In this document: piece after piece, positions 1 to 64,000 of the stretch
Position numbering within the stretch: the stretch's first letter is position 1
Layout of the letters: every line of letters begins with the position of its first letter
Assembly: GCA_046047235.1 (NCBI GenBank)
Contig: JBJOII010000003.1
Coordinates: 8,970-72,969 of the forward strand
Source of the DNA: Verrucomicrobiota bacterium
Lineage (GTDB): Bacteria > Verrucomicrobiota > Verrucomicrobiia > Limisphaerales > JAHDYP01
DNA: 64,000 nt
Direction of reading: 5' to 3'
Notes under the pieces: model-generated
What the model was told of the DNA's origin: nothing
Databases searched by the model: none
What the model saw: only the letters and a program-made list of their open reading frames with translations
Position numbers and translations under genes: made by a program

Positions 1-72
1 AAACACCAGGGCCGACGCTTCAGGCTAACCGACGTCCACGGCAAACTCGTAAAGGAACTGTTCAACAGTTAG
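1..72 (+). CDS. 3' end of an upstream gene (last 23 codons: KHQGRRFRLTDVHGKLVKELFNS*)
   Basis: Frame 1 is open from base 1 to TAG at 70-72 and shows the C-ending codon bias seen in plus-strand genes here. It is too short for a functional call. Confidence 0.3.
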   Translation, partial: KHQGRRFRLTDVHGKLVKELFNS

Positions 73-75
73 CCC

Positions 76-103
76 TTGGCTGTTGGCTGTTGGCTGTTGG
101 CTG
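76..103 (+). repeat. TTGGCTG x4 heptamer tandem repeat
   Basis: Four perfect consecutive 7-mers read directly from the sequence, starting 4 nt after the TAG at 70-72. Confidence 0.9.
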
Positions 104-313
104 TGAACAGCGAACGCACCGCAGGCGCTGGGATTCAAAGGTCAAAGGTCAGGAGTCGAGAGTCAGCGCGCCCCTTGTTCCAAAACGTCCGCCGTAGAAC
201 CACAGGCGTAGGGAGCTCACCCTTTGGGGTGCCTCTACCCCCCCAAGCCCAGTGTCTCGGAGCTTCAGTGTTTCTGTGTTTCAGAACAACCTGCGCCGCG
301 GGAGCGGCGCAAT

Positions 314-336
314 TGGATTTGGCGCAGCCAAATCCA
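314..336. repeat. GCA-triloop hairpin module, variant copy (TGGATTTGGC-GCA-GCCAAATCCA)
   Basis: Perfect 10-bp stem. It differs from the copies at 9979 and 17421 by a C-to-G change matched by a G-to-C change on the other arm. It lies 6 nt from the stop at 343-345. Confidence 0.85.
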
Positions 337-342
337 TAGACC

Positions 343-1068
343 TCAACTGGCCGGCACACAGGTCACCACGGCGAGACGGCTGCCCCCGGCACAAATCAAC
401 TGGACCCGACCCTGCTCGTCCGCCTCGCCAATCGCCACACTGAACCCGCCCGACAGACTCGCCGCAGGCCCAAGCTCAGTCTCTGACAGCACCTTCAGAT
501 CATCCCCCAACACCATCAACTTGACCGGCACTCCCGGGCTCGCCCCACCAGGCTTCATCACCGCAGCCAGATCAACCACCGTGGGATTGCCCACCTCCAC
601 ACAGGAACACAACACCTCCACCCGCCCGTCGGAGTCCATATCCGCCGCAGCATGCAACCGCAGCAGCACCTGCCCCCCAGCCGGCACCACCCCCACACCC
701 CGCGTCTTCATCGGCCTTAGTCGCGCGTCCAACTGCGTCACCACCCCGCTCCCGTCCGCCAACAGGATCTCCTCACGCCCGTCCAGGTTCACATCCGCCA
801 CCAGACAATCCACAATCCCCCGGCTGGTCTGGATTTCCCCAACCAGGTTCCCTCTCAAATCCAGCAAAAAGAGATGTCCGAACGCCACGGCTTCTCCCGC
901 AGCACTCAACTCGGTTGCAGCACTCCACGCCAGAATGTGCGGCTCTTCCCGTGCACCAAAACCCTGAATGACCCCAGTCCGCAACCTCGACTGACTGTTG
1001 GTCGTCCCCCAAACCCATCGCCACACCCTCCTCCAAAGTCTCGAAGCGATCCAACAACACCGACTCAC
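343..1068 (-). CDS. FG-GAP/VCBS-like repeat (propeller-type) domain, probably the out-of-frame extracellular part of the kinase at 773-2119
   Basis: Repeated calcium-loop-like motifs (DVNLDGREEILLADGSG, DMDSDGRVEVL, GEADEQGRVQLI). There is no credible start codon or signal peptide of its own. It overlaps the kinase ORF over 773-1068 with a frame offset of 1. Confidence 0.55.
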   Translation of the reverse strand: MSRCCWIASRLWRRVWRWVWGTTNSQSRLRTGVIQGFGAREEPHILAWSAATELSAAGEAVAFGHLFLLDLRGNLVGEIQTSRGIVDCLVADVNLDGREEILLADGSGVVTQLDARLRPMKTRGVGVVPAGGQVLLRLHAAADMDSDGRVEVLCSCVEVGNPTVVDLAAVMKPGGASPGVPVKLMVLGDDLKVLSETELGPAASLSGGFSVAIGEADEQGRVQLICAGGSRLAVVTCVPAS

Positions 1069-2119
1069 CCACCAGCATCAAACAACCCGGACTCGCACGA
1101 CCACTGCCCCACTTCAACATGCCACCCCAGAGAACCAGCACTGCCAGCATCCCCAGGAATGCCGTCCTCACCGCGGTCGACAACTTGCCGCCCCCACGTT
1201 GACGCCCACGCTTTCCATCCCCCACCCCGCCCCACTCCTGAACCAGAAGCTCCAAATCCGCCACCACATCCTGCATCGACGCATACCGATCCTTAAGCTC
1301 CCGCGCCATCGCCCTCTCAGCAATCGCTGCCAGCCCCGGATCCGCCTTGCCGTTCCTCCGCCGGACCGGAATCGGTGGCCCCGCCAACACCTTCTCCACA
1401 ACCTCGTCAGCCGTGTCCCCCTCATAGGGTGGATGCCCCGTCAGCAACTCATACAGCAGCGCACCAAAGGAATAGATGTCCGCTCGCGTGTCCTCCGCTT
1501 TCCCCGCCGCCACCGCGGGCGACATGTAAGGTGCCGTGCCGAAACGCCTCGAAGGCTGATGCTCGGTCGCCGCCTTCACAGAAAACTCCGCAGCGAGCCC
1601 AAAATCGGTCAGCCACACGCCACCCTCACCATCCAACAAAACGTTGCCCGGCTTGATATCCCGGTGGATTACGCCGCAAGTGTGCGCATAGGCAACCGCC
1701 CGCGCCAGCTGCACCGCAATCGGAAGTGCCTGCTCCTCCGGCAGAGGTTCACCCGCCCGCAGCCGCTGCGCCAAACTCCCCTCCTCCACCCACGGCATCA
1801 CCAGGAAAGGACCCGGAGCATGCTCCACAATCTCCAACACCGGCAGGATCCCGTCGTGCGCCAAATCCCGCATCCGCCTCGCCTCCTCCAAAAACCGACG
1901 CACAGAACCTCCGTCCCCCGCCAACTCCGGCCGCAACATCTTGATGGCCACACGTTTCGCGCTGCAGGTGTCCAATGCGCTGACCACTACACCCATACCT
2001 CCCACACCCAGCACGCTCTCGGCCTCATAGTGGGCCAGTGACCCCAGCGAACCCAACACTCCAGGAGGATTCAGCACCGAATACAATTGCCCCCCGCTAA
2101 CCGTCGACGATTCTGACAT
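773..2119 (-). CDS. Membrane Ser/Thr protein kinase (Hanks type), with a 3' part that looks frameshifted
   Basis: Kinase motifs GVGGMGVV, VAIKML, HRDIKPGNVLL, TDFGL and APYMSPA, then TM helix LGMLAVLVLWGGML. ATG 2119 (MSESS...) was chosen by alignment to the paralog start at 4901. The tail after about 1000 reads as Cys/Gly/Arg-rich junk. Confidence 0.8.
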   Translation of the reverse strand: MSESSTVSGGQLYSVLNPPGVLGSLGSLAHYEAESVLGVGGMGVVVSALDTCSAKRVAIKMLRPELAGDGGSVRRFLEEARRMRDLAHDGILPVLEIVEHAPGPFLVMPWVEEGSLAQRLRAGEPLPEEQALPIAVQLARAVAYAHTCGVIHRDIKPGNVLLDGEGGVWLTDFGLAAEFSVKAATEHQPSRRFGTAPYMSPAVAAGKAEDTRADIYSFGALLYELLTGHPPYEGDTADEVVEKVLAGPPIPVRRRNGKADPGLAAIAERAMARELKDRYASMQDVVADLELLVQEWGGVGDGKRGRQRGGGKLSTAVRTAFLGMLAVLVLWGGMLKWGSGRASPGCLMLVGESVLLDRFETLEEGVAMGLGDDQQSVEVADWGHSGFWCTGRAAHSGVECCNRVECCGRSRGVRTSLFAGFEREPGWGNPDQPGDCGLSGGGCEPGRA

Positions 2120-2342
2120 CGTCGGCAGTCTCCGCCCGACCGACCGGGGATGATCTGCTTCGTCCATATAGGGTTGTGGATCAGCAGCCCACACCCTCTA
2201 TACGCTCTCAGAAGCCCAATCTTACAAAAAAGTTGTCACTTTCTGCTGCCGACCAGCCCGCAAAAGCCGTCAGGAAAATGTCGCCCCAGCACGGAACCCT
2301 CCCCGCGACCTACTAAAGCACCACGAAACTGGCGGTCTGCGC

Positions 2343-4901
2343 TCAAATTGGCAGTAAGGAACCCGACTGCTCCCGATAAAAGGGAATCGCCCCGAGATCA
2401 GGCAGCGCACCTTCACGAATTGCCGGAGAACCCGACCGCAACCGGAAATCCCCACGCTCCGCATCCACGAAGCGGCTCAGGCGACAGCGCCCCGCCTGCA
2501 ACAAGAGATCCCCGCCTCCATCACGAAAGGGAATCTGGGCATTGGCCAACGTCACACCCTCAAGAACAAACTCGCCCCCGCCTGAAAGATTCACCACAAA
2601 ACCACGCCCAAGATGTTCGCTGTCCACCCGCGTCAAATGCGGGTCGCCTGATGACCGGATAACAACCTCCCGTGTCACCTCCAAGTCATGCTCACGATAA
2701 ACCCCGGGAGAAAGAGTGATGATTCCCCCCGCTGCAATCGCCTGCAAGGCGTCCCTGATGGTGGCCGCATCCCCGGGCACCCGCACTATGGGGCCTTCCG
2801 CAGCCAGATCCACCGGAGCACCCGGCGGCGCACGCAGCAAATCCCCCCGGACATCCCCAAGTGCTTCCCCCAACCCAACATCCTCAATCGGGGAGAACAT
2901 TACTGCACCGATATCCAGCGGGGTCCCATCCGGATCCAGCGTGGCCGGGTCACCACGATCAATGGCCGGCGATCCCGGTAGCAGGCGGAAGTCTCCCTTC
3001 TCCGGGTTCAAGAACATCGGATCCTCCGCAAGGTTGCCCGCCCCCTCATAACCGCCTTGCACAATGCAGTGTTCCACCAAGGTGCAGTCGAACAGCTGCT
3101 GGTCGTTATACGCCGGAAGATTGTTCCACAAAATGCAGTTGCGGAAACTGCCCTGATTCCCGCCCCCCACCATCCAAGGGTTGGAGACCTTGCCCCCGCC
3201 ATTCCCGTAGATGGTCGAACTGCTGACTTCACACCGCGTCAATACCGCGGCGTTCAGGCTGCCGCGATTGCCATAGATCAAACAGCGCCGGACCACCGCC
3301 GCACCAATCCCCGCCGTCTCGGCAGCAAAGTTGTTCCGGATAACGGAATCCTCCACCACCAGACTCCCCTGCGACCCGTCCTCGTTCCCAACCGGACTGC
3401 GACTGAACTCTTTGTCCCCCAGCACGCCTTCCACAATACATCGGCTCAGCCGACATTGCCCCTGAACCAGCCTCAGCGCACCTCCACCTTCCCCACGGGG
3501 AATCGTTGCATTAGCCAACGTCAGCCCTTCAATCACCACCACGCCCTCAGTCTCCAGATCCACAATCAAGCCCCGCCCCAAATGCTCGCTGTCCAGCCGC
3601 GTGTCCAATGCATCCCCCGCAGAACGAATCGTCAGCCCCTTGGTGATCACTACATCGTGCTCGCGATAATCCCCGGGCGCCAGGATCACCACATCCCCTT
3701 CGCCAGCCGCCTCAACCGCCAACCCAAGGCTCGCAAATTCCTCCGGCACCCGCAGCAGATTCACCCCGCTCCAGACCTGCGGCGGCCCCTGACGCCTGAG
3801 ATTCGGGAAAACCCATGCCTCCTCCTGAGATTGCTCCGCCACAACCCCGCTCATGGAGGAAGGGTCGTCACGCAGACCCGACGCTATCCACAAACCAGCA
3901 CCCACCAGCATCCCCGCCACCCCCAGCAAACCCCACACACTCGACAATCCAAACGCAGCCCCACCCGGCCTCCCCAACGCCTCCGGTCGCTTCCCCGCTG
4001 CCACACGCTCCAAATCCTCCAGCAGGTCAGACATCGACGCATACCGGTCACGCAACGCCCGCGCCATGGCACACTCCACCACCGCAGCCATCGCAGGGTT
4101 AACCCGGGGATTCACCTCGCGAACAGGAACCGGCGGCCCCGCCAAAATCCGGTCCAACACCTCCTGGGTCGATCCCCCCTCATAGGGAGGTCGACCCGTC
4201 AACAACTCATACAACAGAGCCCCAAATGAATAGATGTCAGCCCGCGTATCCTCCGCCTCCCCGGCCGCCACCGCCGGAGACATGTAAGGCGCAGTACCAT
4301 ACCGCTTCCCAATCTGTACCTCACCCGATCCATCCGCCGTGAAAGCCCGCGATAACCCGAAATCCGTCAGCAGCACCCTGCCCCCCTCACCCACCAACAC
4401 GTTGCCGGGCTTGATGTCCCGATGAATCAGCCCACTGGAATGCGCATACGCAATCGCCCCGGCCAGCTCAATGCCGATCCGCAGCACCTCCGCCTCTCCC
4501 ATCGACTGACCCCCATCCAGTCGGCGGGACAAACTGCCCTCCTCAAACCAAGGCATCACGAAATAAGGCCCGGGCGCCTCATCCTCCACCTCCAACACCG
4601 GAACAATGCCCGGATGCTGCAGCTGCTGCATCTGCCTCGCCTCCTGCAAAAACCGGCGTATCGAAATCGCATCCCCCGCCAGCTCCGGCCGCAACAGCTT
4701 GATCGCAACCGGCGCACCGTCCTTGCCTTCGGTCGCCTTGAACACTACCCCCATCCCCCCCACACCCAGAATCTCCCGGACTTCAAAATGGTCCAAAGAC
4801 CCCAACGCCCCCAGCACACTGGGAGGATTCAGGGCATTAAGGAAAAAAGTGCCGCCTGCCTCCGGAAATTCCGAAGCCAGTGGAAACGACCGATCCGACA
4901 T
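2343..4901 (-). CDS. Membrane Ser/Thr protein kinase with an extracellular parallel beta-helix-like repeat domain
   Basis: Kinase motifs GVGGMGVV, VAIKLL, HRDIKPGNVLV and TDFGL, then TM helix VWGLLGVAGMLVGAGLWIA and about 500 aa of Gly/Asn-rich beta-helix-like repeats. Alternative starts are at 4925 and 5033. Confidence 0.82.
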   Translation of the reverse strand: MSDRSFPLASEFPEAGGTFFLNALNPPSVLGALGSLDHFEVREILGVGGMGVVFKATEGKDGAPVAIKLLRPELAGDAISIRRFLQEARQMQQLQHPGIVPVLEVEDEAPGPYFVMPWFEEGSLSRRLDGGQSMGEAEVLRIGIELAGAIAYAHSSGLIHRDIKPGNVLVGEGGRVLLTDFGLSRAFTADGSGEVQIGKRYGTAPYMSPAVAAGEAEDTRADIYSFGALLYELLTGRPPYEGGSTQEVLDRILAGPPVPVREVNPRVNPAMAAVVECAMARALRDRYASMSDLLEDLERVAAGKRPEALGRPGGAAFGLSSVWGLLGVAGMLVGAGLWIASGLRDDPSSMSGVVAEQSQEEAWVFPNLRRQGPPQVWSGVNLLRVPEEFASLGLAVEAAGEGDVVILAPGDYREHDVVITKGLTIRSAGDALDTRLDSEHLGRGLIVDLETEGVVVIEGLTLANATIPRGEGGGALRLVQGQCRLSRCIVEGVLGDKEFSRSPVGNEDGSQGSLVVEDSVIRNNFAAETAGIGAAVVRRCLIYGNRGSLNAAVLTRCEVSSSTIYGNGGGKVSNPWMVGGGNQGSFRNCILWNNLPAYNDQQLFDCTLVEHCIVQGGYEGAGNLAEDPMFLNPEKGDFRLLPGSPAIDRGDPATLDPDGTPLDIGAVMFSPIEDVGLGEALGDVRGDLLRAPPGAPVDLAAEGPIVRVPGDAATIRDALQAIAAGGIITLSPGVYREHDLEVTREVVIRSSGDPHLTRVDSEHLGRGFVVNLSGGGEFVLEGVTLANAQIPFRDGGGDLLLQAGRCRLSRFVDAERGDFRLRSGSPAIREGALPDLGAIPFYREQSGSLLPI

Positions 4902-5069
4902 CGGCGGTTGTTCTGGATCACCCATAGCTGCCTTGGTCTGGAAGCTCTTGCCCTGCCACTCCCATATACGCGGACCTCGCGCAGATCTTGCAAAAAAATC
5001 ATCCGCGCCCGATCCGGGTGCACTTCCCAGCACGCCCTCGCCCCTACACCTGCCACCCCGCAGACCAAC

Positions 5070-5552
5070 TCAGGACCACGGCCCCAGCCGCTTGACCACT
5101 TCATCCAGCAGCTTCTGATAAGGACGGCTCTTGAGGCGCGTCATCTTCACTTCCTCCTCAAAGAACGACTCACCCGCATTCCGCACCATCATGGCCTGGC
5201 TCTCCAGCCGATAGACCCCCTCACTCAACGGAATCAACTTGAGCCGGACACGCTCCCGCACCCCGCCATCGTCAAACCAACCCCCATGAGCCAGCTGTCG
5301 CATGGTCGAGGTCTTCCGCTCATAACGCCACTCCCCGGAAAAGGAGGCATCCTCATACCCCGCCTCGCTAAAGACCGCTTCAACGGTCCTCCTCACGGTA
5401 ATCTCGTCCGTGTAACGCAGCGTCACGACGGCAAACTGCTTGCCCCCCGGGGGAGTGGAACTGCAGGAAACCCCGCCCAATAGCAGCACCGCCGCCACGA
5501 CCACCGCAGGCAGCCAACGACTCACAACCCTCTGAGCATCCAACATCATCAT
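5070..5552 (-). CDS. Small secreted or possibly lipid-anchored protein of unknown function
   Basis: N-terminal hydrophobic signal ending LLLGGVSCSS (weak lipobox). Codon bias fits neighbouring minus-strand genes. I recognise no family. Confidence 0.55.
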   Translation of the reverse strand: MMMLDAQRVVSRWLPAVVVAAVLLLGGVSCSSTPPGGKQFAVVTLRYTDEITVRRTVEAVFSEAGYEDASFSGEWRYERKTSTMRQLAHGGWFDDGGVRERVRLKLIPLSEGVYRLESQAMMVRNAGESFFEEEVKMTRLKSRPYQKLLDEVVKRLGPWS

Positions 5553-5642
5553 TCAATCCTTCCTCGCTGACATCGCCCGGCAATCCCCGGACAGGACGAC
5601 TCTTGGCCTCCGACCCGCAACATGCAACCTATCCCGGAAGAA

Positions 5643-8333
5643 TCAATACTCGTCGTCATCGTCGTCATCCTCCACATGGCTGATCGCCCATTCGGGATAA
5701 GGCGCAGCACTGCCCCGCATGGCATGCCACAGAATCCGGTTCAGCAGATCTTCCGGACAGGCATCCACCCGCTTGAAGTTCAATTTGGCTGACTCCAAGG
5801 CGTGCCGTCGCAGCAGCTTGTCCGTCATGGCATTGGGGCTGGGGTTCATCTGATCCAACGGCACCCGGTTCGCCAGCGCCTTATACGGCGTGTAGTCCGG
5901 CTCGTCCGTGAAACACTCAAACATCGGCTCCGCCGCCGCATCAAACTGGTTCATCGGCGGCATCCCCAGAATCTGTTCCATGGTCCGAATCACGCTGGTC
6001 GTATTATACAGCTTGCTCACCACCGCACCCCGCTTGGCATACGGACTCATGCAGAAGGCAATGGTCCGATACCCGCTCACATGATCCCAACCCGCCTGCG
6101 GATCGTCCTCAATCCCAAAGATCACCATGTCCTTCCAGAAACGGCTGTGGGACAGGGCCTCCACGATCTGACCAAAGGCCAGGTCGTTGTCCGCCATGCA
6201 GGCCGCAGGTGTGGGCGATCCCGCACTGGTGCCGCTGGTGTGATCGTTCGGCAGACAAATCAAGGTCAGCTGCGGCATCTCACCCTGCGCCTCCCACGCA
6301 GCCACCTGGTTGGTGATATACCGCGCCCGCCACACATCCGGCACCTCCATGATCCAACCCACATAGTTCGTCGGCGTATACGGCCGCAAACTCTCCACGC
6401 TCGGCTGACTGCTGATCCGCACCTCGCCCTTCCCGTGCAAAAACTCATTCCAGTAATCCGTCCACGAAGGCTCACCACGCCGCCCCGTATCCGCCCAACC
6501 CGAGGTAGGCCGCGCAAACTCCCCGAAATTCCACAACGACACGCCGCTGCGCACCGCGTTGTCCCATAAAAAACCCGACGGCGCATACGCCAACGCATCC
6601 ATGTCGTCCAAATCCATCCCGTCCGGATAACTCCGCGGCCAGCCCGCAAACGACTTCTCGAGGTAATCCGTCCCAAACGCACTCGTCGACCACTGATGCC
6701 CGTCAGCACTCAGGATTCCCGAACAATAGGTGTTGTCGAGCAACACAAAGTCCCGCGCCAACTGATGATGGTTCGGCGTGATCTCCTCCCCGAAAATGCA
6801 CAGTGAAGGATCCCCATTGCCCTGCGGCAACGCCCCGAACACCTGATCGTAAGTCCGGTTCTCCTTGATGATATAGACCACGTGCTTGAACACACTCGGC
6901 TCCCCAATGCGCTCCGGCACCGGCCGCGCCGGCTGATCCGCCCGCGGCGGCAAAGCAGCCTGCTCAATCCGGTCCCGATGGGTGTTCTCCCAGACCCGCG
7001 CACTCATCGCCGGCAACTCCTTCGCATCCGGCAAAGGCACCAAGGACAACGAACCGTGATACTGGTGCGAGTTGAATCCCTGACCGCCACTGTTGGAATC
7101 CGTTCCCTTGGTCGTTCCAATACCCTTGATGTTCGCCACCGCCAGCTGCTTCCGCCCGGCATCAAACACCAGCGCCCCGGGAAACCAGCCCACCGGTATC
7201 AACCCCTCCAAATGCGACTCCCGATCGCCCGGATCAAAACGCACCACCGCAACCGCATTGTGAGTGCCGTTGGCCACATACAAACGACGGCCACGACGGT
7301 CAAATGCCAGCGCGTTCGGCGACGCCCCAAAGGGATCCGCCGGACTCGGCTTCACCCAAATGGTCTCCACCACCTCGTCCGTCCGCACATCAATCACGCT
7401 CAGGTTGTCGCTCGCCGCATTCGCACAAACCACATACCGGCCGTTGGGCGACACCGCCAAAGCTGAGGCGTGCAAACGCGTCATGATCTCCCGAACAGCC
7501 TCCCCCGCCTTGAGATCAATCACGGTCACGGAACCCTCGCTCGCCACATGCATCACCGGATCCACCCGCACAACAGTCCCCCGCCCGGCCGGCCCGGTCA
7601 GGTCATCCTCCCCCGGACGCCGCCCGCCCCAGTTGCTCACATACAGCTTCGAACCCACCAACGCCACGTCATAAGGCGCTACCCCCACGTCAAACAAGCG
7701 CAACACCTCACCGCTCCCGGTATCCACCTCCGCCAAACGATTCGATAAATTCAACGCCACATACAACCGCCGGCCATCACGGGAAATCGCCAAACCCGCC
7801 GGAATCTCCGCCGCCCGGCGGGGCGCGTTCGCCGCCGGCAACGGTATCGAGAACAAACCCCGCACCCCAGCATCCTTCGTCACCTCAAATACCTTGATGC
7901 TCCCGTTCACGTTGCTCAGATAAAGCCGCTTGCCGTCAGGCGAAAACACCAGTCCCGTGTAACTCACCTGCGCCTTGGTGTCCGGCTGCAAAATGTTCTC
8001 CGAAGGCGGCTCCGGCTCCGGCGTGTTCAGCTTCTCCGAAGGCAGGGGAACATGCCCCAATACACGACCCGTCTCCGGATCCACCAGCACCAGGTCATGC
8101 GTCTTCCCCGAGGTCACCAGCACCCTGCCGTCCGGACTCAACGCCAGCACCTGCGGCCGCATCCCCGGTAAAGGCACCTGCTTGCCCGCCGGAGTAATCA
8201 CCTGGTTCACCGGTAGCCGCGTCGTATACGCATCCACCACCCCAACCGACTCCCGGTCAGCCCCCAGCACAGGTTCAAAAACGGCAAAGCCGCCGACAAG
8301 AACGAATAAGACAGTTCTAAGTGATCGATGCAT
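5643..8333 (-). CDS. Secreted fusion of a YVTN/lactonase-type beta-propeller and a phosphoesterase-family (PlcN/AcpA-like) domain
   Basis: ATG at 8333 gives signal peptide MHRSLRTVLFVLVGGFAVF. Repeated SPDG..LYV.N blades follow, then VVYIIKENRTYDQVFG, the hallmark motif of the phosphoesterase family, and an acidic tail DDDDDDEY. Confidence 0.82.
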   Translation of the reverse strand: MHRSLRTVLFVLVGGFAVFEPVLGADRESVGVVDAYTTRLPVNQVITPAGKQVPLPGMRPQVLALSPDGRVLVTSGKTHDLVLVDPETGRVLGHVPLPSEKLNTPEPEPPSENILQPDTKAQVSYTGLVFSPDGKRLYLSNVNGSIKVFEVTKDAGVRGLFSIPLPAANAPRRAAEIPAGLAISRDGRRLYVALNLSNRLAEVDTGSGEVLRLFDVGVAPYDVALVGSKLYVSNWGGRRPGEDDLTGPAGRGTVVRVDPVMHVASEGSVTVIDLKAGEAVREIMTRLHASALAVSPNGRYVVCANAASDNLSVIDVRTDEVVETIWVKPSPADPFGASPNALAFDRRGRRLYVANGTHNAVAVVRFDPGDRESHLEGLIPVGWFPGALVFDAGRKQLAVANIKGIGTTKGTDSNSGGQGFNSHQYHGSLSLVPLPDAKELPAMSARVWENTHRDRIEQAALPPRADQPARPVPERIGEPSVFKHVVYIIKENRTYDQVFGALPQGNGDPSLCIFGEEITPNHHQLARDFVLLDNTYCSGILSADGHQWSTSAFGTDYLEKSFAGWPRSYPDGMDLDDMDALAYAPSGFLWDNAVRSGVSLWNFGEFARPTSGWADTGRRGEPSWTDYWNEFLHGKGEVRISSQPSVESLRPYTPTNYVGWIMEVPDVWRARYITNQVAAWEAQGEMPQLTLICLPNDHTSGTSAGSPTPAACMADNDLAFGQIVEALSHSRFWKDMVIFGIEDDPQAGWDHVSGYRTIAFCMSPYAKRGAVVSKLYNTTSVIRTMEQILGMPPMNQFDAAAEPMFECFTDEPDYTPYKALANRVPLDQMNPSPNAMTDKLLRRHALESAKLNFKRVDACPEDLLNRILWHAMRGSAAPYPEWAISHVEDDDDDDEY

Positions 8334-8506
8334 GGTAGTGCCGCATGCTGCACCCATGAACGGATCGACGCGAGTAGAATACTGCCACAGTTTCATGACG
8401 GATTCCCTTGCCTGCTCCGTTCCAATATGGCTCCCTGCAGCCATCACTCAACCCCCCCGGCCGCAGGTGGCTTCTCACCCGCACCGGATAAGTTCCGTAT
8501 TGTCAC

Positions 8507-9874
8507 ATGAGCGACTCAGTTAAATACCTCCTCGACGAAACCCGCATCCCCAAAAGCTGGTACAACATCGCGGCCGACCTGCCCAAACCCCTGCCCCCGG
8601 TGCTCCACCCGGGTACACAACAACCCATCGGCCCCGAAGACCTCGCCCCGCTCTTCCCCATGGCCCTGATCCAACAGGAAGTCTCCACAGAACGCGAAAT
8701 CGAAATACCGGAACCCGTCCGCGATATCTACCGCCAATGGCGCCCATCCCCACTCTTCCGTGCCCGACGCCTCGAGAAGGCCCTCGATACCCCCGCCCGC
8801 ATCTACTACAAATACGAAGGCGTCAGCCCCGCTGGCAGCCACAAACCCAATACCGCCGTCGCCCAGGCCTTCTACAATAAGGAAGCAGGCGTCAAACGCA
8901 TCATCACCGAAACCGGCGCCGGCCAGTGGGGCTCCTCCCTCGCCTTCGCCGGCGCCATCTTCGGCCTCGATGTCCAGGTCTTCATGGTCAAGGTCTCCTT
9001 CAACCAGAAACCCTACCGCCGCGCCATCATGGAAACCTACGGCGCACGCTGCGTAGCCTCGCCATCCCAGGAAACCCAGGCCGGACGCGCCATCCTCGCC
9101 CAACGCGCCGACCACCCCGGCAGCCTCGGTATCGCCATCTCGGAAGCCGTGGAAATCGCCGCCCAGTCGGAAGATGCCAAATACGCCCTGGGCTCCGTCC
9201 TCAACCACGTCCTGCTCCACCAAACCATCGTCGGCGTCGAAGCCATCGAACAACTCCAGATGGCCGATGATTACCCCGATGTCGTCGTCGGTTGCACCGG
9301 CGGCGGATCCAACTTCGCCGGCATCGCCTTCCCCTTCATCGGTGCCGGACTCCGCGGAGGCCAAAAACCCCGCATCGTCGCAGTCGAACCCTCCGCCTGC
9401 CCCACCCTCACCCGCGGCCCCTACGCCTATGACTTCGGCGATACCGCCCACCTCACGCCGCTCGTCAAAATGCACACGCTCGGCTCCACCTTCACCCCGC
9501 CAGGATTCCACGCCGGCGGCCTCCGCTACCACGGCATGGCCCCGCTCGTCAGCCACGTGAAGGAACTCGGCCTCATCGAAGCCAAATCCTACCACCAAAC
9601 CCCCTGCTTCGCCGCCGGCGTCCAGTTCGCCAAAGCCGAAGGCATCGTCCCCGCCCCCGAAGCCAACCACGCCGTGCGCGGGGCCATCGACGAAGCCCTG
9701 AAATGCAAGGAAGAAGGCGTCAGCCGCGCCATCCTCTTCAACCTGTGCGGACACGGCCACTTCGACATGCAGGCCTACACGGATTACCTCTCAGGTAAAC
9801 TCGAAGACTCCGACTACAACGACCAGGAACTCGCCCTCGCCCTCGCCGGCCTCCCCAAAATGGAATCCGCCTAA
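8507..9874 (+). CDS. trpB: TrpB-like PLP-dependent enzyme (TrpB2 clade of tryptophan synthase beta)
   Basis: 455 aa with the N-terminal extension typical of TrpB2. Motifs SPAGSHKPN (PLP lysine) and [12 protein letters not shown]. No trpA lies adjacent. Confidence 0.9.
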
Positions 9875-9890
9875 AGCCCCAGCCGGCCGA

Positions 9891-9934
9891 CTGCGCGCCG
9901 CACTTGGGACGTTCTACGTCCCACCGGCGCGCAG
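9891..9934. repeat. Compound hairpin 17 nt after the trpB stop (10-bp outer stem plus 7-bp inner stem)
   Basis: CTGCGCGCCG...CGGCGCGCAG encloses TGGGACG-ttcta-CGTCCCA. The inner part recurs at 33422-33442. No U-tract follows, so it is not a classical intrinsic terminator. Confidence 0.8.
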
Positions 9935-9978
9935 TGGCCAGTGTTTCGGATCAAGCAGTGCCGCGCCAGCGGCACAAC

Positions 9979-10001
9979 TGGATTTCGCGCAGCGAAATCC
10001 A
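9979..10001. repeat. GCA-triloop hairpin module (TGGATTTCGC-GCA-GCGAAATCCA)
   Basis: Perfect 10-bp stem, identical to the copy at 17421-17443. Confidence 0.9.
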
Positions 10002-10140
10002 ACAGAAGCCCGCTCCAGTGGGCGACAGACCGCGGCCGCAAGGACGCGGTACCGACAGGGACCTGCCCTGAGCCTGTCGAAGGGCCGAATCGCCGGGAGG
10101 CGATCACTGAATCCACCCTCTGCGCGCAGCGCCTGTCCCC

Positions 10141-10238
10141 CAGCTCCCAGCTCCTAGCTCCCAGCTCCCAGCTCCCGTTCCGCGCACGCGGCACTACCCT
10201 CTGCGCTTTGCGCTTCGCGCGCAGCGCGAATTCCTCAG
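10141..10238 (+). repeat. Phased heptamer tract of 14 units (CAGCTCC x5 ... CCCTCTG CGCTTTG CGCTTCG CGCGCAG CGCGAAT TCCTCAG)
   Basis: 98 nt parse into 14 heptamers with no indel. The last unit contains the ppk2 stop codon (10235-10237). Confidence 0.85.
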
Positions 10239-11719
10239 AGCCGCTTCTCCAACGCCTCAACAAAGGCCTTCAACACTTCCAGCCGCGCCACTTGCTTGTC
10301 GTTCCCCGAGACCAGCGACCACGGCGCATCCTGCGTACTGGTATGCGTCACCATGTCATGCACCGCCTGCTCGTATTGCGGCCAACGCTTCCGGTTGCGG
10401 TAGTCTTCCTCAGTGATTTTGTAGTTCTTGTGCCGGACCTGCTCGCGCTTCCGAAAACGCTCCAGCTGTTCCTCCCGGCTGATGTGTAGCCAGAACTTCA
10501 GAACCACCGTGCCGTGCTCCGCCAACTGGCGCTCAAACTCGTTGATCTCATGATAGGCACGCTGCCATTCCGGCCGCGTCGCATATCCCTCCACCCGCTC
10601 CACCAACACCCGGCCATACCACGACCGATCAAACACCGTGACCATCCCCGACCGCGGCAACTGCCGCCAAAACCGCCAGAGATAATGCTGCGCCCGTTCC
10701 TCCTCGCTCGGAGCAGCCACCGGTACCACCCGGAATAACCGCGCGTCCACCGCCTCAGTCACCCGACGAATCGCACTGCCCTTGCCCGCCGCATCCCACC
10801 CCTCAAACACCAGAATGCTCGATATACCCCGCCGATACGCCTCCCAGGTCAACCGGCTCAGCTTCTTCTGCAATCCAGGCAACTGCTTGCCATAAGCCTT
10901 CTTCCCCAGCTGCAACGTCAAATCCACCTTGTCCAGCACCGTGGCCTTGGCCCGACGCGGCTTCGCGTCCTCACGCGTTGCCTTGGGCTTCTCCACATCC
11001 TTCTTCGCCGCCAACGCCAACCGCCCCTCCATGGCATCCACCACGACCTGCCCCGCCGCCAAATCCCGATACCGGTCCTGCCCGGCTTCAATCAATCGCC
11101 ACGCCGCAAACCCCGTGTCGGTCTGGCGAATCACACTCTCCGCCGCAGCCACAAAACACTCATAACTCCGGCCATGCTTGTCCCCGCTCCGCACCATCAC
11201 CAAACCATCCTCCGGACTCTTTCCCCGGGCCTTCAACCGACGACGCTGGTCCTTCTCCGACAAGTGAAACCATAGCTTAATGATCAACGCCCCGTCCTCC
11301 ACCAGCATCCGCTCAAACGCGGCAACCCGTGCCAACCCCATCTCCAAACGCGCCCGACTCAGCTTCCCCCGCGCACGCCCCGCCAGTAAATCCTGATACC
11401 ACGCCCCATAATAAATGCCCACCCGACCCCGCGCCGGAAGACTCCGCCAAAATCGCCAGTAATACGGACGCTCCTCCTCCTCTCCCGATGGGTTCCAAAA
11501 GGTGTGCGTATCAATCCCCCGAGGATCCAGCCACTCGTTGAGATGATGCACCACCTCGCCCTTGTCCGCCCCGTCCATCCCCGCCACAATAATCACCACC
11601 GGAACCCCGGCCCGCCGCAAAGCCTGCTGCGCTTCCAGTAACCGCAGCCTCAGCTCAGGCAGTTGCTCCGCATACTCCTCCTTGGAGAGAGTCCGTCCCA
11701 GTTCGGCAGCTTCGAACAT
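10235..11719 (-). CDS. ppk2: Two-domain polyphosphate kinase 2 (polyphosphate:AMP phosphotransferase type)
   Basis: Two tandem PPK2 modules, each with a P-loop-like motif (GMDGADKGE, GWDAAGKGS) and a WRFWRxLP motif. ATG at 11719 (MFEAAELG) is preferred over the longer track start at 11755. Confidence 0.88.
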   Translation of the reverse strand: MFEAAELGRTLSKEEYAEQLPELRLRLLEAQQALRRAGVPVVIIVAGMDGADKGEVVHHLNEWLDPRGIDTHTFWNPSGEEEERPYYWRFWRSLPARGRVGIYYGAWYQDLLAGRARGKLSRARLEMGLARVAAFERMLVEDGALIIKLWFHLSEKDQRRRLKARGKSPEDGLVMVRSGDKHGRSYECFVAAAESVIRQTDTGFAAWRLIEAGQDRYRDLAAGQVVVDAMEGRLALAAKKDVEKPKATREDAKPRRAKATVLDKVDLTLQLGKKAYGKQLPGLQKKLSRLTWEAYRRGISSILVFEGWDAAGKGSAIRRVTEAVDARLFRVVPVAAPSEEERAQHYLWRFWRQLPRSGMVTVFDRSWYGRVLVERVEGYATRPEWQRAYHEINEFERQLAEHGTVVLKFWLHISREEQLERFRKREQVRHKNYKITEEDYRNRKRWPQYEQAVHDMVTHTSTQDAPWSLVSGNDKQVARLEVLKAFVEALEKRL

Positions 11720-11850
11720 GGGACGGAACTTACGCCCGCCAACCAAAGCCGCCAAGCCGCTTTGTCACCCCTCGCGCAGCGCCCGTCCCCCCCGACCCTG
11801 CCGGAGTTTCGGAGTTTCAGTGTTTCGGAACACCGGTAAACCGGCAGCCC

Positions 11851-11899
11851 TCTCCCCTCTCCTCTCTCCTCTCTCCCTGCGGCCCGTCCTCGGGCCGCA
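11851..11899 (+). repeat. Polypyrimidine tract plus hairpin module (TGCGGCCCG-tcct-CGGGCCGCA)
   Basis: TCTCCCCTCTCCTCTCTCCTCTCTCCC followed by a perfect 9-bp stem. The same architecture occurs at 24453, 30679 and 62755. Confidence 0.85.
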
Positions 11900-11903
11900 A
11901 GAG

Positions 11904-11959
11904 CCCTCAGCCCTCAGCCCTCAGCCCTCAGCGCTATGCGCTTGCCGCACAGCGCTTGG
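11904..11959 (+). repeat. Phased heptamer tract of 8 units (CCCTCAG x4, CGCTATG, CGCTTGC, CGCACAG, CGCTTGG)
   Basis: Read directly from the sequence. It lies in the divergent ppk2/protease promoter region. Confidence 0.85.
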
Positions 11960-11996
11960 CCCAGAATGCCCCTTGACCCATCCCACACCTGCATCC

Positions 11997-13460
11997 ATGT
12001 TCCCAGCCGTGTTCAAACGGTCCCTAGCCTTCCTGACCCTGCTCCTCTGCACGGTAGCCAGCCCCGCCGCAGAACTGGAGCGCTCAGTCGTCCAAATCAT
12101 TACCTTCAGCCAGGAACCCCAGTGGGATACGCCCTGGCGCCAAACCGGAGTCCGCCGCGGCAGCGGAACCGGATTCCTCATCCAAGGTAAACGCATCCTC
12201 ACCAATGCCCACGTCATCGGCTGGGCCCGCCAAATCCTCATCCGCCGACACCAGGACCCCCAACCCTACCTCGCCCACGTCGTGTTCGCCGGACACGACT
12301 GCGACCTCGCCCTGCTCGAGGTCGAAGACCCCGCCTTCTACGAAGGTCTGGAACCCCTCGAGTTCGGCCCCCTGCCCAAAGTCCAGTCCACTGTCGTCAC
12401 CTGCGGCTACCCCGCCGGAGGTGAACAAGTCTCATTCACCCGCGGCGTAGTCTCCCGAATCGAACTGCAAAATTTCGTCCATATCGGTAACCGCAACTTC
12501 CTCGCCGTCCAAACCGATGCCGCCATCAACCCCGGCAACAGCGGCGGACCCGTGTTCCAGGACGACCGCGTGGTCGGCGTCGCCTTCCAAGGTATCCCCG
12601 GCCTCGAAAACGCCGGCTTCTTCATCCCCCTACCCATCATCGAACACTTCCTCAAAGACGTTGCCGACGGCACCTACGACGGATTCCCCTCAGCCGGCAT
12701 CCGTATCACCGCCCTGCATAATCCCGCCTACCGCCGCTACCTCGGACTGGACCAACCCGGTCTCGGCGCCCGTGTCGACGGACTCCTCCCCATTCCCTCC
12801 ACCCGCAAATTGCTCCAGCCCGACGATGTCCTGCTCCAGGTCGGCGAATTCCCCATCGGCAGCGACGGCTCCGTGCTCTTCGAAGGCAACCGCGTCTTCG
12901 GCGGTGTCGCCTTCCAGCTCGCCCAAAACGGTGAGTCCGTCCCCCTCAAAATCTGGCGCAATGGACAACAGCTCGATATCCAGCTCCCCGTCGAGGTCTA
13001 TGAAGGTGACAGCCTCCTCAGCAACCATTACGACACCCCGCCACGCTACTACGTCCACGCCGGACTCGTCTTTACCCCGCTCAGCCTGGACTACCTCAAA
13101 ACCCAGGGCCGCAACTGGCGCGATAACGCCAATAACGAAATCGTCTACGAAATGTACTACCGACGACAGGAAGCACCGGAAACCGCCCGCACCGAACCCA
13201 TCGTCCTCTCCGCCGTGCTCACCCACCCCGTCAATGTCAACCTGCGCTACGGCGCACGATCCCTCGTCGATACCATCAACGGCGTCCGGATCGACCGGCT
13301 CGAGGACGTCATCAAGGCCTTCAACAACGCCACCAACAGCCACCACGTGCTCGAATTCCTCCCGAACCGCTCACTGGAAACCATCGACCGCCAAGCCGCA
13401 GCCAACGCCCACCAGGAAATCCTGCGCACCTACGCCGTCCCCAACGACCGACGCCTATGA
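11997..13460 (+). CDS. Secreted trypsin-like serine protease (S1C/Deg-like) with a PDZ-like C-terminal region
   Basis: ATG at 11997 gives signal peptide MFPAVFKRSLAFLTLLLCTVASPAA. The catalytic triad is intact: LTNAHVI (His), DCDLALLEV (Asp), NPGNSGGPV (Ser). Confidence 0.85.
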   Translation: MFPAVFKRSLAFLTLLLCTVASPAAELERSVVQIITFSQEPQWDTPWRQTGVRRGSGTGFLIQGKRILTNAHVIGWARQILIRRHQDPQPYLAHVVFAGHDCDLALLEVEDPAFYEGLEPLEFGPLPKVQSTVVTCGYPAGGEQVSFTRGVVSRIELQNFVHIGNRNFLAVQTDAAINPGNSGGPVFQDDRVVGVAFQGIPGLENAGFFIPLPIIEHFLKDVADGTYDGFPSAGIRITALHNPAYRRYLGLDQPGLGARVDGLLPIPSTRKLLQPDDVLLQVGEFPIGSDGSVLFEGNRVFGGVAFQLAQNGESVPLKIWRNGQQLDIQLPVEVYEGDSLLSNHYDTPPRYYVHAGLVFTPLSLDYLKTQGRNWRDNANNEIVYEMYYRRQEAPETARTEPIVLSAVLTHPVNVNLRYGARSLVDTINGVRIDRLEDVIKAFNNATNSHHVLEFLPNRSLETIDRQAAANAHQEILRTYAVPNDRRL

Positions 13461-14935
13461 ACCTTCGCTGGCCCACCATCATCCTCCTCGCCCTGCCGTT
13501 GCTCGCCAACGCAGCCGTCCGCTCCTCCGCAGCTCGACGCTGGGAATCCTCCACCGTCGCGCTCGAAGTCAGCAGCAAACAATATAACTACCTGCAGCCC
13601 TGGTGGCGCGGCTCACAAACCGTGCTCAAACCCGGCGTCGTCCTCGATGTCAAAAAACAAACCCTGCTCACCACAGCCTTCGGCCTCGGCAACGTCACGG
13701 TAGTCCGCGCCCAATCCAACGGCCGCGGCCGATGGTTCGACGCCGAAGTCGAATGGGCCGACGCCGATGCCAACGTCGCTCTCGTCACGGTGAAAGACGC
13801 CGAGTTCTGGAAAGGCCTGAAACCCGTCCGCTTCGCCAATAGTATTCCCGATAACGACGGCATGCAGATCGTGCGCTGGCGCACCGGCAGCCTCGAACTG
13901 CGCAACGCCGAGTTCAATCGCTACACGGTCAGCAACCCCACCGGCGGCGACGCCGCCCACGTAGTCCTCGAGGTCAACTCCGAGATCGACGGCACCGGCT
14001 GGGGCGAACCCCTCGTGGCCAAAGGACGCCTCCTCGGACTCGTCTTCGCCGCCCAGGGCAACTTGTCCCAGGTCCTCACCGCACCCTTCATCAAGACGGT
14101 CCTCAAAGCTCACGCCGAGGGGACCTACACCGGACTCGGCTACTTCGACTTTACCTGGCAACAAACCGCCAACCCCGACACGCTCCAATACCTCGGACTC
14201 CCCGAGTCCAGCCAGGGCGTCGTCATCATCGATGTCCCCAAACACTCCCCCACCACCAGCGTCCTGCAACCACGCGACGTCATCCTCAAGGTCGGCAATT
14301 ACACGATCGATAACGAGGGAGACTACGATGACCCCCTCTACGGCCACCTCATGCTGGAGGCCCTCTCCACCCGGGACCACTGGGCCGGCCAATCCATCCC
14401 CATGACAATCTGGCGCAATAACCAGGAACTCACGGTCCAATATACGCTCCGCCCCATCCGCCACGCAGCCCGCCTCGTGCCCGAAGAATCCGCCGCAGAA
14501 CCCCCCCAATACCTCATCGCCGGCGGACTGATCTTCCAGCCTCTCACCCGGAATTACCTCCGCAGCTGGGGCCCCGCCTGGGAACGATCCGCCCCATTCC
14601 GCCTCGCCTACTTCCGCTCAGAAGAACCCACACCCGATAAACCCGGCCTCGTCATCCTCACCTCCGTGCTGCCCGACAGCATCAACCTCGGCTACCAGGA
14701 AGCCCAGCAGCTCGTGCTCGAAAAGGTCAACGGTCACCCCATCAGTAATCTCACCGCCCTGCAGGATGCCCTCAAACAACCCCAAAACGACTTCCACCTG
14801 TTCGAGTTCATGGACGGTGAATCCCTCCAGCGTATCGTGCTCGATGCCTCTCAGGTCAACACCGCCAACCAACGCATCCTCCAGCGCTACGGCATCGAGT
14901 CCGCCGCCGAAATCCCCGCCGAAACACAACCCTGA
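13457..14935 (+). CDS. Paralog of the S1C protease lacking the catalytic His and Ser (pseudoprotease)
   Basis: Signal peptide MNLRWPTIILLALPLLANA and the same overall architecture. LTNAHV is replaced by LLTTAFG and GNSGGP by GTGWGEP. Its ATG overlaps the upstream stop (ATGA at 13457-13460). Confidence 0.72.
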   Translation: MNLRWPTIILLALPLLANAAVRSSAARRWESSTVALEVSSKQYNYLQPWWRGSQTVLKPGVVLDVKKQTLLTTAFGLGNVTVVRAQSNGRGRWFDAEVEWADADANVALVTVKDAEFWKGLKPVRFANSIPDNDGMQIVRWRTGSLELRNAEFNRYTVSNPTGGDAAHVVLEVNSEIDGTGWGEPLVAKGRLLGLVFAAQGNLSQVLTAPFIKTVLKAHAEGTYTGLGYFDFTWQQTANPDTLQYLGLPESSQGVVIIDVPKHSPTTSVLQPRDVILKVGNYTIDNEGDYDDPLYGHLMLEALSTRDHWAGQSIPMTIWRNNQELTVQYTLRPIRHAARLVPEESAAEPPQYLIAGGLIFQPLTRNYLRSWGPAWERSAPFRLAYFRSEEPTPDKPGLVILTSVLPDSINLGYQEAQQLVLEKVNGHPISNLTALQDALKQPQNDFHLFEFMDGESLQRIVLDASQVNTANQRILQRYGIESAAEIPAETQP

Positions 14936-15127
14936 ATCACTGCGCACCCCATACAGGTCGCAGATACCCGGGATACCCTCACACCCGCCCCGCAACCCCA
15001 TGCCGGAGCAATCGGCCAACTCCGCCCCTGTCAGTAAAACCCCGCACACGCTGTAAGGAAACGCCTGCCACCACCATCAGGCTTCCCCCATCTGGTTCCA
15101 CCCCGCTCGCAGGCCTATGTTGTCAGC

Positions 15128-15574
15128 ATGATGCGAGCCGCAAAACTCTTCGCTCTGGAGGACAACGCCATGGTCATGCGGGGCCTGCAGCACATGGCCA
15201 GCGCCATCCGTAACATCGAATGGATGCACGGCGCACGGGATCTGCCCGAAGCACTCGACTACCTCCAACACCACCAGCCGGATATCGCCATCCTTGACCT
15301 CGAACTGCCCGGCGGCAGCGGCATGCAGGCCATTTATCAACTCCAACAACACGCACCCCAGTGTCGTATCGCCGTGTTCTCCGGAAAGATGAACAACGAA
15401 GTCAGCGCCCTCTGCAAGCTGGCCGGGGCCACAGCCTGCTTCCATAAACTCGCCGATGTCGACCAACTCAACGCCGCCCTCCGCCTCTGGGCCCAGGAAT
15501 TCCAGGCAACCGAAGAACCCCTCTCCCCAACGCTTTCAGCTCGAGCAACCGCTACGCCACACCACAACGAATAA
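15128..15574 (+). CDS. Stand-alone response-regulator receiver protein
   Basis: Receiver landmarks LFALEDN, AILDLELPGGSG, VFSG and FHKL. It has no output domain. Its 3' end overlaps the convergent dehydrogenase gene by 23 nt. Confidence 0.7.
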   Translation: MMRAAKLFALEDNAMVMRGLQHMASAIRNIEWMHGARDLPEALDYLQHHQPDIAILDLELPGGSGMQAIYQLQQHAPQCRIAVFSGKMNNEVSALCKLAGATACFHKLADVDQLNAALRLWAQEFQATEEPLSPTLSARATATPHHNE

Positions 15575-16589
15575 CCGCCTTGCCCAATACCCGACCCGAC
15601 CGAAGGTCAGCAAACGCCCGCGCAGTCTCCTCCAACCCATAGACCTCATGCACCACAGGCCGAAGCCAACCCTCGGCCACCGCCCGCAGCGTCGCCTCCA
15701 TGTCACGACGATTGCGACCATAACTCCCCACCAGACGCTGCTGCTTCACAAATAACGGCCACAAATTCAGCTTCACCTCGCGTCCCGCCGTCGCCCCGCA
15801 GGTCACAATCGATCCCCCGCGAGCCAAACAGTGAAAACACTGCTCCAAGACCACACCCCCCACATGCTCAACGACAACATCCACTCCCCGCCGCCCCGTC
15901 ACCCGACGCACCTCCGCCATCCAATTCTCCCCGCCAGTGTCCACCGCATGCTCCGCCCCAAGGGATAACCCAAGCGCCCGCTTCGCCTCACTCCGACCCG
16001 TGGTGATCACCCGCGCACCACAATGCCGCGCAATCTGGATCGCCGCCGACCCCACCCCGCTCGCCGCCCCCACCACCAGCACCCAGTCGCCCTCCCGCAC
16101 CCGAACCCGGTCCGTCAACATGTGCATCGCCGTGCTGCCCGCCAAGGTCAGCGCCGCCGAATCCACCAGCTCCACCCCGTCAGGAACCCGCACCAAGGCA
16201 TCAGCCGATACCGCCACGCGCTCGGCAAACCCACCGTCGCAATCCACCCCCAGCAACCGCCCCTGTAAACACAACGATTCCTCACCCCGTTCGCAAAACT
16301 CACACCGGCCACAAAACAGGTTCGACTGCACCGCCACCACCTCCCCCACACGCCAACCCTGCACCCCCTCACCCACCATAGCCACCCGACCCGCCACCTC
16401 GCATCCCTGTATCCTCGGCAGCACCGGCTTCACCGGCAACCCGTTCTCCTCCAGCCACAAATCCAAATGGTTCAACCCGCAGGCCACCACATCCACCACC
16501 ACCTGCCCCACCCCCGGTACAGGATCCGCCACCGCCTCATACCGCATTTCCCCGGGGTTTCCGTGCGCCGTCAGTCTCATCGCTTGCAT
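15552..16589 (-). CDS. Zinc-type alcohol dehydrogenase / quinone oxidoreductase (MDR family)
   Basis: Structural-zinc Cys cluster CGRCEFCERGEESLC and Rossmann motif VVGAASGVGSAAIQIA. ATG 16589 or 16580 is preferred to the track start at 16643. Confidence 0.82.
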   Translation of the reverse strand: MQAMRLTAHGNPGEMRYEAVADPVPGVGQVVVDVVACGLNHLDLWLEENGLPVKPVLPRIQGCEVAGRVAMVGEGVQGWRVGEVVAVQSNLFCGRCEFCERGEESLCLQGRLLGVDCDGGFAERVAVSADALVRVPDGVELVDSAALTLAGSTAMHMLTDRVRVREGDWVLVVGAASGVGSAAIQIARHCGARVITTGRSEAKRALGLSLGAEHAVDTGGENWMAEVRRVTGRRGVDVVVEHVGGVVLEQCFHCLARGGSIVTCGATAGREVKLNLWPLFVKQQRLVGSYGRNRRDMEATLRAVAEGWLRPVVHEVYGLEETARAFADLRSGRVLGKAVIRCGVA

Positions 16590-16718
16590 ACCACCCATTC
16601 CACGCCACCCGCCGCCAACCCAACAAGCCCAATCCACAACCACAATCCACCCAAATCATCCACACCCCGTAACTGCTTGGCGCTTGTCTTGCCTCTCGCC
16701 GTCAGCCAGACTCCCCGC

Positions 16719-17123
16719 ATGTCTGAGATCGCATTGTTTGTTCGCCACGGGGCCTCTCGAATTACCCAGAAAGTGCTCAAGGGCATCCACAAACAACTGC
16801 CCATGCTCAAGGTCGAGTTCGCCCAGATCAACGCCCCCAAATTTCCCCATCTCGTCGAACAATTGGAATTCCTCGCCAATGTCGTCGAAGATTTCGCGGA
16901 AAATGCCGACGAAGAACTCACCCTCGTCGCCGTCGCCTCAGCCGCGTTCGCCCTCGCCTACGCCCACCGCCGCATGGACCTGATCCCCGACCAAAACCCC
17001 GACTACGGCTTCGCCGACGACTCGGCCGTAGTCCGCGCCGTGCTCATCGAGTTCGAACGCGTCTTCGAAGCCTACGCCCATCGGCAACGCTTCACCTGGA
17101 GCAAAATCACCATCAAACCCTGA
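16719..17123 (+). CDS. DUF1232/YkvA-like small protein
   Basis: ATG at 16719 (MSEIALF...). LIPDQNPDYGFADDSAVVRAVL resembles the IPD...DD core of DUF1232. The upstream part of the track ORF is His/Pro-rich shadow. Confidence 0.55.
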   Translation: MSEIALFVRHGASRITQKVLKGIHKQLPMLKVEFAQINAPKFPHLVEQLEFLANVVEDFAENADEELTLVAVASAAFALAYAHRRMDLIPDQNPDYGFADDSAVVRAVLIEFERVFEAYAHRQRFTWSKITIKP

Positions 17124-17420
17124 CCCCCGCCCCAAAGGCGCATCGTAGCGGGTAGCCGGGACCCAATCCATGCAGCATACCCTTGCGGGTGGGGACGACC
17201 TGTCCCGCGACCGCGGAATCCTCCAAATCGTTGCACCCACCTCGGCATCCAAATCGAAATCGCTATCGGGATCGAAATCGGAATAGCCAGGCGAGCGTAG
17301 AGAGAAAAGAGTTACCCCCGCCCCAAAGGCGCGTCGTCCACCAAATCACTGCACCCACCTCGCACCGGCAGGGACGACCCGCCCCCACGCTTCGGAATTT
17401 CTGTGTTTCAGCGCAGCCAC

Positions 17421-17443
17421 TGGATTTCGCGCAGCGAAATCCA
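17421..17443. repeat. GCA-triloop hairpin module (TGGATTTCGC-GCA-GCGAAATCCA)
   Basis: Identical to 9979-10001. It sits 5 nt from the dus stop (17449-17451) and shares the 3' flank CAT(A/C)GACCT with the copy at 314. Confidence 0.9.
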
Positions 17444-17448
17444 TCGAC

Positions 17449-18555
17449 CTACCACAGCTCCACCGGCCCCTTCGGCACCGCAACCCGCATACCCGCCTCC
17501 ACCTCCTCACCATCTTCCTTGAACGCAACCGCCAAAGGCGGCGGAGCATACCGCGACTGCAGCTGGCCCGCCCCATCCTCAAACTGCACCCGCCAGTCCA
17601 AATAACCCGCAACAATCTCGTCAAACTCAGCCCGCGTGGCCAGACGGACCACCCGCTTGTTGAAATAGCTCGAGGGACCAAACCGCCGCGCATACCACGG
17701 GGCCACTTTCCGGAACATGCGGCATCCAAGATCCTCCCCAAATACCTCCACCATCCGGTCAAGATGCAGGGTCATCACCCGTAACCGTTCACCAAACTCC
17801 GGCTCCTCCAACTCCTCCCCCGTACGCAGGTAGTGCTCGGTCTGACGAAAAATCCATGGGTTATAAAACGCCCCCCGCCCCACACTCACCCCGGCACAGC
17901 CCGTCTCCTCCAGCATCCGCTTCGCCGCCTGCGGCGTCGTCACATCCCCGTTCCCCACCACCGGAATCCCCGGCGCAGCCTCCACCACAGCTCGAATTCC
18001 CTCCAAACTCACCCTCCCGCTAAAACCCTGCTGACGCGTCCTGCCATGGACAAAGACCGCCGCCACACCCACGTCCGCCACCGCCCGAGCCAAGTCGGGT
18101 GCCGTCAGATTCTCCTCGTCCCAGCCCAAGCGCATCTTGACGGTCACCGGAATCCTCACCGCCTCAACCATCCCCCGCACCAGCCCAACCGTCCGGTCCA
18201 AATCGTTCATCATCGCCGATCCGCCACCCACCTTGCAGACCTTGCGAACCGGACAGCCCATGTTGATGTCCACCGAAGCCACCCCCATGCCCTCAAGAAT
18301 CACTGCAGCATCCCGCATCTCCTCCGGCACCGCACCAAACAACTGCACCGCCAACGGTCTGTCGCCCTCGCAGGACTCCACCAATTTCAAAGCCTTCGGC
18401 CTCCGCTCCAGCAGGGAACGCGCATTCACCAGATCCGTCGTCGCCAAACCCAAGCCACCCAGCTCACGCAGGGTCAACCGAAACGGCAGGTTGGTATACC
18501 CCGCCAACGGCGACAAACACAGGTTCGTGGCCAACTCTAGACTCCCAAATCGCAT
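17449..18555 (-). CDS. dus: tRNA-dihydrouridine synthase
   Basis: LSPLAGYTNLPFR, DINMGCPVRKV (catalytic Cys) and VHGRTRQQ. ATG at 18555 (MRFGSLEL) is preferred to the TTG track start at 18579. Confidence 0.88.
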   Translation of the reverse strand: MRFGSLELATNLCLSPLAGYTNLPFRLTLRELGGLGLATTDLVNARSLLERRPKALKLVESCEGDRPLAVQLFGAVPEEMRDAAVILEGMGVASVDINMGCPVRKVCKVGGGSAMMNDLDRTVGLVRGMVEAVRIPVTVKMRLGWDEENLTAPDLARAVADVGVAAVFVHGRTRQQGFSGRVSLEGIRAVVEAAPGIPVVGNGDVTTPQAAKRMLEETGCAGVSVGRGAFYNPWIFRQTEHYLRTGEELEEPEFGERLRVMTLHLDRMVEVFGEDLGCRMFRKVAPWYARRFGPSSYFNKRVVRLATRAEFDEIVAGYLDWRVQFEDGAGQLQSRYAPPPLAVAFKEDGEEVEAGMRVAVPKGPVELW

Positions 18556-18594
18556 CGCCGGAAAAACTATAGAACCCAACGCACAGAGCCAGCC

Positions 18595-19968
18595 CTACTT
18601 GCCTAAACAGAACCGGCTGAAAATCCGGTCCAGCAAATCATCAGTCGTCGTCTTGCCCACAACCTCGCCCACTGCCTGAACCGCCGCACGCAAATCCAAC
18701 GCCACCAGATCCAGCGGCCGATCCGCCCCCAGCGCCTCCAGCCCCCGCACCAGCCCACCCCGCGACCTCTCCAAGGCATCCTTGTGCCGCGCGTTAATCA
18801 TCACCTCCAACATCTCCCCACCCACACCCCCGCTCCATACCAGGGAACGAATCGCATCCTTCAAGGCCTCAATGCCCTCCCCCGTCACAGCAGACAACCC
18901 CACCACCACCGCATCCAGCCCGTCCGGCAACTCCAGGCGCTGCTCCAAATCCATCTTGTTCCGCACCACCACCCGCTTGCGCCCACCCCACGCCCCCAAA
19001 TGCTGCCGATCCTCCTCGCGCAAACCCCGCGACCCATCCAGCACATGTAAAATCACGTCCGCCTGCTCCACCGACCGGTGACTCCGCCGCACCCCCTCCT
19101 GCTCAATCACATCCTCGCTCTCCCGTAAACCCGCCGTGTCCACAAACACCACCGGTATACCCCGAATGTTCGCCCCCTCCTCCAGCGTGTCCCGCGTCGT
19201 GCCCGGCTGGGCCGACACAATCGCCCGGTCCCGACCCAGCAGCAGGTTCAACAAACTCGACTTGCCCACGTTCGGCAAACCCACAATCGCCACCCGAATC
19301 CCCCGCCGCAATAACTGCCCCTCAGCCGCCGTCGCCAGTAACCCGTCCACAAACTCCACCGCCAACCCCAGCCTCCCCATCAGCTGCTCCCGCGTGTCCG
19401 GCGCAATGTCCTCATCCGGAAAATCAATGTGCGCCTCCACATGCGCCAACACTTCCATCACATCCTCCCGCAACCGCTCAATCCTCCTCGAAAGCCCACC
19501 CGCCAACTGCTCCTGCGCCGCCCGCAACGCCAAATCCGTCCGCGCATGCACCACGTCTGCCACCGCCTCCGCCTGAGCCAGATCAATCCGACCGTTCAAA
19601 AACGCCCGCAAGGTGAATTCACCCGGCCCGGCCAACCGGACACCCGACGCCAAAACGGTCTCCAACACAGCACGCGCCACCACCACCCCGCCATGACACG
19701 AAACCTCCACCACATCCTCCCGCGTGAAGGTCCGCGGCGCACGCATCACCGCCACCAACACCTCGTCAACCAAAAGCCCGTCCCGATAAATATGCCCGTA
19801 GTGCAGGGTGTGCGACGCCACCCCCTCAAGTCCGGCATCCCGATTCCCCGGCCCGCGGAAACATCGGTTCACCCGCGCCACCGCCTCCCGTCCTGAAACC
19901 CGCACCACCGCCAGCCCGCCCTCGCCCAACGGGGTCGCCAACGCCGCAATCGTGTCTTCGGTCATCAT
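18595..19968 (-). CDS. mnmE: tRNA modification GTPase MnmE
   Basis: TIAALATP N-terminus, G-motifs GLPNVGKSSLLN, DTAGLRE and NKMDL, and the C-terminal FCLGK tetrapeptide. A GGAGGAGG Shine-Dalgarno lies just upstream. Confidence 0.92.
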   Translation of the reverse strand: MMTEDTIAALATPLGEGGLAVVRVSGREAVARVNRCFRGPGNRDAGLEGVASHTLHYGHIYRDGLLVDEVLVAVMRAPRTFTREDVVEVSCHGGVVVARAVLETVLASGVRLAGPGEFTLRAFLNGRIDLAQAEAVADVVHARTDLALRAAQEQLAGGLSRRIERLREDVMEVLAHVEAHIDFPDEDIAPDTREQLMGRLGLAVEFVDGLLATAAEGQLLRRGIRVAIVGLPNVGKSSLLNLLLGRDRAIVSAQPGTTRDTLEEGANIRGIPVVFVDTAGLRESEDVIEQEGVRRSHRSVEQADVILHVLDGSRGLREEDRQHLGAWGGRKRVVVRNKMDLEQRLELPDGLDAVVVGLSAVTGEGIEALKDAIRSLVWSGGVGGEMLEVMINARHKDALERSRGGLVRGLEALGADRPLDLVALDLRAAVQAVGEVVGKTTTDDLLDRIFSRFCLGK

Positions 19969-19991
19969 ACCTCCTCCACCTGCCTCCCCAC

Positions 19992-20957
19992 CTATGCCCG
20001 CGGATGCGCCGCATCGTATACCTGCTTGAGCCGATCAGTCGTCACATGCGTATACACCTCGGTCGTCACCAGATGCGCATGCCCCAATAACTCCTGCACC
20101 GTCCTCAAGTCAGCGCCCCGATCCAGCAAATGAGTCGCATAACTGTGCCGCAACTTGTGCGGAGTCAGCGACGCATCCAAACCCGCCTGCACCAAATACC
20201 GCTTCAACAACGCCTGCACCTGCCTCGGCTGCATCGCCGCCGCCGAACCCCGACGCGCCCGAAATACCGGCTCCCCCGCCTCCGGCCTCTGCGGCAACCG
20301 CTCCAGATAACGCCGAACCGCCTCCAACGCAGGCCGACCCACCGGCAACAACCTCTCCTTGCGCCCCTTCCCCCGCACCCGCACCCGGGCCGCCACAAAA
20401 TCCACGTCCTCCATCAATAACCCGCACAGCTCACTCACCCGTAACCCACACGAATACACCGTCTCCAACCAGGCCACGTCCCGCTCCGCCTGAAACCGTA
20501 CCTCCTCAGTCACTTTCTCCGGCTCCATCCCCGCCAGTAACACAACCGGTGCACCCAACAACGCCTCCATCTGCGCCGAAGTCAAAAATCGCGGCAGCCG
20601 TCGACCCGACTTCGGCAGCTGTATCTCCCGCAACGGAGTCGCCCCACACATCCCCCGCTTCACCAAGTCACGATAAAACGTCTTCAACGCACTGAAACGC
20701 AGCCGAATCGACGCCGGAGACAAACGCCGACGTCCCAACGACCGCAAATACGCCCGGAAATCGTCCCGCACCAAATCCCCCCACACCGGACGCCGCCCCC
20801 GCTCCCCCGAATACCACGCGCCAAACTCCTTCAACGCCGCGGCATAGTTCCGCTCCGACAATGCCGACAACCCGCGGTCCACCCGCAGATGCTGCAAAAA
20901 TGCCGCCACCTGTGAATCCACGCCCTCCTCATCCCCCGCCTGTCGTTCCTCAACCAT
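19992..20957 (-). CDS. xerC: Tyrosine recombinase, XerC/XerD type
   Basis: Core-binding N-domain and catalytic residues in GKGRKERLLP, HKLRHSYATHLL and GHAHLVTTEVYTHV. The ATG is at 20957; the track uses TTG at 20966. Confidence 0.85.
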   Translation of the reverse strand: MVEERQAGDEEGVDSQVAAFLQHLRVDRGLSALSERNYAAALKEFGAWYSGERGRRPVWGDLVRDDFRAYLRSLGRRRLSPASIRLRFSALKTFYRDLVKRGMCGATPLREIQLPKSGRRLPRFLTSAQMEALLGAPVVLLAGMEPEKVTEEVRFQAERDVAWLETVYSCGLRVSELCGLLMEDVDFVAARVRVRGKGRKERLLPVGRPALEAVRRYLERLPQRPEAGEPVFRARRGSAAAMQPRQVQALLKRYLVQAGLDASLTPHKLRHSYATHLLDRGADLRTVQELLGHAHLVTTEVYTHVTTDRLKQVYDAAHPRA

Positions 20958-21034
20958 CGTCCGCAAACCTTAAACCAACCCCGTCCCTTGCCAAGCGACA
21001 TCACACCAACATCCCAAATCCCCACCCGGAACCG

Positions 21035-21072
21035 GTACGGATTATTCGCGCACGTGCAGGAATAATCCGTAC
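21035..21072. promoter_or_regulatory. 38-bp near-perfect palindrome in the xerC/aroK divergent spacer
   Basis: GTACGGATTATTC (21035-21047) and GAATAATCCGTAC (21060-21072) are perfect 13-bp inverted arms around a 12-nt core containing GCACGTGC. The site is AT-rich relative to its surroundings. Confidence 0.5.
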
Positions 21073-21135
21073 TGGGAAAACTGATCATGGACGAATCAGC
21101 GTGCGCCCTGCTCCCGATTCGGTTACGCAGAGGCC

Positions 21136-21696
21136 ATGGAATGCGGGCGCAACATACGCAACATAGCCCTGATCGGGTTTATGGGGGTGGGAAAATCCAC
21201 CGTCGGCCAACAGGTCGCGGGCACAATTAATTTTGACTTTCTGGACACCGACGCCCAGATCGAATCGGTCGTGGGCCTGCCCATTTCGCGCATTTTTGAA
21301 GAGCACGGCGAAGATCACTTCCGCGCCTGCGAAGCCATGCTCGTCAAGGAACTCGCCCAACGGGAACGCCTGGTCATCTCCACCGGCGGCGGCCTCGCCG
21401 CCAACCCCGACCACCTCGCCAGCCTTAAAGCACACGCACTGGTTGTTTGCCTCTGGGCTTCTCCCGATGCCATCTGGGAACGCGTCAAGCATCAGACCCA
21501 CCGGCCCCTCCTCCAAACCGAAAACCCGCAGGAACGCATCCGCGAACTCCTCGCCCAACGGGAAACCGTCTATCGACAGGCCGACCTGCTGGTCAATACG
21601 GAGATGCGAACCCTCAAGGAAATCGTTCACCAGGTCATCCATCACTTCCGCGAAGCCTCAGGCAATCAGCACCCCGCCGCAGGCTCAAAACCTTGA
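21136..21696 (+). CDS. aroK: Shikimate kinase
   Basis: Walker A GFMGVGKST, a DTD motif and STGGG. A GCAGAGG Shine-Dalgarno lies upstream of the ATG. Confidence 0.9.
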   Translation: MECGRNIRNIALIGFMGVGKSTVGQQVAGTINFDFLDTDAQIESVVGLPISRIFEEHGEDHFRACEAMLVKELAQRERLVISTGGGLAANPDHLASLKAHALVVCLWASPDAIWERVKHQTHRPLLQTENPQERIRELLAQRETVYRQADLLVNTEMRTLKEIVHQVIHHFREASGNQHPAAGSKP

Positions 21697-22721
21697 AGGA
21701 ACAGATCCGCCAACGCGCTGTTGAACTCGGCTTCGATGCCTGCCGCTTCGCCGCCGCACACACCCCGTCCACGTTCAAACAATACGAGGAATGGATCCAG
21801 GCCGGATGCCACGGAACCATGTCCTACCTGGAACGAAACCTCGACCGCCGGGCCGACCCCACACTCGTGGTCGCCAACGCACGCACTGTCCTCTCTCTCG
21901 CAGCGAGCTACCCCTCAGCCCAGCCCCCTGAACCCAAAGACCGCCCCACCGGCCGCGTCGCCCGCTACGCCCAGGCCACCGACTACCACGATACACTCGC
22001 CGCGCCCCTCCGCGAACTGGCGCTATACATCGAAGACCTCGGAGGCCCCGGCACACTCACCCGACCATACGTCGATACCGGCCCCATCCTGGAACGTTCG
22101 TTCGGACAGGAATCCGGCCTCGGCTTCGTCGGCAAACATACCAACCTGATCAGCCGACAGCTCGGCAACTGGTTCTTCCTTGCCGAGATCCTCACCACCC
22201 TCGAACTCGACCCCGACCCGCCGGAACCCAACCGCTGCGGCACCTGCTCACGCTGTATCGACGCCTGCCCCACACGCGCCATCACCGCCCCCTTCCAGCT
22301 CGATGCCCGACGCTGCATCAGTTACCTCACCATCGAACTCAAAGGCTCCATCCCCGAGGACCTGCGCCCCGCCATAGGCAACCGCGTCTTCGGTTGCGAC
22401 GACTGCCTCGAGGTCTGCCCCTGGAACCGCTTCGCCCGGGAAGGACGGCTCATGCGTCAAGTCGCCCTGCCCGAGCTCCAACACCTCGACCTGCTGGAAC
22501 TCCTCAGCCTCGATACGGACACCTTCCGCCAACGCTTCCGCCACACCCCGCTCTGGCGCGGCAAACAACCCCGCCTCCTCCGCAACGTCTGCGTGGCCCT
22601 CGGCAATACGGCCGGCCCCGAAGCCCTGCCCGCACTCGAACAGGCCGCCCTGCACCCGGAACCCCTCGTGCAGGAACACGCCCTCTGGGCCATCCAGACC
22701 ATCCGCCAACGCCACCTCTAG
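21693..22721 (+). CDS. queG: Epoxyqueuosine reductase
   Basis: Ferredoxin motifs CGTCSRCIDACP and FGCDDCLEVCPWN plus a HEAT-like tail. TTG at 21693 overlaps the aroK stop (TTGA). The upstream 82 codons of the track ORF overlap aroK and read as Pro/Arg-rich shadow. Confidence 0.82.
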   Translation: MKEQIRQRAVELGFDACRFAAAHTPSTFKQYEEWIQAGCHGTMSYLERNLDRRADPTLVVANARTVLSLAASYPSAQPPEPKDRPTGRVARYAQATDYHDTLAAPLRELALYIEDLGGPGTLTRPYVDTGPILERSFGQESGLGFVGKHTNLISRQLGNWFFLAEILTTLELDPDPPEPNRCGTCSRCIDACPTRAITAPFQLDARRCISYLTIELKGSIPEDLRPAIGNRVFGCDDCLEVCPWNRFAREGRLMRQVALPELQHLDLLELLSLDTDTFRQRFRHTPLWRGKQPRLLRNVCVALGNTAGPEALPALEQAALHPEPLVQEHALWAIQTIRQRHL

Positions 22722-22871
22722 AGTGTTGAAGTAATCGTGTCTCCGGAGGAGCGTAGCGCTAAGCACCCCAGCCCCGCCGAACAACCCGAACCGTCCAAGG
22801 TTGAAACGATCACGCTCATCCCCTACGGTGCCACCACGCTGCGCGTCAGCGCATTCTACTGGATCCGCTAA
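22722..22871 (+). pseudogene. Probable relic of the 3' end of a lost gene (...PSKVETITLIPYGATTLRVSAFYWIR*)
   Basis: The frame is open from the queG stop to TAA at 22869-22871, 3 nt before the sulfatase ATG. The last 25 or so codons resemble the conserved C-terminal strand (..LIPYG.T.LR...F) that I associate with large glycoside hydrolases. There is no start codon or gene body. Confidence 0.35.
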
Positions 22872-22874
22872 ACC

Positions 22875-24407
22875 ATGTCCTTCTCATCACTCACCCCGCT
22901 TTACCGCAGAATACTCTGCGCCATCACCTCGCTGCTCCTGCTCGTCATCCCATCCCAGGCAGCCCCCGAAAAACCCAACGTCCTCCTCCTCTGCGTCGAT
23001 GACCTGAAACCCCTCCTCGGCTGCTACGGTGATCCTCTCGCCAAAACACCCAACCTCGACCGCCTCGCCGCCCGCGGCATGCGCTTCAATACCGCCTTCT
23101 GTAATCAGTCAGTCTGCGCCCCCTCCCGGAACAACCTCCTGCTCGGATCCCGGTCCACCTCCACCGGCATCTATGACCTCGGCCGCCACTTCCGCGACGA
23201 AGTCCCCAATGCCGTCACCATGCCCCAGCACTTCATGCAACACGGCTGGACCGCCGAATCCATCGGCAAAATCCTTCACACCGGCCACGGCAACCACGAC
23301 GACCCCCTCTCCTGGAGCTCCCCCTCGGTCATCGAAAAGGTCGTGGAATACCTCGACCCCGCCAACTCCGCCAACGGACAACTCACCCGCGAGGAAGCCT
23401 ACTTCTCCAATCGCGAACTCGGCCGCATCGGACAACTGCCCCGCGGCGCCGCCTGGGAAAATTCCGACGTACCCGACAACGCCTACGCCGATGGCCGCAT
23501 CGCCGACGAGGGCATCCGCCGACTCCAAAAGGCCGCCGAACATCCAGAAACCCCCTTCTTTCTCGCACTCGGCTTCGTCAAGCCCCACCTCCCCCTCACC
23601 GCTCCCAAACGATTCTGGGATCTCCACGATCCAGCCGCCTTCCCGCTCGCGCCCTTCCAACACGACCCCGCCGGCGCACCCCGCTACGCCGGCAAACGCG
23701 GCGGCGAAATCGTCAATTACGCCCCGCTCACAGTCGATAACCTCAAAGACCCCGAAATCCAACGCACTCTCATCCACGCCTATTACGCCTGCACCAGCTT
23801 CACCGACTCCCAAATCGGACGCGTGCTCGATGAACTCGACCGACTGAAACTCACCAACAACACCATCATCGTCCTCTGGGGCGACCACGGCTGGCACCTC
23901 GGCGACCACGGCTACTGGACCAAGCACACCACCTACGAACAGGCCAACCACATCCCCCTCCTCATCATCGCCCCCGGTATCACCCAGCCCGGCAGCACCA
24001 CATCCCAGCCCGCCGAAACCGTCGATATCTTCCCCACGCTCGCCGAACTGGCCGGCCTCCCCACTCCCACAGGCCCCCAACCCATCGACGGACTCAGCCT
24101 CGTCCCCGTCCTTCGCAACCCCAACCACCGCGTCCGTGACCACGCCTACCACTGCTACCCGCGCGGTGACCGGCTCGGACGCGCCATCCGCACCGAACGC
24201 TACCGCCTGGTCGAATGGAAAAAAATCGGCGCAACACCCGATACCGCCGAATTCGAACTCTACGATTACGTCGTGGACCCCCCGGAAACCCGCAACCTCG
24301 CCGCAGACCAACCCACCGTCGTCCAGGAACTGCGCGCCATCCTCGCCCGTCACCCCGAAGCCCTGCGCCCCGGCACCTACGGCAAGTCACCCGGGGATCA
24401 GCCGTAA
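22875..24407 (+). CDS. Secreted sulfatase (formylglycine-dependent; iduronate-2-sulfatase-like)
   Basis: Signal peptide, LCVDDLKP, the C-x-P-x-R site in SVCAPSRNNLLLG, and WGDHGWHLGDHG. Confidence 0.88.
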   Translation: MSFSSLTPLYRRILCAITSLLLLVIPSQAAPEKPNVLLLCVDDLKPLLGCYGDPLAKTPNLDRLAARGMRFNTAFCNQSVCAPSRNNLLLGSRSTSTGIYDLGRHFRDEVPNAVTMPQHFMQHGWTAESIGKILHTGHGNHDDPLSWSSPSVIEKVVEYLDPANSANGQLTREEAYFSNRELGRIGQLPRGAAWENSDVPDNAYADGRIADEGIRRLQKAAEHPETPFFLALGFVKPHLPLTAPKRFWDLHDPAAFPLAPFQHDPAGAPRYAGKRGGEIVNYAPLTVDNLKDPEIQRTLIHAYYACTSFTDSQIGRVLDELDRLKLTNNTIIVLWGDHGWHLGDHGYWTKHTTYEQANHIPLLIIAPGITQPGSTTSQPAETVDIFPTLAELAGLPTPTGPQPIDGLSLVPVLRNPNHRVRDHAYHCYPRGDRLGRAIRTERYRLVEWKKIGATPDTAEFELYDYVVDPPETRNLAADQPTVVQELRAILARHPEALRPGTYGKSPGDQP

Positions 24408-24452
24408 AAGCCTGAGGTCAAAGTCCGGCGGTCAGCCACGCAAATCCCCCAG

Positions 24453-24495
24453 CTCCTCTCTCCCCCCTCCCTGCGGTCCACCACGCGGACCGCAG
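24453..24495 (+). repeat. Polypyrimidine tract plus hairpin module (CTGCGGTCC-accacgc-GGACCGCAG)
   Basis: CTCCTCTCTCCCCCCTCCC followed by a perfect 9-bp stem. Confidence 0.85.
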
Positions 24496-24524
24496 CACCC
24501 CTCTGCGCTTGCCGCTTTGCCTCC

Positions 24525-24673
24525 CCATTCATGTATGGCTTGTGTTCATGCGGATACCCCTACGAACCGCGTTCGCCCCACGGTATAACCGCATGAATAG
24601 TCCACACATGAATAAACCCATCCCGGCACCGACTCCGGCCATTCATGTATGGCTGCGTTCATGCGGACACCCC
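24525..24673 (+). repeat. Pair of direct repeats of about 35 bp (24525-24560 and 24639-24673) flanking a 54-nt imperfect hairpin (24545-24598)
   Basis: CCATTCATGTATGGCT(TGTG/GCG)TTCATGCGGA(T/C)ACCCC occurs twice. TTCATGCGG/CCGCATGAA, ATACC/GGTAT and CGAAC/GTTCG form nested stems. Confidence 0.75.
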
Positions 24674-24745
24674 ACAGGACCCCTGCCGGTGTTTCCGTGT
24701 TTCACTGTTTCAGAGCATGAACCAGAGCACGCCTCAGCGCACAGC

Positions 24746-24882
24746 GCTGCTGCCCCATCGAAATCGCTATCGGGATCGCTATCGGGATCGAATGCTGAAG
24801 TTCCCAGTCGCAGGACGCAGGATACCGGATAGCGAAGATCGGACATCGCCCCGAGCGACCGAAGACCCGAGGCGCGCTTCCC
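24746..24882 (+). repeat. 137-bp dispersed repeat, copy A
   Basis: Aligns without gaps to 51569-51705 with 5 mismatches by hand count. It contains (ATCGCTATCGGG)x2. A short related piece lies at about 17240-17290. Confidence 0.9.
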
Positions 24883-24972
24883 GCTTGCCGCTTTGCCCTC
24901 AGCCCTCCGCCCTCCGCCCTCCGCCCTCAGCCCTCCGCCCTCAGCGCTATGCGCCTACCGCTTGCCGCCCCT
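24875..24972 (+). repeat. Phased heptamer tract of 14 units (CGCTTCC CGCTTGC CGCTTTG, then CCCTCAG/CCCTCCG x7, then CGCTATG CGCCTAC CGCTTGC CGCCCCT)
   Basis: 98 nt in perfect 7-bp register. The tract ends on the stop codon (24971-24973) of the REC-HD-GYP gene. Confidence 0.85.
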
Positions 24973-26257
24973 AACAATACACCACCAACGACTGCGCAAT
25001 CGGATTCAACCGGTTGTGGTTGCGCAGCTTGTCGATATAGGCCTCCGACAACTGTTGTCCATCGGGTATCAGCAAAATGCCATTCGCGGTGTAGATACCC
25101 TTGGCCAGAATCATTCCCGGCCGCAACTCCGACAACATCACCTCGCGTTGCTTCCGCGGCACCATAGCCTGCGGCAGGCTACGTATGAACGCCCGCACCG
25201 CCTCAGGATCAAACTTCGTCCCGCTCTGGTGCTGCAGCATTTCCAAGGTATCGGAATGCTTCTCGTTACTCTCGGAATACGCCACCGCCACCGCCAGCAA
25301 CCGCCCCAGCCACGGAATCGATTCGCCCCGCAACTGGTCCGGATAGCCTGTTCCGTCAAAACGCTCATGGTGCGCCCGGATGGTCTCACCCACCCCGGCC
25401 AACCCATGCACAAAACCCGCCAGCTCCTGCCCCAGAATCGGATGATGCTGGATCACCTTCAGTTCCGCGTCATTCAATTCGCTCGGAGTGTGCTGCCAAC
25501 GCCGGATCAGTTGCCTCGGCGCACCCACCAAACCAATGTCGTGCAGCCACGCCGCCACTTCCAAACTCTGCTGCTCGTCCGCCGAAAGCTCCAGGGAATG
25601 ACCCACCGCCCGGCATAACTCATAAACCCGCCGCGCCTGACTCCCCAACGTCGGGTAAAAGGTCTCCATCGTCCGCAAACACAACTCAATCGAATGCTGC
25701 AGGTTCTTCTGCAGCGCCGTGTTCAGCCCCTCCAACTGACGGTTCTGGTCCGCCACACGACTCACCTGCTCCTCCAAGGCCTTGTTCAGCTTGGAAAGCT
25801 TCTCGTTCATCGCAATCGCCGTCGCCTGCAATACCTTGTTCTTGCAAATCAGGTCATATCGCTGCACCGCGTTGCGCACCGTCGCCAGCAACTCCTCCCT
25901 CAACCACGGCTTGATCACAAAACGGTAGATCTCACCCTTGTTGATCGCGTCAATCACGGTGTTCAAACTCAACACCGCCGTCACCAAAATGCGCGTCGCG
26001 TCAGGCTGCGTCTCCTTCACCTGGCTCAGGAATTCCAAGCCCGTCAGGTTTGGCATCTGATGGTCCGTAATGATGACCGAAAACGCCTGCTCCTTGATTA
26101 ATTCCAAGGCCTGCAACGGATCACTGCACGCCACCACGTCATAACCCTCACGGGTCAACGCCTCCCGCAACGCCACCAACACAATCTCCTCGTCGTCTAC
26201 CACCAGCAAACGATGAGGCGAGAGTAACTCGGGAGATGATGCTTCTACGAATTTCAT
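24971..26257 (-). CDS. Response regulator with an HD-GYP output domain (candidate c-di-GMP phosphodiesterase)
   Basis: Receiver motifs LLVVDDE, IITDHQMPNLTG and KPW, a coiled-coil linker, and the HD..HHERFDGTGYP motif. Confidence 0.88.
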   Translation of the reverse strand: MKFVEASSPELLSPHRLLVVDDEEIVLVALREALTREGYDVVACSDPLQALELIKEQAFSVIITDHQMPNLTGLEFLSQVKETQPDATRILVTAVLSLNTVIDAINKGEIYRFVIKPWLREELLATVRNAVQRYDLICKNKVLQATAIAMNEKLSKLNKALEEQVSRVADQNRQLEGLNTALQKNLQHSIELCLRTMETFYPTLGSQARRVYELCRAVGHSLELSADEQQSLEVAAWLHDIGLVGAPRQLIRRWQHTPSELNDAELKVIQHHPILGQELAGFVHGLAGVGETIRAHHERFDGTGYPDQLRGESIPWLGRLLAVAVAYSESNEKHSDTLEMLQHQSGTKFDPEAVRAFIRSLPQAMVPRKQREVMLSELRPGMILAKGIYTANGILLIPDGQQLSEAYIDKLRNHNRLNPIAQSLVVYC

Positions 26258-26272
26258 GTCGAGGTCTCTCGG

Positions 26273-28228
26273 TCAGGCTTCTAAATGTAACGTCTTGCCC
26301 AGCGAATCCAGAAACTCCTCCTCAGGAGCAGACCCGGATACCACTAAATCCACCAACCTGGCACAGGCCGGACGCAAATCTTCCCGGTCCCGGCCTACCA
26401 GCTTCAGAATCAACCGCAACATGGGCTGCTGCGTACGCACCGCATCCAGCAAACCCATCAAGTCAGCGTCATCGGTTTCGATTAACATCACCAATGCAGC
26501 ACAAATGCAATCACCCGCTCGCAACACCCGCATCACCTCAGCCGCCGTCGTCACGGTGATCACATGATAATTCCTCGTCCGCAAAAGCGTCGCAGTCTCC
26601 GATTGCATCCGCCCCGCCGGAGCCATCAGTAACAAGGTCAATCGCCTCGCCGCTACCGTCGTCTCCTGCTCGGACTCCCGCTCGGTCTCCTTAAAATCAG
26701 CCTCCGGTAACCAAAGGTGAAAGACCGAACCCTGACCCTCCACGGATTCAACCGAGATCGCCCCACGATGCTTCTCCACAAACAACCGCGCGTTATATAA
26801 ACCCAGCCCGGAACCCTTGTTCGCCGATTTGGTCGTGAAAAACGGGTCGAAAATACGGTCCAAGTGCCGACCGTGAATACCGCAACCCGAGTCCCGCACA
26901 GAAATGCAAACACAAGGCAACCGCGGCACCACCCCCTCCACATACTCCGGCGCAGGCCACTCCTTGTGATGGGAAGTCGATAACTCAATCCGCCCCCGCT
27001 CCGGCATCGACTCCGCCGCGTTCAACGCAAGGTTCAACAGGGTCTGCCGAAACTCCACAGAATCCAGATACACCGGCAGCTGCCGCTCCGTCTGCCTCAA
27101 CTCCACCTGAATCCGCCGTGGTACCACCTTCCGCACCAGGTCATGCAACTCGTTCAACAAGGCGTTCAGATCCTGATAGTTGCGATCCCCCGGCCGCCCC
27201 ACGTGCAGATTGATGATCCGATGCACCAGCTGGCTGGCCTGCATCGAGTTCTGCTTGATCAACCCCAGCCCCGAACAAAAAGCATGACCCGGCTCCAGTT
27301 GCTCCAGGAACGATTCGCTCAAAGAGTGGATGCCCGCCATGATGTTGCCAAAGTCATGCGCCAAACCCATCGTCAATACCGCCAGTGTCTCTTTCCATGC
27401 CGCCGCCGACAAACGTCGCTCGGCAATGGTCTGCCGCGTGACATCCAGCCACACGCCCTCATAACCCAATAACAGACCACCAGTGCTCTTTATCGGCTGA
27501 CGATGCTCAAGAATGTAGCTGATCTTGCCACTCTGCAAATGTCGCACGCGAAAGGTGGAGGTAATCAGACGCCCCGTCTGGGCCGCCTGCTGCATCTGCT
27601 GCTCCAGCTCACCGGTGTCAGCCTCGTGCACCACCTGCCAAAACCACTGCGACTGACGCTCCCACTGCTGCGTCGGCACCCCCGTCAATTCCTGCACCTT
27701 CGCACTGATAAACGCAAATGACCCGTCGGGACGCTGGCTAAATACCACCCCGGGCCAGTAACCCGTCAGCTGCTCCAGCCGCGCCTCCGCCTGCATCAGC
27801 CGTATAAACATCTGCCGCCGCCCCTCCTCAGAATGAAGATGCGCATCCCACTCCACCTCAGCCAGCTCAGACCGAGGCGGTAAACAGGATTCAATCCGGA
27901 ACACCGCACCGCCCCCCACCAAGACCCGCTCGACCTGAAACCATGACGCCGGTGCTCCTCCCACCCCCTCCATCGACCAGCTCGCCCGCACCAGCCGCTC
28001 CTCATCCCTCATCAGCGCACCACAGGCCTCCCGCCACGCCGGATTGCGTCGTGACAGAAAGTCGGCCAAAGACTCCGCAGGCAGGTTCTGCTCCCGAAAA
28101 CCCACCCAGGCCAGCAGACCCGCATCCGCCCATTGCAACACACCGTCCCCACCGAAAATAGCCGTCCCGCTCTCCAGCCAGTCCGCCGCCACTGGCGTTG
28201 CCGATTTCAAAAGTTCTGTATCACTCAT
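26273..28228 (-). CDS. PAS-containing sensor histidine kinase with a C-terminal receiver-like domain
   Basis: H-box LAHDFGNIMAGIHS and ATPase boxes (DSGCGI, GSGLGL). The C-terminal 120 aa or so are receiver-like but have atypical acidic-pocket residues. ATG at 28228 (MSDTELL) is preferred to GTG at 28249. Confidence 0.82.
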   Translation of the reverse strand: MSDTELLKSATPVAADWLESGTAIFGGDGVLQWADAGLLAWVGFREQNLPAESLADFLSRRNPAWREACGALMRDEERLVRASWSMEGVGGAPASWFQVERVLVGGGAVFRIESCLPPRSELAEVEWDAHLHSEEGRRQMFIRLMQAEARLEQLTGYWPGVVFSQRPDGSFAFISAKVQELTGVPTQQWERQSQWFWQVVHEADTGELEQQMQQAAQTGRLITSTFRVRHLQSGKISYILEHRQPIKSTGGLLLGYEGVWLDVTRQTIAERRLSAAAWKETLAVLTMGLAHDFGNIMAGIHSLSESFLEQLEPGHAFCSGLGLIKQNSMQASQLVHRIINLHVGRPGDRNYQDLNALLNELHDLVRKVVPRRIQVELRQTERQLPVYLDSVEFRQTLLNLALNAAESMPERGRIELSTSHHKEWPAPEYVEGVVPRLPCVCISVRDSGCGIHGRHLDRIFDPFFTTKSANKGSGLGLYNARLFVEKHRGAISVESVEGQGSVFHLWLPEADFKETERESEQETTVAARRLTLLLMAPAGRMQSETATLLRTRNYHVITVTTAAEVMRVLRAGDCICAALVMLIETDDADLMGLLDAVRTQQPMLRLILKLVGRDREDLRPACARLVDLVVSGSAPEEEFLDSLGKTLHLEA

Positions 28229-28294
28229 CACACAAAACCCAACTTCCACGCCGGGAAAGGGCCATTGGACCTCCCCGCAACACCCTGTTCAAAC

Positions 28295-29470
28295 CTATTC
28301 CTCCACACCCAATCCATCCGCCAAAAGCTCCAGCCGGCCATCCGCCGTCAGTCGATAACGCCTGCCAGCCCAGAAAACGGTGTTGCCGAAATAGGCCCAG
28401 ACAAAGGTCAAACCCTCCACCACATCCAAAAAAGGCAGCATCCACCACGACCGCCGCCAGTCCGGTAAACCCAATACGCCCTGCAACCGCACCGCCAAAA
28501 CCAGCCGCAATAAAACCACTCCCGCAAATACTCCCCACCCCCACACCATCCCCGGTCGCAGCAACGCCAGCACCATCGCCCAGAAAACCGGATACGTCAG
28601 CCCCGCCCCCAAAAACGCCACCCCACGCGCACGTCGCATCGTCCGCTTCCACCGCAATAACCGCCGACATGCCAAACCCACCCCCTCCCTCGGCATCACA
28701 CAGTCCAATAACACCGACGGCACCTCCACCCGGTAACCCAAGCCCACCACCCGATGTCCCAACTCATAGTCGTCCGCCAAATGATCAAAGAAACCCGTGA
28801 ACCCATCCAATCGCTCCAATACCCCACGACGCACCGCCATGGTGTGCCCTATCGCCCACTCAATCCCCGTCGTCCAGCGCGCCAGCATCCACTGCGGAAG
28901 ATTGTTAAAAGCATAATGCAGCGCCACCATCCGCCCACCCCAGGTCACCCCACCCGTCCCACGCGGCAAACACGTCACACACCCCACCTTCTCCTCCTCA
29001 AAGTAAGGAACCAGCCTCCGCAGATAATCCCGCTCCACCCGCACGTCCGCATCCGAAAAAAACAACAGCTCCCCACCCGCCCCACGCCATAAACACTCCA
29101 TGATGCTCGTCTTGCGATTGGTCCCCCGCAACTCCGCCACCACCCAGCGCAAATCCACCCCGGGATACGCCGGCCGCAAACGCTCCACCACAGATACCAC
29201 CGGGTCAGCCTCAGATAATGTGCCCACAAGAATCTCCACCCCCCCGGGATAGTCCTGACGACAAAACGACTCCAGCGCCCCATAAAGCCCCGGACCCCCC
29301 CCCTCAACCGGCTTCAAAATCGAAACCTTTGGATACTCCCCCGTCAGCCCCGGCCCCGGCTCCCGCCGGAAATGCCGCATCGCCGACACATGCGCCAGCA
29401 CCAGGCACACCACCCCGCCCCCAACCAGGCCTGCCACCACCCAAACCAAAATGCCCCACACCAGCGTCAT
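28295..29470 (-). CDS. Membrane glycosyltransferase family 2 (ceramide-glucosyltransferase/GT21-like)
   Basis: ATG at 29470 (MTLVWG...), N-terminal TM helix, KVSILKP, DxD in FFSDADV, and a C-terminal multi-TM region. The 120 upstream codons of the track ORF are shadow. Confidence 0.78.
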   Translation of the reverse strand: MTLVWGILVWVVAGLVGGGVVCLVLAHVSAMRHFRREPGPGLTGEYPKVSILKPVEGGGPGLYGALESFCRQDYPGGVEILVGTLSEADPVVSVVERLRPAYPGVDLRWVVAELRGTNRKTSIMECLWRGAGGELLFFSDADVRVERDYLRRLVPYFEEEKVGCVTCLPRGTGGVTWGGRMVALHYAFNNLPQWMLARWTTGIEWAIGHTMAVRRGVLERLDGFTGFFDHLADDYELGHRVVGLGYRVEVPSVLLDCVMPREGVGLACRRLLRWKRTMRRARGVAFLGAGLTYPVFWAMVLALLRPGMVWGWGVFAGVVLLRLVLAVRLQGVLGLPDWRRSWWMLPFLDVVEGLTFVWAYFGNTVFWAGRRYRLTADGRLELLADGLGVEE

Positions 29471-29859
29471 GGAGAAACCGACGTCGGCACCGACCTCGCA
29501 ATAAACGCCACTCCCGCCATGATCAGCGCAATTCCCACCCACCTCAAACCCATCACCGGCTCGCCCAACATCCACTTGCCCAACAACGCCGTCAGCACGT
29601 AGTTCACCCCAAATACCGGAACCACCACACTCGCATCCAACCCCCACTTGAATAAGGTCAGCATCCCCACAAACTGCGCCGTCATTAAAATAATCCCCAA
29701 CGGCAACTGCCAAACCGTCAAGACCGCCCCCACACTCATGCCCCCCTGCGCCTCCAATTGCCCCCAACGATCCATCCCCACCTTCAATAAAACGTTCCCA
29801 ATCGACAACGCCCCAATCGATAGGGCACACACGGTCACGGCTCTCAAAGTCAAACTCAT
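29467..29859 (-). CDS. Small four-TM EamA/SMR-like membrane protein (ArnE/F-like)
   Basis: 130 aa with four hydrophobic segments. Its stop overlaps the GT2 start (ATGA at 29467-29470). Confidence 0.55.
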   Translation of the reverse strand: MSLTLRAVTVCALSIGALSIGNVLLKVGMDRWGQLEAQGGMSVGAVLTVWQLPLGIILMTAQFVGMLTLFKWGLDASVVVPVFGVNYVLTALLGKWMLGEPVMGLRWVGIALIMAGVAFIARSVPTSVSP

Positions 29860-30068
29860 GGCTACAGGCCCGCCACCCTCGACGGGAAACCCCTTCTATC
29901 CGTCAGCCCTCCCCCTGCGTCCAGACCAAATGGGGTTTACTTTTCACGCATCCCTAAACCATCATTCGTTCCAGTCGATAATACGTTGATACACGGAACG
30001 GCCTGTCGCCACAGGCACCGTATTCTGCCCGCAGTGGAGTCTGCGCTCGGGTTGCTCAGATTGTTGTT

Positions 30069-30458
30069 ATGAAGAAGGTGTTGGTCATTGAAGACGATCA
30101 GATCATCCGGAACCTGCACTCCAGGGTTCTCGAGGACATGGGCTACATAGTCGTGTTCTCTGAAAATGGACCCGATGGCATCACTCTGGCCATGCGGGAA
30201 AAACCCAACCTCATCGTGCTCGACCTCGGACTCCCCTCACCCAAACAGGGATCCGTGGAGTTCAGCGGCTACTCAGTCCTCCAATGGCTGAAACGTAGCC
30301 CCGCCACCAATAGTATCCCCGTCCTCGTAGCCACCGCCTGGCCTCCCAAAGAAGCCCGCGAAAAATGTATCGGCCTCGGCGCCCAAGCCTTCCTCGCCAA
30401 ACCCATCCGACCCGATGACCTCCGCACCACCGTCCGTATCCTCATGGACGATTACTAG
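30069..30458 (+). CDS. Stand-alone CheY-like response regulator receiver
   Basis: KVLVIEDD, LIVLDLGLP and FLAKPIRP. It is 129 aa with no output domain. Confidence 0.8.
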   Translation: MKKVLVIEDDQIIRNLHSRVLEDMGYIVVFSENGPDGITLAMREKPNLIVLDLGLPSPKQGSVEFSGYSVLQWLKRSPATNSIPVLVATAWPPKEAREKCIGLGAQAFLAKPIRPDDLRTTVRILMDDY

Positions 30459-30678
30459 CTCCCAGCTACCGGGCAAAGAGACGGTAAACCAGCAATCGGG
30501 ACAACGGCACCCTGAAGGGCGGACACCCTGCGGGCGCGGTTCCCCCGCAGAACGTGGTCAGTCACATGGAAACCGGCCAATACGGAGGGCGATTTTGGAG
30601 GCAGGGTGTAGGGAACCCCGCCCCCGGGAAAAAAACGTGGAATGGTCCCCTCCCCGCTACTGCGCGGAGCCCCAGCCT

Positions 30679-30742
30679 ACCCTCTCCTCTCTTCCCTCTC
30701 CCCTCTCATTGCGTCGCGCAACCGCGCGACGCAATCCCTCAG
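30679..30742 (+). repeat. Polypyrimidine tract plus 12-bp hairpin (ATTGCGTCGCGC-aacc-GCGCGACGCAAT) plus one CCCTCAG unit
   Basis: Read directly from the sequence. The terminal CCCTCAG (30736-30742) contains the aguA stop codon (30739-30741). Confidence 0.85.
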
Positions 30743-31800
30743 ACCGGCTGCTGCTGGGTCAGGCAATGCAGCGAACCAAAGCCCAGCACCAAATCCACCG
30801 CATGAATACCCACCACCGGCCGGTCACGGAATAGTTCTGACAAAATCCCCAGGGCAACACGGTCCATCGGGTCATTGAAAGTCGGAACCAGCACGGCCGC
30901 ATTGCCGATGTAGAAATTCGCATAGCTAGCCGGCAACCTGTAGTCGTCAAACATCAGGGGCGACGGCATCGGCAACGCTACAACTTCAGGCCGCGATCCG
31001 TCCTCCAGACGCAGGTCCTGGATCCGGTCCCAGTTCTCAGCCAGCGGACGGTAGTTGATGTCCTTGCGGTTCTTCTCCTGGATCAACACCAGCGTCCTCG
31101 GGTTCACAAAACGACAGATGTCATCAATATGCCCATGCGTATCGTCACCCACCGGTCCGTTCCGCAGCCAAAGCACATTCTTCACCCCAAGGTAGGTCTT
31201 CACGGTGTCGTTGAACTGCTCACGCGTCATGCCCGGATTGCGCACCTGCACCTCAGGATCCAGATAACACTCCTCAGTGGTAAGCAACGTCCCCTTGCCG
31301 TTCACCTCAATGCCACCCCCCTCCACCACAAAAGGACGACCCTCCCATTGCGCATCGTAAAGCGGCTTGCCCAACAACCGCGCCGCCGTCTCCGGCACCT
31401 GCCGGTCCTTCTGCCAGTTCGGATACTTGGCCCAGGCATTGAAATGACAATGCACAATCGCCGTCTCGCTCTTCCGATTGCGCCGCCGCCGCACAAAAAT
31501 CGGCCCGCTGTCACGCGTCCACCCACGGTTCGTAGGATGCATGATGAATTCCACCTGCCCCAGATCAGCGTTCGCCACACCCAAATAACCCCGGGCCTGC
31601 TCAGCCGCCTTCTCATCATTCACCAGAATCCGCACCTTCTCGCCCACCGCAAGCTTCCGTACCATCTCCCCATAAACCCAACGGATGGTGTCCACCTTGC
31701 CCGGCCAGTCGGTCCGGTTGTGCGGCCACCCCAGCCAGGTCGCCTCATGGCGCTCCCACTCCGCGGGCATGCTGTAGCCGTCAGCCGCCGGTGTCGTCAT
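30739..31800 (-). CDS. aguA: Agmatine deiminase
   Basis: ATG at 31800 (MTTPAADGYSMPAEWERHEATWLGWPH) and the catalytic-Cys tail GSLHCLTQQQP. Confidence 0.88.
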   Translation of the reverse strand: MTTPAADGYSMPAEWERHEATWLGWPHNRTDWPGKVDTIRWVYGEMVRKLAVGEKVRILVNDEKAAEQARGYLGVANADLGQVEFIMHPTNRGWTRDSGPIFVRRRRNRKSETAIVHCHFNAWAKYPNWQKDRQVPETAARLLGKPLYDAQWEGRPFVVEGGGIEVNGKGTLLTTEECYLDPEVQVRNPGMTREQFNDTVKTYLGVKNVLWLRNGPVGDDTHGHIDDICRFVNPRTLVLIQEKNRKDINYRPLAENWDRIQDLRLEDGSRPEVVALPMPSPLMFDDYRLPASYANFYIGNAAVLVPTFNDPMDRVALGILSELFRDRPVVGIHAVDLVLGFGSLHCLTQQQPV

Positions 31801-31990
31801 CGTTCCACTCGCTCGTTTCGATCGCATCGCGGCCGGAGCATAACGCCAACCCCTTCCTTGTCCATCCCCGCCACGACCCCAGCACACCCACTTCACACCC
31901 CACCACAACGCCTCCCCCACCAGCTTGCAGGGAAAATTGATTGCAAGTTTTGGGGCGACCGTATTTTAGTCGCCCATTGCTGCTCATATC

Positions 31991-33199
31991 ATGGCGAAAA
32001 AGACCAAAAAAAATCATCGTTGTCGGGAAGACCTCTCCGACATGCCCGAATGGATGAAGGAAAAGGAATGCCCTCATAAGGCAAAATACATGTCCGGCAA
32101 GCGGATCATGCCCAAGAACCTCACGGGCAAGGAAAAGCTGGCCGACATCGTGGAAAATACCTTCCTCGCCTATAACTCCGCCCGCCTGCGCGAAGGCTGC
32201 CGCCTCTTCACCGAGAAAATGCTCGAGGACGATGTCACCATCGGCATGAGCCTCTCCGGAGCGCTCACCCCCGCCGGCCTCGGCTGCTCCTGCATCATCC
32301 CCCTCATCAAGGCCGGCTTCGTCGACTGGATCGTCGCCACAGGCGCCATCCTCTACCATGACCTGCACTTCGCCCTGAATTACCCGGTCCACGCCGGCAG
32401 CCCGCAGTTCGACGATGTCGACCTGCGCAACAACGACCTGGTCCGTATCTATGACGTCGTCATCCCCTACAGCGACGGACTCATGGCCACCGACGACCTC
32501 CTGCGCGAGATCCTCACCAAACCCGAGTTCCAGAAGGAAATGGGCACCACCGAACTCCATTACCTCATCGGTAAATACGCCGCCGAATGGGAACGGAAGA
32601 ACGGCCTGAAAGACGTCTCAGTCATGGCCGCCGCCTACCGCGCCGGAGTGCCCTGCTTCACCTCCTCACCCGGCGACTCCACCATCGGCATGAATGTCGC
32701 CGGCGTCGAACTCCGCGGCAATAAACTGCGCGTAAATCCCTCCATCGACGTCAATGAAAGCACCAGCTACGTGCTCGCAGCCAAACGCAGCGGCGGCAAA
32801 AGCGCCGTGGTGCTCTGGGGCGGCGGTAGCCCGAAAAACTTCATGCTCCAAACCGAACCCCAAATCCAGGAAGTCCTCCGGATCAAGGAGTTCGGCCAGG
32901 ACTACTTCCTGCAGGTCACCGATGCCCGCCCCGATACCGGCGGCCTCTCCGGTGCCACCCCCTCCGAAGCCGTCAGCTGGGGCAAAGTCGATCCGGAACG
33001 CCTGCCCGATGCCGTGGTCTGCTACACCGATACCACCATCGCCATGCCTATCCTGACCAGCTACGCTCTCGCCCGCCACAAGCGACGCAAACTGCGCCGC
33101 CTCTTCGACCAACGACACGACACCATGAACCTCCTCGCCAAGGAGTACTTCAAACATAACAAGGTCGATATGCTCGACGGCTCAAAGCCCAAGTTCTAA
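31991..33199 (+). CDS. Deoxyhypusine synthase-like protein (candidate homospermidine synthase)
   Basis: DHS-family motifs [23 protein letters not shown] and WGGGSPKNF. The basic/Cys-containing N-terminal 33 codons are uncertain; an alternative ATG is at 32090. Confidence 0.85.
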
Positions 33200-33218
33200 G
33201 CAAACCCAATCCCCTCTC

Positions 33219-33255
33219 AGGGCGCGTGTTCCCCACGGAATACGCGCCCTTTTTC
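33219..33255 (+). terminator. Intrinsic terminator of the DHS-like gene
   Basis: AGGGCGCGT GTTCC-ccac-GGAAT ACGCGCCCT forms a 14-bp stem (one G-U pair) with a tetraloop, followed by TTTTC. It starts 20 nt after the TAA at 33197-33199. Confidence 0.8.
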
Positions 33256-33269
33256 ATCGTACCCCCCCA

Positions 33270-33388
33270 CGCCTACCACTTCGCGCTTCGCCCTCAGCCC
33301 TCAGCCCTCAGCCCTCAGCCCTCAGCCCTCAGCCCTCAGCCCTCTGCGCTTCCCGCTTCCCGCTTCCCGCTCTGCGCTCAGCGCCCCG
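33270..33388 (+). repeat. Phased heptamer tract of 17 units (..CGCTTCG, CCCTCAG x7, CCCTCTG, CGCTTCC x3, CGCTCTG, CGCTCAG, CGCCCCG)
   Basis: 119 nt in perfect 7-bp register. The CCCTCAG x7 block is at 33291-33339. Confidence 0.88.
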
Positions 33389-33421
33389 TGTTTCAGAGTT
33401 TCGGAACAGCTACGCGCCGCG

Positions 33422-33442
33422 CTTGGGACGTTCTACGTCCCA
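33422..33442. repeat. Hairpin module CTTGGGACG-ttcta-CGTCCCA
   Basis: The 21 nt are identical to 9903-9923, and the preceding GCGCGCCGC(A/G) is also shared. Confidence 0.88.
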
Positions 33443-33455
33443 GCAGCGCCACAGA

Positions 33456-33474
33456 AATTCGCCGCAGGCGAATT
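33456..33474. repeat. GCA-triloop hairpin (AATTCGCC-GCA-GGCGAATT) abutting the ClC stop codon
   Basis: 8-bp perfect stem. The adjoining 13 nt GCGAATTCCTCAG (33468-33480) are identical to 10226-10238. Confidence 0.85.
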
Positions 33475-33476
33475 CC

Positions 33477-35261
33477 TCAGTCTTCCTGCGCAGCTGCCAC
33501 CTGCGTCTGTGCCCTCAGCAGGTCGTGCAGGGTGACAATCCCAATCGCCTTCCCCCCCGGACGATCCACCAGAACCACCAGCCCCGTAGAGGAATCAATC
33601 AACAACCGCTGCAGACGCCGAATGGAATCCTTGGGCAGACAGGTCGGCACCTGCTCCAGCTGGGGTTCCCGCGATTCCCGCGTGGCCTTCTCCACCTCCT
33701 CACGCGCCAGCACCCCTTTCAGCTCGCGATCGATCACCACCGGAAACCTCTCGTAAGGATGATCGCTCAGGGTCGCCTTGATCGCCGCCGGATCGAGATC
33801 CTTCACCAGCGCGGGCTTGAAATTGGCAATCGCAGATACCGGCAGCTGCTGCCATTCCGTCAGGTCACGCGGCGGCCGCACATGCTCGACCTCGTGTCCG
33901 TCCTGCTCAAGTAAGGCCTCATAAAAGTTGTGCTTGTTGAAACGACGACTGATCCACGAGCTGACCAGCGCACCCAGCATCAGGGCCGGCACGAGCGTAA
34001 ACTCATGGGTCATCTCGAACACTATCAGGATGCCGGTCACCGGAGCCCAAACCACCGCCCCCAAGCACGCACTCATCCCCACCACCACCAACGTCAGCAC
34101 ATCCGCCGCAGGCAACTGAAACTCCACACCAAATACCTTCCCCGCCTCAGTCAATCCCCCCGCTATCACCAAACCCGTCATCCCCCCAAAAAACAACGTC
34201 GGCGAAAAAATACCCCCGCAACCGCCCGTCCCGTAACAAGCCACGGTCGCAATGAATTTGGCCAGCAACAACAGCAAGGCCATCTTCCACATCAACCCGC
34301 CCCCCAACGCCGCAGTCAGATCATCATAACCCAGACCAAAGACACCCAACCGCCCCTTCCCATCCTCAGCAATCATCGCGGTCGTCACATACACCGCAAT
34401 GCCCAGCATCCAGGTAATCAACGCTCCCACCGCCGGAAAGGCCCACGAGTTGCCAAAACGCCAGCCACGCGACCGCTTCCGCAACCGCAGGCAGCTGCGC
34501 TGGAATTGCACACCCACAAGACTCGCAATCAACGCCACCAAGGGCGTCAGGGCATACCCCTGATACGACGGGCCAGACAGGTTCTGCGGCAGCTGGAACG
34601 CCGGATCCGGGCCAATGATTCCGTGCACCATGAACGCGCCCAGCACCGAGGCAAAAAGAATGCTGCCCAAAAAGCGGCTGTTCAGATCCCCAATGATCTC
34701 CTCCATTACAAAAGTGATCGAGGCCAGCGGCGTGTTGAATGCCGCCGCCAAACCGGAAGCCGCACCCGAAGCCGCGCTCTCCCGCCGCTTCTGCTTGGGT
34801 TCACCAAACAAGGCCGCAAGGTTCGACCCCAGCGCTCCCGCCAACTGCACGCTCGGACCTTCACGCCCCAAACTGGCCCCTCCGCCAATGCTCAGCACGC
34901 CCGCCAGAAACTTCACCCAAACCACCCTGAACGGCACATGCCCAAACTCCTTCCAGAACGCCAGCTTCAGCTGCGGAATACCACTGCCCGCCGCCTCAGG
35001 ACAGAACCGGCGCAGCAACCAACCCGAGACCAATGAGGTCGCCACAATAATCGCCAGACTGGTCGTGGCAAACTCGCGAAAGGAAACGGTCTCGGAGTAG
35101 GCAAAGAAATGGATGCCCCACTCAAACAGCAGGTTCATCGCGATCTGGAACACCACCGTCACGAGTCCAGCCGCCAAACCGTAGATGCATACCAGCAGGA
35201 TCGCCCGCGCCCCCTTCGGAAGCCGGTGGATCTGTTGACGCAACAGGTTCAGCAAAACCAT
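33477..35261 (-). CDS. ClC-family chloride channel/antiporter with C-terminal CBS pair
   Basis: Selectivity motifs GSGIPQ, GREGP and GGIFSPTLFFG, followed by two CBS-like repeats. Confidence 0.9.
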   Translation of the reverse strand: MVLLNLLRQQIHRLPKGARAILLVCIYGLAAGLVTVVFQIAMNLLFEWGIHFFAYSETVSFREFATTSLAIIVATSLVSGWLLRRFCPEAAGSGIPQLKLAFWKEFGHVPFRVVWVKFLAGVLSIGGGASLGREGPSVQLAGALGSNLAALFGEPKQKRRESAASGAASGLAAAFNTPLASITFVMEEIIGDLNSRFLGSILFASVLGAFMVHGIIGPDPAFQLPQNLSGPSYQGYALTPLVALIASLVGVQFQRSCLRLRKRSRGWRFGNSWAFPAVGALITWMLGIAVYVTTAMIAEDGKGRLGVFGLGYDDLTAALGGGLMWKMALLLLLAKFIATVACYGTGGCGGIFSPTLFFGGMTGLVIAGGLTEAGKVFGVEFQLPAADVLTLVVVGMSACLGAVVWAPVTGILIVFEMTHEFTLVPALMLGALVSSWISRRFNKHNFYEALLEQDGHEVEHVRPPRDLTEWQQLPVSAIANFKPALVKDLDPAAIKATLSDHPYERFPVVIDRELKGVLAREEVEKATRESREPQLEQVPTCLPKDSIRRLQRLLIDSSTGLVVLVDRPGGKAIGIVTLHDLLRAQTQVAAAQED

Positions 35262-35325
35262 GCCGCGTCATTGTTGGAACAGACTCCACTCAGGAGCAAC
35301 ACGGAAACGGCAGAGACTCCAAAAG

Positions 35326-36939
35326 CTACCCCTCCAGCTGCACCCAGCGCGCCTTCAGATGAGCCGGCTGTTGCCTCCCGGTCGGAAAATCCGGCGACTG
35401 GGTGCACGCATGCTCCAGCCCAATCCGGCGCCCGGCCCGCCGAACCGCCGCCTGTAGCTCGGCTGCAAAAACCTCCGGAGCCAAACCGGCCGCGTTCGTG
35501 GAAATAAACAGGGTCCCCCCCGGAGCCACCAGCGGCACTATCTCCTCCACCAACGCCCCCAGATGCCGCTCCACCTGAAACACCTTGCCCTTCCGGGAAC
35601 GGGAAAACGTCGGAGGATCCACCACCACCAGATCATACCTGCGCCCCTGCCGCTGCAACCGCCGCACCCACTCCATCGCATCCCCCGCAATAAAATGATG
35701 CAAACCCGGATCCAGCCCGTTCGCCTGAAAGTTCGCACGCCCCCAGTCCAGCGGACGCCGCGACAAATCCACACTCGTGGTCTCCGCTCCAGCCAGCGCA
35801 GCACAAACGGAAAAACCACAGGTGTAGGCAAAGAGATTCAGCACCCGCCCCCCAGCCATACCACCCTCCCGAACCCGGAAACCCGGCGACACGTGGTTCA
35901 CCAGCACACGTCGACGATTGTCCCGCTGGTCTGGAAACAACCCCACGGAATAACCCTCACCAAAGCGAATCTCATACCGCACGCCGTTCTCCTTCGCCTG
36001 CCAGCACTCCGGAGCCGGTTCACCCCACACCACCCTCGGCGCCAACTCCTCCCGCCCCTTGCCCTGCAAACGCCGATGCAAATGCTGCCCGTAAACCCCG
36101 CGACAACCCTGCCGGACCGCCAACCCGGTCACGGCCTCCAAATCCGCCCCCGCAAACTCCGCACGGGAATCCTCCAGCTGCCACAACAGCCAATCACCAT
36201 ACCGCTCCACCATCTGCCCCGGACAACCGTCCGCACCCCCATGCACCAGCCGGTAGATATCCGTCCGGCCCGGTTCCAGCATCGCATCGCGCAGCTCCCA
36301 CGGCCCGGCCGACTCGAACTCCGGCACCGACTCGAACTCCAGCGCCTCGCCCGTAACCGGATGCACCAGCTCCAACCGCTCCGCATGCAGACAAAGCCGG
36401 GGCACCCCAGGCCCGATGGGTAAACCGCCGTAAAGTCCGTCACCCAATACCGGCACCCCCGCCTCAGCCGCATGCACCCGCACCTGATGCGTCAACCCCG
36501 TCACCGGCCGCGCCCGCCAAGCCACCCATTCACCCTGCCCCCCCAAACACTCCAGATGCGTCACGCCCTCCGGCGACCCCGCATGCGCCGCAACCACCCG
36601 ATACCGCTCACCCGCCCGGACAATCGCACTCCGCACGGTCCGTTGATCAAATCCCACCCGCCGGTCAGTCAGAAAACGATAAAACTTGCGAACGGTCCGG
36701 CCCTCAAACTGACGGGACAACCCCTGATTCGCCTCACGGGTCTTCCCGAAAACCATCAAACCCGAAGTCTCCTTGTCCAGCCGATGCACCAAAGCCAGCC
36801 TGGCCCACCCCGGTTCGCGGTTCCTAAGCCAGTCGTAAATGCCGTCCACCCCCGCAGCAGACGCAGCATGGGTGTTCCAGCCGGATGGCTTGTTCACCAC
36901 CAACAGGTGCTCATCCTCAAACTGAATGCAGCGCAACAT
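35326..36939 (-). CDS. Fusion protein: RluA-family pseudouridine synthase (N-terminal) plus RlmI-like class I SAM-dependent RNA methyltransferase (C-terminal)
   Basis: N-terminal half has LLVVNKPSG, HRLDKETSGLMVF (catalytic Asp) and HQVRVH. C-terminal half has VLNLFAYTCGFSV and VVVDPPTFSRS. ATG at 36939 (MLRCIQF) is preferred to GTG at 36987. Confidence 0.82.
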   Translation of the reverse strand: MLRCIQFEDEHLLVVNKPSGWNTHAASAAGVDGIYDWLRNREPGWARLALVHRLDKETSGLMVFGKTREANQGLSRQFEGRTVRKFYRFLTDRRVGFDQRTVRSAIVRAGERYRVVAAHAGSPEGVTHLECLGGQGEWVAWRARPVTGLTHQVRVHAAEAGVPVLGDGLYGGLPIGPGVPRLCLHAERLELVHPVTGEALEFESVPEFESAGPWELRDAMLEPGRTDIYRLVHGGADGCPGQMVERYGDWLLWQLEDSRAEFAGADLEAVTGLAVRQGCRGVYGQHLHRRLQGKGREELAPRVVWGEPAPECWQAKENGVRYEIRFGEGYSVGLFPDQRDNRRRVLVNHVSPGFRVREGGMAGGRVLNLFAYTCGFSVCAALAGAETTSVDLSRRPLDWGRANFQANGLDPGLHHFIAGDAMEWVRRLQRQGRRYDLVVVDPPTFSRSRKGKVFQVERHLGALVEEIVPLVAPGGTLFISTNAAGLAPEVFAAELQAAVRRAGRRIGLEHACTQSPDFPTGRQQPAHLKARWVQLEG

Positions 36940-36967
36940 GCTCTCCCTCACCCCGTCCGGCTCCCCC

Positions 36968-37639
36968 TCACCAAAAGTGCCACGCACCCCGGTAAATCAC
37001 CCAGACCCCCAACAAAAAATTCGTGATGGCATGCGCCGTCATCGCGTCACCCAACCGCCCCTTCCGCAAAACCAAACCCTGATAAATCAAACCGCACACG
37101 ATCCCCGCCAGCCATTCATGATGCGCAAAGCCAAATACCAGCGACGTCACCACCAGCGCACGCAGATCGAAATGCTTCAACTCCACCCCCATAAACTCGC
37201 TCCTCACCATGTAACGGTAAAAGAAGGAGCGGTAGAAGACTTCCTCCATCGGCGGCACCACCAACGAAGACCCCAGCAGCCGCACGATCACAAAAAACCA
37301 GGCCAGCCCGCTCCCGGCACCATACACCTCATGCGGATTCCACGAGGCCTCCTCCCCCTGCATCAGCCTCGGCGCGACATCGCCCAGCCCAACCCATAAG
37401 AGAAAAACCGCAACGCCCGCCACAACGGCCTCCCAACTGAACGCCCACCGCATCTCCCGCACCCGGGGCCACATCCACCAAACCAACGCTGCACCCGCAC
37501 ACGTGCGCAATACGTAAATCCAGAAAGCCGATCCCAACCCCAGCGGCCCCTGCAAGGCCAGCGGCAGGACAAACAAAACAAAGGGAATCACCCTCACCTT
37601 GAGGGGGCTTTGTTCGAGTTTCTTAAAAATACCTGCCAT
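36968..37639 (-). CDS. CPBP-family (CAAX/Abi) intramembrane glutamic protease
   Basis: Motifs EEVFYRSF, FGFAHH and HAITNF on a multi-TM scaffold. Confidence 0.78.
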   Translation of the reverse strand: MAGIFKKLEQSPLKVRVIPFVLFVLPLALQGPLGLGSAFWIYVLRTCAGAALVWWMWPRVREMRWAFSWEAVVAGVAVFLLWVGLGDVAPRLMQGEEASWNPHEVYGAGSGLAWFFVIVRLLGSSLVVPPMEEVFYRSFFYRYMVRSEFMGVELKHFDLRALVVTSLVFGFAHHEWLAGIVCGLIYQGLVLRKGRLGDAMTAHAITNFLLGVWVIYRGAWHFW

Positions 37640-37642
37640 CAC

Positions 37643-38323
37643 CTAAAGATCCGGAAGCCGCATCTCCTGCGTGCTGCCCTGCCAGCGCAATAATACACTG
37701 CCACGCCTGATTTCCAATAACTCCACCCCCAACACCTTCTCCCCCGCCACCAGGGTCTTCCCGTTGATCATCGCCATCGGAGCTTCGCTGCGAAAGATGA
37801 TGCTCTGTAACCGCAACTCAGGCAACGGCACACTCTCCTCAACAACACCAGACACCCCATCCCTGCCACCAGACCCCTCGCCCACAGCAGCCCGGGTAAT
37901 CAAATTGGTGCTCACCCGAATCTCCGATGGCAGGGTCAGCTTCTCTGCCGCAACCGCCGGATGTGTGGTCACCCCCGCATCAGGCAGCCCGCCCGACAAG
38001 GGCTCAGGCACTACCAACGCAGCCGACGCCCCGGATTCCACAGCAGCAGGTCCCGGCACAACCGGAGCCGGCACGGAAGGCTGCACAGCAGCCGCCAGCT
38101 GAGGCTCAGCCTGCCCTTCTCCCGCACCCGCCCTGCCATCGCGCCAGAGATACCAGGCCGCCACCACAAAACACAACACCACCATCAACCCCACCCACTT
38201 GATCGCTCCTCCACCACGACCCGCCGGCTCAGGTGTCACCGGACTCAGCGGCGAAGGCAACGATGGCCTCCGCCCCTGCCCGGCCTCCCCCGCCCGTTTC
38301 AGGGCATCATGGATTAAACTCAT
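37643..38323 (-). CDS. GspB/ExeB-like single-pass membrane protein
   Basis: N-terminus MSLIHDALKRA, one TM helix, a Pro/Ala-rich linker, and a C-terminal region AMINGKTLVAGEKVLGVELLEI resembling the GspB C-domain. Its ATG overlaps the upstream stop (ATGA at 38320-38323). Confidence 0.55.
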   Translation of the reverse strand: MSLIHDALKRAGEAGQGRRPSLPSPLSPVTPEPAGRGGGAIKWVGLMVVLCFVVAAWYLWRDGRAGAGEGQAEPQLAAAVQPSVPAPVVPGPAAVESGASAALVVPEPLSGGLPDAGVTTHPAVAAEKLTLPSEIRVSTNLITRAAVGEGSGGRDGVSGVVEESVPLPELRLQSIIFRSEAPMAMINGKTLVAGEKVLGVELLEIRRGSVLLRWQGSTQEMRLPDL

Positions 38324-39135
38324 ACCGCTATCCGCCCTTCCAATTCACGCACCGCACGCGACACGGTGGCATAACCAATCCGCTCCTGCCCAGCCACATA
38401 CCCCGCAAGCAGACTCTTGTCGCAAAGCGCATTAATCAACCGCGGAATACCCCGGCTGTAAAACTGAATGCGCCACAACGCCGGCGTGGTAAACCGCGGA
38501 CGCCCACTGCCCCCGGCCGTCGCCAACCGGTGCTGAATATAGGGCTCAAGCTCATCAAACCGCATCGGATCCAAATGAAAACGCACCGTGATCCGCTGCC
38601 GCAATTGCCTCAGCCGATGCTCGTTCAATCGCGCCCGCAACTCCGGCTGGCCCAGCAAAATGATCTGCAACAGCTTGCATTCGTCTGTCTCCAGATTCGA
38701 AAGCAGCCGGATCTGCTCCAGCTGCTCCACCGTCAAATCCTGCGCCTCATCAATCACCAGGACCGCCTCCCTCCCCTCCCCATGCTGGCGTAATAAAAAC
38801 TCGTTCAGCAAATGCAGCGTCTCACGAATGGTCGCCCCAGTCTCCTTCAAGCCAAACTCAGCCGCCACCGCCGGCAGCAAATCGTTCTCCCCCAACCACG
38901 GATTCAAAATCAACGCAGTCGCAAATCCCGGCCCCAACTCGTGCAGCAATGCCCGACACAACGTCGTCTTGCCACACCCCACCTCCCCCGTCAGCTGCAC
39001 AAACCCCTTCCGCTCGCGTAAACCATAAATCAAGTGGTTGAACGCTTCGCGATGACGCGGACTGAAGTAGAGAAACCGCGGATTCGGCGCCAAATCAAAC
39101 GGCGATTCTCTCAGACCGTAAAACTCCAAATACAC
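38320..39135 (-). CDS. ExeA/GspA-like AAA ATPase
   Basis: Walker A GEVGCGKTT and Walker B VLVIDEAQ. GTG at 39135, with GAGG 5 nt upstream, gives the family-typical N-terminus (M)YLEFYGLRESPF. Alternative starts are at 39198 and 39327. Confidence 0.78.
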   Translation of the reverse strand: MYLEFYGLRESPFDLAPNPRFLYFSPRHREAFNHLIYGLRERKGFVQLTGEVGCGKTTLCRALLHELGPGFATALILNPWLGENDLLPAVAAEFGLKETGATIRETLHLLNEFLLRQHGEGREAVLVIDEAQDLTVEQLEQIRLLSNLETDECKLLQIILLGQPELRARLNEHRLRQLRQRITVRFHLDPMRFDELEPYIQHRLATAGGSGRPRFTTPALWRIQFYSRGIPRLINALCDKSLLAGYVAGQERIGYATVSRAVRELEGRIAV

Positions 39136-39340
39136 CCCGACCTCATAACCAAGTTCACGAAAACAGGCAAACGGAAGTCGCGCCCACCCCCTCGCCATTT
39201 CGATCAACCCCCGGACCGGAATCGATGGGTCGATGCCCAGTGCTATTCTTGCCCCCCGCCCCGCATTCCAACTAGGCAATAAATGCCCTTTAGGGCGAAT
39301 TGAGTTCCGTAACCTGCTCATTACCAACGCTATTTGAACT

Positions 39341-39356
39341 CGGCACTCACATTGCT
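39341..39356 (+). promoter_or_regulatory. Candidate sigma-54 promoter upstream of fliO (CGGCAC-TCACA-TTGCT)
   Basis: Matches TGGCAC-N5-TTGCW at GG (-24) and GC (-12) with exact spacing, in the exeA/fliO divergent spacer. Confidence 0.45.
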
Positions 39357-39370
39357 ACTTCACTTTCCAC

Positions 39371-39865
39371 ATGTTGCACCCCACCTCGAAATGCCTTGCG
39401 GGTTGCGGATCTGGAATCTCCAGTGGCCGCTGGGTAGCGTTCCTTCTGGTAACGCTGGCTTCCTCGCCCCTGGCCTGTCTGGGTGCCGAAGCCACCGCCA
39501 CTCCGGAGCTGCCCTCGGTGGGACCCTCCGTGGTCCGTCTGCTGGGAGCCTTTGCATTGGTGATCGCCCTGCTGCTCGGCGGGCTCTGGCTCGCCCGAAA
39601 CGGCTTTCGCTTCAATGCCCGCAACCAGAAACAACGGGAACTCAAAATCCTCGAAGTGCGCATGCTGGGACAGAAACAGTCCCTCATGGTGGTGGGCTAC
39701 CAGGACCAACGCCTGCTCCTCGGTTCATCCCCCACCGGCGTCAATTTCATCACCCGGCTGCCGGACCTCACCCCGGAGGAACAACAGGCGCTGGAAACGG
39801 CCGAGGCCCCCCCCGCCCCGTCCTTCAGCCAGGCCCTCCAACACGCCCTGGGCCAACGCGCATGA
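39371..39865 (+). CDS. fliO: Flagellar export protein FliO
   Basis: TM helix LLGAFALVIALLLGGLWLA and LKILEVRMLGQKQSLMVVGYQDQRLLLGSSPTGVNFI. Its stop overlaps the fliP ATG (ATGA). A shorter form from GTG 39518, with GGAG upstream, is plausible. Confidence 0.72.
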   Translation: MLHPTSKCLAGCGSGISSGRWVAFLLVTLASSPLACLGAEATATPELPSVGPSVVRLLGAFALVIALLLGGLWLARNGFRFNARNQKQRELKILEVRMLGQKQSLMVVGYQDQRLLLGSSPTGVNFITRLPDLTPEEQQALETAEAPPAPSFSQALQHALGQRA

Positions 39866-40719
39866 ACCGCTTCTCTCGCCAACTCACCAGCAGGCTCACC
39901 GCCTGGCTCGCGACACTGCTCCTGTTGCTGCTCACCTCAAGCAGCTTCGCCCAGCAGGCGAATCTGCCCGTGGCACCCCAACCCCCCTCCGCCCCGGCAA
40001 CACTCATCCCCCCCCTCATCATCCCCCAGGCACCCCCCACCAACGCACCCCTCACTCTCAATATCGGGGTCGAAGGCCTCAAACAACCCGAACGCATCGA
40101 TTCAGCCATCCAGATCCTCCTCATCATCACTCTGCTCAGCCTCGCCCCCTCCATCATCCTGCTCACAACCTGCTTCACCCGCATCGTCATCGTCCTCTCG
40201 TTCGTCCGCCACGCACTCTCCCTCCAAGGCTCACCCGCCAACCAGATCATCGTCGGCCTGTCGCTCTTCCTCACCATGTTCATCATGGTCCCCGTCTGGG
40301 AACGCATTAACACCGAGGCCGTCCAACCTTATCGGGAACAGACGATCACCGGTCAGGACGCACTCAACCGCGCAGCCGCCCCACTACGCGAATTCATGCT
40401 GCGTCAAAGCCGGCCCAAGGATGTGGAACTGTTCGTCAGCCTCGCCCGACTCCAACCCACCGAACCCCAGGACCTCCCGCTCAAGGTCGTCATCCCAGGC
40501 TTCATCGTCAGTGAACTGCGCACAGCCTTCCAGATGGGATTCCTGCTGTTCGTGCCGTTCATCCTCGTCGACCTCGTGGTGGCCACAGTCCTCATGAGCA
40601 TGGGTATGTTCATGATGCCACCCGTCACGCTGTCACTCCCCCTGAAACTGCTGCTCTTCGTCCTCGCAGACGGATGGAACCTGGTCGTCCGCTCAGTCGT
40701 CCTAAGCTTTGGAGGCTAA
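39862..40719 (+). CDS. fliP: Flagellar export apparatus protein FliP
   Basis: Signal peptide, then conserved LLSLAPSIILLTTCFTRIVIVLSFVRHALSLQ. The track ORF from 39334 is a shadow extension across fliO. Confidence 0.92.
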   Translation: MNRFSRQLTSRLTAWLATLLLLLLTSSSFAQQANLPVAPQPPSAPATLIPPLIIPQAPPTNAPLTLNIGVEGLKQPERIDSAIQILLIITLLSLAPSIILLTTCFTRIVIVLSFVRHALSLQGSPANQIIVGLSLFLTMFIMVPVWERINTEAVQPYREQTITGQDALNRAAAPLREFMLRQSRPKDVELFVSLARLQPTEPQDLPLKVVIPGFIVSELRTAFQMGFLLFVPFILVDLVVATVLMSMGMFMMPPVTLSLPLKLLLFVLADGWNLVVRSVVLSFGG

Positions 40720-40725
40720 ACCCAC

Positions 40726-40995
40726 ATGACTCCCGAACTGGCAATCGAACTGGTCAAATCCCTCATGTTTCAGGCCGTCACGCTCGCCCTCCCCATCCTC
40801 ATCACCGCCATGGTCGTCGGCCTCAGCATCAGCATCTTTCAGTCAGTCACGTCCATCCAGGAACAAACGCTGGCCTTCGTGCCCAAAGCCCTCGGGGTCA
40901 CCGCCATCATCGTCATTCTACTGCCCTGGCTGCTTCGCACCTCACTGGACTTCACCACCACGATCATTCAACGGCTGCCGGATATGGCCCGCTAA
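40726..40995 (+). CDS. fliQ: Flagellar export apparatus protein FliQ
   Basis: 89 aa with two TM helices, in the syntenic position between fliP and fliR. Confidence 0.9.
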   Translation: MTPELAIELVKSLMFQAVTLALPILITAMVVGLSISIFQSVTSIQEQTLAFVPKALGVTAIIVILLPWLLRTSLDFTTTIIQRLPDMAR

Positions 40996-41031
40996 AGGAC
41001 CCCCGCAACAGCCCGCAAGGAACGAAACCCC

Positions 41032-41802
41032 ATGGAGCTGATTCCAGAAGAGTGGATCACCGCATGGCTCCTGGTATTCCTGCGCACCAGCGGCATGCTG
41101 ACCGTCTTCCCGCTCTTCTCCTCCCCCGTGGTCCCTCCCCGCCTGCGCGTCGCCATCGGCTTCTTCACCGCCTCGCTGCTCGCCCCGCTCATCCCCAGCC
41201 TCCCCATCCCCGAAAGCCTCTTCCACATCATCGGCCTGATGGCGCTGGAAGTGGGAGTCGGCCTCCTGCTCGGCTTCATCTGCCGCCTGGTGTTCTTCGG
41301 CCTCGAAGTCGCCGGCGGATTAATGGGCATGGAAATGGGCCTGCAAATGGCCTTCGGCGTCAACCCGGCCACCGGTAGCCAGTCCTCCGCCCCGGGCGCC
41401 GTCCTCTACTACATGGCCATCGTCCTGTGGCTCGGCCTCGATCTACACCACTGGCTGCTCGCCGCCTTCCAACGCAGCTACCTCATCCTCCCCATCGGCG
41501 CCGCACACCTCAACCAGTTCGTGCTCGCCCATGTGCTCGCCCGCACCGGCGAACTCTTCGTCATCGCCCTCCACATCACCGCCCCCATCCTCGCCGTCTC
41601 GTTCATCATCTCCCTCGTGTTCGCCATGCTCGGACGCACAGTCCCCCAGATGAACGTGTTCTCGGAAAGCTTCGCCCTCCGGATCCTCGCCGGTCTCAGT
41701 GTGTTCGGCTTCACCTGCCAGCTCATGAGCCAGCACATCATCAACTACCTCTCACGCCTGCCAGAGGATATGCTCCTCGTCGCCCGGGCCATGACCTTCT
41801 AA
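41032..41802 (+). CDS. fliR: Flagellar export apparatus protein FliR
   Basis: 256 aa polytopic membrane protein in the syntenic position. Confidence 0.9.
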   Translation: MELIPEEWITAWLLVFLRTSGMLTVFPLFSSPVVPPRLRVAIGFFTASLLAPLIPSLPIPESLFHIIGLMALEVGVGLLLGFICRLVFFGLEVAGGLMGMEMGLQMAFGVNPATGSQSSAPGAVLYYMAIVLWLGLDLHHWLLAAFQRSYLILPIGAAHLNQFVLAHVLARTGELFVIALHITAPILAVSFIISLVFAMLGRTVPQMNVFSESFALRILAGLSVFGFTCQLMSQHIINYLSRLPEDMLLVARAMTF

Positions 41803-41806
41803 TGCC

Positions 41807-42895
41807 ATGAGCCAGCACGACCAAGGGGACAAGACCGAGCAACCGACACAGCGCAAGCTGGACGATGCAGTCAAAAAGGGCCAGATCGCACGCAGCACCG
41901 AGATCCAAACGGTCTTCGTCCTCGGCGGCGGCTTCATGGCCCTGCTCATGAGCGGCCAGGAAACCTGGCGACTCTTCCATGGCGCATTCACCGGAGTCCT
42001 CGGCCACCTCCATGAACTCCCGATCTCCACCCAGGGCAGCCGCGAACAGCTCGCCAACGCCATCATCACGCTCTCCCGCTGCCTCGGCCCCGTCATCATC
42101 GCCACCCTCGTCGGCGCCCTCCTCGCCGGTAGTATCCAAACCCGCTTCCGCACTACCTCCGAAAACCTCGCCCTCAACTGGAACCGCATCAACCCCGCAG
42201 AAGGCTTCAAACGCCTCTTCTCCACCAAAGGCCTCATCACCTCCGGAGTCGCCCTCCTCAAACTCTCAGTCATCATCGCCCTCACCTACGGCGTCGTGAA
42301 GGAAACGCTCTTCGACCCCATCTTCTACTCCGCCGTCGGACTGGAAAGAATTGCCGCCTTCATGGCAAGCGCTGCCTTCCGTATCGTCATCCGCGTCCTC
42401 CTCGCCCTCTGCCTGATCGCCGTCCTCGATTACGCCTACCAACACTACAAAACCAATAAAGACCTCATGATGACTAAACAAGAGGTCAAGGATGAACATA
42501 AGAACCAGGAAGGTGACCCCCTGCTCAAAGCCCAGCAGAAGGCACGTCGCCGCCAGGCTTCATTCCGCAAAATGATGTCAGATGTCCCTCAGGCCGATGT
42601 AGTTATAACAAATCCAACCCGCCTCGCCATCGCGATCCGCTACGACCGCCGCACCATGCGCGCCCCCCAAATCATCGCCAAAGGCTCCCGCCTGAACGCC
42701 AAGAAAATCCGCGAAATCGCCAAACAACACGGCATCCCCATCGTGGAAAACAAACCCCTGGCCCGACTCATGTTCAAATACGGAAAAGTGGGTGGCGAGG
42801 TTCCTGCTCAGCTCTATGCCGCCGTGGCGGAAGTACTCGCCTGGGTCTATCGCGTGAATGCCTATCGCTATCATAAGGAAGGAGCCCTGACGTAA
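41807..42895 (+). CDS. flhB: Flagellar export switch protein FlhB
   Basis: N-terminal KTEQPTQRKL, four TM helices, and a C-terminal domain with the autocleavage site reading NPTR (42611-42622) instead of NPTH. Confidence 0.92.
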   Translation: MSQHDQGDKTEQPTQRKLDDAVKKGQIARSTEIQTVFVLGGGFMALLMSGQETWRLFHGAFTGVLGHLHELPISTQGSREQLANAIITLSRCLGPVIIATLVGALLAGSIQTRFRTTSENLALNWNRINPAEGFKRLFSTKGLITSGVALLKLSVIIALTYGVVKETLFDPIFYSAVGLERIAAFMASAAFRIVIRVLLALCLIAVLDYAYQHYKTNKDLMMTKQEVKDEHKNQEGDPLLKAQQKARRRQASFRKMMSDVPQADVVITNPTRLAIAIRYDRRTMRAPQIIAKGSRLNAKKIREIAKQHGIPIVENKPLARLMFKYGKVGGEVPAQLYAAVAEVLAWVYRVNAYRYHKEGALT

Positions 42896-42896
42896 T

Positions 42897-45005
42897 ATGC
42901 CTCCCTCCCGCTCCAGTCTCGGTCGCCTGCTGAAAAACGGCGACCTGCTGCTCACGCTCGGTATCTTTGGCACAGTCCTGCTGATGATCCTGCCGGTGCC
43001 ACCCATGTTCCTGGACGGCTTCCTCGCCACCAGCATCGCCCTCTCCCTGCTCATCCTGCTCGTCATCCTCTACGTCAAAGACCCGGCCGACTTCACCGGC
43101 TTCCCCACTCTGCTGCTCTTCGTCACGCTGTTCCGACTCTCCCTCAATATCGCCTCCACCCGACTCATCCTGCTGGATGGCTTCGCCGGCAATATCATCG
43201 AGGCCTTCGGCAATTTCGTCGTCCGCGGCAATACCATCGTCGGCATCGTCGTCTTCGCCATCCTCGTCATCATCAATTTCATCGTCATCACCAAGGGTGC
43301 AGGCCGCATCGCAGAAGTCGCAGCCCGCTTCACGCTGGATGCCATGCCCGGCAAACAAATGGCCATCGATGCCGAACTCAACGCCGGTATCATCGATGAA
43401 AAACAGGCGCGGGATCGCCGCCGCAAGGTGGAACAGGAAGCCGACTTCTACGGGGCAATGGACGGCGCCAGCAAGTTCGTCCGCGGCGACGCCGTCGCTG
43501 CCATCCTCATTACTCTCATCAATATCCTCGGCGGTTTCGGCATCGGCATCCTCCAGCGCGGCATGTCCGTGACGGAATCCCTGCAGCGCTTCACCCTGCT
43601 CTCCATCGGTGACGGCCTGGTCTCACAAATCCCCGCCCTGATCACCTCGGTGGCCGCGGGTATCCTGGTCACCCGCGCAGCCGCCAAGGATGACCTCGGC
43701 AAGGAACTCGGCAAACAGCTGCTGCTCTACCCACGCGCCATGGTGATCCTCACGATCATGATGCTCGTCTTCGCTTTCGTGCCCGGTCTCCCCAGCATGC
43801 CGTTCCTCGTGCTCGCCGGCCTCAGCTTCTTCGTCGCCCGCTCCCTCCGCCTGCACCGCGATGCAGCCCCCGAAGAAGAACCATCCTCCACCACCCAAGC
43901 CGGCAAATCAGTCAGCGCCAAAGCCGCCGCCGCCGAAGCCAAGGAAAAGAACGGCCAGTCGGAAAAACTCGAAAACCTCCTCGGCCTCGATGCCATGCAG
44001 ATCGAACTCGGCTACGGCCTGCTCGGCCTCGCCGATACCCGCAAAGGCGGGGACCTGCTCGAACGCATCACCGGTGTCCGCCGCACTTTCGCCCAGGAAA
44101 TGGGAGTCATCGTCCCCCCCATCCGACTGCGCGATAACCTCCAGCTCGGCACCACCCACTACCGCTTCATCATCAAGGGCAACGCCGTGGCCGAAGGCGA
44201 ACTCATGCCCAACCACTGGCTGGCCATGAACGCCACCAACAGCCGCGTCACTCTCAAGGGCACCCCCACCACGGAACCCGTCTTCCAGCTCCCCGCCACC
44301 TGGATCACGGAAACAGAACGCAAAAATGCCGAAATCCACGGCTACACAGTCGTCGATGCCGCTTCGGTCATGGTCACGCACCTCTCAGAAACGGTCCGAC
44401 GTCACTGCCACGAAATCCTCAGCCGCCAGGACGTCCAGGTGCTCCTCGATAATCTCAAGGAAACCCACTCCACCGTGGTCACTGAACTCATCCCCGGCCA
44501 ACTCACGGTCGGCCACGTCCAACGCATCCTCCAAAACCTCCTCGCCGAAGGTATCTCCATCCGCAACCTCGCCGGTATCCTCGAAAAAGTCGGCGACCAC
44601 GCCTCCATCACCAAAAACCCCGACGAACTCTCCGAACACGCCCGCAAAGCCCTCGGCGCACAATTGGTCAAACCCTTCCAAGGTGATGACGGTATCGTAA
44701 AAGCCATCACGCTCGAACCCACCCTCGAACAACAGCTCGCCCAAGGCATCCGCCAAACGCAATCCGAACTCTCCCTGGTCATGGAACCCGGCCTCGCCCG
44801 TCACCTCATGGAAAACCTCTCCAAACGCGTGCAGGAACTCCTCTCCGGCGGCCACCCACCCCTCGTGCTCTGCGCCCCGCAACTCCGCCTCGCGTTCCGC
44901 CGCTTCTTCGAATCCACCTTCGCCGACCTCAATGTGCTGGCCTACAACGAAATCCCCGCACGCGTGCAGATCCAGTCCAGCGCCACTATCCCCGCAACCC
45001 GATAA
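42897..45005 (+). CDS. flhA: Flagellar export gate protein FlhA
   Basis: 702 aa with an N-terminal polytopic domain and a large cytoplasmic domain, in the syntenic position. Confidence 0.95.
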   Translation: MPPSRSSLGRLLKNGDLLLTLGIFGTVLLMILPVPPMFLDGFLATSIALSLLILLVILYVKDPADFTGFPTLLLFVTLFRLSLNIASTRLILLDGFAGNIIEAFGNFVVRGNTIVGIVVFAILVIINFIVITKGAGRIAEVAARFTLDAMPGKQMAIDAELNAGIIDEKQARDRRRKVEQEADFYGAMDGASKFVRGDAVAAILITLINILGGFGIGILQRGMSVTESLQRFTLLSIGDGLVSQIPALITSVAAGILVTRAAAKDDLGKELGKQLLLYPRAMVILTIMMLVFAFVPGLPSMPFLVLAGLSFFVARSLRLHRDAAPEEEPSSTTQAGKSVSAKAAAAEAKEKNGQSEKLENLLGLDAMQIELGYGLLGLADTRKGGDLLERITGVRRTFAQEMGVIVPPIRLRDNLQLGTTHYRFIIKGNAVAEGELMPNHWLAMNATNSRVTLKGTPTTEPVFQLPATWITETERKNAEIHGYTVVDAASVMVTHLSETVRRHCHEILSRQDVQVLLDNLKETHSTVVTELIPGQLTVGHVQRILQNLLAEGISIRNLAGILEKVGDHASITKNPDELSEHARKALGAQLVKPFQGDDGIVKAITLEPTLEQQLAQGIRQTQSELSLVMEPGLARHLMENLSKRVQELLSGGHPPLVLCAPQLRLAFRRFFESTFADLNVLAYNEIPARVQIQSSATIPATR

Positions 45006-45017
45006 TCCACCCACACC

Positions 45018-46097
45018 ATGCAACTCATCCCCTTCATCGCCTCCTCCGCCGCCGAAGCCGTCACCCAAATCCGCGGAACGCTGGGCCCCGACGCCGTCGT
45101 CGTCCACGTGCGCCCCCTCCAGCCGGAAGGTATCTCCCGCCTCTGGCGCAAAGCCCGCTTCGAAGTCCTCGCGTATCGACCCGAAACCACCGGCACCCAG
45201 CTGGACCTGCGGTCCGATAGCCCCGCCCAGCCTGATAAATCCGCCGCCCGCCAACTCCTAACCCACAACGATAAACCTGAACCCGCTTCGCTCGAAAGCC
45301 TCGGAATCGGCTGCGAAGCCGGACCCGATAACCAGGAATCCGGCTGGCAACTCAGCCGTATCCTCGAAAGCTCCGGCTTCCTCGCCGTCAATGCCCAACG
45401 CGTCGCCGACCAAGTCCAGCGCGGACAAAAAGACAAACCCGCCCCAGGCATCCCGGAACAACTCGACCTCGCCAAAACCAAACTCTCCGAAATGTGGCGC
45501 CGCCCCATGGCCCCACTCGAAGATACGGTCCGCCCCCACGTGCTCATCGGCCCCCCAGGCGCCGGTAAAACAACCTGCCTCTGTAAATGGCTCACCCAAA
45601 CGGTCCTGGTCCAAGGCAAAGCCGCCCGCGTCTGGCGACTCGACGGCAATACCGCCAATACCGCCGAAAACCTCGAAATCTACTGCCAAGCCCTCGGCGT
45701 CCCCGTCGAACGCTCCTGGCGCATCCTCGATAACCCCCAGGATGAAGTTCACTTTATCGATATCCCAGGCGTCGATTGGCGCAATGCCCAAGCAGTCCAG
45801 GAACTCTCCCGCCAAGTCCGTAGCTACCTCTCCCCCCAAGTCCATGTCGTCCTCAACGGAGCCTACGATACCCAACTCCTCCTCTCCCAAGTGCGCGCCT
45901 TCGGTACGCTCCCAGTCGAAGACCTCATCCTCACCCACCTCGACGAGGAAACCCGCTGGGGCAAATTCTGGAACCTTTCGCTCGGCACAAATTTCCCCGT
46001 CAGATTCCTGAGTGCCGGGCAAAACATACCCGGAGACTTCCTCCCAGCCACCCCCGAACAGCTCTTTAGCCGCCAGTTCAAATCCGCAAGTCGTTGA
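45018..46097 (+). CDS. flhF: Flagellar SRP-type GTPase FlhF
   Basis: G-motifs GPPGAGKTT, DIPG and THLDEE at the C-terminus. Confidence 0.85.
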   Translation: MQLIPFIASSAAEAVTQIRGTLGPDAVVVHVRPLQPEGISRLWRKARFEVLAYRPETTGTQLDLRSDSPAQPDKSAARQLLTHNDKPEPASLESLGIGCEAGPDNQESGWQLSRILESSGFLAVNAQRVADQVQRGQKDKPAPGIPEQLDLAKTKLSEMWRRPMAPLEDTVRPHVLIGPPGAGKTTCLCKWLTQTVLVQGKAARVWRLDGNTANTAENLEIYCQALGVPVERSWRILDNPQDEVHFIDIPGVDWRNAQAVQELSRQVRSYLSPQVHVVLNGAYDTQLLLSQVRAFGTLPVEDLILTHLDEETRWGKFWNLSLGTNFPVRFLSAGQNIPGDFLPATPEQLFSRQFKSASR

Positions 46098-46129
46098 TAA
46101 TCAAGCCGTCAACAAACCAACAACCCAAC

Positions 46130-46145
46130 TGGCAAGCGGTCTGCT
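46130..46145 (+). promoter_or_regulatory. Candidate sigma-54 promoter upstream of the small ORF-fliA-motAB unit (TGGCAA-GCGGT-CTGCT)
   Basis: GG-N10-GC spacing is exact and the -24 element matches 5 of 6. It lies 27 nt upstream of the ATG at 46172. Confidence 0.4.
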
Positions 46146-46171
46146 AATTCCTCCACGAAGACTACGTAACC

Positions 46172-46429
46172 ATGAAACGAATGATGTTAACCGGCGCAAT
46201 CCTCGGCTTCGCTTCCGGCATCGGTCTGGCCTGGCACAATGGCCTCCCCATGCAGGAAGCGTTCTGGCACGCCTGTATCGGTGCCTACGTCGGCGGCATG
46301 CTCCTGCGCTGGTGGGGCAGCATCTGGTTTCGGGAACTTCGCCAGTCGTATCAGGAGCGCCTGGCCGCCATGGCAGCGGCCACCGAGGCAGCTGAAAACT
46401 CAACTGATCAACCCCTCGCAGGTAGGTGA
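46172..46429 (+). CDS. 85-aa two-TM membrane protein of unknown function, located where flhG usually sits
   Basis: ATG start and high GC3 like its neighbours. Two hydrophobic helices plus a charged or coiled tail. Its stop overlaps the fliA start region (46426-46432). Confidence 0.55.
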   Translation: MKRMMLTGAILGFASGIGLAWHNGLPMQEAFWHACIGAYVGGMLLRWWGSIWFRELRQSYQERLAAMAAATEAAENSTDQPLAGR

Positions 46430-47262
46430 TCATGACTACTACGCTTGAACCCCCCACCCAGACCGAACACACAACGGCCACCAACGCCGCCGACCAAACC
46501 CAAATCTGGCGGCGCTACGCCCAAGCCGGCCAAGGCAGCCCGCTCGAAGGCGAACTGGTAGAACGCTACCTCCCCCTCGTCAAAACGGTCGCCGGCCGCA
46601 TCGCCCTCACGCTGCCCAACCATATCGATGTCCAGGACCTCCAAAGCGCCGGACTAATCGGCCTGCTCGATGCCCTCCGCCGCTTCGATCCCAATAGCGG
46701 TGCCATCTTCGAAAGCTACGCCCGCCTCCGGATCCGTGGCGCAATCCTCGATGAACTCCGCCGCCTCGACTGGGTCCCCCGCTCGGTGCGCGACAAAGCC
46801 CGACGCGTCCAGGACGCCATGCAGGAACTGGAACAACGCCACGGTGGCATCCCCACCGAATCCCAAATGGCCAAGTCGCTCGATATGTCGGTCAACGATT
46901 ACCAGTCCCTGCTGGATGAAATCAAACCGGCCACGTTCGTCTGCCTCGACTCCGCACGACGCCAGGATTCGGAAGATGGCAGCACACACTACGAATCCGT
47001 ACAGGATGATCACCAGCCCGACCCCAGCCTCAAGGCCGCACAACACGAGATGGCTCAAATGGTGGTCGACCGCCTTGAGATGCTCCCCGAAGCCCAGCGC
47101 AAGGTACTGGCCCTTTACTACTTCGAAGATATGCGCCTCCGCGAAATCGCCGAGGTCTTCGGCGTCACGGAATCCCGCATCTGCCAAATCCACTCCCAAG
47201 CCATCCTCGCCATCAAAGGCTTCCTAAAACGACAGGACCCCGAAGCAACACATCCTGTCTAA
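46426..47262 (+). CDS. fliA: Flagellar sigma factor FliA (sigma-28)
   Basis: Sigma-70 regions 2 to 4 are recognisable (YLPLVKTVAGRIA; HTH LREIAEVFGVTESRICQIHSQA). The start is GTG 46426 or ATG 46432. Confidence 0.9.
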   Translation: MIMTTTLEPPTQTEHTTATNAADQTQIWRRYAQAGQGSPLEGELVERYLPLVKTVAGRIALTLPNHIDVQDLQSAGLIGLLDALRRFDPNSGAIFESYARLRIRGAILDELRRLDWVPRSVRDKARRVQDAMQELEQRHGGIPTESQMAKSLDMSVNDYQSLLDEIKPATFVCLDSARRQDSEDGSTHYESVQDDHQPDPSLKAAQHEMAQMVVDRLEMLPEAQRKVLALYYFEDMRLREIAEVFGVTESRICQIHSQAILAIKGFLKRQDPEATHPV

Positions 47263-47277
47263 AACCAACACCACTCC

Positions 47278-48144
47278 ATGATTGTCATTATCGGTTCCAT
47301 CATCGTTCTGGGTTCGGTCCTCGGTGGTTTCATGATGGCCGGCGGAAACGTCAGCGCCCTCATGCACCTCTCCGAATTCATCATCATCGGTGGTGCCGCC
47401 CTGGGCGCACTCGTCATCATGTCGCCCGCCAAGGTCATCAAGGACCTCATCCACAGTATCCTCGCCTCGCTCAAAGGCGCCCCCTATAACCGCAAATCCT
47501 ACGAAGACCTCTTCCGCGTCCTCTACGAACTCTTCATGCTCGGACGCCGCAACGGGATGATCGCCCTCGAGGAACATGTGATGAACCCCGAGACAAGCAG
47601 CATCTTCACTAAATACCCCTCCTTCGCGAACAATAAGCCCGCCGTCGAATTCCTCTGCAACGGCCTGCGCCCCGTCATCGATGGCAAAATCAAACCCGAC
47701 CAGCTCAAGATGGTGCTGGAAATGGAAATGGACTGCATGGAAGAAGAACATCAACACCCCGTCGATGTGCTCTCCAAGGCCGCCGATGCCATGCCCGGTT
47801 TCGGAATCGTCGCCGCTGTCATGGGTATCGTCATCACCATGGGCTACATCTCCGGCGAAATTGAAGAGATCGGCCATAAGGTCGCCGCCGCCCTCGTCGG
47901 AACTTTCCTCGGGATCTTCATCTCCTACGGCTTCATGAACCCGCTGGCCGTAAACATCAATTTCAACAACGCCTCGAACATGACCTACATGCGCTGCATC
48001 GCCAGCGCCATCACCGGCTTCGTCAGCGGCATGGCCCCCATGATGGCCGTTGAACTGGCCCGACGCTCTCTGGGATCCGATGTCCGCCCCACCGCCGACG
48101 GACTGGAAACCATGCTCAAGGAAGCCACCGCCGGAGCCAAATAA
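47278..48144 (+). CDS. motA: Flagellar stator protein MotA
   Basis: 288 aa with four TM helices in a MotA/TolQ/ExbB-type layout, followed by motB. Confidence 0.9.
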   Translation: MIVIIGSIIVLGSVLGGFMMAGGNVSALMHLSEFIIIGGAALGALVIMSPAKVIKDLIHSILASLKGAPYNRKSYEDLFRVLYELFMLGRRNGMIALEEHVMNPETSSIFTKYPSFANNKPAVEFLCNGLRPVIDGKIKPDQLKMVLEMEMDCMEEEHQHPVDVLSKAADAMPGFGIVAAVMGIVITMGYISGEIEEIGHKVAAALVGTFLGIFISYGFMNPLAVNINFNNASNMTYMRCIASAITGFVSGMAPMMAVELARRSLGSDVRPTADGLETMLKEATAGAK

Positions 48145-48157
48145 ACCAGCACACGCT

Positions 48158-48925
48158 ATGTCCAAGAAGAAACATGGTCACCACGGAGGAGCCTGGAAGG
48201 TCGCCTACGCCGATTTCGTCACCGCCATGATGGCCCTCTTCCTCGTGCTCTGGCTCACCGCCCAGGACGAGAAAATCAAGGAAGCCGTGGAACGCGCCTT
48301 CCGCCACCCCTTCAACGGTCTCAGCGACTCCTCCGGCCTCGTACCCAACAAAAACGCCAAACCCTCCAGCCAGGAATCCCCCGGCAAGTTTCAGGACAAA
48401 TCCATCGTCGAACTCACCGAAATGCTCAAACGCGTCCAGGAAATGCTCCAGGAAAGCGATGAACAAAACGGCCGCCCCTTCGATATCGAGGAAACCGAGG
48501 ACGGAGGCATCAAACTCAGCCTCTTCGACCGCTCACGCCGACCCATCTTCGAACCCCAATCCTGCGACCTGACTGAATATGGCGACTGGGTGATGTCAAC
48601 GCTCGCCTGGACCATCGCCGAAAGGGAGGGGAAGAAAAAGGAAGGCATCGATATCGCCATCGCGGGCCATACGGAAACCGGCGGCGAACCCCAACGCGAA
48701 AACTACACCAGCTGGGAACTCTCGGCCGATCGCGCCAATGTAGCCCGCCGGCGACTGCTCTACTTCGGTGTCAGCCCGAATTCAATCAGCAAGGTGTCGG
48801 GATATTCTGATACAGTGCCCATGCCCAATAGCGACCCCGCCGATGAATCCAACCGCAGGGTCACGGTGCTCATCCATCTCATCGATACCAAGGTCTACTC
48901 GGCCTCCGCCGGCATCTCCGGCTAA
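48158..48925 (+). CDS. motB: Flagellar stator protein MotB
   Basis: ATG at 48158. N-terminus HGGAWKVAYADFVTAMMALFLVLW (TM with conserved Asp) and a C-terminal OmpA-like domain (NRRVTVLI). Confidence 0.9.
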   Translation: MSKKKHGHHGGAWKVAYADFVTAMMALFLVLWLTAQDEKIKEAVERAFRHPFNGLSDSSGLVPNKNAKPSSQESPGKFQDKSIVELTEMLKRVQEMLQESDEQNGRPFDIEETEDGGIKLSLFDRSRRPIFEPQSCDLTEYGDWVMSTLAWTIAEREGKKKEGIDIAIAGHTETGGEPQRENYTSWELSADRANVARRRLLYFGVSPNSISKVSGYSDTVPMPNSDPADESNRRVTVLIHLIDTKVYSASAGISG

Positions 48926-48942
48926 GCCAACCCCACCCCGCC

Positions 48943-49335
48943 ATGCCCGAATCCCCCACCCCTCCCAACCCCCATAACCGGGCCGCCGCCATCGCCGCTG
49001 CCATGACGCAGCGCCCCGGCACCAACCCGCCCGGCGATGCCCAAGGCCAAAACGGCGTCTTTACCCCGCTCCCCTCAGGTGCCCCCGTCCGCAATGGCAC
49101 CACGTTCCGCCTCAAAGTCCTCTCCGGAGACCAGCCCCAAGCTTTCAAGAGCCTGCAAAACCCCGCCAACAAACCCAAGGCAGACTCCCCAACAGAGGAT
49201 GCCGCCGAGCATAAACACGACCCCAAGGTCTCGCTCCAACGCACCGGCCAACACGTCACCGGCGCCCGTATCGAATGCTCCTGCGGACAAGTCATCGATC
49301 TCTCGTTCACTCTCGAAGCTCCTTCCCCCAGTTAA
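48943..49335 (+). CDS. 130-aa Pro-rich protein of unknown function downstream of motB
   Basis: Codon bias matches its neighbours and it starts 17 nt after the motB stop. The C-terminus KVSLQRTGQHVTGARIECSCGQVIDLSF belongs to no family I recognise. Confidence 0.5.
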   Translation: MPESPTPPNPHNRAAAIAAAMTQRPGTNPPGDAQGQNGVFTPLPSGAPVRNGTTFRLKVLSGDQPQAFKSLQNPANKPKADSPTEDAAEHKHDPKVSLQRTGQHVTGARIECSCGQVIDLSFTLEAPSPS

Positions 49336-49394
49336 ACCAGTTCACGCCCAGCCTCCCGTAATCAGGACGCACTCTAGCAGTCCCGAATACGGGA

Positions 49395-51485
49395 ATGGAC
49401 GTCAACCCGCCCCATGCTATGTTTTTAGCCATGTTGTATCGCTCGACCCCGGCCCGCACACTGCCTGCACTTGCCGTACTCATCACAGGCATCTCCCTCC
49501 AGGCCCAACCGCTCCCCACCCCATCCCCCATCCCCCTCGCCCCTCCACCATCCTTCCCCACCATCACCCGAACCCCGCTGCCCGACTCCCCCGCCCTGCG
49601 TCCGCAAGGCCCGACCCTCTACTCAATCGGTGACCCCACCGGTGAAGAACAACTCTACCTCGAATACATCAACCGCGCCCGCGCCAATCCACCCGCCGAA
49701 GGCGTGCTGCTCGCCAATACCACCGATCCCGAAGTCACCTCCGCCTACGATTTCTTCGGCGTCAATCTCGTCACCATGATGAACGAGTTCGCCGCCATCA
49801 GTCCCGCACCCCCTCTCTCCTTCAATGCCCAACTGATCGAAGCCGCCCGCCTGCACAGCGGTGACATGTTCACCAACGTCTTCCAGGGACACTACACCTG
49901 GAACCCCGCCACCGGTGCCATGGACTCCTCCAAAAGCCCCGGCTACCGCATGGACCTCGTCGGCTATAACTGGAACTCCTACGGCGAAAATGTGTTCAGC
50001 TACGCCAAATCCGCCTGGCACGGCCACGCCGGTTTCGAAGTCGACTGGGGCTTCGGCCCCGCCGGCATGCAAGGACCCCCGCGCGGACACCGCGAAAGCA
50101 TCCATAACCCCAATTTCAGGGAAGTCGGAATCGGCATCGTCTCCGGTAGCAACGAGGTCAACTCCAACCCGCCCCGTGACCCGGTCGGCCCCAGCCTCGT
50201 CACCCAGGACTTCGGCACCCGCGCCAACCTGAACCCATTCATCACCGGCGTCGCCTACTACGACCTCGACGAAGACGGCGCCTACGACGCCAATGAAGGC
50301 ATCGGCGGAGCCACCATCGAAGTCGCCGGTTCCCAATACCACGCCATCACCGCCAACTCCGGCGGTTACTCCGTCCCCGTCCCGCCAAACCAGTCCCACT
50401 CCGTCACGTTCAGCGGTACAGGCTTCACCACCGACAACCGCACAGTCCCCGTCAACACCAGCAACGTGAAGGTGGATTACGCCCTGCCCTATCCCGAACC
50501 CACGCTGTCCGGCCCCGCCCAACTCGGTGTAGGCGCCACCGGCACCTACACGTTCAACGCCGTGGGAGGCGCCACCAACTACCGCTGGTCCAAGGCCCTG
50601 CTCGCTCCCTATGACGCCGTCGAAGGCGCCGAAAACGGCTCCGCCCACCTCGGCGTGGCCATCTCCCCCGGCTACCCTCTGATCACTTCCACGGTCAAAG
50701 CCTCCGGAACTTCATCGTTCCACCTCGCAACCCCCGAAGCCGAACCCCAAGCCTTGGTACTCAACACCACAATCCAACCACAAACCGGTGCCGAACTGGT
50801 CTTCGCCAGCCGCCTCGGCTGGGCAACAACCGGCCAGATCGCCCACGCTCAAGTCTGGGACGACGCCCAACAAGCCTGGGTCGATGTCTGGACCCGCACC
50901 GGCACCGACACAGCCGGCCAAACCTCGTTCCAAACCATCACCGCCTCCCTCGCTGACTTCGTCGGCGAAGTCATCTACATACGCTTCTATTATTCAGTCT
51001 CAGGGGGCTACTACCCCCAAACCGATAACGGCGTCGGCTGGTACATCGACGACATCCGCTTCAACAATTGCTCCAGCCTCGAATCCTCCGTCACTAAGGA
51101 AATTGCCTCACCTTCCATCAGCTTCACCGGCGATGCCGAAGGCACCTACCTGCTCCAGGCCCAGCCACAAATCTCCGGTCGCTGGTTCCCCATGGGCCCC
51201 GTCACTCTCGTCACCGTCAGCACCGCAGTCATCCCACCTTCCGTGTCCATCGGCACCATCCAGCTCACCAACCCCAACACCGCCCGCATCGAGTGCCTCG
51301 TCGAAAATGGCCCGCCCTCCAGTATCCAACTCCAATACTCCAACGACAACGGCACCACCTGGACCACAGACCCCTCCCTCCAGGCCCAGGAAATCACCCC
51401 CGGCTCCCACTACGCCTTCGAACTCACCCCGCCCATCGGCACACCGACCTCCGGCGCCCAACTCTACCGCATCCGCATCGAGTAG
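49395..51485 (+). CDS. Secreted CAP/SCP (PR-1-like) domain protein with C-terminal beta-sandwich-type repeats
   Basis: Signal-like N-terminus. CAP-type region (YLEYINRARANP ... AARLHSGDM ... GENVFSY), then a carboxypeptidase-regulatory-like segment (GATIEVAGSQYHAITANSGGYSVPVP) and further Ig-like sequence. Confidence 0.72.
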   Translation: MDVNPPHAMFLAMLYRSTPARTLPALAVLITGISLQAQPLPTPSPIPLAPPPSFPTITRTPLPDSPALRPQGPTLYSIGDPTGEEQLYLEYINRARANPPAEGVLLANTTDPEVTSAYDFFGVNLVTMMNEFAAISPAPPLSFNAQLIEAARLHSGDMFTNVFQGHYTWNPATGAMDSSKSPGYRMDLVGYNWNSYGENVFSYAKSAWHGHAGFEVDWGFGPAGMQGPPRGHRESIHNPNFREVGIGIVSGSNEVNSNPPRDPVGPSLVTQDFGTRANLNPFITGVAYYDLDEDGAYDANEGIGGATIEVAGSQYHAITANSGGYSVPVPPNQSHSVTFSGTGFTTDNRTVPVNTSNVKVDYALPYPEPTLSGPAQLGVGATGTYTFNAVGGATNYRWSKALLAPYDAVEGAENGSAHLGVAISPGYPLITSTVKASGTSSFHLATPEAEPQALVLNTTIQPQTGAELVFASRLGWATTGQIAHAQVWDDAQQAWVDVWTRTGTDTAGQTSFQTITASLADFVGEVIYIRFYYSVSGGYYPQTDNGVGWYIDDIRFNNCSSLESSVTKEIASPSISFTGDAEGTYLLQAQPQISGRWFPMGPVTLVTVSTAVIPPSVSIGTIQLTNPNTARIECLVENGPPSSIQLQYSNDNGTTWTTDPSLQAQEITPGSHYAFELTPPIGTPTSGAQLYRIRIE

Positions 51486-51568
51486 TCCCCGCTACCCGCT
51501 TCGCCCAGTAGCCAGAAGAGCGGAGAGAGCATAGCGGACACGCCGTCGCTCCGCCCTTTGCGCTTGCC

Positions 51569-51705
51569 GCTGCTGCCCCATCGAAATCGCGATCGGGATC
51601 GCTATCGGGATCGAATGCTGAAGTTCCCAGTCGCAGGAAGCAGGATACCGGATATCGAAGATCGGACATCGCCCCGAGCGACCGAAGACCCGGGGCGCGC
51701 TTACC
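51569..51705 (+). repeat. 137-bp dispersed repeat, copy B
   Basis: Gap-free alignment to 24746-24882 with 5 mismatches by hand count, in the same orientation. Confidence 0.9.
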
Positions 51706-51843
51706 CCTTACCGCTTACCCCTTACCGCTTACCCCTTACCGCTTACCCCTTACCGCTTGCCCTCCGCCCTCAGCCCTCAGCGCTCTGCGCTCTGCGCTTT
51801 CCGCTTTCCGCTTGCCGCTTACCGCTCTGCGCTCTGCGCTCAG
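51701..51843 (+). repeat. Phased heptamer tract of 20 units drifting through related 7-mers
   Basis: (TTACCCC TTACCGC)x4, TTGCCCT, CCGCCCT, CAGCCCT, CAGCGCT, CTGCGCT x2, TTCCGCT x2, TGCCGCT, TACCGCT, CTGCGCT x2. The tract ends on the phnY stop codon (51840-51842). Confidence 0.9.
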
Positions 51844-53285
51844 GGCCACGGCAACGAATACGTCTTCACGTTCGTGAAGAATTTCATGGCCTCACTCACG
51901 CCCTCTTTCACTCCGTTGCCAGAATCCTTGATGCCTCCGAACGGCGACGTCTCGATCCGGTAACCCGGCTGTTCCCAGATGTTCACGGTCCCCACACGCA
52001 ACCCTTCAATGAACGCCTGCATCCGGCGGAAATCATTCGTGCAGACTCCCGACGACAAACCGAACGGCGTGCTATTGGAAATGCGCATGACTTCCTCGTC
52101 GTTGTCCGGCACACGCACGATGGGAACGATCGGCCCGAAAGTCTCCTCCATGACCAGTTCACTTTGATGCGGCACGAAGTCGACCACGATCGGCGGCAGC
52201 AGGGCGCCCTTGCGACCCGGATCATAGAGGACCTTGGCCCCCTGCTCTGCGGCCAGATAGACCCGCTTCTCGAACAACTCCGCCGCCCTGGCATGAATGA
52301 CACAACCCAGCTCAGTCGCCGGATCCATCGGATCCCCAAACCGGATCGCCTTCGCCTTGGTCAGCACGAGCGGAACGAATCGATCCGCCACGCTTTCCTG
52401 TACCAGAATGCGCTTCACCGCAGTGCATCGCTGACCCGAATTCCCCGTTGCACCCGCCACCGCAATGGTCGCCGCCTTCTCCAGGTCCGCATCGTCCAGA
52501 TCGTTCAGGATGATCAGGGGATCGTTGCCTCCCAGCTCCAAGGCCTGCCGCTTGTACACCGCCTTCGACGCAATCATCTTCCCCACCGGCACACCACCCG
52601 TGAAGGTGATGATGTCGATGTTGGGATTGGTGATCATTTCATCGCCAATGTCCTTCGGCCAACCGGTAACAACTTGGAACATCTCCGGAGGCAGACCGGC
52701 TTCATACAGGAGATCCGCCAGTGAAAGGGCCGTCAACGGAGTCAGCTCGGTCGGCTTGCACACCATGCAGTTGTTGGTGGCAATCGATGGCGCCACCTTG
52801 TGACTCACCATGTTCAACGGATGGTTGAACGGGGTGATGGCTGAGATGGCCCGCACCGGTTCGCGCTTGGTGTAAATCTTCCGCTGCTTCCCGTTGTGCG
52901 TCAGGTCGCAGGAAAAAATCTGGCCGTCGTCCTGCAGCGTCTGCGCCGCAGCAAAGGTATACACATCCTGCGCCCGCTTGGTCTCGTAAATGGCATGCTG
53001 CCAGCAAATGCCCAGTTCCAAGACCAGCCACTTGGCCAGAAACTCGCGACGCTCCCCGATCAGCTCACCCGTGCGCTTCAGGATCCGGCTGCGCTCGTAA
53101 CGCGTCAGCTTCGACTCATACGCCGCCGCTATCTCAAACGCACGACGCGCATGCTCCGCCGTCCCCGCCGGAACGGTCCCCACAACCTCGTCGGTATACG
53201 GATACCGCACCTCAATCCGTTCCCCGGTAAAGACCTTCTCCCCACCAATCCGCATCCCTTCGTTCCGGATCTCAATACGACTCAT
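51840..53285 (-). CDS. phnY: Aldehyde dehydrogenase, probably phosphonoacetaldehyde dehydrogenase
   Basis: ALDH catalytic motifs ELGGNDP and GQRCTAV. A GAGGAG Shine-Dalgarno lies upstream. The gene sits directly downstream of a PhnA-type hydrolase. Confidence 0.8.
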
Positions 53286-53300
53286 AGCTGCTCCTCGATA

Positions 53301-54545
53301 TCAAAGCGCCGCCGCGCGCGTGGCATAAAAGAACCCGTCAAAGTTCCGCAACTCCGGAGCATTCGGCACCTCCAACACGCGGTTCACTATAAACGGCACC
53401 TCCTGCTCGGTCAGCCCGCCATGGCTGCGCAACGGCTCCTTCAACGCCGCCAAGTCATGCCGGTGCTCCGACGTCCCCAACGTCATGTTCTCACCCGAGA
53501 TGATCACCACATCCCCAATCCGGTCCGCCGGCAACTCATAGCGCCTCACGGCCTCCGCCCGGTCCACCACGTCAATAATCTCCGGGACCGCCCTTAGCCG
53601 CTCCATGATCGCCCCACAATCCGACCCCGCCGGCAAATACGCCGTCGCAAACGAACCCAGCGCACCGTGATGCACCACATACGGATCGGTGATCGGCAGG
53701 ATCACCCGCGCCTTCGCCTCCCCCAGCCACTCGTCAAACAGGTCCTGCAAATAAATCACCCGCGGCCCACCCCGCTCATCATGCTTCGGCTTCATCCCGT
53801 GATCCGCCGTCACCACAATCGCCGCCCCCAAGGCATCCAACTCAGCCAAATACCGGTCGAACATCGCATAAAAATCCTTCGCCCCCTGCTCCACCGGCGA
53901 AAACTTGTGCTGAATGTAATCGGTCGTCGATAAATACATCACGTCCGGCTTCCACTCGCGCGCCAGCTTTACCCCGGCCGCAAATACAAACTCAGACAAC
54001 CCCGCAGAATACACCTCAGGCACCGCCATCCCCAACCACTCGTCCGCCCTGTCAATGCCGTTGGCCGCCTTCGTCGCCTGATCCGACCGCTCCGACGAAA
54101 AGCAAATCGCCCGATCCTCCCCAAACTCCAAACCCGCCCCCAACAACGCCCGAAGCTTGTCCTTCGCTGTCACGACGGCCACACGCGCCCCCGCCCGATA
54201 AAACTGGCTGAACACGGTCGGCGCCCGCAGGAACCGCACGTCGTTCATCATCACTTCCTCCCCGGTCTCCGGCTCAAACAGATAGTTGCCACAAATCCCG
54301 TGCACCACCGGCGGCCGCCCCGTCGCAATCGACAGATTGTTCGGATTGGTAAATGAAGGAATCACCGAGTGCGCCCGCCGGTCCGTGCCCGTTTCCCGAA
54401 TGCGTTTCAGGGTCGGCATCAAACCCTCCGCAATCGCCACATCGAGATACTCCGGTTCACAGCCATCCAGACAAATCACAATGGCGCAGGTCTTGGGTCC
54501 AGGATAGGTGCGACCGTTTGCCGTCACCTCAGATGGAATGGTCAT
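53301..54545 (-). CDS. phnA: Phosphonoacetate hydrolase (alkaline-phosphatase superfamily)
   Basis: VICLDGCEPEYL, IPSFTNPNNLSIATG, VHGICGN and TADHGM, as I recall them from PhnA. ATG at 54545 (MTIPSE) is preferred to GTG at 54578. Confidence 0.8.
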   Translation of the reverse strand: MTIPSEVTANGRTYPGPKTCAIVICLDGCEPEYLDVAIAEGLMPTLKRIRETGTDRRAHSVIPSFTNPNNLSIATGRPPVVHGICGNYLFEPETGEEVMMNDVRFLRAPTVFSQFYRAGARVAVVTAKDKLRALLGAGLEFGEDRAICFSSERSDQATKAANGIDRADEWLGMAVPEVYSAGLSEFVFAAGVKLAREWKPDVMYLSTTDYIQHKFSPVEQGAKDFYAMFDRYLAELDALGAAIVVTADHGMKPKHDERGGPRVIYLQDLFDEWLGEAKARVILPITDPYVVHHGALGSFATAYLPAGSDCGAIMERLRAVPEIIDVVDRAEAVRRYELPADRIGDVVIISGENMTLGTSEHRHDLAALKEPLRSHGGLTEQEVPFIVNRVLEVPNAPELRNFDGFFYATRAAAL

Positions 54546-54934
54546 GTCGTTAAAAAAGTCGGTTAAACCAGAAGCCACCGACCGTAGTGATCCGCGCTGT
54601 CCCGCTCAAGGACAAAGCCCCCCCGACCCAGGCGAGACCGCGCCCGGGCATGGTTCGAAGAATACCCACCCGTCGTCTCCATCCAGGTTATCCAGAAGTT
54701 CACTGCCAGCGCCCTGCGTAAACCCACACCGGGAATCCATGAGCACAAGAATACGCCATAAACCACCTCCCGTGCTCTGCCCGAAGACAGAGGCCAACCC
54801 CCTGTTCATCACTTCCAGTTCCCGCCAAACCCCGATCTGGCGAATCCGTCAGATCAGCCTGATCTACACCATGCGCCAATCGAGCTGCAACACCCGAAGA
54901 ACAGTGCCAGCGTGTGGGCCTTCACAGCCCCACC

Positions 54935-55714
54935 CTACGGCTTGATCTTCTGGAACAACGCGGTCAGCCGGGTGCGATACATCTCCACGATCTCACCCTG
55001 CACATCACCCAGCGGCTTGACCGGGACAAGGTCCATAACCTCCGCAGATGCGAGCCCGGATTCCAGCAGCGTGCGCGTCGCGCCGCAAAGGGTTCGCTTC
55101 AGTGCAGGCACAACCTCCTCCTCCGTTAAGCCAAACCCGGCCGCCAGCTCGCGCAGCACCTGCATCTGAAACCAGAAATAGGTCGGCCCCATGCCGCTCA
55201 AAAGCGCGTAGCCCTCAAGCTTGGTCTCGTCCACTTCGGGGTGCTCCCCCAACGGAGCAAACAACGACACCACCTCGTCACGGTCGCCAGCAGGAAGCGA
55301 TGACGAAAAAGCCATGGGATTGTAGCCGGCACCAATCAGGGAGGGCGCGTTCGGAATGATGCGCACGATTCGATCGAACCCGCCAAGCATCGATGACAGC
55401 TTCGCAAACGTAAACTTGGGGGCCAGCGAGACCATTACGGCGTTCGCTTTGAGCACCGGCCGGATCTGCGTCAACACCTCGGGAATCACCGGAGGATGCA
55501 CCGCCAGTATGACCAGTTCCCGGGTGGCCGCCTCAAGGTTGTCAGCGGGAGAGATCGCAAGCTTCGGAAACCTCTCCCTGAGCCCCGCCAATGCGTCCGG
55601 ACCCGGATCACTCACCACGATGCCCCGGGGCATCTGCCCGGCATGCTGAAGTCCTTGCAAGAGGATGCGCACTACGCGTCCTCCGCCAATAAAACCAATG
55701 GTTCGGTGGGTCAT
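54935..55714 (-). CDS. proC: Pyrroline-5-carboxylate reductase
   Basis: N-terminal IGFIGGGRV Rossmann fold and a P5CR-type C-terminal dimerisation region. 259 aa. Confidence 0.85.
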   Translation of the reverse strand: MTHRTIGFIGGGRVVRILLQGLQHAGQMPRGIVVSDPGPDALAGLRERFPKLAISPADNLEAATRELVILAVHPPVIPEVLTQIRPVLKANAVMVSLAPKFTFAKLSSMLGGFDRIVRIIPNAPSLIGAGYNPMAFSSSLPAGDRDEVVSLFAPLGEHPEVDETKLEGYALLSGMGPTYFWFQMQVLRELAAGFGLTEEEVVPALKRTLCGATRTLLESGLASAEVMDLVPVKPLGDVQGEIVEMYRTRLTALFQKIKP

Positions 55715-55845
55715 AATTCACCTTGGGTTAGTCGGATTCCGTTACATAGGTCAGCCATACAACGTTTACCGTTACGCCAAGCCGCGCAACCCCGCCTTCC
55801 ACAGCCTCACCCCCGCCCGCTCTCATCCTCCCTCAACTCCCCGCT

Positions 55846-57627
55846 TCAGCCGTCGAACGTCTCCAACAGCTGCTCCAGCTGCTCAGGACCAACCGGCTCC
55901 TTCCTCGTCCACGGGATCAGGACGCATCGACTCGAGAGGGTGTCAGCGACTTCCCGGATGAACGGGATCTCGTTCCTCCCCCGCGCCATAAGAACCGGAT
56001 CGCTGCTGGAACAACGGGAGAAACTCTGGTTCACCACCCAGGCCCAAGGCTCGATCCCAGCCCGCCGAAGATCCTCCTGCAACGCCGCCGCTTCATGCAC
56101 CGGTGTAGGCTCCGGCAAGGTCACCACCAGAATACGCGTAAACCCGGGATCACGCAGCCTCGGCAACAGCTCCCGCACTTCCTCCGGCAGATCGCTGGTG
56201 TTGCGCGAAACCTCGCGATGATACGCCTCAGTAGCATCCAGCAACAACAAGGTGTGGCCCGTGGGCGCAGTGTCCAGCACCACAAATCCGTCCCTGCCTC
56301 CAGCCACCATCCGCGCAAAGGCCCGGAACACCGCCACCTCCTCCGTGCACGGTGAACGAAGGTCCTCTTCCAGCAGCGCGCGACCCTGAACATCCAGACC
56401 GGCTCCCGCCGTAGCCATCACTTGCTCCACATAAGCCCGGGTCTCAACCGCTGGATCAATGCGGCTCACCTCCAAACCGGGTATGGAATCCCCCGCCACC
56501 GCCGCCACATGGGCCGCAGGATCGGTCGTGCTGAGATGTACCTTCGCACCCCGTCGCGCCAGCGCCATCGCAATCGCGGCCGCCACAGTGGTCTTGCCCA
56601 CACCCCCCTTGCCCATCGTCATCACCACGCCACGACCCACCCCCAATAGATCATCCACTAGGGCCGACAAGGCCCCAATTGCCGGGATGCCGTTGCCGTC
56701 CTCCACCATAAGGGACTCCGTCGCTTCCGCGGCCACAGACGCAAGCCGACGCAAGGCCGGGATGCCCACCAGGTTATGGGCCTGAAGCGGCACCTGCACC
56801 GACGGCAGCGCCGCCAGCTCCGCCGACATGCCCCCCAAAGCACCGCGCCCACGCTCCTCCAAGGCCGTCGCGTATGCATCGCGCCTGTCACTGGCACGGA
56901 AGATCCCGTTGATCAGCAGTCTCTGGTTCTGCATCCCCAGCGCAGCCAACTCCCCACGCGTCCGATCCGCTTCACGTAAGGCCGCCGGCTGGGGACGACT
57001 CACCAGAAACAACGTTGCCCGGCGCGCATCAGCCAAGGCCGCCACCGACCCCTCATACAACCGCCGTTGGGCCTGTAAACCCGACAGCGGTCCGAGGCAC
57101 GAGGTGCCAGTCGTGTTCGTCTGCATGAAACCCGTCCACGCAGCCGGTAGCTTCAACAGCCGCAGCGTATGACCCGTCGGCGCAGTATCGAAAACCACAT
57201 GGTCATACTCCCGGGTGAGCCCCGGATCTCCCAGCAACAAGGTGAACTCATCAAAGGCCGCAATCTCCAAGGTGCACGCCCCCGAGAGCTGCTCCTCCAT
57301 GCTCCGAACCGCCGCATCCGGCAACACCCCGCGATACGGCCCCACCAAACGCTCACGATACGCCGCCGCCGCCGCCTGCGGATCAATGTTCAGGGCCGAC
57401 AATCCAGTCACCCCCGCAATCGGTGTCGGCTGCCCGGACAGGCTTTCACCCAGCACCTCGTCCAGGTTCGACGCAGGATCGGTACTCACCAGCAAGACCC
57501 GTCGACCCGCATCCGCCAACGCCACCGCCGTCGCACAAGCCAACGATGTCTTCCCCACACCCCCCTTCCCGGTAAAAAACAGGTAAGGCGTCGGCAACCT
57601 CAGGATCTCAGCAAGCGGTCCAGTCAT
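55846..57627 (-). CDS. arsA: Arsenite-stimulated ATPase ArsA (two homologous halves)
   Basis: Two P-loops (GKGGVGKTS, GKGGVGKTT), DTAPTGHTL twice, and Cys residues in positions expected for the metalloid site (SGACTLE, GTSCLGP, SPCTEE). Confidence 0.92.
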   Translation of the reverse strand: MTGPLAEILRLPTPYLFFTGKGGVGKTSLACATAVALADAGRRVLLVSTDPASNLDEVLGESLSGQPTPIAGVTGLSALNIDPQAAAAAYRERLVGPYRGVLPDAAVRSMEEQLSGACTLEIAAFDEFTLLLGDPGLTREYDHVVFDTAPTGHTLRLLKLPAAWTGFMQTNTTGTSCLGPLSGLQAQRRLYEGSVAALADARRATLFLVSRPQPAALREADRTRGELAALGMQNQRLLINGIFRASDRRDAYATALEERGRGALGGMSAELAALPSVQVPLQAHNLVGIPALRRLASVAAEATESLMVEDGNGIPAIGALSALVDDLLGVGRGVVMTMGKGGVGKTTVAAAIAMALARRGAKVHLSTTDPAAHVAAVAGDSIPGLEVSRIDPAVETRAYVEQVMATAGAGLDVQGRALLEEDLRSPCTEEVAVFRAFARMVAGGRDGFVVLDTAPTGHTLLLLDATEAYHREVSRNTSDLPEEVRELLPRLRDPGFTRILVVTLPEPTPVHEAAALQEDLRRAGIEPWAWVVNQSFSRCSSSDPVLMARGRNEIPFIREVADTLSSRCVLIPWTRKEPVGPEQLEQLLETFDG

Positions 57628-57630
57628 GGC

Positions 57631-58926
57631 TTAGCAGCATCCGGAATCAGGTGAACAGCAACAACCGCCCCCCGCGTTGCGGGTAGGATCCGGACGCAAC
57701 AACAACGGGTCAAACGCCGGAAGTTCAGGCAGCTTGACCCCCGCCCAGCGCGCCATCTCCCTCCGGCCCGGATAACTCCCCACACTCGCCACCGCCCCAT
57801 CCACCAGCACCAGCGGCAGACAATCGGTTCCCTGCTCAGCCAACGTCGCCTTCACGATGTCACTCCCCGCGAATGCCGCCGGTGCCTGCGCCAGATTGTA
57901 GCGCTCAACCACAACACCCTGCGATTTCAGCCAATCCAGATCCGCCGCAAATTGCACCAGCTTCGGGTCCACATTGGGTCCGCACACGCCCGTCGAACAA
58001 CACATGGCCGGGTCGTAGACCTCCAGCCTGACCGGAGACTTGGCCGCTCCTGTAGCGGACTCACCCACGCTCCCGGTATCCGCTTTGCGTGCCGTGATCT
58101 CCAGGCTGGTGATGTAATCGGCCGGCCCCGTGCCTTCAGGTAACTCCGCCGCAATCTGCCGATAAACGGGATCCCGCCAGTCCACCATCCCCTCTACATA
58201 GCCGGTTCTCCGCGTCAGTACGATATCCACCAACCCGGCCTCTCTCGCCATGCGCTCACTCTCGGAAACCAGCACCGCACCGGCAATACAACCAATCCGG
58301 GCCTCCACCATCCCCAGCACCTCCGCCGGCAATGACCTCAGCAGCGCCAGATCCGAAACCGCAACCCGCCCCCCAGGCTTCAATACCCGCGCCACCTCCC
58401 GCCACACCTGCGCCTTGTCCGGCGACAGGTTGATCACACAATTCGAAATCACCACGTCCACCGATCCATCCGCCACCGGCAAATGCTCAATCTCACCCAA
58501 CCTAAACTCCACATTGTCCAAACCGGAATGCTCCCGGTAAACGGTAATGTTCCTCCTCGCCTTCGCCAGCATGTCCGGAGTCATGTCGACCCCAATCACC
58601 CGCCCCTCAGCCCCCACCTTCCGCCCGGCTATAAACACGTCAAACCCACCGCCACTGCCCAGATCCAGCACCACCTCCCCGGGGCGAAGCGCCGCCAGCG
58701 CATTGGGGTTGCCGCACGAAAGCCCCATATTCGCACCCTCAGGCAAGACAGACAGCTCCTCTAGGGAGTAGCCCACATGCCGCGCCAGCGTCTCCGGATC
58801 ACAGCCCCCCCCGTCACAACACCCCCCACCTCCGCTCCGCCGATCGCTGCCCCCGTTCGCAACCTGACTGTACCCCGTGCGCACCATCTCGCGCACAGCT
58901 TCAGAATCCAACTTGGACGTGGTCAT
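57631..58926 (-). CDS. arsM-arsD: Fusion protein: ArsM As(III) S-adenosylmethionine methyltransferase (N-terminal) plus ArsD metallochaperone (C-terminal)
   Basis: ArsM part has VLDLGSGGG and conserved Cys residues in GGCCDGGGC, LSCGNP, SNCVINL and GCIAGA. ArsD part has VYDPAMCCSTGVCGP, LPLVLVDG and a Cys-rich tail GGGCCCSPDSGCC. Confidence 0.85.
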   Translation of the reverse strand: MTTSKLDSEAVREMVRTGYSQVANGGSDRRSGGGGCCDGGGCDPETLARHVGYSLEELSVLPEGANMGLSCGNPNALAALRPGEVVLDLGSGGGFDVFIAGRKVGAEGRVIGVDMTPDMLAKARRNITVYREHSGLDNVEFRLGEIEHLPVADGSVDVVISNCVINLSPDKAQVWREVARVLKPGGRVAVSDLALLRSLPAEVLGMVEARIGCIAGAVLVSESERMAREAGLVDIVLTRRTGYVEGMVDWRDPVYRQIAAELPEGTGPADYITSLEITARKADTGSVGESATGAAKSPVRLEVYDPAMCCSTGVCGPNVDPKLVQFAADLDWLKSQGVVVERYNLAQAPAAFAGSDIVKATLAEQGTDCLPLVLVDGAVASVGSYPGRREMARWAGVKLPELPAFDPLLLRPDPTRNAGGGCCCSPDSGCC

Positions 58927-58938
58927 GGGTCTTCCTTT

Positions 58939-59367
58939 CTATGGGGCCCTCAACAGGACGTCTGGCAGGGTTTCAATGAACCGACGGATCTCGTCCCGCA
59001 CCCGGCGATACACCGCCAGCTTCTCCTCCCCGTCAGGCAGCTCCTTCGTCAACTTCGGCGGATCCTCAAACCCGTGATGCACCACCTTGGCCTTGCCAGG
59101 AAAAACCGGACAATGCTCGTTCGCATGGCCACATACGGTCACCACATAGTCAAACTCCACCGCACCCATGTCTTCCAAGGTCTTGGAATACTGTTGGCCT
59201 ATCGCCACACCCGCTTCAGCCATGACCTTCATGGCATGCGGATTCATGCCGTGCTTCTCAATCCCGGCCGAATACGGCTCGATCTCATCACTCTTCAGAT
59301 GACGGGCCCAGCCCTCAGCCATCTGGCTGCGGCACGAGTTCCCGGTGCATAAAAACAGCACCTTCAT
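58939..59367 (-). CDS. arsC: Arsenate reductase (LMW-PTPase / thioredoxin-coupled type)
   Basis: KVLFLCTGNSCRSQMAEG P-loop. ATG at 59367 overlaps the arsR stop (ATGA at 59364-59367). Confidence 0.9.
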   Translation of the reverse strand: MKVLFLCTGNSCRSQMAEGWARHLKSDEIEPYSAGIEKHGMNPHAMKVMAEAGVAIGQQYSKTLEDMGAVEFDYVVTVCGHANEHCPVFPGKAKVVHHGFEDPPKLTKELPDGEEKLAVYRRVRDEIRRFIETLPDVLLRAP

Positions 59368-59729
59368 TTTGTGCATTGTTTGCGACATAAATCAGCAGGG
59401 TTGCATTTCAAAACTTGCTTCAGACGCTTCCGGTCTCCAGCTACACGCGCGTCCTTCGCCAAAGACCGCTCCACCCAGTCCAAGGCCTCGCGCACCGCCG
59501 GCGCCGCCTCGCCATCCGGCAACGCGTAATACACCCAGCGCCCCTCCTTGCGGCAGCTCACCAGCCCCGCCTGCTTCAACAGGTAGAAATGCTTGGACAT
59601 CGTGGACTGCGCGAGACCAAACAGCTCCGTAATCTGACACGCGCATAACTCCCGCTCCCGCAACGCCAGCAACACCCGGATCCGGGTCGAATCCGCCAGT
59701 GCCTTGGTGATGTTCATGAACTCGCGCAT
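59364..59729 (-). CDS. arsR: ArsR/SmtB-family metalloregulator
   Basis: HTH with ELCACQITELF (CxC metalloid site) and a Cys-containing C-terminal tail. The ATG is at 59729, or at 59717. Confidence 0.85.
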   Translation of the reverse strand: MREFMNITKALADSTRIRVLLALRERELCACQITELFGLAQSTMSKHFYLLKQAGLVSCRKEGRWVYYALPDGEAAPAVREALDWVERSLAKDARVAGDRKRLKQVLKCNPADLCRKQCTK

Positions 59730-59740
59730 CGCAGTCTTAT

Positions 59741-59760
59741 ATTTCGTCGTTTGGCGAAAT
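59741..59760. promoter_or_regulatory. Candidate ArsR operator (ATTTCG-N8-CGAAAT)
   Basis: 6-bp inverted repeat (7 of 8 if extended) lying 12-31 nt upstream of the arsR ATG, in the divergent spacer. Confidence 0.35.
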
Positions 59761-59861
59761 GTAAAATGGATGCAAGACTCGGCCATGTCAAGCAACACCG
59801 CCACATCACCCGCCGCGCTTCGAGAGTGACGACACGACCCCGCCACGCTAGTCTGCCCCTC

Positions 59862-60941
59862 ATGTCCCCCTCCAAGTGGTGTCGAAACAAAACGGCGCTC
59901 GCGTCGCTCGGACTTCTGCTAAGCCTCCCGCTGCCTGCCGCCCCCACCCCCACCCCCGCCTGGCAGGGCGTCCACCTCATGGCCCCCGGCGCCTCCGGCA
60001 TGCCCCTCCTGGAAAAGGCCGTCTCCGGCCCGCTCTCAAACCTCGGAGTCAATGTCGTCATCCTAGAAATCGGATACGGCTACGCCTTCACCTCCCACCC
60101 CGAACTCGCCCGGCCCGGCGGCATCACCCGGGAACAGGCCCGGTCGCTGGCCAAAGCCTGCAACGACAAAGGCATCCGGCTCATCCCCCTCTTCAACTGC
60201 CTCGGACACCAGTCCTGGGCCAAAACCACCCACCCACTCCTCACCCAATACCCCGAGTTCGACGAAACACCCGATATCCCCACGGACAATCCCGACATCT
60301 ACTGCCGCAGCTGGTGCCCCCTGCATCCCAAGGTCAACAACGTCGTCTTCGCACTGCTGGACGAACTGATCGAAGCGTTCAATGCCGACGCACTCCATGT
60401 CGGCATGGACGAGGTCTTCCTCATCGGTCATGACCAATGCGAACGCTGCCGGGGCAAAGATCCGGCCGATCTGTTCGCACGCGCCGTCCATGACCTGCAC
60501 CAACATCTCGTAGGAACCAAAGGCGTGGAGATGCTGCTCTGGGGAGACCGCCTCATCGATGACAACGTCATGCGCTATGGCGAATGGGAGGCTAGCCGAA
60601 ACGGCACCGCAGCCGCAGTCGACAAAATCCCCAAGGATATCGTCATCTGTGACTGGCACTACGAGAAACGGGAAAGCTACCCCTCCATTCCGTTCTTCCT
60701 GGACAAAGGATTCCGCTGCTGGCCATCCAGTTGGCGCAACAAGGAAGCCGCCCTCGCCCTGCAGGCACACGCACGCGAACAAAACCATCCCCGCATGCTC
60801 GGTCACCTCTGCACCACCTGGAGCGGATCAGAAAGCCTCGCCAAAGTGCTCCTGCAGGAAGCTGACGATAACAACCGCTACCACCAGGCCCGCCAGCTCG
60901 CCGACGTGCTAAACGCCTGCTTCGGCACTGCGGAACGCTGA
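59862..60941 (+). CDS. Secreted TIM-barrel glycoside hydrolase, GH20-like
   Basis: ATG at 59862 gives a signal peptide. IPLFNCLGHQSW and HVGMDEVF resemble the GH20 PGH and HxGxDE motifs. The family assignment is tentative. Confidence 0.55.
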   Translation: MSPSKWCRNKTALASLGLLLSLPLPAAPTPTPAWQGVHLMAPGASGMPLLEKAVSGPLSNLGVNVVILEIGYGYAFTSHPELARPGGITREQARSLAKACNDKGIRLIPLFNCLGHQSWAKTTHPLLTQYPEFDETPDIPTDNPDIYCRSWCPLHPKVNNVVFALLDELIEAFNADALHVGMDEVFLIGHDQCERCRGKDPADLFARAVHDLHQHLVGTKGVEMLLWGDRLIDDNVMRYGEWEASRNGTAAAVDKIPKDIVICDWHYEKRESYPSIPFFLDKGFRCWPSSWRNKEAALALQAHAREQNHPRMLGHLCTTWSGSESLAKVLLQEADDNNRYHQARQLADVLNACFGTAER

Positions 60942-60944
60942 CCC

Positions 60945-60979
60945 ATATCGTCGTCATATCGTCGTACTCATATCGTCGT
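60945..60979 (+). repeat. ATATCGTCGT x3 direct repeats (60945, 60956, 60970)
   Basis: Three perfect 10-mers spaced 11 and 14 nt apart, starting 4 nt after the GH20-like stop. The last one runs into the left inverted repeat of the next element. Confidence 0.85.
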
Positions 60980-61207
60980 CGGACCACGGCAAACTATTGC
61001 CGTGGAACGTGTTAACACGATTTAACCCCCTTAAAACGGCCTATGGGCCGCTTTTTGGGCCTGTTTTGCGGCCCATACGAGCAGGCAGGAGGATCGAACA
61101 GCATGGAGCGCTTTTTGACCCCGAAAAGGGCTCCATAGGCCCCAAAATGACCACTTAAACGGGGATACCTTGCTGGACATCAAGATGTTACCGTGGTCCG
61201 AGGACGA
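60973..61207. other. 235-bp lower-GC element bounded by 20-bp inverted repeats, packed with hairpins (MITE-like element or structured ncRNA)
   Basis: Left arm TCGTCGTCGGACCACGGCAA pairs with the right arm (reverse complement TCGTCCTCGGACCACGGTAA) at 18 of 20 positions. Internal hairpins lie at 60984-61005 (9 bp), 61042-61077 (10 bp) and 61103-61136 (12 bp with one mismatch). The palindrome GTGTTAACAC is at 61009-61018. Confidence 0.4.
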
Positions 61208-61249
61208 AGGGTAAGCCCTGGGACAGCCGGGAATATGCAGAACGGGTCA

Positions 61250-62656
61250 TCAAAACATCACGTCCGCTGAACAATAGGCGTACGCCGTGTCGCCACGTTC
61301 AATAGCGCTCGGCACATTCCGGATGAACTCGCCGGCAAACAAGTAGGCACCCCCCACCTCCAGGCCCACGTTGCCAGGAAGCACTGACCAGCGCAGCCGC
61401 GCCTCCAGTTGATGGCCCACAAACGACCCTGAATTCCCCGAGGGATCACGCAAACCACTGGTCGTCCATGCATCCCGTTTGGAAGCAAGCCAGTAGGGCC
61501 GGTAACTCACCATGGCGTCCAACGGCTTCGTCGGCCGGGCGCTAAAACGCACGCCCGGCGACTGAATGTTGGATCGGGCAAACGCCCCGTAAATTCCCGT
61601 CGGCCCATGCTCAAACCGTCGCGCACCGAAAAGCGTATCAAACCGGTTGTTGCGCGAATCCGTCGGGTCGTCGTCTCCACTGGCATAATCGTAGAGCAAA
61701 GCAACGCGCGGAGCCCAGGCTGCCCCCAGGGTGTAACCCAGCTCCGCATGCCCGAAATACGCCAGATGATCCAAATCCCGCGATGTAACGCTGTTGCGCA
61801 GGTTCCCCGCCTGCAACACCGCCTCCATATCAAAATCCCATCGTTCCCTGCCCGGCTTACGCAACAACCTCACACCCGGCGTGTAATAGTTGCGCTTCAG
61901 TAAAGGCAAACCCGCCGAGTTATCCTCATGCAGCCCGAAGACATAAGCCTCCCCGGTGCTCCCCGCAACCAGCCCCGGCAACTCCGCATGCAGACCCCAG
62001 AATCGGTAATCAAAGTTCTCGTGATCGATCTCAATATCGTTGTCCAGCAAGGACACCGGATCCCGTGGCATCCTCCTGACGGGAAGTACGTAAAAAGCGC
62101 GAAAGACAGGACCCTCCCGTAGCCGCCACTCATAATCCAAACCCGTGAAGGCGTTGATCGTGTTGCGAAACCTGTTCCGCGCAACCAGCCTTCGACTTCC
62201 CACATCCATGGTCTGACGCCCAAACCGAAATTCACTGCTGCTCTCCCCCACAAAAGGCCCCTCCAACCGAAGCGACCCGTAGACTTGAAGCGGCTCCAGC
62301 GCGTTGACAATCGTCGTGTTAATGGGCGTACCCAAATCAGCCAGCTCCTGACGAGAGTCCACCATCTCCCCCACCACACTGACCCGCTCAGCCTTCGCTT
62401 CCATCCTCAGCGTGGTGCGGAACGCCAACACCTGATCCCCCCCGGATCGCAACGCCCTAAACTGCCCATCCAACGTCTCATACCGCGCACGGTGCGTGCC
62501 ACTCACATCCAGCCACCCCGGCAAGCCCACGGCATCAGATAACCGCCAGGGACCCGCCTCGTTCGTGCCGGCTGCCGATAGATGGCCCGGCATATGACCA
62601 CCACCAATCAGCAAGGTGCAGAATAACAGAAAGCTGATACGCATCGCTGTGTTCAT
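61250..62656 (-). CDS. Alginate-export-type outer-membrane beta-barrel porin
   Basis: ATG at 62656 gives signal peptide MNTAMRISFLLFCTLLIGG. The N-terminal WLDVSGTHRARYE region is as I recall for the alginate_exp family, and the C-terminal residue is aromatic (F). The upstream track extension contains a repeat module. Confidence 0.75.
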   Translation of the reverse strand: MNTAMRISFLLFCTLLIGGGHMPGHLSAAGTNEAGPWRLSDAVGLPGWLDVSGTHRARYETLDGQFRALRSGGDQVLAFRTTLRMEAKAERVSVVGEMVDSRQELADLGTPINTTIVNALEPLQVYGSLRLEGPFVGESSSEFRFGRQTMDVGSRRLVARNRFRNTINAFTGLDYEWRLREGPVFRAFYVLPVRRMPRDPVSLLDNDIEIDHENFDYRFWGLHAELPGLVAGSTGEAYVFGLHEDNSAGLPLLKRNYYTPGVRLLRKPGRERWDFDMEAVLQAGNLRNSVTSRDLDHLAYFGHAELGYTLGAAWAPRVALLYDYASGDDDPTDSRNNRFDTLFGARRFEHGPTGIYGAFARSNIQSPGVRFSARPTKPLDAMVSYRPYWLASKRDAWTTSGLRDPSGNSGSFVGHQLEARLRWSVLPGNVGLEVGGAYLFAGEFIRNVPSAIERGDTAYAYCSADVMF

Positions 62657-62754
62657 ATCACGACAGGACAAACCCCAATGCCAACAGCTAATTGCAAACC
62701 ACCCGGTATCCCATCTCCCATCTACCTCCGCCCTCGGCGCTCTGCCCCCCACCG

Positions 62755-62805
62755 TCTCCCCTCTCCTCTCTACCCTCTTCCTGCATCGCGGACGCCCGCG
62801 ATGCA
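62755..62805 (+). repeat. Polypyrimidine tract plus hairpin module (TGCATCGCGG-acgc-CCGCGATGCA)
   Basis: TCTCCCCTCTCCTCTCTACCCTCTTCC followed by a perfect 10-bp stem, in the porin/secreted-protein divergent spacer. Confidence 0.85.
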
Positions 62806-62892
62806 AGGGGAATTAAGACTTGATCATTCTTAAAGTTAGAACGCATGGTGCAACGCTAAGGTGGCTAATGCGTTCTCGGTCACGGGTGTATC

Positions 62893-64000
62893 ATGAAAAA
62901 CCTACTTGTACCCTGCATTGTCGCTGCGCTCAGCCTCACCAGCGCAGCATCACTGGCTCAAACTGTCTCCGATTCTTTCGATGACAACTCCCGCGACGGA
63001 TCGCTCTGGCGAGACCCCGAAGTGTTCGTCGGTAACGGATCGCTGCTGGAACAAAACGGACGATTGGAATGGGTCGCGTCGAACTCTTCCGAGAACGAAG
63101 TTGGACAGGGACTCCTGACCTATCCCAACTACAATTCCCCCTGGCAGCTCGAGATGGTTGTCGCCGTCGAAACCTCCAACTTCTCCTCACCCGGCCAGAC
63201 CGGCAGCATCGCCATCACTGTTGGAAGTTCCCTGCTGAATGATGATTACCTGGAGTTCGGGCTGGGTGCCGGTGTACTGCCCGGCATCAGCGACAACCAA
63301 GCCCTGTTCACCAGTGCCTACGACGGCTCGAAACTCTACGAACCCACCCCCTCTTTCGGTCAGTTCCCCATCGCAATAGGACTGCGCTTAACCTACGACC
63401 CCACGACACGCCTGATCCGCATGTACTATGATCAGGACACCGACAGCACCGACGGTGAATGGACGCTGTTCCAAGCCTATACCATCGACGGATCTACCCG
63501 GGACGGCGCCGAGACCATGAACCTCGGCATGAGCGCCAACGACTTCTTCTGGTTCGAGATCATCGCCCACTCCGAATCCTCCGCCATGCCCGCAGGTTCA
63601 GCCTGGCTGGATAACTTCTCCCTCCACGTCGGTACCACCGCACTCAGCGAACCGGGCTCGACCTTTCAGGACGACTTCGACGACGACAACCTGCATCCCA
63701 ACTGGGGCTTGGAGGTCCGCAGCGGCACTCCCGAGCTGATCGAAGAAAGCAACCGGCTCCAGTTCCGGACAAGTTCCACGCTTGGCGAACAGGAGATCGC
63801 CGCTTTTCCGGATTCAACGATCACCCCACGGTTCGACCAAGCCTTCGAGGCACGCGTTGAAATGCACTGGCTCCCCGATAACATGAGTGTCGGCGGGCAG
63901 GTCAGCGGCGGCGACCTGATCCTCGAAAATCTCGCCGGCTTCGGAGAATTCACGCTCTCCGTCGGAGCCATCTTCGAATCCGGCCAGCTCCAGCAGGTCC
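62893..64000 (+). CDS. Secreted protein with tandem LamG/concanavalin-like beta-sandwich repeats (5' part; runs off the window)
   Basis: It is absent from the ORF track because it has no stop in the window. I translated 369 codons by hand with no stop. Signal peptide MKNLLVPCIVAALSLTSAASLA. Two units of about 250 aa start SFDDNSRDGSLW and FQDDFDDDNLHPNW, and the first ends AWLDNFSL. Confidence 0.6.
   Translation, partial: MKNLLVPCIVAALSLTSAASLAQTVSDSFDDNSRDGSLWRDPEVFVGNGSLLEQNGRLEWVASNSSENEVGQGLLTYPNYNSPWQLEMVVAVETSNFSSPGQTGSIAITVGSSLLNDDYLEFGLGAGVLPGISDNQALFTSAYDGSKLYEPTPSFGQFPIAIGLRLTYDPTTRLIRMYYDQDTDSTDGEWTLFQAYTIDGSTRDGAETMNLGMSANDFFWFEIIAHSESSAMPAGSAWLDNFSLHVGTTALSEPGSTFQDDFDDDNLHPNWGLEVRSGTPELIEESNRLQFRTSSTLGEQEIAAFPDSTITPRFDQAFEARVEMHWLPDNMSVGGQVSGGDLILENLAGFGEFTLSVGAIFESGQLQQV

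Follow-up and report, generated by a model that had tools for sequence, protein, structure and literature searches.

A conserved and recurrent ArsM-ArsD fusion in the ars operon of a Verrucomicrobiota bacterium

To our knowledge, the ATPase ArsA is the only client assigned to ArsD to date. In the 64-kb window (the whole stretch of Verrucomicrobiota DNA analysed here), an operon with the order arsR-arsC-arsM::arsD-arsA encodes ArsD as the C-terminal part of a protein that begins with the As(III) methyltransferase ArsM (Table 1). What does an arsenic chaperone do when it is covalently joined to a methyltransferase? Our preferred answer, to which we give a probability of about 0.55, is that the protein is bifunctional, such that the ArsD domain still serves ArsA and the tether co-localises methylation with efflux.

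Table 1. Features of the ars operon and of the fusion protein, in window coordinates.
Feature	Coordinates	Strand	Description
arsM::arsD fusion gene	57631..58926	-	single ORF, 431 aa plus stop; both domains past curated cut-offs
ArsM domain	58081..58926	-	aa 1-282; SAM motif 86-94; conserved Cys37, Cys71, Cys163, Cys213
Interdomain linker	58030..58080	-	aa 283-299, about 17 aa
ArsD domain	57727..58029	-	aa 300-400; As(III)-binding triad Cys309/Cys310/Cys315
C-terminal tail	57634..57726	-	aa 401-431, ends GGGCCCSPDSGCC (C422-424, C430-431)
arsR	59364..59729	-	ArsR/SmtB metalloregulator, first operon gene; Pfam HTH_5; NF033788 89.8 bits
arsC	58939..59388	-	thioredoxin-coupled (LMW-PTP type) arsenate reductase; Pfam LMWPc
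arsA	55846..57627	-	arsenical pump-driving ATPase; TIGR04291 785 bits
Oxidoreductase gene	54935..55714	-	pyrroline-5-carboxylate-reductase-like NAD(P) oxidoreductase; Pfam F420_oxidored; proC TIGR00112 107 bits, below the cut-off of 197

The preliminary description of this DNA, made from the letters alone, had proposed one 431-aa ORF in which a complete ArsM and a complete ArsD are joined by a linker of about 15 aa. The reading frame bears this out: it opens with an ATG directly preceded by the Shine-Dalgarno-like sequence AAAGGAAG, has no internal stop and contains every motif quoted at the time, from VLDLGSGGG to the Cys-rich tail, and the linker is only slightly longer than estimated. The fusion gene ends in TAA and, after a spacer of 3 nt, arsA starts with the ATG at 57627 (TGC TGC TAA GCC ATG), the same spacing that the description had given. 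The window derives from a metagenome-assembled genome (MAG), and a sequencing or assembly error might have erased a stop between separate arsM and arsD genes, an outcome that the description had named as fatal to its proposal. We regard such an error as a negligible risk. The combination of PF13847 and PF06953, for which the description had suggested a search of domain architectures, is found in all 120 best matches, which are clusters at 90% identity drawn from NCBI, JGI, ENA and Logan assemblies; the architecture is therefore present in at least 120 such clusters, mostly from Verrucomicrobiota. The same in-frame junction in these independent assemblies and in several MAGs removes the concern over an artefact. 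The matches include a 431-aa protein 100% identical to that of the window (MFM1941255.1, from a Verrucomicrobiota MAG, on a second NCBI contig) and orthologues with 87% and 79% identity. The junction is the same across two alignments (A1 and A2) and retains neither a start codon nor a ribosome-binding spacer, and the linker has changed by in-frame substitutions and indels only.

Both halves of the protein exceed curated NCBIfam cut-offs, in agreement with the claim that each domain is complete. The N-terminal half (aa 7-282) spans positions 3-268 of the 272 in the arsenite methyltransferase profile NF008823, scoring 299.5 bits where the cut-off is 263, and matches the Pfam family Methyltransf_31 with an E value of 1.6e-34. 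VLDLGSGGG has the form of a class I SAM-binding motif (D/E-x-G-x-G-x-G), and none of L89, G90, G92 and G94 varies among 116 homologues. Cysteines are found in GGCCDGGGC (C36, C37 and C42), LSCGNP (C71), SNCVINL (C163) and GCIAGA (C213); across the same 116 sequences, C71, C163 and C213 never vary, and at least 90% keep C37. The domain can be aligned to CrArsM (5evj) and CmArsM (4fr0), with C37 at the Cys of SACTAA in 5evj, C71 in CGNP, C163 in SNCVINL and C213 in GC(I/L)AGA. The four conserved cysteines presumably correspond to C44, C72, C174 and C224 in CmArsM numbering. AlphaFold gives pLDDT values of 85-98 over aa 44-281, and the top 11 matches of a Foldseek search against the PDB are ArsM structures (E about 5e-18). 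The ArsM domain is thus complete: it has all the residues recognised as essential, namely the SAM motif and four cysteines for catalysis or As binding, and is predicted to methylate As(III). It resembles the short prokaryotic ArsM proteins (NF008823; 4fr0, 5evj) in its full-length profile match, its four cysteines and its best fold match, but these lack a C-terminal ArsD, and close relatives in Verrucomicrobiota and Planctomycetota are mostly standalone.

The C-terminal half matches chaperon_ArsD (NF033727) at aa 300-395 with 124.2 bits against a cut-off of 90, and the Pfam family ArsD (PF06953) at aa 300-431 with an E value of 3e-43 and 147.4 bits against 27, over profile positions 3-123 of 123. 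Residues 4-104 of R773 ArsD (3mwh) align to the domain with 52% identity over 101 residues (E 4e-31), and the cysteines of MCCSTGVCGP (C309, C310 and C315) align column for column with Cys12-Cys13-Cys18 of 3mwh. C309 and C310 are invariant among the 116 sequences and C315 is kept in at least 90%. Modelled secondary structure is beta-alpha-beta, with a pLDDT of 84-96. We conclude that the ArsD domain is complete, with an intact triad equivalent to Cys12/13/18, and is a predicted As(III) chaperone. R773 ArsD (3mwh, 3kgk) shares with it an identical MCCSTGVCG, a Cys-rich C-terminus and a position directly upstream of arsA. The R773 protein is free and 120 aa long, whereas here ArsD forms the C-terminal part of an ArsM fusion of 431 aa; the missing free-standing form of about 120 aa concerns the architecture of the protein, not the membership of the domain in the ArsD family.

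Purifying selection acts on the two domains, and the linker between them evolves fast. Compared with the 79%-identical orthologue in L086, ArsM, ArsD, the tail and ArsA are under purifying selection, with dN/dS values of 0.18 for the ArsM domain, 0.065 for the ArsD domain, 0.12 for arsA and 0.10 for arsC, and of 0.03 for the tail within the window clade, all of which are approximate because dS, at 0.75-1.6, is near saturation. The linker has a dN of 0.71 in the same comparison, a column conservation of 0.26-0.35 (against 0.75-0.99 in the domains), a length that ranges from 4 to 26 aa among the 116 homologues, and a pLDDT below 50 at residues 287-295. In the AlphaFold model, two confident domains are joined by a flexible tether and the tail has low pLDDT; the pTM of 0.65 is about the share of the chain that the ArsM domain makes up. 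The model contains no fixed or confident ArsM/ArsD interface, and Foldseek returned ArsM-type matches only, with no two-domain template. The domains are thus joined by a fast-evolving, disordered tether.

This geometry bears on a second reading, which the description had proposed alongside a partitioning of As(III) between ArsM and the ATPase. Here the ArsD domain would scavenge As(III), free or conjugated to thiols, mainly to load the tethered ArsM, lowering its effective Km, and any service to ArsA would be secondary or absent. Glutathione conjugates are the favoured As(III) donors to ArsM in vitro. The tether and the Cys-rich tail would have the flexibility required to contact the ArsM site, if the modelled geometry is right, and because about 17 residues link the ArsD site, with its bound As(III), to the neighbouring ArsM site, some direct hand-off is likely to be possible; a direct transfer of As(III) from ArsD to ArsM is thus plausible. 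The missing interface and the unconserved linker speak against such loading as the chief purpose of the fusion, and ArsD-to-ArsM transfer is not reported in the literature that we searched. As a main function, intramolecular loading is in our view possible but doubtful.

The mechanically called arsR ORF extends to 59846, but its likely start is Met40 at 59729, since orthologues have 121 aa; the protein has a CxC motif (ELCACQ), and its gene shares 25 nt with arsC, an overlap also seen in relatives. The subtype of arsC is inferred, as its 148 bits with TIGR02691 fall below the equivalog cut-off of 174. ArsA aligns end to end with R773 ArsA 1f48 and with 9nbl, and has two P-loops and the cysteines C118, C177 and C427 in SGACT, TSCLGP and SPCTEE, which we take to be C113, C172 and C422 of R773. 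The coupling of ArsD to ArsA is suggested both by these retained metalloid-site motifs and by the adjacency of the genes: arsA lies directly 3´ of the fusion in eight of nine informative contexts (the window, L001/L086, L002, the frameshifted L081, L082, L083, L084/L085 and L096), and the 3-nt spacer seen here is the classic arsD-arsA layout, which weighs against ArsM as the main client. Likewise, of the 65 informative metagenome loci with a standalone arsD among the matches listed, 61 have arsA after it. In the exception among the fusions, L088, the 1.2 kb downstream contain no arsA; this indicates that the ArsD domain is not always accompanied by ArsA, and favours a role in loading ArsM. At the other end of the cluster, the oxidoreductase gene is possibly the last member, although its membership is uncertain; a 259-aa homologue occupies the same place in L086 and lies inside the extended ars cluster of L081.

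Neither the 64-kb window nor the syntenic relative L086 contains arsB or acr3, the genes for a membrane pump, so the ArsA-pump branch is locally incomplete. Multi-TM proteins encoded in the window are limited to a ClC channel and flagellar export proteins, and the pump of a canonical arsRDABC-type system was not found in the window, which shows only part of the genome. The relatives L081, L082, L083 and L096 do have acr3. Pseudogenisation of the pump-less clade was considered and rejected on the dN/dS values of 0.03-0.18. The strong purifying selection on the fusion in a clade whose locus lacks acr3 can be counted in favour of a function in loading ArsM.

The same clade differs from its relatives in a further respect. 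Proteins of the same family from Verrucomicrobiota (for example P0005, P0021 and P0070; about 490-510 aa), with 60-74% identity to the window protein, have the operon head arsR-arsC-fusion-arsA and the Cys-rich ending in common with it, but unlike it and its two closest relatives they contain a CMD/AhpD-like CxPC module of about 60 aa, and acr3 follows arsA. The module (CQPCFK or CEPCLK) is inserted at the position of the tail, and the CCCS..SGCC ending is common to both forms. It occurs in 78 of the 116 homologues, and no CMD domain was matched by Pfam in the window protein. A neighbour-joining tree places the window clade as sister of a clade in which 19 of 21 members bear the module, and this placement, together with the common ending, argues for secondary loss. 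Judged by sequence, the window protein appears to descend from a three-module ArsM-ArsD-AhpD ancestor and to have shed the AhpD-like CxPC module, and its clade to have lost both this module and the acr3 of the locus, with purifying selection still acting on ArsM, ArsD, the tail and arsA.

The frequent presence of the module right after ArsD raises the idea that the thioredoxin-fold ArsD domain, or the Cys-rich tail, is a redox helper that re-reduces the catalytic disulfide of ArsM and is not an arsenic carrier. ArsM is repeatedly found with a redox partner: ArsM/AhpD selenoprotein fusions are already recognised by NCBIfam (NF041537), and these and other ArsM fusions show that ArsM is often joined to small thiol or redox partners; thioredoxin and DsbD genes also occur within related clusters. 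The redox argument, however, fits the AhpD module and not ArsD: the CxPC module is gone from the window protein, whose ArsD domain has no CxxC and shows 52% identity to an established As(III) chaperone that has this triad too. A helper role of this kind is highly improbable. The window protein itself is not a member of NF041537, which it matches with 155.5 bits against 510, over the ArsM part only (aa 4-244), and it has neither an AhpD domain nor a selenocysteine.

Fusion of the two domains has apparently occurred more than once. About four more distant ArsM lineages contain ArsM-ArsD fusions whose nearest relatives, for the ArsM domain as well as for the ArsD domain, are unfused proteins, and these fusions apparently arose independently, as far as nearest-neighbour identities, in place of a formal reconciled phylogeny, can suggest. 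ArsM is always N-terminal to ArsD, also within a larger fusion, GNAT-ArsM-ArsD-CMD (L096). The recurrence, the unfused nearest relatives, the constant domain order and the inclusion in larger fusions all favour the loading of ArsM, and recurrent, apparently independent fusion argues for more than a neutral convenience of co-expression. They might also reflect a broader alternative, namely that ArsD is not a dedicated ArsA chaperone at all but an As(III) delivery arm for ArsM, or a switch that divides As(III) between the methylation branch and ATP-driven efflux, and that selection made the fusion repeatedly and keeps it despite the loss of the pump and of the module. We hold this only tentatively. 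Against the loading of ArsM as the main function, most ArsM proteins of the same phyla are standalone, with 77 of the 80 best loci in species-representative genomes, from a scan seeded on ArsM peptides that serves as background and not as an estimate of prevalence; only L001 and L002 are fused, and L008 is split. A junction-spanning query of metagenomes gave three clear fusions in 80 loci among the matches listed, and mostly standalone arsD, counts that again do not estimate prevalence, and some short or left-truncated contigs may be miscalled standalone.

In one distant fusion lineage (L084/L085), arsM::arsD-arsA is accompanied by a gene for a MIP aquaglyceroporin in place of Acr3. Such channels conduct methylated arsenicals, and ArsP and ArsK are known exporters of MAs(III). 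The ArsD domain could therefore be thought to collect toxic MAs(III) as it leaves ArsM and to pass it on for export, protecting the producer, and the vicinal Cys pairs of the triad and the tail could hold two-coordinate MAs(III). Neither ArsP nor ArsK adjoins the fusion in any examined locus, however, and the ArsD triad is a three-coordinate As(III) site, which makes this product hand-off improbable, if slightly less so than a redox role.

We thus return to the bifunctional protein as the reading that we prefer. In this model, ArsC would reduce arsenate to As(III), which the ArsD domain would take up on C309/C310/C315 and pass to C118/C177/C427 of ArsA by thiol exchange, as in the canonical system. 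ArsA would power a membrane pump, encoded by the adjacent acr3 in relatives and either located elsewhere or lost in the organism of the window. The tethered ArsM would methylate As(III) at C163/C213, with C37/C71 assisting, and the fusion would mainly set 1:1 expression and bring the methylation and efflux branches together. Even so, the fusion hints at a second client for ArsD, beyond ArsA. An unfused counterpart is available in a Verrucomicrobiae MAG (L008), where the same gene set is arranged as arsR-arsM-arsC-arsD-arsA...acr3 and the ArsM and ArsD proteins are 67-68% and 62% identical to the window domains. Its arsM (285 aa) and arsD (123 aa), unlike those of the window, are separate genes with arsC in between, which makes the locus a natural split control. 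The recurrent fusion, this natural split and the variants with and without the AhpD module amount to a ready-made experiment on how ArsM is supplied with As(III).

The fusion, then, is genuine; it is conserved and has turned up repeatedly in nature, but does not amount to a new type of system. Fusions reported for ars genes, ArsR-ArsC, Acr3-ArsC, AqpS-ArsC, ArsN-ArsC and ArsN-ArsD, resemble it in that consecutive arsenic-handling steps are placed in one polypeptide, and the combination of ArsM and ArsD is not listed in the review that covers them (PMC6205960). The preliminary description had allowed that the fusion might prove common and already characterised; the first part holds for Verrucomicrobiota, and for the second we found no description of an ArsM-ArsD fusion in the full-text literature searched, in which subscription journals are thinly covered. 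Public databases already contain the architecture, with the proteins labelled only 'ArsD' or only 'methyltransferase', and gene-centric surveys of arsenic methylation may miscount them for this reason. The fusion family is common in Verrucomicrobiota of soils and freshwaters.

ArsM-ArsD combines two textbook domains in an architecture that is widespread yet uncharacterized. The preliminary description had reported the gene as one reading frame of 431 aa; we confirm that it is uninterrupted and add only its strand (minus), and all the motifs quoted there were found in the translation. A ribosome-binding-like sequence, AAAGGAAG, lies upstream of the ATG. The SAM motif VLDLGSGGG occupies aa 86-94, and the ArsM part carries C36/C37/C42 (GGCCDGGGC), C71 (LSCGNP), C163 (SNCVINL), and C213 (GCIAGA); the ArsD triad is C309/C310/C315 (MCCSTGVCGP), and the tail contributes C422-424 and C430-431. 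Pfam matches are Methyltransf_31 (aa 81-207, E 1.6e-34) and ArsD PF06953 (aa 300-431, E 3e-43). The two proposed domains also pass NCBIfam cut-offs, with 299.5 bits against 263 for the arsenite methyltransferase subfamily NF008823 (aa 7-282) and 124.2 bits against 90 for the ArsD chaperone equivalog NF033727 (aa 300-395). Judged by these profiles, each domain clearly belongs to its own family. Membership of the ArsM/AhpD selenoprotein family was considered and rejected (155 bits, cut-off 510).

R773 ArsD (PDB 3mwh, residues 4-104) is 52% identical to the ArsD domain (E 4e-31), with an identical MCCSTGVCG, and alignment with CrArsM (5evj) and CmArsM (4fr0) identifies C37, C71, C163, and C213 as the four conserved ArsM cysteines. 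Across 116 aligned fused homologues, five cysteines (C71, C163, C213, C309, and C310) never vary, and C37 and C315 are kept in at least 90%. Column conservation averages 0.75-0.99 over both domains but only 0.26-0.35 at aa 281-300, the linker region, which is 4 to 26 residues long in these homologues. An AlphaFold2 model built on this alignment (mean pLDDT 83.6) is confident for ArsM (44-281) and ArsD (300-400); pLDDT falls below 50 at aa 287-295 in the linker, at aa 29-40 (the N-terminal Cys loop), and over much of the tail. Its pTM of 0.65 is close to the ArsM domain's share of the chain, and therefore no fixed interdomain geometry is predicted. When the PDB was searched with Foldseek, ArsM structures ranked first and no chain covered both domains. 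The two domains are connected by a flexible tether.

An identical 431-aa copy is present on a second contig, and the junction recurs in orthologues at 87% and 79% identity, which in practice rules out an assembly artefact. The proposed pairing of domains was borne out in a collection of 5.8 billion proteins, where all of the 120 best matches listed, drawn from NCBI, JGI, ENA, and Logan assemblies, carry PF13847 and PF06953; nearly all the named ones are Verrucomicrobiota, Limisphaerales, or Verrucomicrobiia. Hundreds of fusion sequences are already in databases under names that conceal half of the protein, the one in the window being annotated only as 'ArsD' (MFM1941255.1). Nevertheless, the fusion is a minority state: only two of the best 80 ArsM loci listed from species-representative genomes (L001 and L002) are fused, and only three of 80 ArsD loci listed from metagenomes clearly so, shares that describe the best listed matches and are not true frequencies. 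Diversity reviews describe ArsR-ArsC, Acr3-ArsC, AqpS-ArsC, ArsN-ArsC, and ArsN-ArsD fusions (PMC6205960; PMC6514093), and ArsM-ArsD is absent from both. No report of it was found in the searchable full-text literature, which covers few subscription-journal papers.

When 1.84 billion representatives at 50% identity were searched exhaustively with HMMER, the window's family came down to a single representative (P0059), and additional fusions, full-length or partial, were recovered (P0130, P0134, P0138, P0143, P0145, P0177, and P0180). By ArsM-domain similarity the fusions form about four groups, the nearest neighbors of each being unfused ArsMs, and by ArsD-domain similarity they are interleaved among standalone ArsDs. 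In contrast to the fused loci, a Verrucomicrobiae MAG (L008) has the same gene set unfused, as arsR-arsM-arsC-arsD-arsA...acr3. These sequence comparisons suggest repeated fusion (or fission) among operon-mates, on the basis of nearest-neighbor identities rather than a supported phylogeny. The distant P0145 lineage, found at two loci without Acr3 or ArsB within 7 kb, is set in a metal-resistance island that also encodes MerT, P-type ATPases, and transporters of the CDF and ZIP families. Seven representatives have other ArsM-family architectures (P0126, P0131, P0150, P0154, P0187, P0205, and P0163): pairs of ArsM-like methyltransferases in tandem, CMD-MTase-MTase, ArsM-CMD, and a protein of 832 aa with MTase-MTase-FGE-sulfatase domains.

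Features of the fusion operon, its surroundings, and related loci in other genomes or metagenomes
Feature	Locus	Coordinates	Strand	Remarks
arsR	window	59364-59729	minus	mechanical ORF reaches 59846; orthologues 121 aa
arsC, LMW-phosphatase type	window	58939-59388	minus	second in order
arsM::arsD	window	57631-58926	minus	single unbroken 431-aa ORF, ATG start
arsA	window	55846-57627	minus	TIGR04291, 785 bits
Pyrroline-5-carboxylate-reductase-like NAD(P) oxidoreductase	window	54935-55714	minus	259 aa; score below proC cut-off
phnY and phnA	window	51840-54578	minus	adjacent pair
GH20-like glycosidase	window	59751-60941	plus	arsR-side flank
Alginate-export-family outer-membrane porin	window	61250-62806	minus	arsR-side flank
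Flagellar export block	window	39334-45005	plus	FliP; FliR, FlhB, FlhA assigned by size and position only
ArsM-ArsD fusion	L088	3701-5759		no Cys-rich tail; no downstream arsA
GNAT (ArsN-like)-ArsM-ArsD-CMD/AhpD four-module protein	L096	4891-6780		630 aa; then arsA, acr3
arsR - MIP aquaglyceroporin - arsM::arsD - arsA (P0145 lineage)	L084	5921-10088		also at L085
Thioredoxin + MerB (organomercurial lyase-like) protein	L081	12676-13854		392 aa; inside extended ars cluster
Pyrroline-5-carboxylate-reductase-like gene	L081	13877-14656		adjoining or within ars cluster
Pyrroline-5-carboxylate-reductase-like gene	L086	4097-4876		adjoining or within ars cluster

The minus-strand order is arsR, arsC, arsM::arsD, arsA, and the pyrroline-5-carboxylate-reductase-like gene. 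As had been described, arsA starts 3 nt downstream of the fusion (TGC TGC TAA GCC ATG at the junction). Its product has two P-loops and C118 (SGACT), C177 (TSCLGP), and C427 (SPCTEE), the equivalents of C113/C172/C422 in the metalloid site of R773 ArsA. Both domains of the fusion are intact, conserved, and under selection, and the arsA directly downstream has an intact metalloid site. No ArsB or Acr3 gene was found across the 64-kb window, whose multi-TM proteins are limited to a ClC channel and the flagellar export proteins FliP and putative FliR, FlhB, and FlhA. For the window clade, this leaves a pump encoded at some other place or a different partner for ArsA.

We favor, with a probability of about 0.55, a bifunctional protein in which ArsD keeps its role toward ArsA and the branches of methylation and efflux are co-localized. 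In this model, ArsC would provide As(III), the ArsD domain would capture it on C309/310/315, ArsA would receive it from there as in the R773 paradigm, and the tethered ArsM would methylate As(III). We suggest the ArsD domain still serves ArsA because arsA lies directly downstream in 8/9 informative fused loci, as it does after standalone arsD in 61/65. The same adjacency speaks against the stronger claim that the ArsD domain chiefly serves ArsM, which we consider less likely even though the fusion recurs in several lineages, always as ArsM then ArsD, is maintained in the window clade without a local pump gene, and at L088 has no arsA within 1.2 kb. We give minor weight to hand-off of the product, MAs(III), by the ArsD domain, and likewise to a redox-helper role, which would better suit the AhpD-like module of relatives than ArsD. 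The fusion makes the route of As(III) to ArsM directly testable. At L088 the fusion is followed by the gene of a 227-aa protein that lacks Pfam matches and has the C-terminal end GGCGPSAGAGCCPK; a DsbD-like membrane protein comes next.

The AhpD-like (carboxymuconolactone-decarboxylase) module, of about 60 aa with a CxPC motif, lies between ArsD and the Cys-rich ending in 78 of the 116 fused homologues. In a neighbor-joining tree built from ArsM and ArsD columns, the window clade (window, P0002, and P0003) is sister to a clade of 21 members, 19 of them with the module, which is mostly present in deeper sister groups too. Given this position and the ...CCCS..SGCC ending common to the window clade and its module-bearing sisters, a secondary internal deletion in the window clade would be the most economical reading. 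Two other fused loci (L082 and L083) have the order arsR-arsC-fusion-arsA-acr3; L081 matches them, but its arsA is frameshifted and it has extra thioredoxin, DsbD, and MerB-like genes. The L081 thioredoxin-MerB gene has as neighbors a second methyltransferase gene together with Thioredoxin_3 and DsbD_TM genes. L086 (encoding P0003), the nearest relative for which gene context is available, is syntenic with the window, running arsA, the pyrroline-5-carboxylate-reductase-like gene, phnA, phnY, and a CAP-domain gene, and is likewise without arsB or acr3. Between window and L086, dN/dS is 0.18 for ArsM, 0.065 for ArsD, 0.03 for the tail, 0.12 for arsA, 0.10 for arsC, and 0.19 for the pyrroline-5-carboxylate-reductase-like gene, ratios that are approximate since dS is high; dN in the linker is 0.71. 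The window-clade genes are under purifying selection despite the losses of the module and acr3. The pyrroline-5-carboxylate-reductase-like protein, which adjoins or lies within ars clusters at three Verrucomicrobiota loci, may be an uncharacterized ars-associated reductase.

Directly downstream of the ars genes, PhnY (phosphonoacetaldehyde dehydrogenase; TIGR03250, 758 bits) and PhnA (phosphonoacetate hydrolase; TIGR02335, 497 bits) form a 2-aminoethylphosphonate degradation module, a pair that is syntenic in L086. In the flagellar export block, the mechanical FliP ORF is 461 aa with the FliP domain confined to aa 264-454; probably its true start is internal, or fliO/fliN-like sequence has been merged into the ORF.
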